A stretch of DNA of 63,194 nucleotides, the filler included, from Rhabdomonas costata (Eukaryota), in assembly GCA_019059605.1 (NCBI GenBank). It is 55 parts of 55 records of this genome, joined end to end, with 100 filler letters (N's around TTAATTAATTAA, not from the genome) between each part and the next. Parts side by side here need not be neighbours in the genome. Positions count along the whole stretch, not along the records: positions 10,364 to 11,415 come from JAHMHO010031303.1; positions 11,516 to 12,566 come from JAHMHO010031304.1; positions 12,667 to 13,717 come from JAHMHO010031305.1; 52 more parts are not named here. One strand, given 5' to 3'. The translations under genes and the position numbers were made by a program. This document shows, piece after piece, positions 1-63,194 of this stretch; the first letter of the stretch is position 1, and the number at the start of each line of letters is the position of its first letter. The notes under the pieces were generated by a model. That model was not told where the DNA came from, did no database searches, and saw nothing but the letters and a program-made list of their open reading frames with translations.

Positions 1-1051
1 GGGTTGTGTTTTCTCCCCCTTACAAATTTACCCCCGAAATAAACGACTTGAAGAGGGCTGGGGAACTGCGCACACAAAAAATGATACTGCGGGTAACATT
101 CACCCCCACCCCCCAAGAGCTGCGGAGAAGCAGGAAAGGGACACAGAAGCTCGCTGGCGGTGGGTCACAACCAATGTACAGTCCATGACCTGCCATTGAG
201 CAAATACATTACGGTTGAGCAGCCCAAATGTGCGAGAATCATAAGCAGCAAGCCGCCATGGCTCCTGCGGAATAGGCGCATGCACGCCAGGAAACAAGGC
301 AGGAACAGTGAATTGGATTGTGCTCAAAAGCTCGGTTGCCACATTCTCCCATAGAGTAGCCACAATTGTTTCCACTTAATCACCATTTTCCGCGTTTTTC
401 ACTGCTTTGGCGTTCGCGTTTGACGACAGCGTTCCTAGGTGCACCAATGCTTCAGAAAGCACTTTGATGGCGCGATAAGCTCCCAGTCTGCCATCTGAAC
501 AGCCGAACGTCATGAGCTGGCAAACTCATACTTTGTGAGGTGGAATCGGCTTGGAGACAGCAGACGAGGAGTGAGGTCGTGGTGAAACTGAGACAGAGGT
601 GAAGCTGAAATTTCTCACTTATATAGGGACATCAGAGGTTCATGCTGGATTTAGAAACAGGCGTTGTGCTTGTCACCACAGTTTCGCTCTTTGATCGGCA
701 GCCAGAAGAGCTTTTCATTCTGAGAAAATCGCGGAGAAGTCTCATGATTACACTTCCATTCTGAGCGCCCGTTCAAGGATGCATCGCACTACTTACAGGT
801 CAGGTCAATTTACGCTGTCCTGAGAACTTCTCTTCTGCCTGATAACTTCCGCATGACTGTTCATCTCTTTCACTTCCTTCCAGCTCCCAGAAATGCTGAG
901 TCAGCTATGAAACAGCAGCACATATCCGCTGCCTGATGCGGAGGGTTAAGGGTTGGCAGGTTTATGCTTTCGCTGAGATCAACTTTACGACCCTGTACCG
1001 AGCGAAGCACATTTCATCGATGGAAAACCCGGCGAGCCGAAAACCCAACAC

Positions 1052-1151
1052 NNNNNNNNNNNNNNNNNNNNNNNNNNNNNNNNNNNNNNNNNNNNTTAAT
1101 TAATTAANNNNNNNNNNNNNNNNNNNNNNNNNNNNNNNNNNNNNNNNNNNN
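1052..1151. other. Artificial contig spacer N44-TTAATTAATTAA-N44 (first of 54; recurs about every 1151 bp)
   Basis: Identical 100-bp block with stop codons in all six frames separates 55 contigs of 1045-1056 bp. ORFs ending in XXX...LIN are spacer artefacts. Confidence 0.99.
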
Positions 1152-3453
1152 AGGTGTTGTGGCACAGAGTGAGCTGAACTCATTTTTTTGGCTTCAAGGC
1201 AGTCATTCCGATTGGCCTCTTTTCTGGGATCCCCTGTCTCAGAATTGTCATTCCTTTTTTGAGGAGCAAGAAGTGCCTCACCGTGGCTCCTCAAAAGATC
1301 AGCGGAGATCGGTCTGTAAATGGTGAACAGCCGTGGAGACGAAGGAGCCTTCATGTGAACGGCCATTGAGATCGAGAGCTAACGTGGGCTTCAGCAAGCG
1401 GAGGCATGACAAGGGTCTGGTCGCAAAGCAGTAGCCATAAGCGGAACTCAGCTGGCACCTCTTTCCTCTCAAGTTCACGTGACTGAAGCCGTCGCGGGAG
1501 AGTTGTCCCAGGTTTTCCTTCACGTAGGTCAACGTTAATGGAAACCGCTGCTTACTTTGTTGGGTCAGATGTGACGGCGGTTCACACGTTTGCGTGACAC
1601 GTTTTTAAAGACCGTCCCTCCAATGCGGAGCGCGCACGCACGCAGGCAGGATATTGGGTGGTTCCTTTTTCAGGGCGGCCAACCTCTCGGCCCTCCACTC
1701 GCTCTGGTGGAGAGGCGCTGTGCACCTCTCGCTCCATCTTCGCTCAGCTGCCTGCCCGCAGCCCGCCCCCGTCACCGGGTACGTGTGTGTATGTCTGTGA
1801 TCCTGCGTGGGAGGGTCGGCAAGGCATCACAGTCACTGTAATGACTTCGGACTTCGGCTCCTGTATGAAACCATAGCAGGGTGCAATTTTGCGGGGAAAA
1901 GGGCAACCATATTTTGGTTACTCTGAGCTCTGTCGTCAATCCCAATGGATTGGAGCCATCAGCCACCTCACTTCGTACATATCGTATGGGGCTGTTCTTC
2001 AACATTTGAAGCTGAGCAGATTTGCTCTACACTGAAAAATGCCCTCAAGAAATGAAATACCTTTTTTATCTCCTTGTGGCGCACTCTTGCAGTTATATAG
2101 GCTGGATTATATCCTTGGCTGGATCGTTAAGTAGTTCCCGTGGGTTTGTGGATGGGGTTGTGCAGGGGCGGTTTCCCCCGTCATCGCGTACCCGACCGAG
2201 CTNNNNNNNNNNNNNNNNNNNNNNNNNNNNNNNNNNNNNNNNNNNNTTAATTAATTAANNNNNNNNNNNNNNNNNNNNNNNNNNNNNNNNNNNNNNNNNN
2301 NNTGTGTGTGGGACGGTGGGCCAGCCAACCGAAAGCCGGGTCCACCACTCGGGCCATCGATCATTATCGCTGCAGGGGAAGGGGAGCAGCAATGAGAAAT
2401 TTGGGCTGCGGCAGAGACAGAGAGCTGAGATGAGAGCAAAAGACACTTGGGGGAGCCAACTGTCAAATGCCTGGTGCTCTTTTGCTTAAGGAGAACATGG
2501 TGAGAAGGCAGGGGAAAGGTATAAATCAAAGGGGAACAGGAGGACGCGAGTGTTAAGGAGCTGCCGAAGAACGAGAGAGAGAAAGAGAAGCTTGCAACAC
2601 GGCTGCCAGGGTCATGCAGGAATGCCGCTTCGTGGAGAAAGTGAAACATTTTGAAGCAATTTGCCTGGGAATCTGTTCTTAATGAGTTGGTTGTACCTCG
2701 AAAGTGATCGGGAAGTGAATAGATGCTGTGTTCAGTCTGCAGGGTCAGTTTTGTGCTTAAATGCTGCGAACTATACGCCCTATCAGAGCAGTTGTGCTCT
2801 CATTCGCCATGAAAATGAAAAAACATCATGTATGCTCCCATGGCGCGATGGGCGCGCGTGTCAACGGACAGGATAGGAGGGGTGACAGGATGCACTATCA
2901 AAATTTGTCAACGCACGTGCCCAAAACGGTAGAACGTTCGGGGAGTCCCCCAAAACCTCCAGGCCTCCAACTCCCCAAGCTCACTAAAGGGTTAACAGAC
3001 TTTTGCCTTGATTGCGCCTATCATCGCCGATCACCAGCTACTCCTAGGTCACGTCAAGCTCTGCCACACTCCTGCATTCACTAAGAGCAGGACAAGAAAC
3101 AAAAACCTAAATGTGGAGGCATCAAAGAATGCACGGCCGCCGCAGCGAACAAGACTGATTGAGTAGCGAGGTAGCAATCAAGTACAGTATGTACAATTTG
3201 CGGGATTAAAAAAAGCAAACAGAATGCCTTCTCCGCGCCAGCAGAAGTTCAATGCAGTTCATGTTCATTTGGTTACCCCCCCCCACCGCTCCCTAACCGA
3301 CGCAACACGGAGTGCAACAGGGTGACAGACACAAACCACCAAACACACAACACNNNNNNNNNNNNNNNNNNNNNNNNNNNNNNNNNNNNNNNNNNNNTTA
3401 ATTAATTAANNNNNNNNNNNNNNNNNNNNNNNNNNNNNNNNNNNNNNNNNNNN

Positions 3454-3941
3454 TGTTTGGGGTGGGAATTTGCCCGGGTGGCATTCCAGCGCCAGGCGCC
3501 AATATGCTGCCCTTATCGCTGTTGACGAGGCCTTATTATTCAGTCCCGGCGCTTCATAGAAGGACTTCTCCAGTATTCTTCCATCCGCTGAAGTTTGCGC
3601 CTCTCCTGCTGCCGCGCTTCCGCATTCCTCCATTCCATAACACTTTGTGTAATCGCATTTTGACACATTTCAACTCCTCTCCACGCGTCAAACAACACGA
3701 GCCTGGCGTCTCTTTCTGATTCTACCATTGCTCCCAAGCCTGACTCACCGCGGATTAGCCTTCCCGTCCCACGTTCCTCACTCTGCGTCCTTTCTGCGTG
3801 GGGTTCCCCACTGGGTGCTCGCTTGCAACATTCCCGCTGCGCCAGATCTGCGCTTTCCTCCAACAGATGGCGTTCTGTGATCTCTTCCACCTCCAGCCCA
3901 AACCTCACATCAGACTCATCCAGATCTACCCTATTTGACAC
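3454..3941 (-). pseudogene. Frameshifted coiled-coil plus degenerate DnaJ J-domain fragment
   Basis: About 3465-3570 reads KSFYEAPGLNNKASSTAIRAAYWRLALECHPGKFP (J-domain helices I-II; HPD changed to HPG). The upstream charged segment (ORF 3540-3941) is in another frame. Confidence 0.55.
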
Positions 3942-4318
3942 ACACGCACAGCTACTTCAACAAAACGTAAACACTTAAAAAGAATTTCTTGGAGCCAGAA
4001 TCATCATAACACTGGGTGACCAGACACCTGGCCCTTCGGAGGAACAAGGCTAATAAATCTTGCATCAAAGGTCCTCCACATGGAACCGGCGCAAAAAAAG
4101 AAAGATGAGACAATTTTTCTGGAGGCTCGAGGCCATCTCCTCACACTGAGCCCTTGACCAGTTGTGGGGCATGGGCCCCTGCTTCCTCGAGCCTCAGAAT
4201 GTCGGCAACTTCAGAATGTCGAAATCAAAGCGGTGAAATCAAAAGCTGACACTTATATTCATAGAAAAAACGTACGCGAGTAAAAACAGGTGAAATGCGT
4301 GTTTGCTGGGGAGCATGC

Positions 4319-4452
4319 CTAGCAGTATGTTCTGCCCAATTGGTGCCCGGGCATAGCCCCCCGAGTTGCTCAGCCCCGGCCACAGCTGATCCATGACGAC
4401 ATCGTGAAACCATGAGAACCACTCCTGGGAGCTCATGATGTCTGGGTACAGC
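4319..4452 (-). CDS. Internal exon of a polycystin-2 (PKD2)-like cation channel, extracellular domain
   Basis: LYPDIMSSQEWFSWFHDVVMDQLWPGLSNSGGYARAPIGQNILLG fits the polycystin dI.s..dfw.W...N.llG pattern. CAG acceptor at 4453-4454; probable GC donor at 4317-4318. Confidence 0.6.
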
Positions 4453-4604
4453 CTGTATCCCCGTACATCCCATCCCACTCATTCGTGACACCTTCCACCC
4501 ACCCNNNNNNNNNNNNNNNNNNNNNNNNNNNNNNNNNNNNNNNNNNNNTTAATTAATTAANNNNNNNNNNNNNNNNNNNNNNNNNNNNNNNNNNNNNNNN
4601 NNNN

Positions 4605-5387
4605 TTGTACAGGTTGACTTTTGTGCTTGCAAGGCTTTGCCGACAACATTTGTGTGGTTTGAATGTTGTAGACTCGCTTTGCTGTGGATCAGTGTGGGTA
4701 ATTGCTCGTTTGGGAAATCGTGGGATCCTCCTCCCTCGTCAAAGGGATCACAGAACGCTCATTGCTGCAGAGCATTTGAGAAGAAGTCATGATCTAATCT
4801 GGCGCGGATTCACATCAAAGAGATCTCAAACCCCCTACTCCCGTTATTCCCATGCCTTCCATTTTCCCTTGCATCCTTCCGCCTTGAAGTCAATCTCGGG
4901 TAGAAGTGTGCCGGCGTAGGCTGGGCTGAGCGACGGTGGTCTGGGGCTCACAGGTGTTTTCAGCTCCCGTCGTTAGTGCTTGCAGGTGTCACCGGTCCGC
5001 GGGCTAAGCACAGCTACATTTTGGGGCAGTGCCATTCGGTGCTCGGTCGATGCCAATGGTTTGAGTGCGAAACATCATTTGTAAATACGACATCATGGAG
5101 CAAAGTAAGTAGTAAATCTCAGGATGTTTCCTCTCTTCGCTGTAAAATGACGGTGAATGATAGGTGGCTGGAACACAGCAACAGGTGGGCCGTTGAGAAG
5201 ATGCACCAAAGGAAATGGAGCCGCTGTTTTGCGCAGCAGTCAGCGTGTCAGGCTCTTCGTCAGCGCCGTCTTCCAATACGGCCTTGGGGTGGGTGTTAAT
5301 TGGGAGGGGCTTATCCTCCGTTTTGGAGCGTGGGTCCGGTGCATTTTGCGGGTTTAACGACGTTAAACGAACGAACGAACGAACGAA
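4605..5387 (+). mobile_element. Possible decayed 3' end of a CRE-type non-LTR retrotransposon (restriction-like endonuclease) with (AACG)n tail
   Basis: Degenerate motifs in the expected order: LCCGSVWVIAR (CCHC-like), RRSHDLIWRGF (RPaD-like), KGNGAAVL (QRGNA-like), then (AACG)5 at 5366-5387. Multiple stops and frameshifts. Confidence 0.3.
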
Positions 5388-6559
5388 GTTCGCGTATGCC
5401 GAGCCACACCCCCGACTTGCTGTCTGTTTGGGTAGGCCTCCGCAGTTTGTTTTGGGCGTTCTGTGCATTGCATGCGATGCTCGCCTGTCTGCGCCTGTTC
5501 GGGGCGTGTGGGTGTGGTGGATGGGTGAGGTGAAGACAGGGTCCAGGGAGTGGGCGTATCATACTGGTCAGCGCTGGAGTTGTTTCTTCGTTGGCACGCC
5601 ATCCGTGCGGGAGGCGTAGATGACGCGGTGAGATCCTGGGTGAAGGCGCGGAGTCNNNNNNNNNNNNNNNNNNNNNNNNNNNNNNNNNNNNNNNNNNNNT
5701 TAATTAATTAANNNNNNNNNNNNNNNNNNNNNNNNNNNNNNNNNNNNNNNNNNNNGGTTTGTGGTAATATTCCACACCTGTTCTGTCGACGCACACAGTT
5801 TCTGCTGGCATCTTTGGCGAGTTTCATGTTGCGGGCTGCCTGCCATTCTGACTGGGACCGAACAGCATCCCTGCTGCCGTTTTGAGCTGCGGAGACACCG
5901 TCTGGACAAAAACCATCCTTTGCCGAGTTGTTCTCTACGTCCACACATCGTCAAGCTTTAGAAGTGCATGGTTGCATCGGCAAAAGCGAGTTGTGGGCAA
6001 ACGATCGAGCCTCGCAGTATGATCGGGGACAACCGCCTGCACATCTGGAATCGGGTCGGCGGATTAGTGCGGTTTCCTTGAAGTTCCCGCCTCGACTGTC
6101 ATACTCATTCCCTCGTTCCCCCTGCCGCCAACTTCATTAAGATGCATATTGCCGAGACATCTGAAGGCATTTTTATCACATTAGAATCTTTTACAAACCG
6201 GCGCTGCAGGATCTCACAAACCGAGCCCTCGATTCAAACACGGCATATGTGATTACTAAAACTTCGGCCCTTTTGTGCTTCTGTGCTTCTGCTCGTGCGC
6301 TTTGGCTTTCGTTTCTGTAACGCCTTTCCCCGTCAAGGACGTTGATGCTCGTGATTGGGCTTGACGCCAAAATAATTTTTTCGCCAGATGTTGTGATGGT
6401 ACCTGCTTTTGAATACCCCAATGCAGTTCACATGTCCAGCTGAATTGCTCCTCAAGGCTCAAAATCAGTGAGGATAGATTTTTTCATTTTGACCCCCAAT
6501 TTCGACAAAGCTGCATTGGATCGGGGGCATATTTTCTTTTTCGACCTTTTCAGCTGATT

Positions 6560-6806
6560 ATGGCAAGCCTACACACTCCACGGATGGCGGATCCTCGGTC
6601 GCCGCGCCTGTATAACCACCCCGCCTTTGGGCGGCACAGCAACATCACCGCCAAGGAGCACAATGTGCCTGCGGATAAAGCCGGGCGCAAGTTCTTCCGC
6701 TTGCACTGCCCCAACCTACACGTCAAGCACGAGGCGTTCACGGATACCCAGTTGGGGCGGATCAAGGCCGCGTGCGAGGCGGCCCTGGGCCCAGACAACC
6801 CACACA
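6560..6806 (+). CDS. Partial coding exon, unknown protein
   Basis: High-GC3 open frame MASLHTPRMADPRSPRLYNHPAF... directly after a pyrimidine tract and CAG (about 6531-6554); runs off the contig. Confidence 0.5.
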
Positions 6807-7036
6807 NNNNNNNNNNNNNNNNNNNNNNNNNNNNNNNNNNNNNNNNNNNNTTAATTAATTAANNNNNNNNNNNNNNNNNNNNNNNNNNNNNNNNNNNNNN
6901 NNNNNNGTGGGGGGTTTAATTGCAATCTTGGACCACTATTGGTCAATGTGGAGGATGGATGCCCCCTCGTCTGCTGGCGTTTAATTGCAATCTTGGACCA
7001 CTATTGGTCAATGTGGAGGATGGATGCTCAACATAC

Positions 7037-7957
7037 GTCCAGCAGGTCGTTGATCAGGTACAGCAGCGCACTTCCACTGCAGCTGATACAGTGAGTGCAC
7101 TCGCGCTGCTTGGGGTCCAGGGTCGTGGTCTCCAAAAGGATCTGAACGAATATAAAAAAACAGATTTCGAATGAATTCAGAAAACGGACAAAAATGACAA
7201 CCAGCAGACCCCCAAGAGAGATCCTCCAGGTCTTTCGCAGGAATCTCGACGGCGGGGTGCAATTGGGTGGGGTGTGCTCTATGTGAACGAAGGACGTGCT
7301 GCCTCAGGAAGCATAACTTAATCCCCTTGGCGACCTACTTATCCTTATTCGAACACCAAAGAACATTTCCCAATTTTCATCTGTAGTTCTTTTAACTCAT
7401 TTATCGACTTCCCCCCTCTGTCACGAGACGGCACTCTCGGAAGTGCGTTCTTTCCCACCTCGCTTGCGTGAAGGCTGTGCCTATTGTCAGCGGTATGCCC
7501 CTCAATCTCTCAAGCTTCCCAAAATTTCGTGATGCGAAAATTCCACCGAAAAGGCACTTATAAAAGGGTTTAGAGACCCCGAGCAGTTCCGGTTAAGTCA
7601 CTAAAAAGCCCACCATGCTGCATTATTCATTCCATATCTATTTTCCAGAAATCAAAGCTGAATTGGGCGGATCTTGGTTGGGCTCGTCATCTCAATTCCA
7701 AGTCATATGCGTATATCCCGAAAAAAAAAACGAGCACCAGCAGTGACCGGCAACTCCATTCATCCAAACGATTTATCGTTCAGTTCGAGCAGGTTCTGCC
7801 AGTTAATGGGGGAAGCACGATGAAAACATTCCTCGGCCATCCCAATGCACGCCGTAAGCGGCGTCCGCATCTCGTGGCTCACCATCGCAAAGAACATCTC
7901 CTTCGACCGCATCAACTCCCGGGCCTGCTCCTCGCTCCGCTGGATCTCCGCCGCGCG
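7037..7957 (-). CDS. Sensor histidine kinase, HisKA domain; exons 7957-7832 and 7141-7037
   Basis: Spliced translation RAAEIQRSEEQARELMRSKEMFFAMVSHEMRTPLTACIGMAE|ILLETTTLDPKQRECTHCISCSGSALLYLINDLLD, containing the H-box SHEMRTPL and the LINDLLD motif. Missed by the ORF track. Confidence 0.92.
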
Positions 7958-8092
7958 NNNNNNNNNNNNNNNNNNNNNNNNNNNNNNNNNNNNNNNNNNN
8001 NTTAATTAATTAANNNNNNNNNNNNNNNNNNNNNNNNNNNNNNNNNNNNNNNNNNNNTTTGTTGTGATCCATCCTGTTTTCACAGGGAGATG

Positions 8093-8189
8093 ATTTTTGG
8101 TCCTTGATGACAGCGAATCTCACATGAATCTCTCATGATGACACCATGAGAGATTCATGTACGATTCGCTGTCATCAAGGACCAAAAAT
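8093..8189. repeat. 97-bp near-perfect palindrome (45-bp arms, 2 mismatches, 7-nt loop)
   Basis: ATTTTTGGTCCTTGATGACAGCGAATC..ACATGAATCTCTCATG / CATGAGAGATTCATGT..GATTCGCTGTCATCAAGGACCAAAAAT. Confidence 0.9.
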
Positions 8190-8775
8190 TAAGATCTATA
8201 TGAATGAATACAAAGCAAGTTATTTTTTGTGCCCGTGTGAGTTTCTTATTCGGTTTAATCCTATTTTATGGCTACAAAAAAGCTTGTTGGGGGCCTTTTG
8301 GACTTAGTACTTCGACATTGAGGGCAAACTGTCCTGTTTTTCTGCTGTTTTTCTGGAGAGTCCGCTGGTAAGCGAGCATTGACTTTGGTTATCATTGCTG
8401 TTTGATGTGAAACGGCAGTTTAATACAGCATTCTGAGATGGAAAAAAACCCCTGGCATCCCGCCACTCGGCCGTTCGTGGACAGAATTAGACTGTTTTTG
8501 CTGTTGAACGGTTGTGTATTGTCTTGCAGCGCACACGTTTTCCTGTGTTTTTTCCGTTCCATCGGTGCAGAATTACTTGTTGTTTGGTTGACCCAGCCTT
8601 TTGTGGCAGTTTTGAGAGAAAGGCGGTTTTCGTGCGGTATGAACGTCGTTAAAAATGGCCCGTATGCAGTCGAAAGCCACCCCTTTCTCGAAAAACTCAA
8701 GAATTAGTGCCGCTAAGTCAATTTATTGTGCGTGTGCTGCTTAAAAATCACCTTTTTCGAAAAATAAAAATCAAG

Positions 8776-8943
8776 ACAACGTTTTGCAAAACTGGATTGA
8801 ACACCCCCCCCTCCCCCAGTCATGGTCAATGTTGGGGCATATCGGTAGTTTGTCGTAGGGAGTTCATTGTTGCCGGGACGAATTTTCAACATTGAAGTAT
8901 TGGGGTGAAAGGGGGGTGTTCAATATGTTTTGCAAAACGTTGT
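8776..8943. repeat. Imperfect inverted repeat (about 34-bp core arms, about 100-bp spacer) related to the 10364 repeat family
   Basis: ACAACGTTTTGCAAAACtggATTGAACACCCCCC (8776) vs GGGGGGTGTTCAATatGTTTTGCAAAACGTTGT (8911-8943), with an inner TCAATGTTG/CAACATTGA pair. Confidence 0.8.
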
Positions 8944-9213
8944 ATTTGGGGTGGAAGGCTGGAATTGGCTGTTTTTAAGGGGTTTCGGGGTGCATTTTGG
9001 GCGCATTTCGGGTGTTTGCCTGCGGCGTCGCATGGCTCCGTGCCAACCGCCTACAAAGGCATTATTTTGGCACAAAAGGTGTGCTGGAGCACCTCTGAAG
9101 GCCCGATTTTAGCNNNNNNNNNNNNNNNNNNNNNNNNNNNNNNNNNNNNNNNNNNNNTTAATTAATTAANNNNNNNNNNNNNNNNNNNNNNNNNNNNNNN
9201 NNNNNNNNNNNNN

Positions 9214-9293
9214 ACCCGCCGCAGTCGCCACAGCTCCCGCAGGGGCAGGAAGCTCACCACTGCGCCCAGCATCTCCGGGGGCCACTTCATCAT
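9214..9293 (-). CDS. F-box motif, N-terminal part of an F-box protein (partial)
   Basis: MMKWPPEMLGAVVSFLPLRELWRLRR matches the F-box lP.Eil..IfsfL...el pattern. A possible short first exon MANTASE|GT starts at 9468. Confidence 0.7.
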
Positions 9294-10363
9294 GTGGTGC
9301 TTGCTCATTGCGTTGATGTTGGTGGAAGTTGTGGTTGTGACAGGGGTGATAGATGTAGTAGTGGTTGGAGATGCGGAGAATCTCTCCGGGTGAGGCTTGG
9401 TTTGGACTAGGGCATGGGCCTGAGGCTTCATCAAGTAGTCGCCAGACCTCGGAAGCTGTGTTTGCCATGACGCAAACCGAAAATCAGTTCCTGCATTCCA
9501 TCCTTAATTGATTGTATGGATGAGGTCATCCCTCCCTCCTGAAGCGACATTTTGCAATGCAACAAAAAATAACCCGCAAAACCATAAAAATGCCCCAACC
9601 CCACCCGAACGAGTAATTTTTAACAAATAATTTTTAATTTTCAAAACGAAATGTACCACAATGCGCGACGCCTGGAAGAAGGGCAGCGACATTTCCATTG
9701 CTCGGGTGGGACCCACGCAGTTGTGCATCAGCTCCATCGGAAAAATAAAAAGGGAAACGCACAAAACAAGTTCTGGAAACGCAGATTACACAGAATATGA
9801 GCAAAGATGAGAAATCAATTCACAATGCAGAGAGCTACTTCCCGTTTCTTCGTCTTCTTTCTTCTTCGTCTCCACAACTTCACTCAATACGAACCAAGTC
9901 AGACTGATAACACAGGATGCATTCTGAACGCGGAGCAGAATCCTTGCAAAGGATCGCCATTCATAACGGAGAAGCATGTGTTTCCTGGGCAGTGCTTTTG
10001 ATGGTCCTTCTTTCAAGACCGGGACTGGACCAAATTGGGTAATTGAAAAGATCCCATTTAGAGCTCATAACACGACCAAAAGACAGGGGAAATGAGACAC
10101 AGTCATCTTCCACTGCAGTGTCCGTTTTTACTGAATTTGAAAAGATCAGTCAGTCATCTTCCTAGAGCATTTCGCATCTCAACCCCCCACCCCTCGAACA
10201 AAAGTAAGCGGTCAAAATCCAGCACGCCTTCGGGGCCCCAGGTTCATTGCACAACCCCAAACCNNNNNNNNNNNNNNNNNNNNNNNNNNNNNNNNNNNNN
10301 NNNNNNNTTAATTAATTAANNNNNNNNNNNNNNNNNNNNNNNNNNNNNNNNNNNNNNNNNNNN

Positions 10364-10693
10364 GCCCCATTGTGTAACAACATTGACTACAGGGGGAAAG
10401 GGGGGCACGTATGCTTTGCACAGCAACCGCAAAAGTGCCCAAATCGGCTCTTTCCAGCTAAAAAGGCCAAAGTTAGGGGTAAAATGATGGTTTTTAGGCC
10501 AAAATTGATGAAAAAAGAAGCAAAGTACAAGTACACGCGGATGAGTGGGGTGGCGACGACACAAAAAAATTACTTGGGGGTAAGCCTCGTCTTGGGGAGG
10601 GTAAGAGTGGTTCCGGTGACGGAGAAGCAAAAAGATCTTGAATTATTGACCCTTTTTTACTGTGTGATAGGGCATTTTAAAATCGAGCTTTGT
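10364..10693. mobile_element. Terminal segment of an interspersed repeat (putative DNA-transposon end), copy 1
   Basis: Aligns by eye with 17281-17562 (shared AGTGGGGTGG, AAAAAATTACTT.GGGGTAA, TTTTTTACTGTGTGAT.GGGC, AATCGAGCTTTGT). Similarity stops abruptly after AATCGAGCTTTGT in both copies. Confidence 0.75.
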
Positions 10694-10707
10694 CTATTAT
10701 TATTACA

Positions 10708-11363
10708 ATGTGTGGAATTTTTATTTACAATGGTACAATTCATACAATTGAATCATTACAAAAACATTTTAATAAAATACAAAAAAGAGGTCCTGATCAT
10801 TCTAAAATAATGAATGTAGCATCTGATTTAATTTTTGGTTTTCATCGTCTTGCTATTGTTGATATTTCTGACAAAGGAAATCAGCCATTTTTTATAAATG
10901 GTATTTATTTAGTAGCAAATGGAGAAATTTATAATCATCTTGAATTAAAACAAGAAAATGATTTTATTACTTATTCACATAGTGATTGTGAAATTATTAT
11001 TCATATGTATCTTAAATATGGAATCGAATATACAATTAATCAATTAGATGGTGTATTTGCTTTTGCTTTATATGATACATTAACAGATCGAATTTGTGTT
11101 GCTCGAGATCCATATGGTGTAAGACCTTTATTTGTTGGAACTTCTGATAATTTCGAAGTTTTTTACGGCTCAGAGCTAAAAGGCATTAATGATTTGTGTC
11201 AATATGTACGACAATTTAAACCAGGATGCTATACAAATTTTGTAAATGGTACTTTAGAAATAGAAGAAAAACGTTATTATGAATATATATATCCAACTTT
11301 AAAAATAAATGAAGAACAAATTTATTTTAAAATTAATGAACTTTTAACTGCATCTGTAAAAAA
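10708..11363 (+). CDS. asnB: Asparagine synthetase (glutamine-hydrolysing), N-terminal glutaminase domain; intronless, AT-rich, truncated by a fold-back artefact
   Basis: MCGIF start with Ntn Cys2, then RGPD, FHRLAIVD, GNQP, NGEIYNH, SDCE, LDGVFAF and ARDPYGVRPLF motifs. GC is roughly 25-30%. 11356-11415 is the reverse complement of 11107-11166. Confidence 0.95.
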
Positions 11364-13081
11364 CTTCGAAATTATCAGAAGTTCCAACAAATAAAGGTCT
11401 GACACCATATGGATCNNNNNNNNNNNNNNNNNNNNNNNNNNNNNNNNNNNNNNNNNNNNTTAATTAATTAANNNNNNNNNNNNNNNNNNNNNNNNNNNNN
11501 NNNNNNNNNNNNNNNTGTTTGGAAATTGATATTCAGCAATGCTGAATATCAATTTCCAAACAAGAAGGAGGCCGAAGGACCAAGGAAAAAAGCACACGGT
11601 GAACTGAAGCAACAATGTGCACACACACACACGACACCTGGGGACCTTCTCGCGCTTTCCCAATCCCTCCCTCACTGTACATCCCGCGATTGAGCGTGCT
11701 CCCTCCCATATACAGCGGCCCCAGGCGATAAAGCAACGCATAAAATCTGATTCTAAAAGAGAAAAAGAGAGAGAGCGCGCAAGCAGCTGACGAGAAGGTA
11801 GGGAGGCACGCAGAATTCCAGTGAAAGCAGGCTTCGCCGGATTACAAAGGGCAGGACATCAAAAGCGGACGAATCGAGAGAGCGAGAGGCACGGAGAGTT
11901 GACAGACATGTGGGCAGAAAGAAGTGAAAGAAACCACGAAGCAGCACGGCTCAAGGCACAACGGAGAGGCGCACTGCAGCCAGGCAAGCCCCACCGAAGA
12001 CAAGGGATGCGGGGGAAGGAGGGCACAGGGTACACCCAATTTCTCACGCGCTGAACTCCTCCCACTCTCTCTGTCTGTGAAATCTTTGAACGCCTGACGC
12101 TGGGTGATGACAGAGAAGGGAGGCAAGCGGAGCGAATGTAGGCGTAGAGCAGAAAGCACACGTGGAGGGCAGAGGACAACGTGAATGGGGTGCCGACAGA
12201 AAAAAGCCCTCCACGTATGGAGCACGACACTGTACAGACAGGACAATTAAAAAACTGGTCGGCAGGGACTCTGGAAGCAAGTGGCTGGCACAAAGCATCG
12301 TAGATGACGAATCGACTTATTCATGAGGCCACGTCAGCGCAAATCAGAGGAGCTCATATGATTAAAGGGATCAGAAGAACCAAATCAATAAAAAAAAGCT
12401 CCTCAAACAATGCGCACGGCGTTGCCCTCAAACAATCCTCAAACAATGCCCACAAAGGCGTCCTCCGTGAAGCCCAACCTTAGGGCTGGCTCCCCGCCCC
12501 ACACCACCGCCCCGTTAACTGCAAAAGCCACGGTGCCCCCCGTGGGGTCGTTAGGGTCACTGCGGTNNNNNNNNNNNNNNNNNNNNNNNNNNNNNNNNNN
12601 NNNNNNNNNNTTAATTAATTAANNNNNNNNNNNNNNNNNNNNNNNNNNNNNNNNNNNNNNNNNNNNGTTGTGGTTGCGAGTGTTATTATCCATTGTTCAT
12701 TGTATATTACCTCTATCAGAGAAATACCGTATATCTGAGAAATACTCGCATCTCATCGTTTGGTACCATTTCTCGTTGCCTTCCTTTGCCTCTTTTGGTC
12801 CTTTCGTCTATGTTATCGTAAATTTCTCAACGGCGTGCGCAAGAAGATTCAGCATTCCGTGTCATCACCCGTTCCAGGCCGAGAAGACTGAAAGTGGATC
12901 CTACCATTTGGAAATTACACGTGATGTGGATTGAGAGCGGAGCAGTGAAGATCGGCCTCGTTGGAACCCTTCAGCACCACAAGTAAAAGAAACTTGTAGG
13001 ACTCCTCTGCTTGTCACACGGGCAGGGGTTTGTTTTTGTGGGAAGGGAGCTGTCGTCTCTGAATGGAGAGAACAGGAGAAC

Positions 13082-13107
13082 AGGAAGGAAGGAAGGAAGG
13101 AAGGAAG
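13082..13107. repeat. (GGAA)n microsatellite
   Basis: About 6 tandem units. Confidence 0.9.
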
Positions 13108-15160
13108 CGTAAGTCACTGTGTAGGCCACAAGCAGCATGGGGCTGGATGCTTTGTTGTTTGCCTTTGAAAAAGGAATGCGAATAATGCCAAACAATGTGA
13201 CCGCCAAAGAAGCGGTAGGTGCTAGGTCACTGGAGAGGGCTTGCTTGAAATTTCTTTCGCTTGGGGGCGCTGTTTGTGATGATTTTCACTCTTTTCTCAG
13301 GAGAACCCGGGGTCTCTTAGCTGAGGTGGTGAAGTGTGGAGTTCCAGTGTCCATGATGATCTCTCACTGTTTGGTAATCATATCAATTTTTCCGTGCCCT
13401 GCTTCTTGCATGTCGATTTTCTTTCCTGTCTTTTCCTTCTGCATGTTGGCTCCCCCACTGCCTGTTTTTCGCATGTGTGCATGGGGTTGTTCGGCCCTTC
13501 ACCTCGCTATGCGCTGATGTAAATACCATTTGCGGTGTGCTCTTGGTTCCGTATTCTGATTTCAGGGGTTATCAGAGAGGGGCGACGCAGTTGTCGGGAC
13601 GGAGGCGTGTGGGGATTCTTTTGGAGCCAAATGGGCTTTCAATTATTCCTTGAACAAGATGAATCCTCCAAAGTTCCTGGTCGAGGCAGTACAGTGTCAT
13701 GAAACAGACCACAACAANNNNNNNNNNNNNNNNNNNNNNNNNNNNNNNNNNNNNNNNNNNNTTAATTAATTAANNNNNNNNNNNNNNNNNNNNNNNNNNN
13801 NNNNNNNNNNNNNNNNNGGGGTGGGGTAGGGTACTCCACAGCACATGCTAGGATTAGTCAGTAATCGTGATTACTTTTGACGATCAGGTTGGCGTAGGAC
13901 ATCCTAGACCGTCAATGAACGGGTCGGGTACCCTCAGGGCTGCTCATCTCGCTCTGCGAAACCGAGAAGCCACACTGGTAAACCCAGCCTCTAGCTAACC
14001 CAACTCTTCTCCCCCCCTGCAAGACTTAAATGAGTGCCGGATCGCTTGGCGGTTATCAGAAACTGCGCCACCCCCCGCCCACCCGATGATAATTGGACCC
14101 GTTGAGAGTGTTTCGTATTTCATCCTCCGTCCTCCCAAATGGAACCTCCACCGATGTGCTTCTGCTTCCGGAGAAGGTTGGTCTCCAATTCCGCTATACT
14201 CAGATGGACACTAGTGCGTTGCTACTTGCGGCCCTCGTGTGTTCCATCGCGGCCTTGGAGGGTACCACAGATACCGTGCTGATCTGATTGAGCAATTCCT
14301 CATCATAGCAACGGATTCAGTTAGGGTTAGGGACAGCCCGGACGCGTACGCTTCCAAAACACTGCACTTCTGCACTCCTGCACTGCCCTTGTTGTTGTCA
14401 CCTTGTTCTGAATTGAAACGGATAACTGGAGCTTGTCTGCACTGTGTTTGGCGGAACTTCTCTTTCTCATCCGTTTGTTCAGCAGCGGCTCATCTCATCC
14501 ATCCCGTTTGTCTCACTTCCTTTCAGTTGTTTGAATTGTGGTTGCGGTTCGGATGGGATGCGGTGCGGGGAATAGATATTACGGCATGCTCAGTGGAGGG
14601 GCAGGGCTGGTGGTTGGCCGGCCCAGCGAGACCACCCACATGGCTCTGTGGCTGGTGCTGCTCAACGGCGTGGTGGTGCTCACGCTGACCCTTGAGCTGC
14701 TGCTTCAGGTCAGAGATGGAGCCATTCCCCCCCCCCTTTTTTTCCAGTTTCCCATCCCCGCGGCCTTGGTGACTGCTCTCTTTGCTCCCACGCAGTGCTG
14801 CGATATAGCAAAGAAAGCTTTACTTCTCCTGGAAGACCAAACTTATCCCACCAAGTTGCCTAACAACCNNNNNNNNNNNNNNNNNNNNNNNNNNNNNNNN
14901 NNNNNNNNNNNNTTAATTAATTAANNNNNNNNNNNNNNNNNNNNNNNNNNNNNNNNNNNNNNNNNNNNTTTGTGTGGTGGCGCTGCTCCGGCCGAGGCCA
15001 CACTGGGAACCTCCCGTGCTGCGGGGAGTCTCTATGTTCTGATTGCAGAGGGAGTTTGCACGCAAACAAGAGCAACGCAAGCCGCAGCCGGGCTGGGGGT
15101 GGGGGACTCGCCACCAATGGACCGCCACCAAAATTCTTCAGCAACAGAACGCACACGTAC

Positions 15161-15791
15161 CAGTCCATGTCTTGTGTTGTTCAGCCAGCTTCCGTCATAC
15201 TTGGCCCCACTCTTCCAGGTGTATGTGCCCTGAGGAACAGGGACAACAAACGCACCAAAATGAAATGCGTTCCATCTGCAACAGCGCACGATTTAGGGTA
15301 AACAAACACGGGGAAAAGCGCACCGCGCCGCTGCGCTGACCCTCCACACATTCTCCGACATACACACTTCCGGACTTCAGGAAGACCACGGTGGCCTGAG
15401 CAGAAGGAAAGGAAGACTCAGTCATCCTGGCCTCGGCCCCAGCATAAGCCTGCAAAAGAAAATCTGGGATACCTGGCCCGTTCGTGAGCCATCCTTGAAC
15501 TCACCTTCGTAAGTAAAGTCATCAGTGATGAACTTACCCTGGAGAAAAATTGTGGTGCACGCTTTCTTCGCAAGTACGCACGCCAGATGAATTTCTGCCA
15601 AAAGCACGGCAAGTTACCAAAACCGAAATCAACGGTTTTTCAACCGCTGACAAGATTCACTATGTACATCAGTCTTTCCATCAAAGTATTAGTAGCAGCA
15701 GCAGCAGCACAGTCCGCCGCACCTGCCCACACATCTTGTCATCTTTCCACTCTCCCTCATAGACGGCCCCGTCCGCAAATTTGCAAGATCC
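15161..15791 (-). CDS. MORN-repeat protein; exons 15791-15723, 15538-15473, 15395-15324, 15229-15161
   Basis: GSCKFADGAVYEGEWKDDKMCGQ | GKFITDDFTYEGEFKDGSRTGQ | ATVVFLKSGSVYVGECVEGQRSGA | GTYTWKSGAKYDGSWLNNTRHGL. All introns are phase-0 GT-AG. Confidence 0.92.
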
Positions 15792-17268
15792 CTGAAAAGC
15801 AAAGCACTGTATCCGATAAGTGTGCCACTCCAACACAGGTTTTCAAAAAAGAACGCATGACAAGGGAATCATATGCTACCATACAAACGCGAAGAACACG
15901 AAGAAACTCCCACAGATCAAGCAATTCATATTGCAATGCGCGGTGATCGCTAAGAAAACTTGACCACGCAGAGCGACTGTATAAAGGGACAAAACCCCCG
16001 CACCTTGCACAAACACCCNNNNNNNNNNNNNNNNNNNNNNNNNNNNNNNNNNNNNNNNNNNNTTAATTAATTAANNNNNNNNNNNNNNNNNNNNNNNNNN
16101 NNNNNNNNNNNNNNNNNNGGTTTGGGGGAGAAAACTTCCCTCTCTCAAACTAAACGCCATTGATATACTGAAAAGGGGTACATGTCGCAGCCAGCAGCTG
16201 TCTGTGGGAAGTTTTCTCCCGCAAACCGCTTTTTTTTGGGGGGGGGTCATTCTCTACCCTCCGCAATTCCGCGTCCTCCCGAGAAACCCTTCGTAGGGGT
16301 CCATAGGAAACGGCTGCAACGGTAGGCCGGCCGCCACGCTGTATGTACAATAACGTAAAATGGTGAGGGATTCCGCGTGAGCCCTCCCCCACAAAAATCC
16401 ACTATACCGGCAAAAGGCTGTGGAATCGAGGGCCAGCTGGGGTGTACCTGGGGTACCCCCCCCCGGCCTATACACCCTACAGGCCAGGCCCATAGGCCGG
16501 CTGGACCATAGTATACCAAGGTACCCCATTATCCGGAACCCCTCAAGGCCCCATGGCCTAGTAATGGGCGGGATCCGCCACTTGTGGCGGCGGGCTGTAG
16601 AATGGTGCGCGTGTGGGGCTGTGGCAGCTAGGTTAGATAGAGCCACTTGATGGTGGACTCCCCCCTCCCACCCGCGACCCTCTGTTTCAAGGGGCTGTAT
16701 AGGTCTTTGGGCTATAGGTTTACCACCGCCGTACCATCGCCATACCCCGTATCTAGGGATGTGTTGTTGTTCAGTATTCGACTCGCAGGTGAGGGGAATT
16801 GTGGAGTGCGTGGTGGGGTTTCCGCCGAGGCTCAATTCCCCGGGGGAGTCCGATGCGGAAGCCCCTAGACGTCCTATTCAGTTATGGCAGAGGAGGGAGA
16901 CTTTCGCGAACCTTGAAAGTTTAACAACAAGCATCAACAAAACTAGAGATTCAAAACCACACCATACTCGACACCAGTCCGTTTCAGTCAAGGCGACACC
17001 AAATGGGTCAAGCACTGGGCTGAAAAAAAAAAGAAAGCAGGGCCGGTCCGCAAAAAAAAGGTACCCCAATGGCATAGTGGAAAAGAATGCTCACGTGCGT
17101 CAGCAGCGTAAGCCGCCTCAGCTCCCCCACGCTGCGCTCAAACGTCCCCATCGGGAACACCACACCCCNNNNNNNNNNNNNNNNNNNNNNNNNNNNNNNN
17201 NNNNNNNNNNNNTTAATTAATTAANNNNNNNNNNNNNNNNNNNNNNNNNNNNNNNNNNNNNNNNNNNN

Positions 17269-17562
17269 GGGTGGGTTGTTCAGCAACCCCAAAAGGGTCC
17301 GATTTGGCTTTTGGGGGGCAAAAGGGGCCAAAATCAAGGCAAAAACGTGGTTTTGGCTTGAAATGGCCAAAAATGATGAAAAAATGAAGCAGCGCTCAAG
17401 TACTACGTGCGTAAGTGGGGTGGGGATGCCAGAAAAAATTACTTAGGGGTAAAACTCGTATGAGGGTGGGCAATGGGAGACTTGGCTATGGCATAGCTAA
17501 GAGAAAGCGAATTATCAGCCATTTTTTACTGTGTGATGGGGCTTTTTCGAATCGAGCTTTGT
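17269..17562. mobile_element. Terminal segment of the same interspersed repeat, copy 2
   Basis: Diverged homolog of about 10420-10693, ending in the identical AATCGAGCTTTGT and followed by an unrelated AT-rich flank (TAATAATTTG). Confidence 0.75.
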
Positions 17563-19570
17563 TAATAATTTGATTTATTAGGGTGATTTATTGTTTCTCG
17601 CTTTGCTCGCCGCGCTGTTTGCTTCTGTGCTTCGCATTTTTTTTCTGCTTGTAGCTGCTGAACGCTGAACACTTGCTATTGTTGAGGAGCGTTGCGAAGT
17701 GCACGTTTCGACGTTTCGCGGGATCTCTTCTCCCTGATCTTTGAACCGAAGCCACTTGTTTGGTTTCAATTTTGATTTTGATCATGGTATGAAAGACACA
17801 CCCATTGCCCCCCTACCCGCTCTGACCTTTGAAGCGCGGGTACCACAATCGCCCCGCCGAACGTCCCCATCAGCGCAGCACCGGCGCCAGTCCGGTGGGA
17901 GGGAGGGAAGTGGTGGGGTTCGGCGAAGAGGGGAGTGGCCGGAAGAGAAGAGTCGAAATTATCCGACTTCAGAAATGTAACAGGAGCGCGAAAAGTTGCC
18001 AACACTGGGAACCACAAAAATGGGCGCCCAGTATGGGTATCCTTATGGCGGCAGAAAACAAGCCCAAACCGCAATACAAAAAAAGTCAAAACTCGAAAGA
18101 AAAAATCCAAAGCGCGGGAGCAGACCTTTACCCAATTGCCCAATAAAGGTGGGGTGGGGGAACGGGAAAAACGTTTGTATGCAGAATGACACACTTCCCT
18201 CATCCGTTAGCTTCCCCAAAATCGTGTGCTCCCTTGATGGCGGGACTGGCAGTTTCTTGCCAAGGCTACTTGCACGCAGCTCTTTCACACTCACTTTCTT
18301 TTTTCGACCACCCACAAACNNNNNNNNNNNNNNNNNNNNNNNNNNNNNNNNNNNNNNNNNNNNTTAATTAATTAANNNNNNNNNNNNNNNNNNNNNNNNN
18401 NNNNNNNNNNNNNNNNNNNAAACACGAAGGCCGCACGGAGACACGAAAGAGAAAGAGGGCAAGGGGAGGGAATTCAGGACATCCCATATGTCCCATCGAG
18501 GACGGGGGTTTTGCAACCTCGTGCCCAAACAAATTTGCTTCGCTACCCTTTTTTTACACCTCAATTAGCCGGCAGCAGGAAACATGAAACCGAGGGCCAG
18601 GGGCGGGGGTATGGGGAGAGGGCGGTGCTCCATGGCAAGGCTGTCGTTTTCAGAGGTGCCCTTTTTCGCGAACGAGAAGTCGGGAAGCGTTTACCGCTGG
18701 GGAGGGATGGAGGCGCTTGTGAACAGCACACCCTACGTCCGCTGTCAGCGGGGTATGTCGTCTGTCCGCCTTGAGCAGTCTATGGGTGTAGGAGAGAGAA
18801 CGTGAACCCACAAGGGGGGAAAGAATTAGGGGGGACGGGATCAGAGCACGAGAGAACGACGCAAGGGAAGGGCTCGACCCGGGTGGACCCAACAAATAAA
18901 AACAATTGGAGAGATCGATCTGGTGCAAAGAAAGGTGCTGGCTTTACAAGGAGGAGTTCAAAGAATTTGGGGACGAAGTTTTCGGTCTGCTGAAGGGCGT
19001 CCTCCTTCGATGGGCTCCGCGAGACCAATAGTGTGGCAAAGCAAAAAAAACGCCGCGGCTGCAGAATGGGAAAGAGCGCCAAAAATCACGATATTGTGTA
19101 AATATATCGCTCATCTAAAGCCCTTTGTGATTTCCTCAATCCCACCTTACCACAATTAGGTCCGCGTCAGGTCAAAAGCGAGAGAGAACTCAGTCCGAGC
19201 CAAAATAAAATGCACGGAAAAATCCCCCTTTGAGGAACGAAAAAAGCATAGTTTTTAGACCCCCTTCTTTCCCGCTTTATAAGTCCGAAAACGTATCAAT
19301 GTAAAGGGATCAAAATTCTCTCTTTTGAGGTGCCGCGGAAATACATGCGGGTTGCTATGACCACGGAGGGATTTTGTCACAGACACAAGTTTTCCTTAGC
19401 GCAAAGGAAATCAACCCAAGCCGGTGGCAGCACCGACGCGATCGGAGCCTTCAAAAGATAACAAAAAAAANNNNNNNNNNNNNNNNNNNNNNNNNNNNNN
19501 NNNNNNNNNNNNNNTTAATTAATTAANNNNNNNNNNNNNNNNNNNNNNNNNNNNNNNNNNNNNNNNNNNN

Positions 19571-19834
19571 GGGGGGGGCTGAGGAATGGGCCCTGTACTG
19601 GAGGTACTGCCGCAGCGGGTGATACACACGACGGTAATCTCCCTGTACACTGGCGAAGTCAAGCGTACCCAGTCCGCGCCGAGCGGAGCTGCGGTCACTC
19701 AGAGACCTGCCGGCGACAACTGGCTGGATGGCATGAAGCCGCTTCCAGGGGTGGAGCACGATAAAGGAGGCCAGGTAGAGGACCACAACGGCAGTCACAG
19801 TGGGCACGATGACTCGGACATTCAGGAGGGGCAT
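19571..19834 (-). CDS. N-terminus of a putative type II membrane protein
   Basis: MPLLNVRVIVPTVTAVVVLYLASFIVLHPW... gives one N-terminal hydrophobic helix; GC3-rich; runs off the contig. Confidence 0.4.
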
Positions 19835-20432
19835 TCATGGATGCAGGGGGGCCGCATAGAGGCCGCGATCACTGAAAAGGGGGACGCCGGGGAAGCGCCG
19901 AATCATGCGGTGAGTGATCGAAAGCCGGAGGTCGAGAAGAAAAGCAACGGCAAGCAAAAGCTGCGAGCCACGCAAACACAACCAAGCATGGTGCTCATCG
20001 TTCCCAAGGGGTTATAGTCGTGGTGTCGCCAGCGGGAGCACAGGGAAAAAGCTCTGAACTGTAACTACGGCACTACCATAACGCTAGGCGCTGCAGAAAT
20101 AGCCGGAAATACCGGAGCGGTATCGACGAGCTTGGGTTAAAAGTATGGCTTGAGATTTTCCCGCATTTCATTTTGACCACAGGGGGGAAATTGATCCAAT
20201 GCACTGGCTTTAAAAAACGCGTTGCAGTTCACTTCGATGCAAAAACACACACCCGCATCCCACTGCGGAATAGCGACCCGAACGTGGCACACGGACAGCC
20301 CAGAGAAACCCTGAATGGTGCATAAGGTACCAACCGAGACGACTGCTGATCCGCAGCCAAGTGATCACTGCCGCTGTCGCCTTGTGCTGGAACCCTCGGC
20401 CCCATGCCTTTCCTCCTCCTCCTTTCCCCTGC

Positions 20433-20621
20433 TCAGAACCCTGAGCTGGGGCCTTCCTCGGGTTCTGCGGAGAACATCCTGCCCTCCAGCAGCTCCACCA
20501 CCACCTTCGCCGGGGCCCAGTACGCTCGCATGTTCACCAAAACAAGCCGCACCACCACCATCATGGGCACTGCCAGCACCATCCCCGCAATTCCCCGCGC
20601 CCGTCCCAGAACGAAAAAGCT
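20433..20621 (-). CDS. C-terminus of an AI-2E (UPF0118/PerM) family transporter
   Basis: GIAGMVLAVPMMVVVRLVLVNMRAYWAPAKVVVELLEGRMF...* fits the wG..G.ilavP...v..i.l pattern. The expected upstream SFW lies one frame off, suggesting an indel or sequencing error. Confidence 0.65.
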   Translation of the reverse strand, partial: SFFVLGRARGIAGMVLAVPMMVVVRLVLVNMRAYWAPAKVVVELLEGRMFSAEPEEGPSSGF

Positions 20622-21099
20622 NNNNNNNNNNNNNNNNNNNNNNNNNNNNNNNNNNNNNNNNNNNNTTAATTAATTAANNNNNNNNNNNNNNNNNNNNNNN
20701 NNNNNNNNNNNNNNNNNNNNNGGGGGTTGTTGAAGTTATTTTACCGAGCCTCTTCGTGCCATTTTGCGGCAGTCAGCGTTTAGCGACGACGTCGGGGAGC
20801 GATAACGACGACGTAGGGGCCCCACGAATTTGAACGTAGTGATTGTGAGTGGGCCTGGTCGGAGGAACGACGAGCGCGGCAATTCCACGACAACGTACCC
20901 CACAGATCCGACCGGGCGGCGCCGGATGGAATACCCTCAGTGGAAGGTTAAGGTGGGGGTTTTGAATGCCCAGAAGCAGGAGCATGGGTCCGAGCGTCGC
21001 AAGGGGGCCATGCGCCGAAGGAGGGACAGGGCACCAACGGTAGAAGAGGAAGACACCTGTTAGGACCCTCAAAGTCCAGCAAAGTCCCCCCATCCGACA

Positions 21100-21772
21100 T
21101 TTTGAGCCCAACAAACCCTCAACATCCTCACCTCAGTCAGCACTAAGACAGCACAACATGACAACGCGACCACACTACAGCCCCTCATCCCAGCGTCCAC
21201 CACGTGCTCCATACCACCAGCAACCGACAGCATCCAAGCCAACGCCACGAACACACTAACCCACTGCATGAAACACCCTTCCTACCACTAACACTAACAC
21301 TAACACTTCCTAGCACAACACCTCCACAGCAACAAACACACCCAACGACATCCTGACAGCCCCAACCTCCAACCCAAACACACCAACATGACTACACGAA
21401 CCCACTGAAAAAATGACACCATCCTCCAACCACAAGCCCTGACACAAACACAACAACAACAGCAACAGCACCAACAAGCACAGCATCAATGCACTCCACA
21501 GCTCTAGACCCTCCACACAGAACCCGATAAGCCCAACACAACCACCCAATGACTCCATGACAACACCAACGCATGACACCCTAAGCACACCCTAAGCACA
21601 GAGGCAGATACAGATCCAGACACACAACGGTACCACCACATGAGACAGAGCCACAACCAGACACGGAACCACGCATAGGATCAGAACAACATGGGTAAGA
21701 GACCGAGACAGAAGGACACACAGAAGAGGCAACACCACCCATGACAACGGAATGGCCCACAGCAACCAAAAC
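21100..21772. repeat. Low-complexity C/A-rich tract with extreme strand skew
   Basis: About 670 bp dominated by C and A on the + strand; includes the short duplication CACCCTAAG/CACACCTAAG. Confidence 0.7.
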
Positions 21773-21984
21773 NNNNNNNNNNNNNNNNNNNNNNNNNNNN
21801 NNNNNNNNNNNNNNNNTTAATTAATTAANNNNNNNNNNNNNNNNNNNNNNNNNNNNNNNNNNNNNNNNNNNNGGTGTGGGGGGTTGGGAAGACAAAAGTG
21901 GAGGTGCCCCGATTGGGATAAAAACCTAGAAATCCTTGCAGTTTTCTTCCAATTCCCTATGAGCGCATTCTCTCCTTCTCTTTC

Positions 21985-22923
21985 CTGGATGAGGTCCCTC
22001 AAGTGGGCCTCCTGCTCCGGCCCGCCCTCGGCCACCACCACGGCGACGATCCGGGCGTTCAGCAGGCACAGCTGCGCGGCGTGGCCGCGGACATACTCCA
22101 CAGCCTCGCCCAAAGTCGGGCAGTGGTGAACCTGGAACACCCCCCGCCCAATGAATCCTGAGATTATGTCGTATGCAGTCACCTGGAACACAGAACAGAC
22201 AAGCTCATACTGTTATCCTGGAGAACCGTGGAACTCATTACCACATATATTCGTAAGAAACTCTTTTTTCACCATGCAAACCCGACAAAACAAGCGAGAA
22301 ATTAAGCACGAGCAGCCATCTGGAGCTGTGAATCCTGGAAGCGCAAAGATGAAGTAATCATAGGTGCGAAGCTCGTTGGCAAAATTTTGACAAAAGAACT
22401 GAACAAACGAATGCAAAGAACGCAGGGACCGGTCGGGGTGGGGCTGGGTTCGACCTGCATTTCAGTTCCACAAAAAGAAATTCAAAGGACGCCGTGCGTT
22501 AATGAGGAAACACACAACCCTACATTCAACGTCTCTCATGAACGATTGCCCGGAAAAAATCGGTTTTCAGGATATGAATGGATATGATGTCCGTGTGTTT
22601 TTGAAGTGCAACACCCACGACACCCGTGCCTATCGCTATCAATTTAAGCATTGGCGGAACAGCGCGAGACCGTCTGCATGGCAGCAAGCCGGATTACCAC
22701 GCATCGCCTTGCCCCCTTGAGAGGCAAGCCACCACCACAACAGCTCGCGGCATGACAAAAACCCACGAGGAGGAGGGGGCAAACCCAACCTGGGAGGGTG
22801 CCACCCCGGGCTGAGCAAGCACATCGGCCAGGAACTGGGCCAACGAGACTGCAATGCCCTTCGAGTCAGAGGCAACCGCGCCTCCCGTCGAGGTGGAGAC
22901 CAGCGGGAGGGTGCTGCCCACAA
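21985..22923 (-). CDS. Two exons of an unknown protein (22923 to about 22789; 22131-21985)
   Basis: ...QFLADVLAQPGVAPSQ|GT then CAG|VHHCPTLGEAVEYVRGHAAQLCLLNARIVAVVVAEGGPEQEAHLRDLIQ; very high GC3. Confidence 0.55.
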
Positions 22924-23023
22924 NNNNNNNNNNNNNNNNNNNNNNNNNNNNNNNNNNNNNNNNNNNNTTAATTAATTAANNNNNNNNNNNNNNNNNNNNN
23001 NNNNNNNNNNNNNNNNNNNNNNN

Positions 23024-24074
23024 CAAATCCTTTCCCGAACAATACCAGCAAACATCTTTTGTTCACGATGTGGGGGTTCGGCAACGAAAAATACAAAGCA
23101 CACAAGCATAGCGGGAAAGCAAATGGGAACAACAAATTATGGAGGAGCGAAAGAAATTCGATGACGGACGACCAACGGCAGACATTCCCGAAGTGGGTCC
23201 CACAGAAAATCGCAATTTTGAAGAAAAAAAGGAACACAAAAGCCCTGTCCTCTCGGTGCTTTACAACTATGCGTTTTGTTTCGTTTGCAGATGTGCTCTT
23301 TGTGCTTATTAGAATTGTGCCTCCTATCCTTTCCTCCTTCGCCGTTTCTAAAAGTATGACGACTTGCAAGGTTGAATTGCAGTGAACGAGCAAATTTCAT
23401 TCGATCTTGACAAATTTGAATTATTGCGTAGTGATGCGAAATTGTCATAAAAACGTTGATTTAGGTCCAAATTGGGCGTTGGCCTGGTTACAATTTATAC
23501 AGCGTAGGGCGAACGTAAGACCGAGAAAATGGGCGGTCGGATGGGCCTGGGCTGGGCACTTCCCACTGTACTGTGAGTCCTTTTTTGCTCCGCTTTCTTT
23601 TGAAAGGATTTTCTTACCTTACTTAAACCTTCACAAACAGCAACAGAAACCAGCAAAAAAACAGCAAAAAGAAGAAGATCACCTTCACCATCATGAACGG
23701 CATCAGGAAGAAACGCAACCAAAACGCAAAGAAGAGAGGAAAAACTACAACAAAAACGAAAAAAAAGAAGAAGAGGTTGAACGGAGCAGACATGTGATGG
23801 CAAGGGCAGAACAAATTAAAGCAAACCTCGCCCTTCTCCAGCTTGAGCAGCTTGGCTCGGACTGTGAAGGTTGTGGTTTCCCCCTCTTCTCCCGTTTCAA
23901 CAGTCACAGGGGCAAACAGCGGAACAGCATTGGCCTGCAAAAGACATCAAATCCTTTCCCGAACAATACCAGCAAACATCTTTTGTTCACGATGTGGGGG
24001 TTCGGCAACGAAAAATACAAAGCACACAAGCATAGCGGGAAAGCAAATGGGAACAACAAATTATGGAGGAGCGA
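23024..24074. repeat. Contig with an exact 127-bp terminal direct repeat: collapsed 924-bp tandem unit or circle
   Basis: 23024-23150 is identical to 23948-24074. Confidence 0.9.
23827..23934 (-). CDS. Exon encoding the N-terminal part of a Ran-binding (RanBP1-type) domain
   Basis: ANAVPLFAPVTVETGEEGETTTFTVRAKLLKLEKGE (TGEE.E...f..RAKL motif); bounded by CAG and GT; phase 0-0. Confidence 0.85.
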
Positions 24075-27000
24075 NNNNNNNNNNNNNNNNNNNNNNNNNN
24101 NNNNNNNNNNNNNNNNNNTTAATTAATTAANNNNNNNNNNNNNNNNNNNNNNNNNNNNNNNNNNNNNNNNNNNNGTTGTTGGGGCCAAATCGAGTGCGGA
24201 CTCTGGCCGGGCAATGTTGTTGGAATTTTGACCATTTTTTTTGTCCTAGGCAAGAGCGCGTATACGTTCATCCGCACCTGTGCATTGATGGCGAAGCTCT
24301 TTGGGGTCGTTCATAATTTGTAGCGTTTCGTCGGTCGCAGCCCCCCTCGAAGAGGTTGCTGCTCTGCCGCGCAGGTGATGGTAGTCCACTCGTTCGACAT
24401 GTTTGTCCGTATAGATACGGACCGGTTCCCTGACTTTGCGGAAGGAATGAGGCGAAGGGTGGCAATGGAGAAGCTCAGCCTCGGGGACGTTGCAGAGGTC
24501 ATCGTCCTATCTCGGTGTGTGCACGAAAACATCCGCTCTGTTTGCGGCATGTCTTGAATCATTGTAGCTTCAGCTGATACTCTCAATAGGGAGCTCACCT
24601 TTCGCATACAATGGCACATTGTATGCACTGTGCACCGAGCGCAAGTTGGACGCGGAATAAATCTCCTCCGGGGGCTGTGCAGAGCGATTACCCAGGCACC
24701 AGGTGGAATCCATGCTTCATGAAACCTTACCCAAAATTCGGACCGTTCGAATCAAAGTTTTTCGCCCGCTGAATGATTGATTTCCTCACTGATGTTACAT
24801 ACATGTTGTTCAAATATAGGAACAAACAAACTTTATGCATAAATCTTATAACGAGGGCCCCTTCCCGCTACACTCCCGTCAGCCTCCCAACAATGTTGCT
24901 CTGCGCTTTTTCGCCAAGTCGGAATTAGGTGCAGTTTCTTTCTGCTTTTTAAGGAAAAAAGTCACAGACACCAGCCAACTTCAAGAGAGCATCAGGACGG
25001 CTCACCCGGAAAGCCTTTGTCCCTGCCAGTCTAAGAAATAATTTCCGACTGAGTGGCGAGGATGATGTCAAGATTCACTTGACCCCCCGGTCGGGTTCCG
25101 CTGTCACAGCTCCTGCGGTAGCACCAACGCCTCCCAGGGCGCCGCCGCTGCGGTGGAACGTGGGGGGCGAAGCATCATGCGATTCGTGGAGTGTCTTCCC
25201 TCGGAGCACAGATACCCCACCCCCCNNNNNNNNNNNNNNNNNNNNNNNNNNNNNNNNNNNNNNNNNNNNTTAATTAATTAANNNNNNNNNNNNNNNNNNN
25301 NNNNNNNNNNNNNNNNNNNNNNNNNGTGTTTGTGTTGCGAAAAAAACCACAAGGCTAGCCTAGTTCTTAGACGGAATTCGCGAAAAAAATGTGTTGAATG
25401 GCCCCGGGTCAGCACCCAAAAGAAGAAAACAAAGCGAAGACATACAGCATGTACAAAAGCTTCTTGGCTGTGGTTTTCTTTGCATTTTGATTGCGCGTTC
25501 GACCTCTGTTCAGGAGAGAGTAATTCAACCATTGCAGTAAGGGACAGGGGCAGCGAATGCTTCTTTTCCTTCTGGCCCTGGGAGTTCGCTCTGAAGGTCC
25601 CATGACCCTTCGCGATTCAGATACCACTGGAAAAGTCTCAAATACCACCGGAAACGTCAGAAATGTCAGATGCGGGCTTGGCAGGGTTCGCAGTGCGCTC
25701 ATCCTTCTCAGGAGCATCAAAGAGACGCAGTACAAAGTCGGCAACGGCAAGTACCGAAAGCCTTTTCAGGACCCAAGCGGTGTTCTGGAATTTAAAGCGA
25801 AGGTATTGCCAGCTGGGCACCGCAGTCCAAAAGGAATGGAGGGCCATCTTTCAAAGCGAAGAAATATCCAAACAAAAACCCTAAAGCAGCGGGAAAACGC
25901 ATGGTAATTGGGATTGTGTACGCTGTTTCGCTGCGTTATCAAGGTGTGCAACGGAAAGAGATCCCCCCCCCACCTTTCTGCAGTATGTCATTGGTTTCGA
26001 GTTTCCACACACGCAAGCGCGCGCTGAGACAACAAAACAACAAACCTGCACATGACGGCAACAGTGAAGAACGTCAGGCGCAGTCGATTTCTGTCCCCGG
26101 TCCACACCAAAAACACCGTTTATCGTTTAAGGACCCCACAATATGGAGTCGAAATTGCACGATTCTCCCAGCTGCGCAACGTATGGTGTCTGGACTGCTG
26201 GACTGTCCATTCATAAGGAAAGCGAGAGCTGGATGCTGGGAGACTGGAAGGGAAACCTCCTCAATAATTCACCCCATTCCTCGTTCAGAACTGCGATGCT
26301 TCCGCGCGTTCGAAAAAGAGACTACACAAGACCAATCAGATTCCAAGCTCCCTCAGAGACACCACACCCAACACANNNNNNNNNNNNNNNNNNNNNNNNN
26401 NNNNNNNNNNNNNNNNNNNTTAATTAATTAANNNNNNNNNNNNNNNNNNNNNNNNNNNNNNNNNNNNNNNNNNNNGTTGGGGGTGGGGAGCGAACGCAGG
26501 TATGTGTTTGGTTGCGTGCAGAATCGAAGGGTGCTTGAGCAATAATTCTGCACGCAACCAAACACATACCTGCGTTCGCTCCCCACGTCTAATCCCAGAG
26601 GATAAAACTCAGCAAGAAAACCCCATCCCAAACCTCTTTGGGGGCTTCCCACAGGAGCTCCGGAGCAAGGAGGCTGGGCTTCAATTGTCATCACAGGATT
26701 CTCGTTCAATGCGGGAGAAATTGTGTGCTGTTGCTCTAAACCTGGAAGCAGGCCAGCAATAACCTGCAAGAGAGAAGTGGAAGGAAAGGAAATAGGGAAA
26801 TAGGGATGCGAATACCGAATACCGAATACCGTTTAGTGAGTTATTACCAAAACAATTCACATCGATAACCACTGACGCTGAAAAGGCCAACCCAGGAAAA
26901 TTTCCTGCAAAAATAATCATTGACGTGATCAACCTAGAGAAAGACAATAATACACAGAAACACAATAACGTGCTTTCGATGCATGTCTCCATTGTCTCGA

Positions 27001-28984
27001 TTGTGTCTCTGCAGTGTCCTGTTGAAGTCTCGCTTGCGCACTCTCTCCTTTCCCTTGTGCCTGTGTCACTGCTGCATGACCACTTCTACAGTGCCGGCGA
27101 GATAATGAGATAAGGTCAGACGTGTCCACTATATTTATTGCATTGATGAAAACGCTAAAAAGAATGGGGGGAGTCCCCTCAGGTTACGTTCACCTGCGGC
27201 TGGCCACAGACCGAATCTGGTCCAAATCTGCGGGGCTCGTTGTGTGAAGGTTCTGCCCAGGCAACGCCGCGAAACTGGCCCAGTCGATGAGCGCCACCAT
27301 TTGATCGAGAAGGGCAGCACCCCATTCAACCATTCAACACTTTTGTATCACACCACCGTAGACCTGACGATCCAGCATCGGCGTATAAATCTTCATGCGC
27401 GAGGCTCCAGAACCACAAAACTTAAAACTAGTTTCAAAAAACCAACGCTAAAGAAACAACAAGTTCATAATACGAACATTCTCAAAGAAGACCCAGCTGG
27501 ATAACAGCTTCAGCTTCCAAACAACANNNNNNNNNNNNNNNNNNNNNNNNNNNNNNNNNNNNNNNNNNNNTTAATTAATTAANNNNNNNNNNNNNNNNNN
27601 NNNNNNNNNNNNNNNNNNNNNNNNNNTGTTGTGGGGTACTTCGTGTGCCCACCAGACTACACCCATCAAGGCCTTTTCATCGTGTGCGCGACCCAGTTCT
27701 GTCAGCAAAGTGACTGCTGCGTCCCAGGTTGGCATCTGTGGTCATGAGGAAGAGGGTGTGAGCTGTTGCGTGAGTGACTGCTGTGTTCGAAGAAGCGGCT
27801 GCAATCGAAGCAGCCGGGCTTGGTGGAGGAGGGGAAGGGGCATTTATTCTGAAAGCGAGGAGCGACCTCATTTCCAAAACAGCCAGCAAACGACCATGTC
27901 CATGCCTTTTGCACCGAAACCGCGAGGGCTCTGCCAGTGCTGATTTAGTATAGGGATGGTTCGGGCCCTGGGCCGAATCTATGCAAACAATGGAAAAGGG
28001 AATGTCACATGCATAAAAATTTTTGCGGAGAAACGTCTCATGGCAGGGGTTGTAGCGGGCTGGGTTTTCGTGGAGTTTTATGGATTATGGATTATTTTAT
28101 GGATTTTGCACGGGTGCTCGGGTTCTCTTGCTGATACGTTCAATGAATTTCTCTTTCAGATGTGGTGAATATTGTTATGCCCACTTGTGGGGATTTTCCG
28201 GAAATCGACTGTTCGCCTGGGACCCCCAAGGACGTCACATTTGTGTGCTCCTCGTTGATCTGCACCGCAGCGGAGTGTTGCAATCCAGGTGGCTGCATGT
28301 CCACATGGTTCACGGCCATGTTAGATCTTGAAGGCATTTTCCTTTCTAGTATTTTTACGGGGTCCGTCCGGCTGCGCCCACCCTGGCATTTTCAGCCCGC
28401 CTGCACCGTTGGACAGGAACCACCTCGGAAATGTGGCCTGCGGTAATGTGGCTCAAAATGTCCTACCCGCTTGGTCACGTGTGTCGATGGAGCGGGGAAC
28501 TAGACCGAGGCGGGCCAGTGATGAGGAGCTCATAACTTGAGCAGAGCCCATATTTGGCAGGATGACGATACTTCTGAGCTGAGTTGGTTGACCGTTGGGG
28601 GCCACGAACTCGTTCTTGTGGATCTTCAACATATTCCATTCCCTAATTTTCGAAAAAGCCTGCCCCACACACCAAACCNNNNNNNNNNNNNNNNNNNNNN
28701 NNNNNNNNNNNNNNNNNNNNNNTTAATTAATTAANNNNNNNNNNNNNNNNNNNNNNNNNNNNNNNNNNNNNNNNNNNNTTGTTTTTGTCACGTATCACTG
28801 CCGCCCAACCACACTTAGAGGCTATGACCGACGCCTATTGCATCCCGTGGTGCTGTGCAGTTCGCTTGTCTTGCCTTTCGGGTGGGTGAAAGGTGCCCGA
28901 GGTGCTCGCTTGGAAATAATTACGGGTAGTTACAACCCGAAACTCAGGGGAAAGTATGTGACCCATTTAATCAATGTCCATGTT

Positions 28985-29400
28985 AGGTCTCCGGTCCGGT
29001 CCGGTCTGGGAGTGACCATGGCGGATGTCAACCAGCGAATAGGGCGAAGTTTTGGGTCGAGTAAGTGGTCCTACCCCGACCATTTCCGATGAGTCCCCCG
29101 ACGATTGGTGAGGTTCCCGAGGCCGGCTGAAGAGGCAAGATAGGCCCACCGAGTAGAACCCCCAGAACAGCGATAAGAGAAAGAAGGTTTTGAACCATGC
29201 CCACGGTGAGGAGAAGGTTCCTGTCGCCATCGAAGTGTTTCACACATAAGTTTCGGCACGTCCGACCAACCGCAAAATGGAAAACAGCCAGAACGGGCAC
29301 ACCGGACTCCCGGGAGCGACTGGACTCAGCTCGGCTGACCCTCCTGTGTGCAGGAGAGACCGGCGTAAGACATCCAGAGGGGATGCGAGGGGCTTCGTCT
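28985..29400. repeat. Diverged member of the repeat family seen at 36847-37854 (opposite orientation)
   Basis: CCAGCGAATAGGG (29032-29044) is the reverse complement of 37093-37105. Flanking CTCCGG repeats, GGTCCTA, CCGAGGCC.GC.GA.GAGG and ACACCGGA..CTCCC.GG blocks are collinear. Confidence 0.7.
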
Positions 29401-29659
29401 CGCGCGGAAGCGACGCAGCTCGTCAGTTCCACGGCAGGGCTGCTACAGATCGAAGTCTGCCCCCCGCCCCACCCACACACGACTCAAGCGGGAAAACCAA
29501 ATAAGCAATCAAACCGTAAGCTGACGGCTGAGTCTTACAATTCAGACAGAAGGGAATATCCAAAATCATCTAGTGTCCCACTATGAAAGACAATGCTCAG
29601 CGAGGTTCATAAAAAGTCTTGCACCAGGCCTGTCAAGAGCAAAATGAAAACGCTGATGC

Positions 29660-29829
29660 CTCCGAGGGCGACGCCGTGAGCTCCCCATCGGGTTCACTCG
29701 CAGTGCAGGCCAGCCTCTGCAGCACCGCGTCAGGGACGTACTTCTTCACCTCCGAGAGAATCGTGATGATCTGGATGAAGGCCTGCTGGATCCGGTTGGG
29801 GTTGGGCTGGGTCTTCAGGTAACCCACCC
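29660..29829 (-). CDS. Exon resembling the HAMP/helical linker preceding class III adenylate/guanylate cyclase domains
   Basis: IQQAFIQIITILSEVKKYVPDAVL resembles the iq.aF..m...L.e.k.ylP..vl linker of protist receptor cyclases. Probable GC donor at 29658-29659. Confidence 0.45.
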
Positions 29830-30469
29830 NNNNNNNNNNNNNNNNNNNNNNNNNNNNNNNNNNNNNNNNNNNNTTAATTAATTAANNNNNNNNNNNNNNN
29901 NNNNNNNNNNNNNNNNNNNNNNNNNNNNNAACCAGCTACCAAGGAGAATATGTGAAGTGGGGGTGGGGAACTCTGGCTTGGTGGTTGCTTCTCCAGAGTT
30001 GTCCCGCCACGCCCTTGGCAGCAAACCATAGCTGAAATGGAAATTCTTTTATAGGAAAGTCACGACCGCACTTCCAGAGACGGAGTGGAAGAAGAGACCT
30101 AAAGTCGAGAGGAGACTTTCAGAAACGAACTGTGTCATTCAGTGTAATGTCTCCCTGTCCTAGCGGTTTTTTTGTTGAAGCCCAGAAGGTCCTAACTGCA
30201 AATTTGGTCCACAAAATGCGCGTTCAATAAATTCTGTAGACAATGGTCCAATGGAACTGCCTTTAAAGATCTTATACCTACATTTATGGTCAAATCTCAC
30301 GTCATTTTGCTGATAATCAAGGTCTGTTTTGCGGACAATGCATTGACAAAAGGCTTTGATGACATTATTTTGTAGGTGCCTACGGTACCACCACACAACG
30401 CAGTTCACTAACTCATCTTTCTCTTGATTACTTATAAAAGTAGTGGTGAGGAACGGAAGCGCGTAGCGT

Positions 30470-30920
30470 TGGTGTTACTAACAAGTTCATGTAGGTAGTG
30501 ACGAACGCAGTGTTTCACGACAAGCAAATAAAGATGGGTCCCATGCAATTCGCTGCGCTAATACCATGGGGTATCAAGACATCATTCTTTCTCTTCTTTC
30601 TTCTTCTATACGTGTCACTTTGCATGCTTTGTCCTGGATTAGCCACAGAGAATAACACCAACATCCTTAACGCTTACACTCACACTCTTACACTAGAGTC
30701 ACGAAGCATGGGTCACGACGAAGTAGTGGATTCATGAGTAGTAAAGTTAAAGTAATAGAGATATAGGTAAAAGGCACCTTCATCTTCTACTCATCTACAT
30801 GCTGAGTTCTTGCTACAGTCATGCTGATACTCCTATACTTACGCTCCAAATCACCACCATGCATCAAACATCATCCAGCAACCCTACGCAATAACCAAAT
30901 ACACTCACACAACTACTACA
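30470..30920 (+). pseudogene. Possible decayed rve integrase, Polinton/Maverick-like
   Basis: Collinear degenerate blocks across frameshifts: VVTNAVFHDKQIKMGPMQ, NTMGYQDII, LCPGLATENNTNILNAY, HDE-SGFMSSKVK, NNQIHS. Confidence 0.3.
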
Positions 30921-31308
30921 GAAGCAGAGACGACAAGAGAACTACAGACACAGCAAGTAACCACCAACATCATGACATCCNNNNNNNNNNNNNNNNNNNN
31001 NNNNNNNNNNNNNNNNNNNNNNNNTTAATTAATTAANNNNNNNNNNNNNNNNNNNNNNNNNNNNNNNNNNNNNNNNNNNNGTTTTGTGTGCCTACACCGC
31101 ACCACGGCTCATCACCATCGTCACCATAGGCTGGGGGGCCAAGGCATGATGCTGCCGTGGTGCGGTGTAGGCATACAAAAAGTCCACTAAACGTGTGCGG
31201 GGGGGGGGGTTCTGGAAGGGCAATTCAGATCACAGGGGCGAGGAGAAAAGCTGATCCTCGTTGACATGTGCCCGCACGGGAGAGTGAGGTAATGTGGCGA
31301 CGAGAAAC

Positions 31309-31805
31309 CTGCGTGCTCGCGGCCAGGGTGATCGCGGGGAGCTTCCGGAGCTCGGAGCTGACATAGTCTTCATCCTCAAAGAGGTTCTCCTGTGCGTGGC
31401 GGCCACATGACCCACGGCGAATACAACGATCACACACAAGTAATTCGCTGGCTGAGCGCAGCGGCAGTCATTGCAAAGCCAAGCAAAGCAAAGCCGCATT
31501 GTTTCGCATGGGAGTGCGGCAAATGCGGTGGTCAGGGGTGAGAATTGGGTGCCTACCTTGACCTCTTCGTCCTTCTTCTCGCCGTCCTTGTCCTTCTCCG
31601 CGCTGTCCGCGGCGGAGTCGGAGTCCCCGGAGCCCTTCTTGCCTCCCTTCTTTTTGGCCTTCTTGGCCTCGGCCTTCTTCCGCTTCTTGTCCTCATCCGC
31701 GAAGTCGTCGTCCTCATCATCTTCGGGGTCCTCCCCGGCGTCCTCCTCCACCATCAGCTCCTCCAAAGGCAGCAGCTCGGCCTGCACTAGCATCGGGGTG
31801 TCCAC
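31309..31805 (-). CDS. Two exons (31805-31557, 31389-31309) of an unknown protein with acidic and Lys-rich tracts
   Basis: VDTPMLVQAELLPLEEL...EDDEDDDFADEDKKRKKAEAKKAKKKGGKK...EVK | ENLFEDEDYVSSELRKLPAITLAASTQ; phase-0 GT-AG intron of 167 nt. Confidence 0.75.
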
Positions 31806-32949
31806 CTGCAAGCGGAGACGGCACGGCGCTATGGGCACAACCACACTCGTATCACGCAAAACGACAGGGAAGTTGAAAAGCAGTGCTCAGGCGCTTACAG
31901 ACGCTGGGCTTTCGGAACAACAACGCATTTCATTACTCATAGAAGCAGAACACAGCGCCACATTCATTGAGCCGAACAGAGCCGACAGAACAGAAGAGGG
32001 TCCCGGCCCAGGCTCGGGATCTGCAATGACTGTTGAGGCAGCGCAGTCGTCTTTGCGGACGAGTCGACTTCTAGTCATACCGTCTCGCACTAATCGCTTC
32101 GTGGTTCCAACAGCTCTGTCCCGACAAAAAANNNNNNNNNNNNNNNNNNNNNNNNNNNNNNNNNNNNNNNNNNNNTTAATTAATTAANNNNNNNNNNNNN
32201 NNNNNNNNNNNNNNNNNNNNNNNNNNNNNNNGTTTGGTGGGAGGGCAGCTGCTCAAGTGCTGCACGGGGAAAGCGGTTAGCTTCTCTCAGGCGAGGGCCC
32301 TGTCTTAGTTCAGGTGAGGTACACTCGGGATGTAGGGTAGGCTTGAAGGCATCCGCAAGCCCGCTGCAGGAGGTCCACCAGCCGAGCCTGGCACCGGGCC
32401 AACGCGGCGGGGCCCCCTACGCCGGCAAGGATGAGTGATGGAACCACCGCGGAAACCACAGCGGCGAAAGTGGGGGCGGCAGTGGTGTTGGGCCAGCGGG
32501 TGGGAACGGCAGAGGTGCAGGTCGAGGGCAGAGGAGTCAGCTCCTCGGGGGTCAGCTGCAGGCACTTCAGCTCTGCGTGCAGGGAAGGGAAGCGAAGAGA
32601 ACGGGGGGTAATGATGACCCATCATGTTTCTATGATAATTTCGAATTGCAGCACTCAATCTGAGACACCTAGCCGGTCGTTTTTTTGTACCTTTCTGATC
32701 CTCAGCAGTTGTGTACGTCTTGTTGTCTGATTAATATTCGCCCTTCTGGGCATGGAACTGTTTGGCCCCCAACAACACTCGCCTTTTGCGGCATGAAAAA
32801 AATCTTTCCCCTTTCCTGTCCATTTCTTTTCCTTCCAGCGGTGCTCTTAGTTTGCTGCGCTTGCGGATCAAGTCTCACCCTCCTGTCCCCATACCCTACC
32901 GCTGCGCAGCGAGTGCCCCAGTGTGACATAGGGGAGTTAGATAGAGCTT

Positions 32950-32999
32950 AACAGAACAGAACAGAACAGAACAGAACACAACACAACAGAACAGAACAG
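32950..32999. repeat. (ACAGA)n microsatellite
   Basis: About 10 units, two of them variant. Confidence 0.9.
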
Positions 33000-33749
33000 C
33001 CCGGTCCGGGTGCAGTACTTCACCCTTGACATGTGGGGCTGCGGACGTTCTGGAGGAAACGGACGTTTTGTCGTGCTGCAGCACAAGGGTAAACAATCGC
33101 CAACACCCTTCATGCAAAAGCAATAACGATGCGCTTATATACTCTACTCTCTATTGCCGAGAACATCGCTCACACTCACTCACACAAGACAAGAGAGAAA
33201 ACGTGACATTGTGACGTTTAGAATCTCAGAGCATGAGAGAAAAACGAGCCCGAAATCGCGAGCCACAAGTATTCTTACACCANNNNNNNNNNNNNNNNNN
33301 NNNNNNNNNNNNNNNNNNNNNNNNNNTTAATTAATTAANNNNNNNNNNNNNNNNNNNNNNNNNNNNNNNNNNNNNNNNNNNNCAAATTTAATTGCGTTTT
33401 TTTTTTACACAATGTGCAGATTGCGGAAACATGCCATCCTATTTTGGCCTCAGCTCTCTCTCTCTCTCTCTCTCGCACTTTTTTAATCAGATGAAAAGTG
33501 TTTCTAATCGAAGATCAATTATCTCAATTCTTCCAGTTTTCCTCTGGGTTTCACATGTGGCACTAGGGGATTTGTTTTTTTGCTTGGCTTTTGCTGAACG
33601 CAACGCGCTTTGTCGTGTTCGTCGGTTTTCTTTTCGAGAGAGCTCTAACCGTTCGTGTTCCTCATTACCGACCCGTTGAAGCCTCATGCTACTAGGTTCT
33701 CCCGGATGGCAGTGCTTGTTGCAAGGTAACCGGTCCTCGTTAGAGAAGC

Positions 33750-34410
33750 GGGACGTTGGTACCATATGAAAAATTCGGCAGCGTCCCCGCTCCAAATGTC
33801 CAGCAGCTTATTCAAAAAGCGCTTTACGAAGAAAGCGCTGTTCTTGCGCTATCAAGGCATCCCGTACTGGCAGCCCCTGAGAGTGAGATGGATATCACTG
33901 CTTACCTTATCCCGCTGCCCACAGTAGCCCGAGTCTGCCGCATTGGACGACCTCATTCTGGATCCACAAGATTGTCTCTGCCACCGCGACCGGGTGGGTG
34001 AGTTCTTGTACTTTGACGGGCACGTCGTATCCACAGATCCTGAAGCCCTTCAAGAGCCCTCTTTGCAGCGCCTGTGGCTCAGGAAGGAAGCAGCGGGTGG
34101 TGGCTCACCCCCAAGGCCTGCTGGAGGCTGTGAACACCGGGTTATTCGAGTGCATCGAGCGTGCAGCCGAGAGATGCAAGCGGTCTGCAGCTGACGTGGA
34201 GGCATGGAAGCGCCACTTGCTCAAACTGGTGGAAGACCACCTCAAGTGATTCAAAGACGAAGAGTGGATCGCCCGGGGCTGCCTATCCAAAAAGGCAAGG
34301 AGGCCTTGAAAAGCCTCCATGAAACCATGGTGGTCGCCCCCATGGACAAGTCGCGTGACAGCACGACTTGACGCGTGCCGCTCTGTCTACCGAGCCTGGC
34401 TGCGGAAGGA
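33750..34410 (+). mobile_element. Decayed Penelope-like (Naiad/Chlamys-type) retroelement, region N-terminal to the RT core
   Basis: CLC...GHVVSTDPEALQEPSLQRLW / GRKQR...EAWKRHLLKLV / LKSLHETMVVAPMDKS matches C.C..GHV.tgD....Lr.l..kGpkyR ... Lh..yVv.PaDKa. Frameshifts and stops present. Confidence 0.6.
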
Positions 34411-34559
34411 GACGACATCCTCCCAAAACACAANNNNNNNNNNNNNNNNNNNNNNNNNNNNNNNNNNNNNNNNNNNNTTAATTAATTAANNNNNNNNNNN
34501 NNNNNNNNNNNNNNNNNNNNNNNNNNNNNNNNNGGGTTGGGTGCTGGTCGGTTCCCATC

Positions 34560-35453
34560 ACCTTTTCCCTCTGTTTTCGGTGTGTACTCCGTCCGACTCA
34601 CACCTGGTGAGTTGGCTGAAACGGAAATTGACGGCAAGTTTGAACCGACTTCGTCGACACAGTTTTGGTGGCAGGAATACCATATGCGTTCCCCTTTTAC
34701 ATTCCGCCCCGACTGAATGCAGTACCACCCAGGACTTTGCCCGCATCCTCGATGTGGTGCGGGCGTCCTCCCAGTCGTCGGACTTGTCCTTATTAAGAAC
34801 GAGGCTCTTCATCACCGCGTGAAACCCAAGGAGTTCGTCTTCTGTGGGCGAATTCTGGGAGCGAATTTGTCGAATGAGGGGAGGTAAGCGCAGGTTCACT
34901 TTGGGAAGTGGTAACTTTTCCTTTGGCGGGTGGAGGAGTGAGCCCAGGGCACCAGGCAATGCATTGAAGCACGGAGTTGGTTGCGCATATTACGCCCTTT
35001 GGTTTGGGCAGAGGAGGCGGCTTGGGTGCGTCGGTGCTTGGGGGTCTGTTGGAAGGGGGGCTGACGATGTCCAGGTTGTACAGCTCGGACATGGAGCGTT
35101 CTAGCTGGATGGGGGGCTCTGGATCTGGAGCAGCAATGGGCCAGTCGGTAGCCCCTGCCAATCGGAAACAGACCACGTAGATTGCAGGCTGGCCCAAGGC
35201 GGAGACCCCTTCAAGTTCATGAAAACGACCCCAGGCGATCACATCGAAGTGATTTCCTTTTTTGAACTTTGATTGCTCGCGGAGCTTTTCATTGATTTCG
35301 GTTTTGTCCGGCAACTTTGTGCCCGGAATGAGCCAGGGGGTGTACGCAAAGCGAAGTGCTTGACGGCCTCGGAAAACGAACTCGTGGATCTCGCCACCCT
35401 CAGTTCTCATGTGGACGGTAAACTCAGCGAACCCTTGGGGTTGTTTTCGGTCT
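34560..35453 (-). pseudogene. Long exon with a possible OB-fold, Pro-rich linker and USP/C19-peptidase-like Cys box; frameshifted
   Basis: KGVICATNSVLQCIAWCP resembles the tCy.NsvLQcl...P Cys box. The next frame gives WEDA (QqDA-like) and FRFSQLTRCESDG. CAG acceptor at 35454-35455. Confidence 0.4.
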
Positions 35454-36846
35454 CTGCAAAAATGAAACATTGCAGAAAAATTTGAATTTGTGCACTGTTT
35501 CGTTCTGGATTAAAACAACAAAGAATACCCTCTGCAGAAGGGACAAGCTTCGCGGTTGGGCTTGAACTCCGTCGCTCCCTCACANNNNNNNNNNNNNNNN
35601 NNNNNNNNNNNNNNNNNNNNNNNNNNNNTTAATTAATTAANNNNNNNNNNNNNNNNNNNNNNNNNNNNNNNNNNNNNNNNNNNNGGGTTGTGTGGCGAAA
35701 AGATGAAGAAGGCGTGGTCTGGGAGAGAGCAGAAGGGCCTAAAGCAGCGTAAGCGGATGATGAGTGTGGCGCAGTGGCGCATGCTCCCATCGAAGTCCTC
35801 GAAAACAAACTTGCAACCCTCCCCTCCACTTGAGTCTTGAGGGTGACTGACGTAAACAAAATCATCAGATCCGTATCCAATCACTAGATGGAGTGCTTTT
35901 TGCACAGCAGTGCTTCACAAGAATTTTATCCTTGAATGTCGAAAGGATGGCTGTGTTCAATTCTTAATTCGGTTGGACTTGTGCGCGTGTACTTGGAGAC
36001 CCGACACTGGGGACCCCAAAAGGAATGAAAAACAAACCCCCGAAAAATAATTCATAAACGAAAATAATAGTTCATAAATCAGCCCCCATCTGAGGATTGA
36101 CAGGCGTCACAATAAACACAGGTGAATGCCCACTCCGCGTCACCCCCAACCTCTCGCTGACCTCAGGTAAACACGCATGCAAATAAGTGAATGGGAAATT
36201 GTGCAAAGTGTAAGTTAAAATGTGCAACTGAAGGAAGCCGAAGGAATGATCCATAGACTATCCGTCATTTAGATCACAGCCTTCTCCTGCTTCATTTCAA
36301 CCCCCCCCAGGCACACATGCGCAATATAAATTTTCAATTCCGTTTAGCCCCTCTCGGACTGTTGCGTTGAAGTACACCTAACGTTTATTACCGATGACGT
36401 ATTCCTCTATATCCTTTTTTTGTTTTAGGGCCTTCCGCCTTTTAGGTGGCAGAGGGACTTTAGGGTGGTGAGTGGTGAGGACTATCATTGCTTATATTCT
36501 TTTGAAAAGCATATTTGAATCTATTTTTTCTAAATTCTCTCAGTCTCTCGCCATCGGGGTGCTGCTGTATCCTCAGCTTCGTTTTTTTGCCCAGAAACGA
36601 TGTTTATTTTCCGTGACCGATACCATGCTGCCTTCATAAAAGAAATCAAATCACTCTGTTGATCGCTTTAATTTCAACTTGAACTGAATTCCTGCTCACA
36701 GCGGAAAATAAACATCGTTTCTGGGCACAAAAACCNNNNNNNNNNNNNNNNNNNNNNNNNNNNNNNNNNNNNNNNNNNNTTAATTAATTAANNNNNNNNN
36801 NNNNNNNNNNNNNNNNNNNNNNNNNNNNNNNNNNNGGGTGTGGGGT

Positions 36847-37854
36847 GGAAGAAGGAAGCGGCGCGGTTAGGATCGTGGTTATGCCCCTCGGCTACGGTCG
36901 GCGGGTCGGGCGAAGGCCACAGCTCAGAAGAGGCCGCCACCAATGGGTTCCGGCCTGGCGCACAAAGCGAGGGGGAATGGAAGTAAGTGTGTCTGGGTAT
37001 TGGGGGTCTTTCAGCAGCACCCTGTCCTCCTCTGCGGGCCTCGGCACGAAATGTAAGGGGCTAGGACCTCCTTGCCAAGGCTCAAATCCACACCCTATTC
37101 GCTGGGTGACTTCCGAACATGGGCCCCCCGGGGACCGGAGCCGGAGCCGGGCCGGAGGCTCTGGCACGGTTGTCGCAACTTGAGTAAAACTCGCCGATTG
37201 GGACCCATCCTCGGTGAGATGGTAGCACTCCTGAGTTGAGTACTGTCAGCTTCGCAGCCACTGGCTGCATCTCCACGCCAATCGTAGCACCTTAAAGGGT
37301 CCATTTTGGACCCTCCTAAGGCCTTTTCGACTTAGGGCCTGCATACTGAGCCTATGCTTTCGGTCAAACCGGCTTAGTTAGCTACGGTAAAGATATACGT
37401 CTTTCTGGCGTCTGGCAGAATGATTTGGTTTGTAGGTGCCGATGCTTGTAGGTTCAGGCCATTTAAGGCCCAATATTGGGCTAGCTGGCAGGCAAAAGAA
37501 GACTTTAAATTAGTTAGCACCCCAGCGCCCCGAGTGAGTCCGCATCTGACTTGTATGTGTGTATTCAAATACTTTCCTCTCTTACACAACCTTTCGGCCG
37601 CAAACATTATCATATCGCTGGGTCACAATCATAACCCCTTCGCGGCCCGGAAGTGCCGTTTACCCCAAACAAAAGTACAGACCTGAGAGCCGCGGGGAAC
37701 CCGACAGCAGGACCAGGGAGCTTCCGGTGTAGACGCTAGGGAAGAAGGAAGCGGCGCGGTTAGGATCGTGGTTATGCCCCTCGGCTACGGTCGGCGGGTC
37801 GGGCGAAGGCCACAGCTCAGAAGAGGCCGCCACCAATGGGTTCCGGCCTGGCGC
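36847..37854. repeat. 115-bp exact direct repeats 893 bp apart (tandem unit or LTR-like element)
   Basis: 36847-36961 is identical to 37740-37854; both copies are truncated by contig-end artefacts. Confidence 0.9.
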
Positions 37855-38506
37855 GTAGCCGAGGGGCATAACCACCACCCNNNNNNNNNNNNNNNNNNNN
37901 NNNNNNNNNNNNNNNNNNNNNNNNTTAATTAATTAANNNNNNNNNNNNNNNNNNNNNNNNNNNNNNNNNNNNNNNNNNNNTGTGGGGGGGGTGGGTGGTG
38001 TATGTATGTCATTTCGGTATCTGTGCTTCTGTGTGTTGAGTTCTCGTGCCTGGGTGATCTGTGGTATTGGTTTGCTAATTTGTGCTTCCGGGAGTTCCGC
38101 AGTGATGTCTCCCTTCTTGTCTTCTTTGGGATCATTGTGAGGGGAAATGGAGACCGCGTTGGTGGGTTCCTCACTTTGCTCGTTTGCGTTTGCGGTTGCC
38201 GTTTTTTTAAAGCTCGCAGTGACCAAGGGCAGGGGTGCAACGATCCAAAGCGAGCTCTCAAAAAAGAAGCCCCCGTTACAAAAAGGTTTTGGTTTTTTGA
38301 ATGTACAGCAGGCGTCCCGAAACGCTGCGTGGCCAGCACCTGAGGTCAAGGTTTCTTAACCTTTGGGCCTCGGCCGGTTGTAATGCCTTGGCGGCTCTTT
38401 TCGCATCCCTTTTGGGTCGCTCCTTCCCCCACACAGCCAAAGGGTTACAGCGCCCAAGAGACCAGCGTCACAGTCCCCCGAAAGCTTCACACCAACGATA
38501 TAAAAC

Positions 38507-38966
38507 CTTCAGGCAGGAGCAGAAAGGATGCATCTCTCCGTTCTCCAGTCACCTGGAGGAAGAAAAGAACCATGTCCCAACTGACAAACTCCACATAGAT
38601 ACAGCAGTCATGGTGACTCTCGAACAGCAAAAGCATCTCGCCTTGGAATCGCGGCGCCACAGATGGACCAAGATATACACGATGTACAGCTGCATCGGGG
38701 GCAGAGAATCACAGGGAAAAAGCGATGCCCTCAGATGCTCGCCTGACAACAGATATGAGAACATGCTCGTTTAAACGCCGGGAGAAAACCAAGACTATAA
38801 CCCCTCACTGGGCGCCACTGCCCGAGCGCACGAGCCACTCGTGTGCCGCGTAGTTGAGCAGTGTGGGCTTGTGGGTGGGCACCCAGTGGTCAGACTTCAT
38901 CGCCTTCACTCCGCACATGGGGTCCTGGGCGAGGTCCTGCAGCCACTTATCGGAATGGAACATGAT
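38507..38966 (-). CDS. Three exons (38966-38832, 38689-38642, 38552-38507); possibly the C-terminus of a DUF218/ElyC-like protein
   Basis: ...DHWVPTHKPTLLNYAAHEWL|LYIVYILVHLWRRDSK|VTGERRDASFLLLPE, similar to w.P......alHE.lg...Y. The second intron is GC-AG. Confidence 0.5.
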
Positions 38967-39131
38967 CTGCATCATCCCCCAAAAACACACACACACACAG
39001 ACAGACACCACAAAGCACACACACAAACACANNNNNNNNNNNNNNNNNNNNNNNNNNNNNNNNNNNNNNNNNNNNTTAATTAATTAANNNNNNNNNNNNN
39101 NNNNNNNNNNNNNNNNNNNNNNNNNNNNNNN

Positions 39132-40182
39132 TCGTGTGGCCGCCGGGCTCGCCCCGGCGATCTCGGCCTGCAGAATGGCCCTTAACTCTCGCGGGGAGTA
39201 CGGCTCCCACACCACCACCACAAACCGGCTCAGCAGCGACACGGAGTGCCGGAACCGCTTCCCCGCGTACGCCCCCGCGGAGGGGTTCTGCGCGGCGAAG
39301 AGGCGGAAGTTGGGGTGCCGAGGGATCCGCAGAATGCCGTCGGAGCCCACGAGATACCCGCCCTCGGCAAAGTTCCCAGGGATCTCCAGCACCCCCGTGT
39401 CCATGGCGAGCTCCAAGCACTGCAGCACGGGGTCGGGCACTGCGAGAGAAGAAACGCGATACTAGTTTGAAAACAGAGAATCCTGTGGAAAGACGGAAGA
39501 GAGAAAAATCGAAATTAGTACCCAGATTGAATTCGTCGAGGAAAATCCAGCAGCCGTGCAGGAAGGCAAAGGCGAAGCTTCCCAGGGTGAACACAAAGCG
39601 GGGCTCCCCGTCCTCGGAGGAGACCAGCTCCAGCCGCCCCAGGAAGTCATCATTGGTGAGGCTTGAGGACATTAGAAACCGCTGCAAGGGGGCTCCGAGC
39701 ACTGCCGCGCAGAAGTTCACCAGAGCGGACTTCCCCACTCCTGCACAGCAAGGAAACCACATCCTTTGGAGAGTACACTTCGGAAAGAAATGGGTCTCAA
39801 ATACGGTACAAAGACCACATAGGGACAACAACGACTGGGCACGTTTCCGGATTTCCCAAAAGAAATCACGAAATGTGCATCAGTCCTGTGCCATCAGTCC
39901 TTTCGCTCTTCCCCTCTCAGTTAGAGAGTGAAGGATGAAAGCAAAAGCGGCAGCAGAACCAGCAAAAAACCACAGACAAGCAAACACTACAAAGAAGAGC
40001 AGACACGCAATCTCGCAGAGGGCCTGTCTCGCTAATGATCAGCACAGGGCGGTTGTCCTTGCAGGCCTGCAGTAGGATCTCCACGTGGCGCCACGTGCCT
40101 GGGGTGGAGGGGCTGAGCACAACCCTGAGCCCCTTCGGGACCAGCGCCGAGGTGTCCTCGCGGTACAGGTACCACACCCCCC
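39132..40182 (-). CDS. Midasin/Rea1-like (dynein-related/MoxR) AAA+ ATPase module; exons 40182-40024, 39740-39522, 39439-39132
   Basis: Walker A RPVLIISETG|VGKS, Walker B GCWIFLDEFNL, then HPNFRLFAAQNP and SLLSRF. Confidence 0.88.
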
Positions 40183-43100
40183 NNNNNNNNNNNNNNNNNN
40201 NNNNNNNNNNNNNNNNNNNNNNNNNNTTAATTAATTAANNNNNNNNNNNNNNNNNNNNNNNNNNNNNNNNNNNNNNNNNNNNGTGGGGTTGTCACAGGTG
40301 GAATTCCTCCTATCAAACTTCCACCTGTGACTTCCACTCCTCCCAGCTGCAGCGGCGGTTTCTCCCTGCGAAAATTGCGGGCAGGGGACGAGACGCGCCA
40401 GTCGACGCAACATGCATTCACAGTTTGAACCCGTCCCACCATCACCACCCTGACGCCGTGCTGCTCTAGTGTGTGCTGCTAGTGCTGCTCTAGAAAAAGC
40501 AGAAGCACAGGAAGTTGACGCCCTGCGCAGAGGCAGGTCTGGACTTCATACCGGTTGAAGGCGAGTGCTGCCAAAGAGTCGCTGAGTCGCTGGGTGCTTT
40601 GGACTCTCTTCTTGGACCTTGGAGCGCGGTGGGAGGGCTGTAGGAGACGGTGGGACAGTGAGCGTCGAGCTGGTCCACGGGTGAGTACAACATCGTGTGT
40701 TTCAATGAGCTGCGGGCTAGTTGTCAAGCGCCGCGAAGGTTCTCGGAGAGGACCAGCCCTTCGCCTGGCAAAGTCTCTAACCCCCAGGAGTTCTCTCCTT
40801 GTTGTGATATTGTCTGGGTGCCCAGAAGATGCACCTTCTTCACTGTTTCACGTTCTGTGGAGCTCTCTGACCAATGACCATGCAGACCGTACAGCACGCC
40901 CCACCCTTGACTGCAAACACAACGCAAAACAAAAGTGGAAGGGTTGTTCGACCAAAATATTGCATTGCTTCCAAAACAAAATTGCCTCCTCTTGCACATT
41001 AACCTCCGTCCTTGAGCCAGCATGCGGAAAGTTTCTCCTCTTGCCCTTTCGGAGTACTGGTGCCTGCTCGCCTCTTGGTGCAGATGCCAACGGCTGAGCT
41101 GTGGGCAGCTGCACGCTCGCTGGCCTCCCAGGATGAAACCAGCCCGCTCTGTTGCTCTGTTTTCACCTCCACTTTTTTTCCTCTTGCACATTACAACCTC
41201 CTCTTGTGCATTAGGACCTCCTCTTGCACCCCCTAGGACAGGTTTAGCACCAGGGGGTCAGATTAACTTGAACCCCAAGGCGAAGCGCAGGAGGGGAGGG
41301 GGTCGGGGGGGACTCAACCCCCCCCCCCCCCGGNNNNNNNNNNNNNNNNNNNNNNNNNNNNNNNNNNNNNNNNNNNNTTAATTAATTAANNNNNNNNNNN
41401 NNNNNNNNNNNNNNNNNNNNNNNNNNNNNNNNNTGTGGGTGGTAGTAAACGCCGCTATGGCTGGTCCTCATATTTGCGAGCCCCAAATCGGCGGCAACCG
41501 CGGCCCCCTTGTGTTCTGTGCTGTTTTAATCATTATTGAAAAAAAAAACAAATCCGCGAAAATCCGTGCGGACGGGGAAAACCGAGGCAGTTCGCATGAG
41601 CCTCGCCACCTCAAATACGCCAAATCAGATCAGGGCATGGACCTCACCACATAAATTCCACAGAACTCAAAACGCCAGCTCGCAAGGTTGGAATGTCAAA
41701 AATTCTCGTCCTCAAGGGGGCCTTCCCATAATGGGAGCCCACGACTGAGGTGGAACCGCCGCCCCACGACCCGGCGCTGGGACACGTCGGGGACAGTGCA
41801 GCGGAGGCGGGGAAGGAGTAGGGCGGTCACGGCGGCAGCGGACTGGTGGGCTCCACGCTGTAGCTAAACGGCGCCAGCTCAGAGACGTAGTCCAACAGCC
41901 GGGTCTTCAGCTCGGGTGGAAGCGCGGGCTCACGGGCGACGAACTTGCGTACGAGCCTGCGTTGCCAGTGACCTCTTCTACAGCACAGGTTCCTGTCAAT
42001 CTGCAGTAACCCTTTCTGCAAAAACTCTCTCAATTCTATCGAGCAAATGCGTGAACCCCAGGTCCGTGACCAGAAATATTCTCCCACGACGTGCACACCG
42101 ATCACAAAATAGTGTACTTTACGTGAGTTGCTCCAAAAATAAATTGCCTCGTTAAATGGGACACCTGATATCTCTCGTTCCTATGTTCCGGAACCCACAT
42201 CGCCCCTTTTCTCTTTCCCTCCCCACCACCATGTCCTCCGATCCAGAACCTCAGCGGCGGTGCACCGAGGAAGCCCCCCCAAAGTGTGTCCCGGAGCTCT
42301 CTGAACAGGTTCGCCACCTTAGCCAGCGAATGGAAGCTCTGAGCACATATCGGTCACACAAGGCGTCGGGAGGAGGGAGGGGTGATGCGAAAGATGTAAG
42401 GTGACCTGAGACAGTTTTCCCAACAGGGCACAAAGCATCACAGCAACAAAGCCGAGGAGAAACCGGAGTAAGCCACCAAAACCCNNNNNNNNNNNNNNNN
42501 NNNNNNNNNNNNNNNNNNNNNNNNNNNNTTAATTAATTAANNNNNNNNNNNNNNNNNNNNNNNNNNNNNNNNNNNNNNNNNNNNTGTTTGTGGTATTTCC
42601 AACCAAAATGATGTTGCAAATATCACAAATGACATATTAAGCTTTTTCTTACCTCTGTTATGTTGCTTTTTGCCTTGCCCTTGCAGGTTTGCCACCGGCT
42701 CGCCATGGTGCTGACCGACCACGTGGTGATGAAACATATCAGCCATATGATTACCCGGTTCGAGGGCCCAATGGAATCAGAGGGAGGGGGAGAAGAAACA
42801 GAAAACTGATGAATTAACATGACAACGGTTAGGTAAGATAGGCCAGCACTCTCGAAATGTCTTTGTTTTGGTGTAAGGGTTTAGGTATGCTTTTGCACTC
42901 TTTAGGTGCGCGTTTTTGCTTAGCAGCCGAATACCCCTGCTGGCCATGGACTCGCCAACGGCTGGATTATGGCGGGACAAAGTAGACAGCTTTGGTTTTG
43001 GGTCAAATGCCAATCCGCGACGCGGCCAGAGCGGGGGGCCGGAGCGGGAACTTGACCTGTCGGGCCTTTTTAGTGGTGGTTACTCAAACGCGCAAGGCGA

Positions 43101-44535
43101 AAAGAAGACTGCAAAAGGGATGTCGTCAGTCACAAGAAACCTGAACATGACAGCAGCAGGAAAGTGGGTCATAAACAGTTGGTTTCAACGACTTTTTAAA
43201 ATATGCACCCACAGAAAAAAATTGTTACCAGTGGTAACGGCTACCACTCCCCACAACTAAATTCCGAACGAAAATAAGGGCCGAGAATTTCACTAATATC
43301 GCCACCCTTCACCCTTCATTCCATACAACTATTCCCCAACTGAGCCCCATACTTGTGTGGCTTAAGTGCGGGGGAGGCCGTTCTGTTTGAAGCGCACTGC
43401 AGAAAACAAGAAACCTCACAGAGTCCAAACATGTGTGACCTCGGCGGCAGCGAAGGGCATACCTTCAAAAAAAGAACACACAACATACAAGGCAACATCA
43501 AGCAACCGCAAAAAAAAAGAGAGAGAGGTGGAAGTTCCTATATACGCTGCCTCTGCGTCCTCAGAAAAGCAGAGAAAGAGAGGCAGGAATGGAACCGGAC
43601 GGGGACGGAAGAGCAGCCACCTGGAACAGAACTGNNNNNNNNNNNNNNNNNNNNNNNNNNNNNNNNNNNNNNNNNNNNTTAATTAATTAANNNNNNNNNN
43701 NNNNNNNNNNNNNNNNNNNNNNNNNNNNNNNNNNTGTGTTTTGTGCGTTGCTGATGGGTTGGAGTGGAGGAGTGGAGATTTTCGCCAACCTGTCCCGTGC
43801 GCCGTGGAATCAGCAACTAAAATGCGGTGTGTAAGGCACAGAATCGGCGAGGCGGGAATCCTAGCAGACCCGAGACCTTCGCCATCACAGTGGTGCCGGA
43901 CGCCTGCCTGTACACGGCTTTCTTTTCTACGGACGCTCCCTCTCGCGCATCAAAGATACGCGTGGATCATATTTTGATGACCCTTTTTCAGAACCTATCA
44001 ATAGGGATGGCAGTGCAACTTCTGACCCGTCACTATTCCAAGAATATCCTTGACCCAGACTGTGCCTTGATGCAGCGGGTACCGCTTGCGTCATGTTTTG
44101 CGCTCCTTCGTCTCCAGATGAACTGAGGTTAGCTTTTTAAGGACTTGCGCGAGTTCCTGAACCGCACCCAGCTGTCACCTCGCTTGAAGAAAGGACCGGG
44201 TGTGCTGCTGATTCCCGGTCAGAGTATAACGATACCTTTCTGATGTTCCGGTCACCCGTCCACACCTTCGCCTCATGACCACCGCAAGTCCGCACAGTCT
44301 TTGATCGTCTTTCGTCGCGAGCTTGTTTGCAGCCGTCACGCTGGGATGAAACACTGCCAAGCGTGAGAATTTTCTTATTTTTGCTCCTTTTTTTACAACA
44401 AGGATATCCACCTTTGAACACTTTCTGCAAAGCCTCGGTGCTGATTGGGCAGCGGGTACCTTTGAAGGAAACGGTAAGGGGGGGCCCGGGTTTTATCTCT
44501 GCTGGAGCCGCTTCGGCGGCTGTGAAAGGACAAAG

Positions 44536-44625
44536 ATGCCCCCGAAGAAGTCTGGCAAGGGTGGTGGCAAGGATACCAAGGATACCGGGAAGGCGGCCAA
44601 GAAGATGATCATTCTGGACACAAAG
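44536..44625 (+). CDS. First exon of an unknown protein (MPPKK-type N-terminus)
   Basis: MPPKKSGKGGGKDTKDTGKAAKKMIILDTK followed by a GTACG donor. Confidence 0.6.
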
Positions 44626-46057
44626 GTACGATGCCCTGGTACAACGGTGGCTTTGCTGTGTATAGGGGTTCGCGATGCCCTTTCTGATTGCAGACAGGGG
44701 CACCTGCAAATTAGTTCCATGCTTGTGGGCGCATTTCAGACTTCTTTTATTCGTCACCACCAGCCTCGAGGTGAACCACAACACCNNNNNNNNNNNNNNN
44801 NNNNNNNNNNNNNNNNNNNNNNNNNNNNNTTAATTAATTAANNNNNNNNNNNNNNNNNNNNNNNNNNNNNNNNNNNNNNNNNNNNGGTTGGTTGTGGCAT
44901 CAAACTCGTTCACCTCGGCCGTCCTCCTCCTCTGCGAGGTCTCACTCAGCGACTCCGCAGCAAAAGTGTCCGTCATTCTGTCAACAATGCTGTGCACGAG
45001 AGGGTCCGCCATCCCACTCTTATTGCTTATCGTAGAAAACAGCGGGCACTGTCCGCATGAAATGGACACATAAGCAAGCGAGTCGAACTTCTTGTTTTTC
45101 AACCACGAAGTGAATGAAAACGAGAAAAATGGCGACTACACTCGTACTGGAAATGGAATGGGAAAACAGGTGATAATATCACAAAATGGTAAATTTCTGT
45201 ATTCTGTGCAGGTTCACGGGACCTGTCTCAACATTATTTGTGGGTTATGAGCGAGTTCACCAAGGGGGTTACAAAGCGTATATGCACCTATTTGGCATTC
45301 CATGGGCAGTTTAGGTCGAAGTCAAGCCTTTGAGTCCTCATAAGGCTTCATAAGCGAGTAAGGAAAGGCCAAGGTGCAGAAATTTTTTAGACTCGACTGA
45401 AGAAACAGTAAGCAACGACTACAGAAACTGTTCAGCGACACAGCACACCAAATCTTAAATTGGAATCCGGGTGGGTATGCGCAAAATACACTGCGGGCGA
45501 GACGGGATCTTTCAATTTTGATCCCTGCAATTTATGCCTGAAAGTTGCACCGACACAATCCCACAACGGTTCCATACGGCGGTGTGCTCCCTGCTTCCAT
45601 TGTCCCTTTCCCATAAGAAAAGGAAAAAAGGAAGTCATCATACCAAAGACAATTAAGACTGGCTCAGCAGGTCAGGCAGCAACCGTCATTGTAAAAATAA
45701 ATGCTCTGCCAAAGCAACAGCGGTGAGCCACTGTGATGCCGCCGTGACCATCGAACGAGCATGCACCCCGCAACTTGCACTGCAACCGAGAAGGCTTTGC
45801 AAGAAGAATACAACAATTACTAACTCTAAGACCACGAGAAGTCACCAACTCCCGTTACCCTGCATTGTCCAGATACTGGTTTTGGTGGCCGAGTACCGTA
45901 CACCCTTTTGATTTCGTGCACAGGGGAACCCCAAAANNNNNNNNNNNNNNNNNNNNNNNNNNNNNNNNNNNNNNNNNNNNTTAATTAATTAANNNNNNNN
46001 NNNNNNNNNNNNNNNNNNNNNNNNNNNNNNNNNNNNGTGGGGGGGGCGAATTCCCAG

Positions 46058-46470
46058 GCTGTGTGCGGGTCGACTCATCGGCAGAGGCTCTGTGGCTGAG
46101 CGTGGACTTCCCGACCACCGAGCTCCCGGAGATGGCCGCGGCCAAGCGGGAGGTGCTGCGGCAGCGGGGACTGCTCCCTTCGGGGGAGATGCTGTTCCCC
46201 CTCTCTTGGCGCTGTATGGTCTGCGCGCCACACAGACACATACCACACACACATATTCATGACGACCTGGCGAAAGTCCGCGAAAGAAAGAAAAGGCCAA
46301 GGAGGGCTCTCCAGAATGTTAATCACAGGGGTGCAAGAACCCATAAACTCATTTTCTTTCTGTCTTGTTTCTCCCTCTCAGTGTCGCGCGCGCACCTTGT
46401 GTGTATTCCAATATCCATTCCAGGGAGAATCACCCCACCCCGAGCTCATCGATATCGGTAGGCTGAACGA
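46058..46470 (+). CDS. Exons resembling the Rubisco-LSMT substrate-binding domain of SET-domain methyltransferases
   Basis: LWLSVDFPTTELPEMAAAKREVLRQRGLLPSGEMLFPLSWRCM | GESPHPELIDIGRL; putative intron 46219-46423. Confidence 0.4.
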
Positions 46471-46807
46471 GCCAGCGTGGCCAGCGTGGGCGCCATCATA
46501 GTTGTCTCATTCGAGGTTGCCTCGGCTTTTAGGAGCCTTGCCCTGAGTTGGGCCTCGAAATATGTGTGTGTGGGAAGTTTTTTTCGTGAGACAAATCTGG
46601 TGAACGAAGTGCCTCGATTCCCGAAACTTGTTCGGTGGCGTTTTTTTTCCTTCGAAAATCACAAAATCCCGCTAGGGTTCAGTGTTTTAGCGAGTAATTT
46701 TCCTCCCTTAGGCTGCAGTCAAAATGTATCCTGATGGTCTGCATTGCCTTCTGTTAGCGCATTTGTTTGTGCTCGGTGTGCCGCTTTCCGTGGATGCCCC
46801 GTTCCGC

Positions 46808-46834
46808 CACACACACACACACACACACACACAC
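46808..46834. repeat. (CA)n microsatellite
   Basis: About 13 units. Confidence 0.9.
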
Positions 46835-48413
46835 TGGTATCTGGGGTAGGGAAAGAGCACAATGCTGGGCCAGCATGAATGCGTGATGTGGTTGATATCG
46901 TGCATCGGAAAACCGAGCGAAAAGTGCGGCGTGCGTTGGGCTCGCGCGGGGCGGTGTTCCAGATCTGCTCCTGAACTGGAACCACCACCACCACCACCAC
47001 CCACTCGCGCAAAAAAGAGAGGGTGCGTTGACAGCTCACAGGACATACAGCTTGCTCACGTGCGCGCACGCACTCGCACACCCACACNNNNNNNNNNNNN
47101 NNNNNNNNNNNNNNNNNNNNNNNNNNNNNNNTTAATTAATTAANNNNNNNNNNNNNNNNNNNNNNNNNNNNNNNNNNNNNNNNNNNNGGTTTTGTGTCAT
47201 TGTGGAGAAGTGGGCTTTTGCTGGTTCTCGTGTGAATTGCTGGTCGGCTGCGAATGCTCAATGGCGCGGTCGGCGAGTGAGGTTGAGGGTGGGGCTTTTT
47301 GCGTGCAATGAAAGCCCGTCCGCCCCCGCTGGCAGAACCTTTGCCGCTGGCTGTCACAATTGCCGCACGTCACCGCCACTGCTCCCTGAGCCTTTCCCCT
47401 TCCTGGTTCTTTCTGGTTTTTTCTTTTCTCTCCGCGCCGGTTCAGCTGTGCACGTTCAACAACAGAACACTGGCATCCCAAACGATGCATTCGTCATCCA
47501 CAAACCGGCCCTTAGCAAGAAGCTCTTTTTTCGGGCTTTCTTTGGTGGGGTCCTGGGTCTTGTTCTTGCTCAGCTGATGCCTGTGTGTGTGTCCACGTGT
47601 GTCCTGCGTTTTCCGCTGCCACCGTATTGTTTTCTTTCTCTGCACCATTGCTTCTCTTTTCCTCCTGTCCACTGCAACGGTGTTCTTTCGAGAAGTTCGT
47701 TCATTTGAGAAAAATAGTGACGAAGGGAGGGCAGGTGTGTCTCAACATGGAGACGGTAGCGAGAGTCGGAGTCTGGGGGTGGTGAGTTGCAACCTGTAGT
47801 CCGCTCGCTCCAGACACCCCATGCTTTTACGTGCAACTCGTCTCATCTCCCGTCCCCAAATACGTCCCCTGCCCATCACATCCCCTTGTAGTGGTCTCAA
47901 TTCATCCACACGTCTTCTTCCCCAGCGTTTTTTTTTTGGGGGGGGGGGGTGTTTGACGATGAAGCCAATCCATTTGCCCGTGCATGTCCTGAAGCAATCC
48001 CCTCCCATCTGGGGCACAATCCCCAGCACAGACTCCAGGGCCTTTCCCTGGAGTCTGGACACTCTTGCCATGCGGAGCCCTCCCCACGCCACCGCCTCCT
48101 CGGAGCCCCTGTGCGGCGAGGCCGCCTCGCTGACTGCCTTTGCCCGGCACTGGGCCCTCGCCAGCCTGGGTCCTGGCTTAAGCTCCTCCCCTGCCCATCC
48201 CAGGGCGACTGCCATCCCCGCGAAGGGCCTCCGTCACCNNNNNNNNNNNNNNNNNNNNNNNNNNNNNNNNNNNNNNNNNNNNTTAATTAATTAANNNNNN
48301 NNNNNNNNNNNNNNNNNNNNNNNNNNNNNNNNNNNNNNGGGGGGGTGTGGAATATTTGGGGACCTTAACGTGTGATGTTAACCCTTTCATGATTTGGGCA
48401 GCTGATACAGTAT

Positions 48414-48580
48414 GACCGGTTGGTGTTGTGGCAGAAAAGTAGAATTTCAGAAGCAGCTGTGTCCGACCCATTTTGTCTCTTGCATTGGCAGAAAGCCCTC
48501 TGAAGACCAATGCAATACCAGGCGAATATATATGCTTCTGAAATTCTACTTTTCTGCCACTTTTTTTTCGACCAACGGTT
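48414..48580. repeat. Nested inverted-repeat (fold-back, MITE-like) element
   Basis: Perfect 28-bp arms at 48428-48455 and 48533-48560, an inner TTGCATTGG/CCAATGCAA stem, and an outer imperfect ACCGgTTGGT/ACCAACGGT stem. Confidence 0.85.
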
Positions 48581-49612
48581 CTGCTTCTTTGGGGGATATT
48601 GGCGGGGGTTCTTTCTACAGTGCTGGTCGAGCGGTGGGTGGAACTTCACGATGGTCTGGCCTCCTCATACCTCCGCAAGCTGAGCTGCCTGGGCCTCCTG
48701 AAACTCCTTCCGGTCACGCTCTCTTTGTTATTGCAGGGATTGAATTAGAATACATGCACCAATCTCTGACCGACAAAAAGCATAATCGAGAAATGAAAAA
48801 TGAATTGGATGGGGACTGACTGCTTTGTGCACCAGGCATTTGAACGCTATTTGCTGTTTGCTTCGTTGCCATTGCTGTTGCCGGTTTGTTGCACTGGCTG
48901 CTAAAGGCTCTTATTTTTGAAAGCGAACCGATCCATAGTCTATTTGGATCAATGGATGTGGGCCATTGCACCCCCCACCTCCAAAAAAAAGAGAATATGT
49001 ATCGCTCTGCTGTCTTGCAGACCTCGCACGTCTGGCGACTGAGCACCAGGCATTCACGTTGTCCTTTCACACGGCTCGCTTCAGTCGCCATTTAAATTAA
49101 CGATTGACAAATCGATTTCAAAAGGTGCCATCGTTGCGGAAAAATGGACCTTCTCACGCTCTGCAAATCCTGTTGTTTTTTTTACAGTAATCATTGACTA
49201 CCATAATGAGTTTGGAAGTACTTCACCACCAAAACGCTTCATCTGGGAGAGTCATCTGGGGTATCCCGCCACCGACGGAGAGAGAAGTTTGATCTCTGTT
49301 TGAGGGAAAAAATGTTGCTTGAAATTAGGGAAACCCTCAAAAAATAGTGATTTGGATGGAATACCAAAAATCCAGTTCCCCCCCCACCCNNNNNNNNNNN
49401 NNNNNNNNNNNNNNNNNNNNNNNNNNNNNNNNNTTAATTAATTAANNNNNNNNNNNNNNNNNNNNNNNNNNNNNNNNNNNNNNNNNNNNGGTGGGTTGTG
49501 AAGGCAGCAAACCCAGAACCATAAGAACTCCCTTTCTTCTGAGCAAACGCCTTCAAAGGAAAGGGAGTTCTTATGGTTCTGGGTTTGCTGCCTTCACAAC
49601 CCAAGCCTCAAA

Positions 49613-50540
49613 GCATGTGACGGGCTCACCGATGATATGATCCGGGCCACCATCGAGAACGCCAAGGGCACCCGCTCCGCTTTGTTCGTGCCGGAGCAGT
49701 GCTTTGAGCTGCTCGTGAGGCAGCAGCTGCCGAAGCTCGAGGATCCCTGCCAGCGGTGCGGCGACAAGGTTTTGGACGAGCTGCAGCGGATGTGCAAGTC
49801 GAGCGAGAAGGAGCTGGGACGTTTCCCTAAGCTGCGGTTTCCACCCCCTTCCGTCCCGTCCCGTCCTGTACGTATTCCTGTAATTGCAATTGTGATTTCT
49901 CCGAAACCCTGCCCATTCTCCAAATATCAATGACCAACAGGGCTTCCGCTGATGCCCATCTCGACATTTCCACAGATGGCCATTACGAAATGCACTGTAC
50001 GGTGGCCAGGAAGCAAAGGCTCAAGGAGGGATTCTGCCCACCAGCTTACATAGCAGCGGCTCACTGAAACGGGGTAAGTGTAAAATGCCCTTCCTGGCAC
50101 TGAGCATGAAAGCACGGATTATCGTCTCCATGAAGCAGTAGCAGGTACAGAGTTCTCGGGCGCAATCACAAAAAACAGCAACCAGCGATGTGCCTGGCCA
50201 TGGTCCTTACACATCGGTGCAGGAGGCGGGTTGCCCCTCCCAAGCCAGTCTCACCCCAGATGAGCCAGCGACCCGGTTCGATGTTTGAACCCCGACTCGG
50301 TGGACTAACGCCCGAGGGACGATGCCATCCTCCAAACTACCATTAGAACTTTTCTTCGAACCGAAGTCCCCTTTGCTGCGCCGGAAAGGGCAGGTGATCA
50401 TTATACAGTCCCGCATCAACCTCCTGCCTATTCAGGGACCGCGTTGCGGAGGAGGTCTCTCGCCTGCTGCGCTCCTTCCTGGTCCCCCTGCGGGATTTCG
50501 TGCGCAACCTGGTGCAGATCGAGCTGGCGTACAACACCAC
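49613..50540 (+). CDS. Dynamin-related protein (Vps1/Dnm1-like), middle domain; exons about 49613-49836 and 50436-50540
   Basis: DGLTDDMIRATIENAKGTRSALFVPEQCFELLVRQQLPKLEDPCQRC...RFPKLR|DRVAEEVSRLLRSFLVPLRDFVRNLVQIELAY; GT-AG intron 49837-50435. Confidence 0.92.
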
Positions 50541-50641
50541 NNNNNNNNNNNNNNNNNNNNNNNNNNNNNNNNNNNNNNNNNNNNTTAATTAATTAANNNN
50601 NNNNNNNNNNNNNNNNNNNNNNNNNNNNNNNNNNNNNNNNC

Positions 50642-50938
50642 AACCTCTCCGGGTTTCCCTCCGGGGACTTCGACCTTGCCACCTCGGTGGGGGTGCTGAG
50701 CTACCTCTCCCTGAGTGGGTTCTGCCGGGCTCTCCAGGAGATGCTCCGTGTGGTGCGGGGCGGCACTGGAGTGGTATGGCTGGGGCTTTCCGGGATCAAT
50801 GGCCGGGGCCCGGGGTTCACCCGCCCTCGGTGGAGTTGGGTGCAGGCCTCCTGCCTGGCCCCTCCAGCAGCCCCGCCGCTGCGGGGGGTACGGTTCCCGG
50901 GGAGCTTCTTCAGCTCTGTGTTCCTGTTTAAGGCGTAG
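50642..50938 (+). CDS. Class I SAM-dependent methyltransferase, C-terminal part
   Basis: LSGFPSGDFDLATSVGVLSYL...ALQEMLRVVRGGTGVVWL (motifs II and III), ending at TAG. Confidence 0.75.
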   Translation, partial: NLSGFPSGDFDLATSVGVLSYLSLSGFCRALQEMLRVVRGGTGVVWLGLSGINGRGPGFTRPRWSWVQASCLAPPAAPPLRGVRFPGSFFSSVFLFKA

Positions 50939-52466
50939 CCGGATTTGGTCAGTCGCACAGCTGCGTTGCACTGCGAGGAAACAAGAGGGTGGTGTGTGAA
51001 TGCAGGTTTCCTACGCTGGCGCGTAGATGCGTTTTTGCCAGGGGGGTAGAGGGTGGTGGCGCATGGGTGTCTCTGAGCCAGGTGAAGGAGCTCGCAGAAA
51101 TGAGTTTTGGCGTTCCCGATCGTTGGGTGTTCGTACGATCCACTGCTCGCCCGATGGAGCAAATTCACTACCATTCGTTAGTGTGCTTGATTTTCGAAGT
51201 GATTTCGCTGGTCCTGCACAAGACCATCTGGCCTTGTTTCACAAGGATGAGCTGTTTGACGTTTTTGACGTGCATTCTTTTCCCAGTATCCCTCAAAGCA
51301 GCTTACCCCCCCCCCAAGCCTCTCTGGATTCTCTCTACTTTTGGTGATACAGATTCCTGTCTACCTATACTCTCCAAATAGTAGGGACATCAGCCACTCT
51401 ATCCTCTAACGCAAGAGGTTTTTGACTTAATAGACGTAGGACAATGAGTCACAAGCGGTTCCAGGTTGGCACTCTAAGTCCACTCTAACGCCAATCCCAT
51501 GGTTGCACGTCTTCTTTCGTGAAGTTCTTGGTGCGCTGTGTTATTGTATCTTTGTCGGGGTTTCTTTCTTTTGGGGAGAAACAAAAGTGGTCAAGTGGAT
51601 CTGTGGCACCTATGGACTCTCGGGGGGATCTGGACCCCGACCATGATGGCAGGCTGCAAGCCCTTCACCACTTTTGTTTCTCCCCACAAACNNNNNNNNN
51701 NNNNNNNNNNNNNNNNNNNNNNNNNNNNNNNNNNNTTAATTAATTAANNNNNNNNNNNNNNNNNNNNNNNNNNNNNNNNNNNNNNNNNNNNGGGGTTTGG
51801 GGAGAGGGAGGGGGAGGAGAAATGAGAGACTTTTGGGAGATGAACTTCCCGAAGTCGATCTCGTTAAAGGAGACCCGAGGGAAGTGCGAGGTGGACTGGT
51901 CGCTCAGCAGCATGGGCTGGCGGCGGAAGGAGTTCGTCCGGCGAGTCCACGTCCCTGCGATTTTTCCCCAGCTATGGTGGCCCCTGTTATAGCTTGAATT
52001 ATTTACCCGCATTTGGAATCTTGAACGATGGGCTGGAAGCCGGAACGTTGCAGCGCGGCGTCCTTCAAGTCTTCCTCACCCTGGCACATGCACGAACGCA
52101 ATATCTAAAGAAGCTTTCACGTTCGGTTTCCGGTTGAGGGGCTTCTATGGTTTCCGTTGGGGCTCACCAGTTTCGACTGTACTACACTTCCTTGCAGATA
52201 AGACTTGACAAGCAGGAGACATGGAAAGCTAGTTTGACTGGTGCGGCAATCAAGACTGGTGATGTTTTAATGTGCATGTGGAGACAAGCGTCTTTCTGTC
52301 AAAGCTGCCTTACAAGACAAATTGCGGTGTTGAAGACCTTGGGGGGTTAAAAAGGCACCATAGGTGACAATTCTTTGCCCGTGGTCTGTGGTAACAGCTC
52401 CAGTCGTCAAAATCACGGGGTGATGCGGTGGGTCTTTTGCACACATACACACACGAGCACACGCAC

Positions 52467-52728
52467 CGGACTCGATCATTGCGGTCGCCCCGACGAGCAG
52501 CAGAAGGGCCGACAGCACCGCTCCGGGCAGCATGGTGAGCCCGTTCATGACGTAAAGGTCGTCCGGGGTGAACCGCGGGCAGTACGCCGGAGGGGGCAGG
52601 GCGCGGTTGGGGCCCAGCACGTAGTAGCTGACGAAGGTTCCCAGAAGGATCATCAGTGTGTAGCTGACCTGGAACATCGCCTGCAGAGACCGGTGAAGAT
52701 CACCGGTCACATCGGTCATCACACACAC
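52467..52728 (-). CDS. Exon of an MFS sugar (hexose) transporter, TM5-TM6
   Basis: RSLQAMFQVSYTLMILLG...LSALLLLVGATAMIES resembles kinetoplastid hexose transporters (lFQV..TlgI...LS....lvG...ES). Confidence 0.6.
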
Positions 52729-54448
52729 CTTAATTAAGCCATCTTCCCTGCACCCTCGTCTCAGCAGGCAACTTCCTTCCCCCACACCCCACCCCTCCCT
52801 CACATTCATTCTCACTACTCGGCCCAGAGACTGATTGCACGNNNNNNNNNNNNNNNNNNNNNNNNNNNNNNNNNNNNNNNNNNNNTTAATTAATTAANNN
52901 NNNNNNNNNNNNNNNNNNNNNNNNNNNNNNNNNNNNNNNNNTGGGGGGGGGTACAGGGGGTAGGACGAACGTTCATTTAAGTCTTCCGCTGTGACCTCTA
53001 TGCAACTGTGCCATGTGAAAAGGGAGAAGCTAAATCCCCTACAGCGAAGGTCACCCCACCCATTTTAAGAAGGTACGGGAGTTCCCGAAAAAGGATCTGA
53101 TTTAAGGAGTTTCACAACAAGCAACTCGCCACAAATATTGAACGGCAAAGAGTAAAGAAGGAGCCCGCAGATGGTGCAAATCCGCTTGTATTACTGTTCG
53201 TTGCTGGGGCGGCATTTTTCCTTTGATTGCCCGTTTGGCTCCACCTGCGTGGTTCCCCCCTGCCCTTTTTCTTTGCCTTTCGCCCCTGAACACGGCGGGT
53301 TGCCCGCACACGATCCTTTCCAGAAAAATACGCGCAAAAGCGGAGCCGTCACCCGGACAAAGGTGTTGCAAAAGATGTGTTTCCGCAAAAAAAAATGCGC
53401 TGTACCTGCGCAAGGTTGTAACGACATTTCTTTGGAGCAAAAGTGCGGCAATGGGGGCCAACTCAGCCGCATTTTCAGGCGAATATGCCAGGGCAAGGTG
53501 CGGGGCATTGTTCTTTTCGTCGGCCCCGTTTAACATCCACAGGACAACAGTCGGGCGACCCAACGATCGGCGAAATAAAAAGCTTCCAAAAAGCTTATCT
53601 TCGTAAAATTGTCAACCCGAGAGTTGGAAGTCAGGGGAGAAGAACACAATTGAACCAGAGAAAGGCTCACACCAACAAATTCAGACGACCAATGGCTTCG
53701 TTATGATCCGGACGACCACTGGAATTTATAGTTCCAGCTCGCCGTGAACACTTCGGTGCTTTTCAACACAATCTCCTCGCCATTTCAGGACATTTCCGCA
53801 CAATAATAAAAAAAGCAGCTCGCACTTAGCGCAGCGTGAAGTGAATGAAGCAGCTAAAGCAGAGGAAGAGGCGGCAAAACCGTGGAGTAGCCCAAATAGT
53901 TGTGGATGAAGAAGTCTCCAGCATGAGTGAACTGATGGCTCTGGCACAAAAAAAATGTATCGCTGTTCAACTTTGTGATCAATCGCAANNNNNNNNNNNN
54001 NNNNNNNNNNNNNNNNNNNNNNNNNNNNNNNNTTAATTAATTAANNNNNNNNNNNNNNNNNNNNNNNNNNNNNNNNNNNNNNNNNNNNGTTGGTGGTTGC
54101 CACTCGTCCCAACATCCGATCAGAAACACGCAGTCGTCTGGGGAGGGAGCTTTTAGTTACGCTAATTTTCGGGTGCATGTAGACACAGTTGAGGCCATTT
54201 TAGGCTTCGGATTCGCAGGCCTGGGAGCAGAGCAAAGGAGGGGGGGGAACTCATTTGTTGACTTGACCTCTCGTGGTAACAACCCCCTGCCCCGAAGCCA
54301 CCATCCCCATCTGGTTTTTGTTCATGGAGAAGCTTGAAGCTCACTGTGAAGATGACTGCGGTTGCTCCGCACACTGGGAGGGAGGAGAGAGGGAAGAGGA
54401 TGGAGGGAGGTGAGTGCTCGTGGAGGGGTGCACGGGGGGCGGCTTTAC

Positions 54449-54560
54449 CTCACAAGCTCGGCCAGACGACCTCGCGGAACCTGCCCCTGCCCGGTTTGAG
54501 AAACCGAGGTGAAGGTCTCCTCCAGCTTGTCTGCCAGCTGCGTCTCCGCCGAGAGCATCA
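54449..54560 (-). CDS. Exon with a degenerate EF-hand-like helix-loop-helix
   Basis: MLSAETQLADKLEETFTSVSQTGQGQVPRGRLAELV; bounded by CAG and GTAAAG. Confidence 0.3.
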
Positions 54561-56625
54561 CTGTGGTCGACATTCGGGTTCCGTTTGTATCCATTGTTCT
54601 TGTTTATGTTGTCTGAAAAAAGTCTCGCTTTTTGTCAACAAGTTAACAAGCTGCAGATGCGGGAAATTGGATGTGCATCCTGATTGCTACCACTTCTTCT
54701 TCACTACGGTGTACGATGCTTCGGCCCCCGTCGCGAGAGCACCCAAAACCACGCCAACTTGCAATCTAGGGTGCCTTTGCGACAAACGCCAAGTACTTGA
54801 TCTCGCAGATAGAAGGTACAGGACGATCCATTATGTCCTCCAGGACAGAGTATTGATAGAGTGCAAGAGTTGGTCTTCCGCTGCAATCTCAAACAAAAAG
54901 TGCCACAAGTGTCCACTAGTCAGTTTCTTGTTTCAACTTTCTCTACGTCACCGTGCTACTGGGAGGGACCTCAGTAAACAACTGGAATGCGTTAATAAGT
55001 TATAAATTCCAATTTTTGAAATTTATGAATCTTACTAACAGGAAAACTTTTCCTCTACCACTCCCAAAGATTGTTCAAACTGACCGCTACGTGAGAGTGA
55101 TCCCCACCCAGGCGCTGCTTCACAACCTGCAACACCCCACNNNNNNNNNNNNNNNNNNNNNNNNNNNNNNNNNNNNNNNNNNNNTTAATTAATTAANNNN
55201 NNNNNNNNNNNNNNNNNNNNNNNNNNNNNNNNNNNNNNNNTGTTGTTCGCTGCGCATTGCGGGAAAAGTTGAACCAGTTTATTTTTGTTGGCACTACTTC
55301 ATCTCCTGCCTAGGTGCTTCACTGGTTGTTGCCCTTTTATCATGAAAAGGCCCCGTTTAGCGTCCAACATTGCATGGGGTGGGGGGGGCGTAAAGGAAGT
55401 TATGCAAAAAAATACTAATCCGTTTATTAGGTCGATTTTTTTTTGGATCCTCTGAACTCACATGACAACAGTGCTCACAGGGTTTCGATCAAGCAGGGGT
55501 GTGTGTGTGTATTGTTTAACAATTTCGATTTTTTCGACTTTCGATTTTGATATGAGTTGGGAGGTTGAGACGCTTCTCCGTTGAGCACCACTGATAGTTA
55601 CCATTGCACCCCGGTCACTTTTTTCCGGTGCAAACAGGTGTCAGGTGCCTCTAAACGCACTTAGGCTTGAGGTTAGACACACACTAAAGGGGTGGGGGTG
55701 GGTGTTTTGACCACCAACCCCCTCTCATACACGATAGCCCTACCCTGACGCGAACTGTGTTAAAACAGCTAATCACGCCCGAGGTGGCAGTGGCTCAAAC
55801 CAAAACAAACATAAGAAGCACACTGCGCATACACAAGTGTGATGGCTGCGGCGAAGGTGCCTCGCAACCATCGCAACCAAGTCACAGTGGAGGAAGAAGA
55901 GCACTGAAGAGGGTACTGCTGTTTCAACAGCCTGCCAGTGCGCTGCAGAAATGTTTTTGACAGGCTGGTGGTGCTACCGCCTTCGGTGGTCAGCGCAGAA
56001 ATCGACATGTATCGAGCATGAGATTTGAACCTTTGATCATTTCAACCTTTTGAACTAACCAAGCATAGCAAAGGTTCCCCCACGCAAACCTCGATAGAAC
56101 GCACTGACGCAGGTCACCCAACTGCTCTGCCGCGGATGCTTGTTTTCCTTGCCACCCTCGTTGTTTGCGAAGGAGTACAGCCATTCTCCTGCGTGGCATA
56201 CCATATCCGTATCTTGGAATTCCACTTCCTTTTGATCTTCCCCAAAAAGACCCTACAATTCAACATCATGCAGTCTGTATGACCCACAAACNNNNNNNNN
56301 NNNNNNNNNNNNNNNNNNNNNNNNNNNNNNNNNNNTTAATTAATTAANNNNNNNNNNNNNNNNNNNNNNNNNNNNNNNNNNNNNNNNNNNNTTGTTTTGG
56401 TACAAGGAAATGTGCTTGTGCACAATGGAATGAGTTTGTTTGGTTTGGGAGTGCCAGTGGCACGGCAGCTTGAGCGGGCTGTGGAGGCCGGGGCGGTGTC
56501 TGGGGTTACAACTACGGAGGTCAGGTTGAAGGTATACCTCAACACTCTCTTATGGAGCGCTGGCGTAATATTGAATTTATCAAAGAATTTGCAAGACAAA
56601 ACTCGCTGAAGGGCAGGCGACATAC

Positions 56626-56885
56626 ATCTCACTGTAGCTCAGCAGGTCGCTCAGGTGCAGGGGATCCTCCTCATGGTCCGTGCCGATCTTCTCAAAGCCT
56701 CCACTGCTCTGCCGCGACGGGCGGGCCAGCATGTAGTCGTCATCACCGCCCATAAACACCAGAGGCCGCTTGTGCATCAGGCGCTCCACGAGGTCATCTG
56801 GCTTCATCGTGCGGTAGAAGGTCTTCTCGTACTCGGAGCCGTGGCTTCGCTTGACCTCCAGGAATTTACTCAACAGCCCCCGGAC
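56626..56885 (-). CDS. Exon of a MavL-like/DUF4804 protein (putative ADP-ribose-binding macro-type fold)
   Basis: FLEVKRSHGSEYEKTFY...RLMHKRPLVFMGGDDDYML...GGFEKIGTDHEEDPLHLSDLLSYSEM matches FL..Kr..Gs..Ek..Y, kRPl.F....D.y.L, gfe.iGt..E..pl.l.d.lSYdEm. Confidence 0.8.
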
Positions 56886-57327
56886 CTTCTCTCTGTGCCC
56901 ACAGAGAGGTAGAAGGAGGAGGGAGGCCACACTTCGGCACCAAATCAATGACACTGGATAACAAAGGTATCGGTTGCTCTGCATACACATCCCTGCCTCA
57001 CAAGCCACACAAAACCGACGAACACGACTCAGTGCCTTATCTGACAAATTGTGACATAATTTATTCACGACAGCCGCTCACGCATGCGATGAAAAGGTCC
57101 GGTTCTGAAGCCGTTTCCTTGGCTTAATTGAAAGAGAGGAGCGAACACTCGAGCACACACACATACACGCACACAGGCCAGACCACACCACACAAAATTC
57201 TACTTCTGCTTCTTTCAGATGTTCAGTTTAAAACAATAGATTTTCTCCACATAGAAACCATACACACCGAACCCAACTGTTCAGCTGGATCCTGAGAAGA
57301 ATATGGATACTCACTCAGCACTGTACG

Positions 57328-57447
57328 CACATCACATCACATCACAGCACATCACATCACAGTACATCACATCACATCACATCACATCACATCACATCAC
57401 ATCACATCACATCACATCACATCACATCACATCACATCACATCACAT
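57328..57447. repeat. (ATCAC)n microsatellite running off the contig end
   Basis: More than 20 pentamer units. Confidence 0.95.
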
Positions 57448-60162
57448 NNNNNNNNNNNNNNNNNNNNNNNNNNNNNNNNNNNNNNNNNNNNTTAATTAAT
57501 TAANNNNNNNNNNNNNNNNNNNNNNNNNNNNNNNNNNNNNNNNNNNNGTGCACAAACTGATCGTTGTTAACCATGATCTAGCGCTTGGCGCTGCACTGGT
57601 GAAAGTGGCACAGCTGCTTCCCAATCTAGCCGCCCGTTGGGGTCGTAGAGGCATTTGCATCAAAGCTAGCAAATCCCTACTTTTTTGTGGTGCCCACAGA
57701 CATAATTCTGATGCCCTTTCCTAATTCAGGTGAATGATGTGGCCCCACGGATCTTGGGCTATCCAAAGATTCAAAATCTTGGAAAAATACAAAACGTTGA
57801 TCCGCAGCGAAAGGATACTCCTCACCAGCCGCCAGCCGATGACTTTGTTCCAGCGGTCCGAGCCCAGAAAAAGAAGCAACCAAGCGCACTACTTCGTCGT
57901 GGCAATTTCACACAAGTGAACTTTCTTGGGGGCAAACGTACAGGGCAAGCCGAATGATTTGGCAAACCCACCACACCCCACTCCTGGGAACATAATCATT
58001 AACATAGAAATCCCCCATCCACCCCGATCCCGTCCTCCAGCACTACTGAGCGGTATCCGCACAATGGGCCGGTGAACGGTTCACTGTGTTGGGCGTGGCA
58101 AGCCGTGTCGGAAAGCAAAGAAAAAAAACGGGAAGCAGAAACAACGATGAAACAATGAGGGAGGGAGGGAGGAGGGGGTACGACCTCTCTGGAAGGTGCG
58201 CGGCAGGCATGCCCAAAGCCGGAGGCGGCTAAGAGATGCTGCGTGCAACTACAATACAGAGACGAAACGGGTTACAAAGCGCCAGAAAGCGGCACTTGTG
58301 GTGGTGGGAAATACTCGGGATGCCCTCCCGGTTGAATGTTCTGGATAACACAAATGATTAATGTGTAGAACCGCCAGCTTAGGAGGTGTCCCCGCAAAAA
58401 CAGAAACACAAACTCTCAAGAGAATACAACCCAAGGCGGAGAAATAACAGCCCAGGAATGTTCACACTTTCGTCAGATCAGTACACCAAGTGGCCATTGA
58501 AACCGAGGCACGAGAAGGAACTTCAATACACGCAAGGGAAAGGCGCGCAATCCCGCCCCCCCCCCAAAAAAAAGAAGTTGCGCCGAGCACACAAACANNN
58601 NNNNNNNNNNNNNNNNNNNNNNNNNNNNNNNNNNNNNNNNNTTAATTAATTAANNNNNNNNNNNNNNNNNNNNNNNNNNNNNNNNNNNNNNNNNNNNCTC
58701 GTGGAAGACGCCTCGCGGAGGCAGGCGGGGAGAGGCGGAAGCGCTGAGGCGGCTAAAGCAAACAACGGTACAAGAAAAACTACGAGACCACGACAGGATA
58801 ATAACAACCACACAAGGCATAAAACGCGTGAATGCAAATTTTGGAGCTCCCGAATTTTGGTTGATGAAAACTGCGAACAATACACCACCTCAAATCCAGG
58901 ATCTTAAACAACGGCAGGCCGGGGATATACCTGTAATCGAAAGAAAAGGGGTACAGCGGACGAGGGGGATGGATTGCACGCACGCCGACCTGGCTTCCTG
59001 CGCTGCAGTCTCTGCAGCGGCAGTGAGTGGGGGACGAGTCCGGGATGTGGTCCGGGGGGCAGTTGCGTCGTACACGGGCTGCCCATTGTAGGCACCCTGC
59101 TTCCGTTTCGTGTCCCAGACCTGCACGTGGGTACCCGAAAACTACCCATAGGTGGTATGCGCACATGCCTGCAGATAAGTGAAGCGGCGCCTGGGTTCGA
59201 TGGACGTGGGATGGCAGCGGTAGTAAAATGTTTACAAATCGGTGCCTCTCCTTATACAGCCCATGGACCCTCCTATTGAGTGGCTCACAGCCGGGGGGCG
59301 AGGGGAAGTGCAAACACCAAACGTACCAAGCAAAAAGCCACAGAAAATTACAGAGGCCGAAAAAAGTGTGTGGACTCTGCATCGGCATGACGTAAGCCAA
59401 AAAAAACTGCCAGGCGGGGATAGCTGTGGACAGTGTCAGAAATTTTACGTTTGGGAGTCCGAATACTTTTCGAATTGTTCTTCTAAATTTAGGTTCTTCG
59501 CGTTTCTTTTTCGGCACGCCTGGTTTCACAGTTTTTCGGCGGTTTTATGCGTGTTTTATGACAGTAAAACTCTGTTTGACCCTGATGAGGATCGCTCTGT
59601 CCTTTAAACGCTCAAGGCCAACCAATACTTCCTCTGAGCTTTGCTCCGGCCCAACCTGAGGTTGCAATTTCTTCAAAAGATCAGCCCGCCCTGAAAAGAT
59701 TGAAAGTCAAGTGGCGCAACAAAAACAAAACCCAAACACACCCACACNNNNNNNNNNNNNNNNNNNNNNNNNNNNNNNNNNNNNNNNNNNNTTAATTAAT
59801 TAANNNNNNNNNNNNNNNNNNNNNNNNNNNNNNNNNNNNNNNNNNNNCCAATGGCTGGGATATGGGCGGACGAGTAGGACAGCATTAGTTTTGGAGCGAA
59901 GGCCAGTCCGCGCCGCGGCCGGAGCGGGCGGCTGGTGCGGGGACGTGACCTGGGAGGCTTTTGGTGATCTTAAATCCGTTATCGCCCCCCCCCCAACTGC
60001 CATTGCACGTATGCTTCGACTGTGGCGTGTTTTTGTGAGATCGTGCTGTTCAAACCCTTCCTCACCCATGTGCCCAGGTTTTCAATCTTGTCTCTGTGTG
60101 GTTTTGTATGGGACGTTCTGAATAGAGGCTTGACCGTCTTTCCCCGCCCGCCCTGCATATCG

Positions 60163-60340
60163 ATGGCCGTGGACTGCCCTGTGGAAGTGGTCCGGGTGCA
60201 GCAGCCCGGGGTGCACGCCACGACGGTCCACCACAAGGCCTTCACGGAGACCTTTGTCACCCTGCACTCTCTGCACCACGGGGAGCCTGCCTTGGCCTTG
60301 GTGGGGCGGATGCGGGACTTTCTGGCCGCGAGGCCGGCAG
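60163..60340 (+). CDS. Probable first exon, unknown protein
   Basis: MAVDCPVEVVRVQQPGVHATTVHHKAFTETFVTLH...; high GC3; ends CAG|GT. Confidence 0.45.
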
Positions 60341-60997
60341 GTCTTTGCAGTGACCCCGCTCCTCTGCAATCAGTGACTTGCGGCAGATTGTCCGCCATTT
60401 TTTTACCTGTTCTTTGCGCAAGAGAAAGCGAGATCGATTTTTCTCGAGCAAACCTGTGAACAGGCCGCCATTGTGCTCTAGGATTTGCGATAAGGTGGCG
60501 AAAACGGTTGAAAGTAGCCGGCACTGGCATGACTCAGGTGACGAAGTCTGTGTTTTGGCAGTTCATTTTCTGCCGTTAGGCGGACCTCGGCCAAAGCCCC
60601 AAAAAGCCCAAGGGAACGAATTTATTACAGTGGGTTCTGCCGTATCCAATGTTCTGCCCCGCGGAGAAAGCCCCACTGCCCCATTGTGGGCCTATGTCTG
60701 GACTGTCTTGTTGTCCAGCACGCCTCTCTTTGCCCCCGTACCTGTGCAGCGCGGCCCGTGGCCCTGGATATCTGGGGCCGTACCGTGAATCCTTCCCAAG
60801 TTCTGAAGGCCATTGCTGAGCAGTGCCCCTCCTGCCCTCGGCCCACATGGGTGCTTCCCCACCGCGAGCCTTCCTCCGCTTCAGCCTCCACCCACAANNN
60901 NNNNNNNNNNNNNNNNNNNNNNNNNNNNNNNNNNNNNNNNNTTAATTAATTAANNNNNNNNNNNNNNNNNNNNNNNNNNNNNNNNNNNNNNNNNNNN

Positions 60998-61211
60998 GTG
61001 GTGTGGGGAAAATGAGGTTAAGGAAATTTAGGAATGTGGAAACAAAGTTTAGGAATGCTCGGTCGGGGGTGAAAGACTTTGAGATTTTCCGGGTTACCAT
61101 CTCTCTTCGCAACAGCACCCAGAAAATCTCAAAGTCTTTCACCCCCGACCGAGCATTCCTAAACTTTGTTTCCACATTCCTAAATTTCCTTAACCTCATT
61201 TTCCGCACAGC
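60998..61211. other. Fold-back amplification chimera at a contig start (similar ones at 11356, 16119, 26476, 31081, 36700, 37855, 40291)
   Basis: About 82-bp perfect inverted arms reach the contig terminus. Terminal bases GTGGTGTGGGG replace the template GTGCTGTGCGG. Confidence 0.85.
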
Positions 61212-62593
61212 ACATCTCACCATCCTACCCCTTTCTAATATAACCCCCTTTCTCCTTTCCCCTTTGTAGCTGGACAATGTCCTCTGCTTCATCCTGAGTT
61301 CACTTCGATGCGAGACCCTATTCTTCTCTCTGAACGAACGGCTTTTCATCAGTCTCCTTTTCGTCCCAGCGCTTCTTGGACGCTTGAACGTGTGTATGGA
61401 CGTTTTGTTTCAATTTCCAATCACACACACACACGCCCTTGCATCACTGTAAGATTGCTCATCCGTTTTTTCTACTCCGAACCCCGATGCTGTTTCTAAA
61501 GCATTTCGGTATAGCACTTCTCTGTATTCCAGCGATCACAATTCTTCAGAAGCTTTTCCCAATCGGAACGACAACCAGTTAATAATAGTTCAAAACTCCC
61601 TCCAGGTGAACGGCAAACACTGTAACCTTTGATTTGTTTTGATTTCTATGTCTGGAAGTTTAATGCATCCACGTTGTGGCAGATTGGAGGGAAATACACG
61701 CTTTATGGAGCTCACCATGTTCACCTCTACACGCAGCAACAGGAAAAGCAGCGTAGGGCCCCGGAGGGAAGCAACTCGTCCAAAGGTTCATACAGGCAAA
61801 GCGAAGCTACGCACTCACAATCCAAGATCAACCGTGAGGGAGGGGAGCATGGGGCTCTGTGGCGTCCGACATGCACAGAAAAAGGGAAAGAGGTCAGGAG
61901 CAAGGCAAAGGCGGCAAAAGGCATGTGAGGAGGCCTCAGACTCAACAGGGGATAAAAGTTGGAAACGGCATTCTCTTCTTCACTAATGATGATCGGGGCT
62001 GCCTTGGAAGACTTCTGGTATCCAAAACCAACCAAACACACCCACACNNNNNNNNNNNNNNNNNNNNNNNNNNNNNNNNNNNNNNNNNNNNTTAATTAAT
62101 TAANNNNNNNNNNNNNNNNNNNNNNNNNNNNNNNNNNNNNNNNNNNNTTGTGGGTTTTTCTGCCTGTTCCTGTGGTTTCGTGCCACTGCTCTGTGTTTTG
62201 GTTTGCGGGGGGATGCCGTTGATCTTGGATTTTAATGACGACGAATTATCCAAAAAAAAAATTGATGGATAATCCCCCTCTATTCATCTCTTCCTTCATT
62301 TGCCTGCCAGCTGTTTTGAGCTGTTTTGTTGCGCTTAAGTATTAAGGGTGGGTCGCGCATACGCAGCCGTTCGCTCCAACGGTACTCGTGGCTAACACGC
62401 CGTGCGGCCGTCAGTTCACAGTGGTTACCAACAGTGAACCAGGCAACAGCCAGCGCGCAATGCGCCCAACACACACACACACTTCTCACCACCTTCTTTT
62501 AGTGTGGCTCTGAAATTGCTCCGACCTCAGAACGTTTGGCACTGTCTAGATTCGCGGGGGAAAGAGGTTTCTGCTCGGCTGCGCTCTTCACAG

Positions 62594-62808
62594 AGAGAAG
62601 TTCCGCCGCCAGTTCCGCCAGTGGGTCGCGGGGGCCTTCTCCAACGTGCAGGAGCAGACGAGGGTGAAGGGCTTGATCCAGCAGGCCAGGAGGCAGGCAG
62701 GAGACAGCACCCTTGGGCTCAGCAAAAGAGGCGGGGATCCCTTTGTGCAGATCGGCATCCTGGAGCTTCGGCTCGAAAGCTTGCAGGAGGCTGAGCGGCA
62801 GTCCGTCG
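62594..62808 (+). CDS. Internal exon of an unknown helical/coiled-coil protein
   Basis: EKFRRQFRQWVAGAFSNVQEQTRVKGLIQQARRQAGD...LELRLESLQEAERQS; high GC3. Confidence 0.4.
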
Positions 62809-63194
62809 GGCGCCCTGTCTTCAACTTCACTGTGAAGACGATCAGCCGCTCGGTGCGAGTTTTCATTTGACTTTTTCCCCTTGTTCTCTGAATGCCCGTC
62901 TCTTCGCACCCTTGTTGCCAGTGAAGCCTCTTGCTGTCATATATATTGCAGTCAGCTATAAAGAAGAAAACGTCGCCGATAGGGTAGCCCGGCCTCCTAT
63001 GGAGAGTTTTTAACCTTGAACGTTCAAGAAGACCCGCGGTTCACTTTTGCATCACGTCTGACTCACAGGTGAAAGATCGCAGGCCCTCTTTAATGACGTT
63101 AATGAAAGTAGATGCCCCAACCTCCGTAACGTAAAGGGATCAAGAAGGTGGAAGCAAACTGTATGGCTGCGGTACATTATCTCCCCACCCCACC

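Follow-up and report, generated by a model that had tools for sequence, protein, structure and literature searches.

Conventional introns of euglenids are bordered by GT/GC-AG, and for Euglena gracilis it has been described that the donor (GTGTG) pairs with U1, while the intron ends remain unpaired (PMC11170887). Nonconventional euglenid introns have variable borders and a structure that brings their ends together (PMC4770533). The rule reported for them consists of complementary triplets at positions +4 to +6 and -8 to -6, mostly CAG/CTG, which are set off from the borders by spacers of 3 nucleotides (nt) at the 5′ end and 5 to 6 nt at the 3′ end (PMC12501133; PMC4770533). Intermediate introns were defined by one canonical border together with a stable end-joining structure (PMC4770533). 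Introns that start with GA have been described outside this lineage. In the copepod Eurytemora affinis and the tunicate Oikopleura dioica, GA donors are supported by RNA data and constitute at most 3.2% of the supported sites, and rare GA-AG introns were reported for other eukaryotes (Frey and Pucker 2020, PMC7072748); a U1 variant was proposed for the GA-AG introns of these two animals (PMC7072748). In several dinoflagellates, GC/GA donors are reported for 25 to 74% of the introns (PMC7789003) and are therefore not rare in these organisms.

For the euglenid Rhabdomonas costata, a draft genome of 36,105 contigs longer than 1 kb (N50 of 1194, GC content of 51.6%) has been described (Soukal et al. 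2021, PMC8219788). According to this report, the DNA came from sorted cells and was subjected to PCR-type whole-genome amplification, which was uneven, and sequenced at a coverage of 10 to 20x (PMC8219788). Here, we compare with these systems a histidine kinase gene copy of R. costata in which a predicted intron begins with GA.

The kinase-bearing piece and its splice junction

The window, i.e., the whole stretch of DNA that was analyzed (63,194 bases), does not represent a single locus. It comprises 55 unrelated pieces of 1045 to 1056 bp each, connected by 54 spacers in which runs of N surround TTAATTAATTAA, and the GC content of the pieces mostly ranges from 0.43 to 0.59. The histidine kinase feature is located entirely within the piece at 6907 to 7957 (1051 bp), on the minus strand. 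Since the pieces are unrelated, the neighbors of this piece are uninformative about its context, and only 6907 to 7957 bears on the finding.

On the minus strand, the piece starts with a partial exon (7832 to 7957), which comprises 42 codons up to the piece edge (RAAEIQRSEEQARELMRSKEMFFAMVSHEMRTPLTACIGMAE) and encodes the first half of a HisKA domain. It contains the phospho-acceptor motif expected for HisKA (SHEMRTPL) and ends with ATT GGG ATG GCC GAG. The exon end is followed by GAATGTTTTCAT, and the hexamer GAATGT at the 5′ splice site (7826 to 7831) displays a G at 7831 and an unusual A at 7830. The predicted phase-0 intron of 690 nt (7142 to 7831), which was placed by homology and lacks significant pairing of its ends, closes with a T-rich tract and the acceptor CTGTTTTTTTATATTCGTTCAG (7142 to 7163), both read from the sequence. 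Directly after TATATTCGTTCAG, the second kinase exon begins with ATC CTT TTG GAG at 7141. This exon (7037 to 7141) is complete, with 105 nt and 35 codons, and encodes the second half of HisKA, ILLETTTLDPKQREC...INDLLD; its 35 codons read ILLETTTLDPKQRECTHCISCSGSALLYLINDLLD. After its last codon GAC (Asp), at the point where the paralogs go on with FSKIQ, the canonical donor of the next intron, GTATGT, is found at 7031 to 7036. The 5′ part of this next intron (6907 to 7030) ends at the piece edge and contains, 3′ of the second kinase exon, a 52-nt direct repeat (6911 to 6962 and 6976 to 7027) with 98% identity and a spacing of 65 nt. The GC content was 0.66 for the first exon, 0.46 for the 690-nt intron, and 0.58 for the second exon. 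At third codon positions (GC3), it reached 0.93 and 0.83 in the first and second kinase exons, respectively, and 0.85 and 0.91 in the two verified dynamin exons of the window described below. No match to the 690-nt intron was found in the other pieces of the window.

The junction was established by homology. The Pfam HisKA profile (PF00512) matched the first exon over profile positions 2 to 25 (E value of 1e-8; 35.5 bits, above the cut-off of 26.9) and residues 2 to 35 of the second exon over profile positions 26 to 59 (E value of 0.004; 17.7 bits, below the cut-off when taken alone). An enumeration then covered all GT, GC, GA, and AT donors between 20 nt upstream and 60 nt downstream of the first boundary and paired them with all AG acceptors between 200 nt upstream and 30 nt downstream of the second, with both frames kept open. 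The GA at 7831 and the AG at 7142 formed the only enumerated pair that yielded GMAE-ILLETTT, and the join GAG/GAATGT...TTCAG/ATC (slashes mark the borders) alone restored the HisKA family sequence without a gap. All 77 residues of its product could be aligned with P0007, an R. costata transcriptome protein, and no gap was needed (85.7% identity, 131 bits). Use of the GC at 7837 as the donor resulted in a product that had lost Ala-Glu, while use of the GC at 7816 led to an insertion of ECFHR; these products showed 2 and 5 gap positions, respectively, in comparison to P0007. The GT at 7827 was in frame solely with acceptors located more than 150 nt farther upstream, which would add more than 50 unrelated residues. 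A micro-exon combined with this GT was rejected, since no additional residues separate GMAE from ILLET in the paralog mRNAs. When the borders are slid leftward by 1 nt or 2 nt (GG..CA and AG..TC), the mRNA stays the same; among these three registers, a canonical 3′ end is present in GA..AG alone.

These results agree to the base with the exon borders of the initial annotation, which had been drawn from the sequence alone (GCC GAG at 7832, ATC CTT TTG GAG at 7141, and a gap of 690 nt). The HisKA spacing that had been invoked for the GMAE-ILLET join is likewise reflected in the continuous profile positions on the two exons and in the gapless alignment with P0007, and the GT 4 nt downstream of the border (7827), described as phase 1, can indeed be combined only with acceptors whose use would introduce more than 50 unrelated residues. 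We also arrive at the central claim, namely, that a GA donor at 7831-7830 is forced by homology: the family sequence was not reproduced with any canonical donor, and the paralog mRNAs are continuous at this position.

Only two complete introns could be placed by homology in the window, the kinase GA-AG intron and a GT-AG intron in a dynamin gene. The dynamin exon at 49604 to 49837 was 100% identical over 78 amino acids (aa) to R. costata RCo046004, which identifies the DNA as that of R. costata; a dinoflagellate origin, considered at first, was rejected on the strength of such protein identities. The verified GT-AG intron that follows (49837 to 50435; 599 nt, phase 2, CG/GTTTCC...CCTATTCAG/G) showed no pairing of its ends, and the exon 3′ of it was 92% identical to RCo046004 over 37 aa, with the mismatches located at the ends of the match (at the intron junction and the piece edge). 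For a tally of donors, the 150 longest of the 719 stop-to-stop open reading frames (ORFs) of at least 50 aa were scanned against Pfam. Seven of these 150 had a match with an E value of 0.01 or below, and four were above the curated cut-offs (AAA_5, GATase_7/6, MavL-like, and Dynamin_M). A 35-codon stretch with a GC3 of at least 0.8 was present in 77 ORFs, which occur in sense/antisense pairs and correspond to approximately 30 candidate exons; the 47 of them that were new to the Pfam scan gave one weak match and none above the cut-off. Most coding sequence in the window has no recognizable family.

Several further features of the window were observed. Near the start of the piece at 8058 to 9113, two 48-nt arms that are 94% complementary and 1 nt apart form a palindrome (8093 to 8189). 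This palindrome could be genuine, or it could be a hairpin-type chimera that arose during whole-genome amplification or assembly. The piece at 10364 to 11415 has a GC content of 0.32, compared to approximately 0.5 elsewhere, and contains an uninterrupted ORF of 237 aa on the plus strand (10681 to 11391) with GATase_7 and GATase_6, i.e., glutamine amidotransferase domains, resembling asparagine synthetase. This piece probably stems from another organism or compartment rather than from the nuclear genome of R. costata. An ORF on the minus strand (56583 to 57077) matched the Pfam family named MavL-like ADP-ribosylhydrolase (PF16062) with an E value of 3e-21. The window yielded 0 matches to a 15-nt dinoflagellate spliced-leader motif (up to 2 mismatches allowed), 0 matches to the R. 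costata spliced-leader fragments of 10 and 14 nt taken from PMC8219788, and 0 matches in an Rfam scan for U1, U6, and spliced-leader RNA genes.

Sister copies of the donor and GA-AG introns of R. costata

Protein searches gave 6 matches among 44 candidates with the first exon as the query and 1 match among 8 candidates with the second exon. Neither query retrieved an exact transcript-derived protein for the GA copy; the best named matches were 83 to 86% identical. The nearest named proteins, RCo016899, RCo016900, and RCo016905 from Rhabdomonas costata (EukProt EP00906), comprise two matches and a cluster-mate and, with an identity of just 83 to 86%, are considered paralogs of the GA copy. The first exon was 83% identical to the R. 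costata proteins P0004 and P0007, and the second exon was 86% identical to P0004. P0004, P0005, and P0007, which are transcriptome derived, read CIGMAEILLETT (GMAE-ILLETT) straight across the junction. The R. costata proteins were predicted from the transcriptome only and not from the genome (PMC8219788). Because they thus derive from mRNA, the continuous CIGMAEILLETT is direct evidence that the family mRNAs are joined at the proposed junction. In P0007, HisKA forms one stretch (residues 474 to 539; profile positions 2 to 66; E value of 1.5e-19). P0005 and P0007 exceed 600 aa; in these proteins, HisKA and the start of HATPase_c lie behind a long N-terminal part for which Pfam gave no match.

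Four further proteins (P0001, P0002, P0003, and P0006) turned out to be genomic open frames on short contigs that read through the exon end into the intron. These sister copies matched the first exon up to GM(A/V)E and continued with V-C in three cases and with A-C in one, compared to E-C in the GA copy. As Val is encoded by GTN and Ala is encoded by GCN, the homologous donor is GT in three sister copies, GC in one, and GA here. In all five genomic copies, the donor is followed by NTGY, so that TGY at +4 to +6 is common to all. Over the four sister comparisons, 128 of 132 positions (97%) were identical within the last 33 exon residues, while only 6 of 16 were identical within the first four read-through residues past the exon end. 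Conservation therefore stops at the boundary. This defines where the exon ends without recourse to the HisKA profile, and the same pattern indicates that constraint has acted on the exons during most of the period following the divergence of the copies. The HisKA exon is present in at least five distinct genomic copies, and 6907 to 7957 is best explained as part of one member of a multicopy family of putative membrane sensor histidine kinases of R. costata. In the sister copies, GT-AG and GC-AG introns homologous to the predicted kinase intron occupy the same codon boundary. The presence of GT or GC at the same donor in sister copies was not covered by the initial annotation, and a GT/GC/GA series at one homologous donor within a gene family is a useful new point.

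The hexamer GAATGT differs from GTATGT, the donor of the next kinase intron, at position +2 only. Compared to the U2 type of intron, the GA at 7831-7830 deviates from the 5′ dinucleotide GT/GC. The 3′ AG is preceded by a pyrimidine-rich (T-rich) tract and occurs as CAG. The extended donor also conforms to the type, with ATGT at +3 to +6 and a G at +5 that fits the consensus, as in E. gracilis, and the intron shares its position with undoubted GT/GC-AG introns (three GTN donors and one GCN donor). Judged by these features, the intron is of the conventional type with a variant at +2 and is neither nonconventional nor intermediate.

GA-AG borders are already tabulated for R. costata, albeit only in the supplement of the published genome study. 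Whole-file counts of the intron spreadsheet gave 4549 entries for GTAG, 4912 for CTAC, 308 for GCAG, 326 for CTGC, 90 for GAAG, and 95 for CTTC (PMC8219788). Noncanonical rows are listed twice, in Table S2 and again in Table S3, and 5 more GA-AG entries occur in Table S5, from which the number of GA-AG rows was calculated as (185-5)/2 = 90. Given the stated number of 1164 noncanonical rows (PMC8219788), the total amounts to approximately 11,259 rows, which represent transcript-by-intron entries and not unique introns. By our own arithmetic on these tables (PMC8219788), GA-AG accounts for approximately 0.8% and GC-AG for approximately 5.6% of the rows. The same halving led to approximately 61 rows for CA-AG, 45 for GG-AG, and 7 for AA-AG, so that GA-AG was the commonest of these counted classes. 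In Table S5, 5 of the 26 read-supported noncanonical introns in genes with homologs are GA-AG (four GAAG and one CTTC) (PMC8219788). The share of GA-AG is thus higher after read support (5/26) than before (approximately 90/1164). The authors' manual inspection retained 7 of the 26 cases and none of the five GA-AG introns, for a reason that is not stated (PMC8219788); a histidine kinase is not among the 26 annotated cases (PMC8219788). The main text of the study does not mention GA-AG and does not treat it as a class (PMC8219788). A literature search for GA-AG and euglenids returned nothing on euglenid introns, and the term GA-AG is absent from the main text of three euglenozoan intron papers, including PMC11170887 and PMC12501133. 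According to the initial annotation, the 5′ splice site is relaxed in this organism. The GC-AG and GA-AG shares of the rows and the five read-supported GA-AG cases partly support this view; the relaxation is real but modest and is already in print.

Proposed productive splicing at GA and competing readings

We propose that a conventional phase-0 intron of the U2-spliceosome type, 690 nt in length, interrupts HisKA in the GA copy. In this intron, A replaces T at +2 (GAG/GAATGT), with retention of the other signals, namely, the exon end AG, the G at +1, ATGT at +3 to +6, the T-rich tract, and CAG. The ordinary spliceosome would remove the intron, possibly at reduced efficiency, and the kinase intron would belong to the class of approximately 1% GA-AG introns tabulated for R. 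costata. We assign a probability of roughly 0.55 to this reading, i.e., that the DNA is correct and that the spliceosome productively removes the intron at the GA donor. The GA copy would accordingly have to be transcribed and its transcript spliced at GA. Since only 231 coding nt are visible, the intact frame constitutes weak evidence of function. In the intron tables of PMC8219788, the sole contig name containing "length_1051" belongs to a GT-AG row; if the pieces of the window carried such names, no assembled transcript would have been mapped across the kinase intron, and this argument is weak because of that assumption.

A broader proposal is more tentative, and we consider it somewhat more doubtful than the removal of this particular intron. 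The R. costata spliceosome may accept an A at +2 of an otherwise consensus AG/GAATGT and splice such introns productively. The kinase family would then represent a natural allelic series of GT, GC, and GA, and the conventional introns of euglenids would include GA-AG as a third regular class. If this is true, the series could be used to measure how the euglenid spliceosome reads position +2, in a lineage with a second, nonspliceosomal mode of intron removal, and the GA-AG class would so far have been buried among the "nonconventional borders" of the published tables.

The strongest competitor is a dead or crippled donor. In that case, the base would be real, but the exchange of T for A at +2 would block correct splicing, and the copy would be a young pseudogene or give rise to transcripts with a retained intron or a shifted frame. 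A change from T to A at +2 is a classic inactivating splice lesion. With GT in three sister copies and GC in one, a recently dead donor in one paralog has to be regarded as a serious rival, and the presence of several near-identical family copies makes the loss of one tolerable. The missing exact transcript-derived protein for the GA copy fits this explanation, as does the fact that none of the GA-AG cases was confirmed by the curators of PMC8219788. However, both exons are open and show a high GC3 (0.93 and 0.83). The exon is 97% conserved in comparison to the sister copies while the start of the intron has diverged, so any inactivation must have been recent. The enrichment of GA-AG among the read-supported R. 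costata cases (5/26, in contrast to approximately 90/1164) also argues against a dead donor. We consider a dead donor less likely than productive splicing at GA, though of real weight.

Much less probable is an error in base calling, amplification, or assembly, whereby the true base at 7830 would be T and the intron would be an ordinary GT-AG intron. A single substitution restores the donor GTATGT, and the published draft was obtained from unevenly amplified DNA of sorted cells at 10 to 20x coverage (PMC8219788), which is relevant if the DNA of the window was prepared likewise. The palindrome at 8093 to 8189 is a possible artifact elsewhere in the window. On the other hand, a consensus error at a given base would be expected to be far rarer than the approximately 0.8% of rows with GA-AG, and the rest of both exons looks undamaged.

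We likewise regard it as very improbable that the intron is a nonconventional or intermediate euglenid intron, whose removal would depend on structure, would probably not involve the spliceosome, and would not require recognition of GA. The host is a euglenid, R. costata has such introns (PMC8219788), and one of the borders is noncanonical; moreover, the downstream exon starts with a purine, in agreement with the rule published for Euglena (PMC12501133). Yet none of the three sliding registers contains the defining motif: the triplets at +4 to +6 and -8 to -6 are TGT/TCG in the GA..AG register and ATG/TTC and AAT/ATT in the slid registers, and the rule calls for complementary triplets of the CAG/CTG type. 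Nor do the intron ends pair better than shuffled ends. The end-pairing duplex reached -4.4 kcal/mol for 20-nt ends and -9.8 kcal/mol for 40-nt ends, values that were matched or surpassed by 26% and 24% of 500 shuffles, respectively, and the published test, a fold of the intron ends (10 nt, a U7 linker, and 10 nt), gave -2.5 kcal/mol, a value attained by 9.5% of 1000 shuffles. An intermediate intron combines one canonical border with an end-joining structure; here, the canonical 3′ AG is present, but such a structure was not found. Furthermore, the homologous sister introns have GT or GC donors. The least probable reading is a GC donor located 6 nt upstream (ATG/GCCGAG, 7837) with the same acceptor, giving a kinase without Ala-Glu. 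Although it provides an in-frame GC-AG join and GC-AG accounts for approximately 5.6% of the R. costata rows, it leaves a 2-residue gap relative to every paralog and scores lower (122 bits versus 131 bits), and the TGY that the five copies have in common at +4 to +6 of the GA site is missing from GCCGAG.

Significance and comparison with known systems

If the GA copy is spliced, it would constitute a clean, homology-anchored example of a donor with A at +2 in a euglenid, for which the sister genes with GT and GC serve as internal controls. If true, this would help to separate spliceosomal introns with variant dinucleotides from the structurally defined nonconventional ones, which are pooled as "non GT/GC-AG" in surveys. 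Gene finders for euglenids should admit GA donors in the AG/GAATGT context. If the donor is dead, the piece represents a young pseudogene in a multicopy family. As GA-AG is already visible in the supplementary tables for R. costata, the gain is incremental either way, and introns far stranger than GA-AG introns are known in this organism.

Among the systems with GA donors, the GC/GA-AG introns of dinoflagellates share the GA with the kinase intron, whereas R. costata is a euglenid and not a dinoflagellate. A G after the 3′ AG is typical of dinoflagellate introns. By contrast, the first exon base after the AG of the kinase intron is A, so that neither the host nor this base conforms to the dinoflagellate-type GN-AG intron. 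The resemblance to the GA-AG introns of E. affinis and O. dioica extends to the flanking bases, as their GA is described as being flanked by an upstream AG and an A at +3, just as in GAG/GAA here (PMC7072748). These animals belong to an unrelated lineage, and GA donors reach up to 3.2% of their supported sites (PMC7072748), compared to approximately 0.8% of the rows in R. costata.

The nonconventional introns of euglenids, as described by Milanowski (2016, PMC4770533) and in PNAS (2025, PMC12501133), share with the kinase intron the host lineage and a noncanonical 5′ dinucleotide. Unlike them, the kinase intron has neither complementary triplets nor an end-joining structure. It resembles the conventional euglenid introns in its homologous position, in the G at +1 and +5, in the pyrimidine tract and the AG, and in the absence of terminal pairing, and it differs from them by the A at +2. 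The tract is T-rich in the kinase intron, whereas a C-rich tract is described for E. gracilis (PMC11170887) and is also found in the dynamin intron of the window. The closest counterparts are the GA-AG rows of R. costata itself (Tables S2, S3, and S5; PMC8219788). While those rows rest on transcripts and the GA copy of the kinase is known here from genomic sequence, both come from the same organism and display the same type of border.

What the first reader, a model, noticed from the sequence alone, without database searches (positions are those of the whole stretch)
10364..11415. Giant-virus-like asparagine synthetase abutting the exact end of a host repeat
Seen: an intronless asnB at roughly 25-30% GC, the opposite of the GC3-rich spliced host genes. 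Its ATG lies 14 bp (CTATTATTATTACA) after AATCGAGCTTTGT, the terminus defined independently by the repeat copy ending at 17562. Known: many Imitervirales carry AT-rich asnB genes, and from memory GIEYTINQLDGVFAF and ARDPYGVRPL resemble them. Inference: either endogenous giant-virus DNA colonised by a host transposon, or a host transposon inside an infecting virus. A random amplification chimera is unlikely to break exactly at the element end. The frame is intact up to the artefact, suggesting recent acquisition.
Basis: partly seen in the sequence, partly recalled or inferred. Interest (0 to 1): 0.8.

Follow-up and report, generated by a model that had tools for sequence, protein, structure and literature searches.

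The report
Giant-virus-like asnB fragment, doubtful junction
A 1-kb scrap of amplified DNA from a euglenid protist carries the front part of an asparagine synthetase gene that looks like those of giant viruses, but its join to host-like DNA cannot be told apart from an amplification artefact.

Summary
The window is 55 separate ~1051-bp contigs joined by N/TTAATTAATTAA linkers. The finding is one whole contig, 10364-11415. The sequence facts hold. A host-like segment (10364-10693, GC 0.45) is followed by 14 nt and then an open, intronless asnB 5' part (10708 to about 11362; GC 0.25, GC3 0.065). The last 60 nt are a reverse-complement foldback of 11107-11166.

A giant-virus origin is moderately supported:
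- The best relatives are IMG/VR giant-virus contigs at 49-54% identity. One carries a major capsid gene and VLTF3 beside asnB.
- The maximum-likelihood tree places it with them, at 82/87 support.
- GC3 matches them and lies below all 80 bacterial relatives.
- A sister position to Myxococcota AsnB is not rejected (p-AU 0.34).

The integration claim is not supported. Only two repeat copies exist in the window, so the "exact element end" is simply where similarity stops, which a chimera would also produce. 40 of 55 contigs carry amplification-primer footprints and 9 of 55 have foldbacks. Reads and the whole assembly were not available.

The most likely reading is viral DNA present in the amplified sample and joined to host DNA in vitro.

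The parts
10264..10363 (.). Linker (44 N + TTAATTAATTAA + 44 N) separating this contig from the previous one. It is not biological sequence.
10364..10693 (+). Host-like segment, GC 0.452. Positions 10421-10701 match 17281-17570 at 70% identity, as a repeat family with 2 copies in the window. It has conserved blocks, matches no known RNA family and has no convincing ORF.
10681..10693 (+). AATCGAGCTTTGT, the last block shared with the other copy (17550-17562). Similarity between the two copies ends here.
10694..10707 (+). 14-nt AT-rich spacer CTATTATTATTACA between the composition switch and the ATG. It has no Shine-Dalgarno-like sequence and no primer footprint.
10708..11362 (+). 5' part (about 218 codons) of an intronless asnB, covering the class-II (Ntn) glutamine amidotransferase domain that starts MCGI. 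GC 0.253, GC3 0.065. The synthetase domain is missing because the contig breaks off.
11107..11166 (+). Source arm of the foldback, lying inside the ORF.
11356..11415 (-). Foldback artefact. It is the reverse complement of 11107-11166 with 1 mismatch, overlaps the native reading by the microhomology GTAAAAA (11356-11362), and creates the false ORF tail NFEIIRSSNK*.
17281..17562 (+). Second copy of the repeat, in a separate contig (17269-18319) that starts with a G/T-only primer footprint. Downstream of it lie about 30 AT-rich nt and then GC-rich sequence.

Best explanation
The contig is a three-part composite. Part (i) is a copy of a host-like repeat. Part (ii) is the first ~40% of a very AT-rich asparagine synthetase B gene from an unsampled giant virus (Nucleocytoviricota, of the asnB-bearing mimivirid kind). 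Part (iii) is a snap-back copy of its own sequence.

The viral DNA was physically present in the sample that was whole-genome amplified. It could have come from a virus in or on the sorted cells, or elsewhere in the culture. During amplification a growing strand switched template twice. One switch was onto its own complementary strand at the microhomology GTAAAAA; this one is shown. The other was between host DNA and viral DNA in an AT-rich stretch just upstream of the asnB start codon; this one is inferred.

The gene fragment itself encodes an apparently functional glutaminase domain: an N-terminal Cys nucleophile, with the invariant R47, N71, E73 and D93 present. As assembled it is truncated and cannot make asparagine.
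For: Viral origin:
- 43 of 61 IMG/VR candidate stretches encode relatives at 36-54% identity.
- The best local scores are viral (L125 200 bits, L001 199, L002 197) against the best bacterial scores of 186 and 185.
- In L002 a major capsid gene (Capsid_N 4e-57) and VLTF3 (1.6e-38) lie on the same 4.4-kb contig as asnB. L003 has topoisomerase II and L006 an mRNA cap methyltransferase. The L007 and L009 records hold a capsid gene.
- In the careful tree (80 rows) the query joins L001 + P0003/5/7 at UFBoot 82 / SH-aLRT 87. The next clade of 22 rows holds 0 labelled bacteria.
- Grouping with the AT-rich Neomarinimicrobiota clade costs 31.7 lnL, p-AU 0.049.
- GC3 of 0.065 equals that of the 8 best viral relatives (0.05-0.093). 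0 of 80 bacterial relatives have GC3 <= 0.10; their minimum is 0.147.
- asnB is in all 8 Mimiviridae genomes of Yutin 2013 (PMC3620924, Table 1 passage).

Artefact:
- The foldback at 11356-11415 has 1 mismatch in 60.
- 9 of 55 contigs have inverted self-matches, and 7 of these reach a contig end.
- 40 of 55 contigs start with >=8 G/T-only bases and 36 of 55 end with >=8 C/A-only bases, against 0 of 55 in the opposite sense.
- The published draft of the species named was made from WGA-amplified sorted cells of a non-axenic culture (PMC8219788, passages).
Against: - Tree support is below the usual threshold, and no starred clade holds the query.
- A sister position to GC-rich Myxococcota AsnB is not rejected (dlnL 10.2, p-AU 0.34). 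The AU groups were named after the tree was seen.
- No labelled protist AsnB was in the tree.
- The best single hit, P0008 (52%, 212 bits), has no close IMG/VR relative.
- No other viral contig lies among the 54 others in the window.
- Nothing directly shows that the 10693/10694 join is artificial. It has no primer footprint, and microhomology there cannot be assessed without the true host locus.
- Integrated giant-virus DNA invaded by transposons is known in another euglenid (PMC12455990, abstract).
Confidence: 0.5

Rival explanations
1. The join is real. Either giant-virus DNA is integrated in the euglenid genome with a host repeat or transposon inserted 14 bp upstream of asnB, or a host mobile element sits in the genome of an infecting virus.
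For: - Host-like and viral sequence are contiguous in one contig, with an abrupt composition switch and no primer footprint at the join.
- Giant endogenous viral elements invaded by transposable elements exist in Euglena gracilis (PMC12455990, abstract).
- The viral DNA was in material from sorted cells, if the species' published protocol applies.
Against: - The 'exact element end' rests on 2 copies only and is circular.
- The same contig has a proven template-switch artefact, and 9 of 55 contigs show the same class of artefact.
- Only one flank exists.
- The ORF is intact over about 218 codons and GC3 is 0.065, with no sign of erosion or amelioration.
- There is no match to the repeat block in IMG/VR.
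- No R. costata (EukProt) protein appeared among the hits listed by the two word-index searches (the best 120 of each), where the best identities were 59% and 58%. There is therefore no sign of expression.
Confidence: 0.2
2. The asnB comes from an AT-rich bacterium in the non-axenic culture (a Marinimicrobia- or Bacteroidota-like organism, or an endosymbiont), or from another AT-rich cell. It was joined to host DNA by the same kind of chimera.
For: - Labelled bacterial AsnB reach 43-48% identity, only about 14 bits below the best viral hits.
- Bacterial clades interleave with viral ones in the tree.
- A sister position to Myxococcota is not rejected.
- The paper on the species reports bacterial DNA in one amplified sample.
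Against: - The maximum-likelihood position is in a clade without labelled bacteria.
- The AT-rich bacterial clade is borderline rejected (p 0.049).
- The Myxococcota relatives have loci of about 52% GC, against 25% here.
- 0 of 80 bacterial relatives have GC3 as low as this gene.
- Human ASNS and E. coli AsnB score only 106 and 95 bits.
Confidence: 0.22
3. It is a host nuclear gene acquired from a virus and now used by the euglenid (a domesticated asnB).
For: The frame is open and the catalytic residues are intact.
Against: - Composition is extreme relative to the host contigs (0.25 against about 0.5).
- No R. costata (EukProt) protein appeared among the listed hits, the best 120 of each.
- The exact ORF is not in the 15-billion-protein collection.
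- No spliced-leader sequence lies nearby.
Confidence: 0.03

Closest known systems
[quoted passage not shown] 2013, PMC3620924)
   Same: - Intronless and very AT-rich, with the same domain start (MCGI...).
- The closest relatives sit beside capsid and VLTF3 genes on giant-virus contigs.
- GC3 matches those relatives.
   Different: - At most 54% identical to any IMG/VR copy and 59% to any protein searched.
- Only the first ~218 codons are present.
- No viral hallmark gene lies on the same contig.
- The viral order was not determined here.
Giant endogenous viral elements of Euglena gracilis (Jivaji et al. 2025, PMC12455990)
   Same: - Euglenid host.
   Different: - Those elements are Asfuvirales, eroded, and shown on a chromosome-level assembly.
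- Here there is one 0.66-kb intact fragment on an amplified 1-kb contig with an unverified join.
- 'Asparagine' does not occur in that paper's text.
Chimeric and snap-back molecules of whole-genome amplification (inverted template-switch chimeras; knowledge recalled, no paper read)
   Same: - Foldback with microhomology at 11356-11362.
- The same class of foldback occurs in 9 of 55 contigs.
- Primer footprints lie at contig ends.
   Different: The host-virus join would be an intermolecular switch, which is the rarer kind. No footprint or demonstrable microhomology marks it.
Cellular asparagine synthetase B (E. coli AsnB 1CT9, human ASNS 6GQ3)
   Same: - Same fold and the same catalytic N-terminal Cys.
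- The model has pLDDT 94.8.
   Different: They score only 95-106 bits, against 212-218 for the metagenomic and viral relatives.

Membership tests
Asparagine synthetase B (glutamine-hydrolysing), class-II/Ntn amidotransferase | N-terminal Cys nucleophile directly after the initiator Met | tested here: met
   The protein starts MCGIF. M1, C2, G3 and I4 are invariant in 20- and 40-row alignments.
Asparagine synthetase B (glutamine-hydrolysing), class-II/Ntn amidotransferase | Glutamine amidotransferase type-2 domain with conserved glutamine-binding residues | tested here: met
   GATase_7 3.1e-29 and GATase_6 1.8e-26. R47, N71, E73 and D93 are invariant; their roles are recalled, not tested. The AF2 model has pLDDT 94.8.
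Asparagine synthetase B (glutamine-hydrolysing), class-II/Ntn amidotransferase | C-terminal synthetase domain with PP-loop (SGGLDSS) | tested here: not met
   It is absent because the contig turns into a foldback at about 11362. Homologues continue KRLMSDRPIG...SGGLDSS. The NCBIfam score of 164.6 is below the full-length cut-off of 499. The gene is a fragment, not shown to be a whole enzyme.
Nucleocytoviricota (giant-virus) gene | Phylogenetic placement inside a clade of genes from contigs with viral hallmark genes | tested here: inconclusive
   The maximum-likelihood position is with L001/L002-type sequences at 82/87, and 22 rows are free of bacteria at 40/79. AU test: Neomarinimicrobiota p 0.049, Myxococcota p 0.34.
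Nucleocytoviricota (giant-virus) gene | Linkage to hallmark genes (capsid, PolB, A32, VLTF3) on the same molecule or in the same assembly | not testable with these tools
   The contig holds nothing else, and no whole genome is held. 0 of the 54 other contigs in the window hit 597 kb of giant-virus loci.
Nucleocytoviricota (giant-virus) gene | Composition like that of its viral relatives and unlike cellular relatives | tested here: met
   GC3 is 0.065. The 8 best viral relatives have 0.05-0.093, and 17 of 51 IMG/VR copies are <=0.10. 0 of 80 bacterial copies are <=0.10.
Endogenous viral element / host-virus junction | Junction supported by independent molecules (reads with different ends, long reads, PCR on unamplified DNA) | not testable with these tools
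Endogenous viral element / host-virus junction | Element terminus defined by three or more copies with unrelated flanks | tested here: not met
   There are 2 copies in the window. IMG/VR gave 0 hits and the metagenomes gave 0, plus 9 chance hits limited to the 20-nt pattern.
Whole-genome-amplification chimera | Assembly made of amplicons, with other template-switch artefacts in the same contig set | tested here: met
   Primer-like footprints are at 40 of 55 starts and 36 of 55 ends, against 0 in the control sense. There are 9 of 55 inverted self-matches. This contig has a foldback.
Whole-genome-amplification chimera | The specific join 10693/10694 is present in one amplicon only | not testable with these tools
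   It needs the raw reads.

The most novel reading that the evidence does not exclude
A heterotrophic euglenid (one search names Rhabdomonas costata for a host exon) carries, or is infected by, an unsampled mimivirid-type giant virus. The join at 10693/10694 is a true host-virus junction: young integrated viral DNA with a host repeat inserted in the promoter region of asnB. This would be the first asnB-bearing (Imitervirales-like) virus trace in euglenids. The only virus isolate from Discoba, as that paper puts it, is Bodo saltans virus, and the only euglenid GEVEs found by my one literature search are Asfuvirales (PMC12455990).
Probability: 0.2. Interest if true: 0.6.

Novelty: new member of a known kind. 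Interest (0 to 1): 0.3.

Why it matters
If the viral origin holds, this short fragment is a lead to a giant virus associated with a primary heterotrophic euglenid. That host group has no known virus isolate, and the one published case of endogenous giant-virus DNA in it comes from a different viral order.

If the join were real, it would date a very recent integration and show host repeats invading viral DNA.

As it stands, the main practical value is a caution. In assemblies made from amplified DNA, host-virus joins on 1-kb contigs cannot be read as integrations. An 'element end' defined by two copies is no evidence against a chimera.

Tried and rejected
- **Whole genome and reads.** No genome is held.
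- **Earlier notes.** There are no earlier notes on this genome or on the repeat.
- **Repeat as an RNA gene.** The window gave 0 Rfam hits at gathering scores. The only hit at E<=10 on the two copies was a chance CRISPR-DR match at E 8.
- **Repeat as a spliced-leader gene, or the join as a trans-splice site.**
  - The species' published SL (PMC8219788) has 0 matches with <=3 mismatches.
  - Its 10-mer occurs near chance: 11 observed against 7 expected.
  - The best gapped SL-likeness of the repeat (score 19) is equalled or beaten by 11 other contig strands. Rejected.
- **Mimivirus-type early promoter AAAATTGA (motif recalled).** It occurs 5 times against 4.2 expected. The copy at 10501 lies inside the host-like repeat. 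Rejected.
- **A third repeat copy.** Conserved blocks were scanned in IMG/VR (0 hits) and in metagenomes (0 hits, then 9 loci sharing only the 20-24-nt pattern). No use.
- **Names for the top hits.** 10 clusters carried no organism names.
- **Named viral relatives by fold.** BFVD gave only 32-34% identical AsnB fragments (an unnamed entry and Marseillevirus LCMAC202). This does not help assign the viral order.
- **Signature indels.** None separates viral from bacterial rows, apart from a 3-residue insertion in Neomarinimicrobiota that the query lacks.
- **Supplements.** Supplements of the papers were not opened. Those of PMC8219788 and PMC12455990 may hold contamination screens or marker lists that bear on this.
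Full report
**What the window is.** The 63,194 bases are 55 separate pieces of 1045-1056 bp, joined by 44 N + TTAATTAATTAA + 44 N. The finding's coordinates, 10364-11415, are exactly one such piece of 1052 bp. It is the only AT-rich piece, with GC 0.318. The other 54 range from 0.434 to 0.589.

The pieces are amplification products:
- 40 of 55 begin with at least 8 G/T-only bases.
- 36 of 55 end with at least 8 C/A-only bases, and 27 have both.
- 0 of 55 show the opposite sense.
- Several ends read ...CCAAACACACCC.... I read these as footprints of degenerate G/T primers from a whole-genome-amplification kit. That reading is recalled knowledge, not a tool result.

Nine of 55 pieces have inverted self-matches at E<1e-5, and seven of these reach within 10 nt of a contig end. 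Two pieces have exact direct end overlaps of 127 and 115 bp. The finding's contig has a primer footprint at neither end.

**The host.** No whole genome is held. Exons in other pieces encode a dynamin middle domain, a dynein-type AAA domain and a MavL-like domain.

The dynamin exon (49589-49837) is 100% identical to a EukProt protein, and the next hit is 58% identical. The exact look-up names that entry EP00906 Rhabdomonas costata.

The paper on that species (PMC8219788; I read passages found by term search) says:
- its draft genome was made from sorted or microdissected cells after whole-genome amplification;
- the assembly has N50 1194 and GC 51.6%;
- bacterial DNA was still present in one of two samples;
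- the words 'virus' and 'asparagine' do not occur in its main text.

I did not establish whether the window is that assembly. The footprints above show amplification independently.

**Check of the observation.**
- Reading the sequence confirms that AATCGAGCTTTGT ends at 10693 and at 17562, that CTATTATTATTACA fills 10694-10707, and that the ATG is at 10708.
- The left 330 nt have GC 0.452. The ORF has GC 0.253, with GC3 0.065.
- The ORF is open from 10708. It matches Pfam GATase_7 (3.1e-29) and GATase_6, and NCBIfam asparagine synthase B over model positions 1-221 of 554.
- It folds with pLDDT 94.8.
- The catalytic start MCGI and the invariant R47, N71, E73 and D93 are present.
- Homologues continue ...AVKKRLMSDRPIG into the synthetase domain. 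The contig instead reads NFEIIRSSNK*.
- That tail arises because 11356-11415 is the reverse complement of 11107-11166 with one mismatch, overlapping the native sequence by GTAAAAA.

**Where the gene comes from: similarity.**
- No near-identical sequence exists in any collection searched. The best is 59% identity over 81% of the query (P0003) and 218 bits (P0002) among longer proteins.
- Among proteins of similar length the best is 58%.
- The best 50%-cluster representative is P0008, at 52% identity and 212 bits; the next scores 182 bits.
- The exact ORF is not in the 15-billion-protein collection.
- In IMG/VR, 43 of 61 candidate stretches encode relatives at 36-54% identity. A second scan with P0012 added loci, three of which are 76-81% identical to P0012.
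- Locally, the best viral loci score 195-200 bits (L125, L001, L002, L124, L126). The best labelled bacterial loci score 186 and 185 bits (Bradymonadia and Myxococcota MAGs).
- In the bacterial and archaeal genome collection, 590 of 600 candidate stretches were relatives. The best 80 were kept, at 36-48% identity.
- Human ASNS scores 106 bits and E. coli AsnB 95 bits.

**Where the gene comes from: the relatives are true giant viruses.**
- L002 (54% identity) has a major capsid protein gene and VLTF3 on the same 4.4-kb contig.
- L003 has topoisomerase II and L006 an mRNA cap methyltransferase.
- The records of L007 and L009 each hold a capsid gene (three further handles were not held).
[quoted passage not shown] 2013 (PMC3620924, Table 1 passage).

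**Trees.**
- *Quick LG+G4 tree.* It had 109 rows: all 43 first IMG/VR loci, the 40 best of 80 bacterial loci, 25 metagenome proteins and the query. It left the query in a polytomy with no well-supported clade.
- *Careful LG+C20 PMSF tree.* It had 80 rows and 237 columns: 35 of 51 IMG/VR loci, 23 of 80 bacterial loci and 21 database proteins. I dropped long-branch rows L030, L032, L035/36, L039, L041 and L043, near-duplicates, and lower-scoring bacteria. It puts the query with L001 + P0003/P0005/P0007 at UFBoot 82 / SH-aLRT 87. That group sits inside a 22-row group with 8 IMG/VR rows and no labelled bacterium, supported only 40/79.
- *AU tests.* Holding the query with the nine AT-rich Neomarinimicrobiota rows costs 31.7 lnL (p 0.049). 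Holding it with the three Myxococcota rows costs 10.2 lnL and is not rejected (p 0.34). I named both groups after seeing the tree.
- No labelled protist AsnB was available for either tree.

**Composition adds an independent line.** The query's GC3 of 0.065 matches the eight best viral relatives (0.05-0.093). Of the 51 IMG/VR copies, 17 are at or below 0.10. None of the 80 bacterial copies is; their minimum is 0.147, and the Myxococcota loci are about 52% GC.

I put the giant-virus origin at roughly three in four.

**The join to host-like DNA.** This does not hold.
- The window has only two copies, 70% identical over 292 nt.
- With two copies, similarity must stop at or before the place where one of them switches to unrelated sequence. 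A chimera at 10693/10694 would produce the same picture even if the element continues beyond 17562.
- I found no third copy. A conserved block has 0 matches in IMG/VR and 0 in the metagenome collection. A second block gave 9 metagenome loci that share only the 20-24-nt pattern.
- After the shared motif both copies run into AT-rich sequence. That would offer microhomology for a template switch, but this cannot be shown without the true host locus.

Points against taking the join at face value:
- The same contig has one demonstrable microhomology-mediated template switch.
- That class of artefact is seen in 9 of 55 contigs.
- Only one flank exists.

Points in favour of a real join:
- There is no primer footprint at the join.
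- Giant endogenous viral elements invaded by transposable elements are known in Euglena gracilis. They belong to Asfuvirales (PMC12455990; abstract and passages).

The intact frame and the unameliorated GC3 fit free viral DNA at least as well as a very recent integration. No R. costata (EukProt) protein appeared among the hits listed (the best 120 of each search), so there is no sign of expression.

**Other ideas tested and dropped.**
- The repeat is not a recognisable RNA gene.
- Its resemblance to the species' spliced leader is no better than that of other contigs.
- The Mimivirus-type promoter octamer is at chance frequency.

**Verdict.**
- The 'giant-virus-like' label is moderately supported.
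- The 'exact end of a host repeat' argument is invalid, and integration remains untested.
- The most likely history is that DNA of an unsampled asnB-bearing giant virus was present with the euglenid cells and was joined to host DNA during amplification (about 0.5).
- A true junction has about 0.2, and a non-viral AT-rich source about 0.2.
- The decisive tests are read-level support across 10693/10694, PCR on unamplified DNA, and a screen of the full assembly for viral markers. None of these could be run here.

Noticed in passing
all 55 contigs of the window, e.g. 2303-2312, 3344-3353, 60998-61007, 62030-62047: 40 of 55 contigs start with >=8 G/T-only bases and 36 of 55 end with >=8 C/A-only bases, against 0 in the opposite sense. 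Several ends read CCAAACACACCC. These look like degenerate-primer footprints left untrimmed in the assembly.
   Followed up: partly
8093-8189, 11516-11562, 26483-26586, 31082-31180, 36581-36734, 48428-48560, 49492-49603, 60998-61213: Eight further contigs carry inverted self-matches (snap-back palindromes), and most of them touch a contig end. In 11516-11562 the palindrome includes the primer-like end itself.
   Followed up: partly
23024-24074 and 36836-37880: Two contigs have exact direct overlaps between their ends: 127 bp (1-127 = 925-1051) and 115 bp (12-126 = 905-1019). These could be small circles, tandem repeats or an assembler k-mer effect.
   Followed up: no
55689-55722: An internal G/T-only run of 21 nt is directly followed by a C/A-only run of 13 nt. 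This is possibly an internal primer-primer joint, i.e. two amplicons fused in one contig.
   Followed up: no
56580-57077 (-): An exon-like ORF matches the MavL-like ADP-ribosylhydrolase domain (PF16062, 3.3e-21), a domain named after a Legionella effector, here in a euglenid-like contig.
   Followed up: no
10421-10693 and 17281-17562: The two repeat copies are 70% identical overall but share near-perfect blocks: GGCCAAAAWTGATGAAAAAA, AAAAAATTACTTRGGGGTAA, TTTTTTACTGTGTGATRGGGC and AATCGAGCTTTGT. This pattern suggests constraint rather than neutral decay. No Rfam family matches.
   Followed up: partly
L002:1-3725 and L001/L002 asnB: In the closest IMG/VR relative, asnB lies within 3.8 kb of the major capsid and VLTF3 genes. 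asnB may therefore sit in a conserved core block in that viral lineage.
   Followed up: no

Follow-up and report, generated by a model that had tools for sequence, protein, structure and literature searches.

Which features of an intron's 5' end define it as a donor in a genome whose introns appear to start not only with GT, but also with GC and even GA? This question arises from 63,194 nucleotides of Rhabdomonas costata DNA (the window), for which an earlier note named six non-GT donors and proposed a dinoflagellate-like splicing code that reads AG|G at the exon end rather than intron positions +2 to +6. All six are present in the sequence, on the minus strand and each directly after AG (4318, 7831, 21984, 29659, 38641 and 40023), and two of them, 40023 and 7831, could be anchored by homology. 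We consider it likely that the two anchored introns, one GC-AG and one GA-AG, are ordinary U2-type introns, and that position +2 of the donor can also be C, or rarely A, with a non-GT share of about 7% and perhaps up to 15%.

The window is made up of 55 unlinked pieces of 1045-1056 nt each, separated by 100-nt linkers that consist of N plus stop codons in all frames. The introns 38641-38553 and 40023-39741 lie on separate, unlinked contigs, and a single gene across 38553-40023, which these two introns would bound, was rejected. A phmmer search with one exon of the midasin-like gene described below (exon C) against 1.84 billion representatives gave 570 matches, the best of which, P0007 (E 4.6e-28), is filed as a Euglena gracilis transcript and was the sole named entry among five looked up, 150 matches being listed. 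With Euglena gracilis and Rhabdomonas costata as the sources of the closest named proteins, the host lineage is, by sequence affinity, euglenid. The expectation that the host would prove not to be a dinoflagellate was therefore borne out, and a dinoflagellate host is ruled out by these euglenid proteins. Most pieces have a G/T-rich start and a C/A-rich end, with similar loose ends in DNA-like sequencing runs, a composition that we take to be like that of random-primer genome amplification.

The GC donor at 40023 lies in a midasin-like AAA gene on the minus strand. Exon A (40024..40182), cut by the contig end, stops in the first half of Walker A and was found by tblastn with residues 556-584 of E. 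gracilis P0007 (59%). Exon B (39522..39740) carries the rest of Walker A up to Walker B (Pfam AAA_5, 6.2e-05; tblastn with P0007), and exon C (39132..39439), which has P0007 as its best phmmer match, is again cut by the contig end. Between A and B lies an intron of 283 nt in phase 1 with the donor cag|GCCCTC (39741..40023), and between B and C a GT-AG intron of 82 nt with the donor tgg|GTACTA (39440..39521; 32/50 residues identical to P0007 in an ungapped alignment). After splicing, 227 codons form one open frame, which aligns with P0007 without gaps over both junctions; around the junction in Walker A, 36 of 60 residues are identical. Among 275 in-frame G?-AG splice pairs, 40023-39741 scored highest (278), and a GT donor was rejected for this intron, the best GT pair (256) being 22 alignment points worse. 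A 4-nt repeat at both junctions permits five equivalent registers, all of which yield identical mRNA; only one has G...AG ends, and it was chosen by consensus. On sequence grounds, this intron is GC-AG, and the P0007 alignment together with the best splice-pair score confirms that it splits Walker A and starts with GCCCTC, as had been noticed before. Its donor has no G at +5, and its match to the consensus is confined to the exonic CAG|G. Recognition by AG|G alone has its single good argument in this donor, which lacks an intronic consensus.

The GA donor at 7831 interrupts a histidine kinase gene on the minus strand. The first HisKA exon (7832..7957; Pfam HisKA, 1e-08) ends in AG and is 83-86% identical to two EukProt proteins, one of which is a Rhabdomonas costata entry. 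It is followed by a GA-AG intron of 690 nt in phase 0 with the donor gag|GAATGT (7142..7831) and by a second exon (7037..7141; Pfam HisKA positions 26-59), after which comes a GT donor, gac|GTATGT, at 7036. Both exons together are identical to the proteins P0004, P0005 and P0158 at 58-59 of 64 residues, and R. costata mRNA-derived proteins have a junction identical to that of the window. The GA pair 7831-7142 ranks first among 303 splice pairs with a score of 329; the best GT pair reached 271, and a GT donor, 58 alignment points worse, was rejected here as well. The kinase donor keeps the exonic AG, A at +3, G at +5 and T at +6, and a junction repeat gives the intron three equivalent registers.

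Sequencing runs also bear on this intron. Four runs (X1-X4), all from one sample, were aligned to the kinase piece only: X1-X3 cover the intron, whereas X4 covers exon sequence alone (5/30 bins), and this exon-only cover suggests that X4 is RNA. X4 joins 7141 to 7832 and skips 690 nt with the ends CT..TC, corresponding to GA..AG on the minus strand. The contig that spans the joint is a single one with 20 letters on its short side, and since 2 of its 29 exon-2 letters differ from the window, it probably comes from a paralog of the window copy. Every RNA-like contig over both exons shows some difference from the window copy, and the kinase family has many near-identical copies. One could hence suppose that GC donors are real while the GA donor is non-functional, either in a decayed or unspliced kinase paralog or through an A introduced by genome amplification; GAATGT is, after all, one letter away from GTATGT, the next donor in the same gene. 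We hold this to be decidedly unlikely. In X1 and X3, contigs that run across the GA donor show no other letter there, so that GA at 7831 is not a lone base-call error, and at a loose end of X3 (7820) a second version of the sequence has the first 12 intron letters in common with the window, GA donor included, before it diverges. Both exons are open, and overlapping X4 contigs match the first of them exactly over 7832-7906. In the published R. costata intron tables (PMC8219788), GA-AG is about twice as frequent as other one-mismatch classes; none of the five GA-AG rows of Table S5 returns in Table S6, which is itself a table for nonconventional introns. A deep X3 contig also skips 548 nt inside the intron (7144-7693), as further paralogs or alleles might.

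The paralogs of the kinase form a small series at this intron position. Unspliced paralog gene calls read through the donor as Val-Cys (P0001-P0003) or Ala-Cys (P0006), where the window has Glu-Cys. Judging from these residues, the donor codon would be GTN in three paralogs, GCN in one and GAA in the window, each followed by TGY, and the paralog residues after these codons are unrelated. Over five copies, position +2 varies (T, C, A) and TGY at +4 to +6 is kept. Loose contig ends of X1 and X2 start right after +5 or +6, consistent with paralog divergence at this point. The position of the kinase intron is established by the X4 joint, the splice-pair score and the protein junctions, and splicing at the GA donor of the window copy itself is likely.

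Euglenids also possess nonconventional introns, with the signature 5'-N3CDG ... CHG-N5-6|R (as given in PMC12501133), and the 5'/3' base pairing of these introns had been proposed for examination in the non-GT introns. The midasin-like and kinase introns could in principle be structure-guided nonconventional or intermediate introns in a shifted register, their GC-AG and GA-AG ends being a coincidence of the short junction repeats that permit five and three registers, respectively. Nonconventional and intermediate introns, as described in PMC12501133 and PMC4770533, do share with the anchored introns the non-GT starts, the short junction repeats and the host group, and all seven R. costata nonconventional candidates, as drawn in PMC8219788 Table S6, start with GC too. 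GC starts thus occur in both R. costata intron types, and it is the 3' end that tells them apart: in the published candidates, which have long terminal stems, the last letter is C or T, and the end is not AG. The 5' N3CDG motif was absent from all 12 equivalent registers of the three non-GT introns inspected (midasin 5, kinase 3, 38641 4). The 3' half-signature, CHG-N5-6 followed by an exonic purine, fits two of the five midasin registers, but none of the three kinase and four 38641 registers. Duplexes between the intron ends were no better than shuffles in any of the three (z 0.49, -0.52 and 1.00), and whole-intron folds gave no stem joining the ends. Expected pairs between the ends were 0.00 for midasin, 0.77 for kinase and 1.34 for 38641, compared with 1.97 in a GT control. 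A 10+7+10 end-fold gave 0 to -4.1 kcal/mol depending on register, with -2 to -4 kcal/mol in some registers, and 0 in a GT control; these values correspond to the weak edge of the nonconventional range reported in PMC11170887 and point slightly toward nonconventional introns, but do not discriminate. The proposed pairing thus found no support, with the 5' motif absent and no stable terminal stem. Both anchored introns have G at +1, an AG 3' end, and a pyrimidine tract with a CAG acceptor (11 and 13 pyrimidines among the 17 letters before the acceptor in midasin and kinase, 15 in 38641; 14 and 13 in GT controls), and paralogs have GT at the kinase position. The anchored introns therefore differ from nonconventional introns in lacking N3CDG and the terminal stem and in having an AG end with a pyrimidine tract (compare PMC12501133 and PMC4770533), and we regard a nonconventional origin as very improbable.

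The four remaining candidates, all on the minus strand, are drawn from the letters of the window alone. One is a candidate GC-AG intron of 89 nt (38553..38641; donor aag|GCGAGA) with a strong acceptor, 15 pyrimidines in a tract of 17, for which GT-only chains exist as alternatives, for example 38831 to 38553, with one frame open straight through; homology searches with the exon upstream of 38641 returned no homolog, only unnamed clusters. The open frame of the candidate GC donor tag|GCATGC (4311..4318) also contains five GT sites. Family searches with its exon, including Pfam, gave no family match, and we presume a resemblance to polycystin-type channels. For the candidate GA donor cag|GAAAGA (21977..21984), the same open frame offers two GT donors and remains open up to the contig end, passing tag|GTTTTT at 21925, and for the candidate GC donor gag|GCATCA (29652..29659) it offers GT sites at 29697, 29672 and 29651. 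AG|GC or AG|GA occurs in 807 of 3744 30-nt bins of the window (22%), and picking one where an exon is expected to end is therefore partly circular. Hence 40023 and 7831 stand as donors, while 38641, 4318, 21984 and 29659 are unanchored and have GT alternatives; equally, the rule that every non-GT donor follows an exonic AG holds for both anchored donors and extends to the other four as unanchored cases.

The consensus of the GT donors bears on whether AG|G is sufficient. In 23 GT donors, 16 of them unanchored picks, -1 is G in 20 and AG precedes the intron in 11, while +5 is G in 13, as against 26% of 6473 background GT sites (P = 0.002). AG is enriched before non-GT donors when all six are compared with these GT donors (6/6 vs 11/23, Fisher P = 0.028); with the anchored donors only (2/2) the P value is 0.48, and for this reason the enrichment is not counted as evidence. 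The looseness of GT donors described before is real: a dynamin middle domain on the plus strand (49619-50540; Pfam 3.5e-20) contains a 599-nt GT-AG intron whose donor, GTTTCC, is without consensus beyond G|GT. Recognition independent of +2 to +6, in contrast, found no support, as +5 G is enriched in GT donors and TGY is kept in the five kinase copies. Both the exon end and +5 contribute, and only +2 and +3 look free. A MORN-repeat gene on the minus strand (15160-15790) adds four short exons with one repeat per exon and four GT donors.

How common are non-GT donors? They account for 2 of 9 homology-anchored donors in the window, 2 of 25 when 16 unanchored GT donors are added, which were picked by eye and are circular toward GT in the same way as the earlier picks were toward non-GT, and 6 of 29 with all of the earlier guesses. 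In R. costata, Table S2 of PMC8219788 holds 11,418 Exonerate rows in both orientations, with 9461 GT-AG, 634 GC-AG and 90 GA-AG, and non-GT donors make up 724 of its 10,185 G-AG rows, about 7% (GC 6.2%, GA 0.9%); this table is raw Exonerate output, not deduplicated and probably GT-biased, with a noisy background of CA-AG, TT-AG and GG-AG. Hits in Tables S2, S3 and S5 together comprise 185 GA-AG, 122 CA-AG, 92 TT-AG, 91 GG-AG, 86 CC-AG, 82 AT-AG and 82 CG-AG, with six further classes at 18 or fewer, so that GA-AG leads the 13 other X-AG classes in the count, CT-AG being left out for its palindromic code (PMC8219788). GA-AG also appears in 5 of the 26 read-supported, annotated cases of Table S5, but in none of the seven of Table S6, and the complete R. 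costata introns checked by hand in the same paper are GT/AG in 29 of 29 cases. In E. gracilis, GC-AG was counted 659 times vs 11,527 GT-AG (PMC11170887). Tested against 7.1%, the ratio of 6/23 derived from the earlier guesses is significantly higher (P = 0.005), whereas 2/9 (P = 0.13) and 2/25 (P = 0.54) are not; the excess is due to the unanchored guesses. A non-GT rate near 26%, as first estimated, thus rests on four such guesses and compares with about 7% in the transcript mapping published for R. costata. Because non-GT donors may be under-represented in the published table, their true share could exceed 7%, and the Wilson interval of 2/9 (6-55%) is compatible with a high share. The most likely picture is one in which about 7% of donors, and perhaps as many as 15%, depart from GT.

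These numbers also weigh on the proposal of a relaxed code like that of dinoflagellates, under which AG|G would suffice to define the donor, at least a fifth of donors would be GC or GA, and the published 7% would be an undercount by GT-biased aligners. Such undercounts do occur, as aligners missed the GA and GG donors of Eurytemora (PMC5714493), and the two non-GT cases among nine anchored donors, the bare GCCCTC of midasin, the prevalence of G at -1 and of AG in GT donors, and the three dinucleotides at one kinase-family intron position would all suit it. We nevertheless judge it quite unlikely, because the R. costata rows and the 29 hand-checked introns of PMC8219788 speak for a low share, +5 G enrichment and the retained TGY of the kinase paralogs speak for a contribution of the intron, and four of the six original cases are unanchored in a sequence where 22% of random 30-nt bins offer AG|GC or AG|GA.

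If the introns are instead of the ordinary U2 type, as we favour, the major spliceosome would remove both anchored ones. U1 pairs with positions -3 to +6 of the donor, the end of the exon is held by U5 loop I, and the U6 ACAGA box reads +4 to +6; a mismatch at +2 is bearable if the flanks are good. The pairing with U1 that is lost at +2 could be offset by the exonic AG through its contacts to U1 and U5 loop I, and usually further by +4 and +5, read by U1 and then by the U6 ACAGA box. An Rfam search of the window gave 0 matches, with U1, U5 and U6 not among them. The midasin donor GCCCTC would lean almost wholly on its exonic CAG. GC and GA donors would arise by a point change in an existing GT donor, as seems to have happened in the kinase family. 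A more radical variant, in which +2 has become nearly free in this heterotrophic euglenid independently of other lineages through changes in U1, U5, U6 or U1C, and GT-biased aligners hide a true non-GT share of 15-25%, appears unlikely to us. If it holds, no earlier system of this sort would have been described from Euglenozoa, where it would exist alongside a trans-splicing spliceosome and the separate nonconventional pathway.

Comparison with known systems places the anchored introns among a known kind. GC-AG is a listed intron class in euglenids (PMC11170887), and conventional euglenid GC-AG introns, as tabulated in PMC11170887 and in Table S2 of PMC8219788, have the same GC donor, AG acceptor and pyrimidine tract and form 5-6% of the conventional introns there. 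In E. gracilis GC donors, only G at +5 stands out in the data of PMC11170887, whereas the midasin donor is without even this letter. The kinase intron has the same boundary class as the GA-AG calls in Tables S2, S3 and S5 of PMC8219788; the sections of that paper used here do not discuss GA-AG as a class, nor do they describe a GT/GC/GA series at one intron position. A literature search by title and start of abstract, with most subscription papers outside its scope, found none on euglenid GA-AG introns as a topic, and the term has 0 occurrences in the text of two euglenozoan papers. In our reading, GC-AG introns are real and GA-AG introns probably real spliceosomal introns, of a known kind whose calls are already tabulated in this lineage.

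Outside the euglenids, the GA donors of Eurytemora and Oikopleura are reported to require an exonic AG in front of them (PMC5714493, PMC7072748). The GA/GG introns of Eurytemora affinis and the GA-AG introns of Oikopleura dioica have the exonic AG, A at +3 and a normal acceptor in common with the kinase intron, the one anchored case here. However, according to these reports they reach 10-12% of sampled introns and seem to be recent gains, whereas GA amounts to about 1% here, at a position held in common with GT paralogs. The dinoflagellate Amphidinium carterae uses the same GT, GC and GA donors with AG acceptors (PMC12584245), but dinoflagellates belong to Alveolata and the host to Euglenozoa, and there is no sign here of GC and GA as routine classes with a high share. 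Should the non-GT share prove high, relaxed donor recognition would have one more independent origin, beside those in dinoflagellates, Eurytemora and Oikopleura. Gene finders and aligners limited to GT and GC will produce wrong models for some euglenid genes, and GA-AG introns are grouped with the nonconventional ones though they look spliceosomal. The GT, GC and GA paralogs at one intron position amount to a small natural mutagenesis series for the compensation of a lost T at +2.

The window, whose candidate exons were listed with a codon-bias scan, contains several further sequences. An intronless asparagine synthetase-like open reading frame on the plus strand (10681-11394; 32% GC; Pfam GATase_7, 3e-29) adjoins host-like sequence and is either foreign, perhaps viral, or an amplification chimera. 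On the minus strand, an exon with a Pfam match to MavL-like ADP-ribosylhydrolase (56613-56891; 1.5e-21) has intron boundaries on both sides, and an open frame of 238 codons (34796-35509), for which a Pfam search gave no match, may belong to a retroelement. Two pieces have a perfect direct repeat close to each of their ends, one of 127 nt (23024-23150/23948-24074) and one of 115 nt (36847-36961/37740-37854), and a perfect inverted repeat of 42 nt occurs at 26483-26586; all three are likely artefacts of assembly or amplification.
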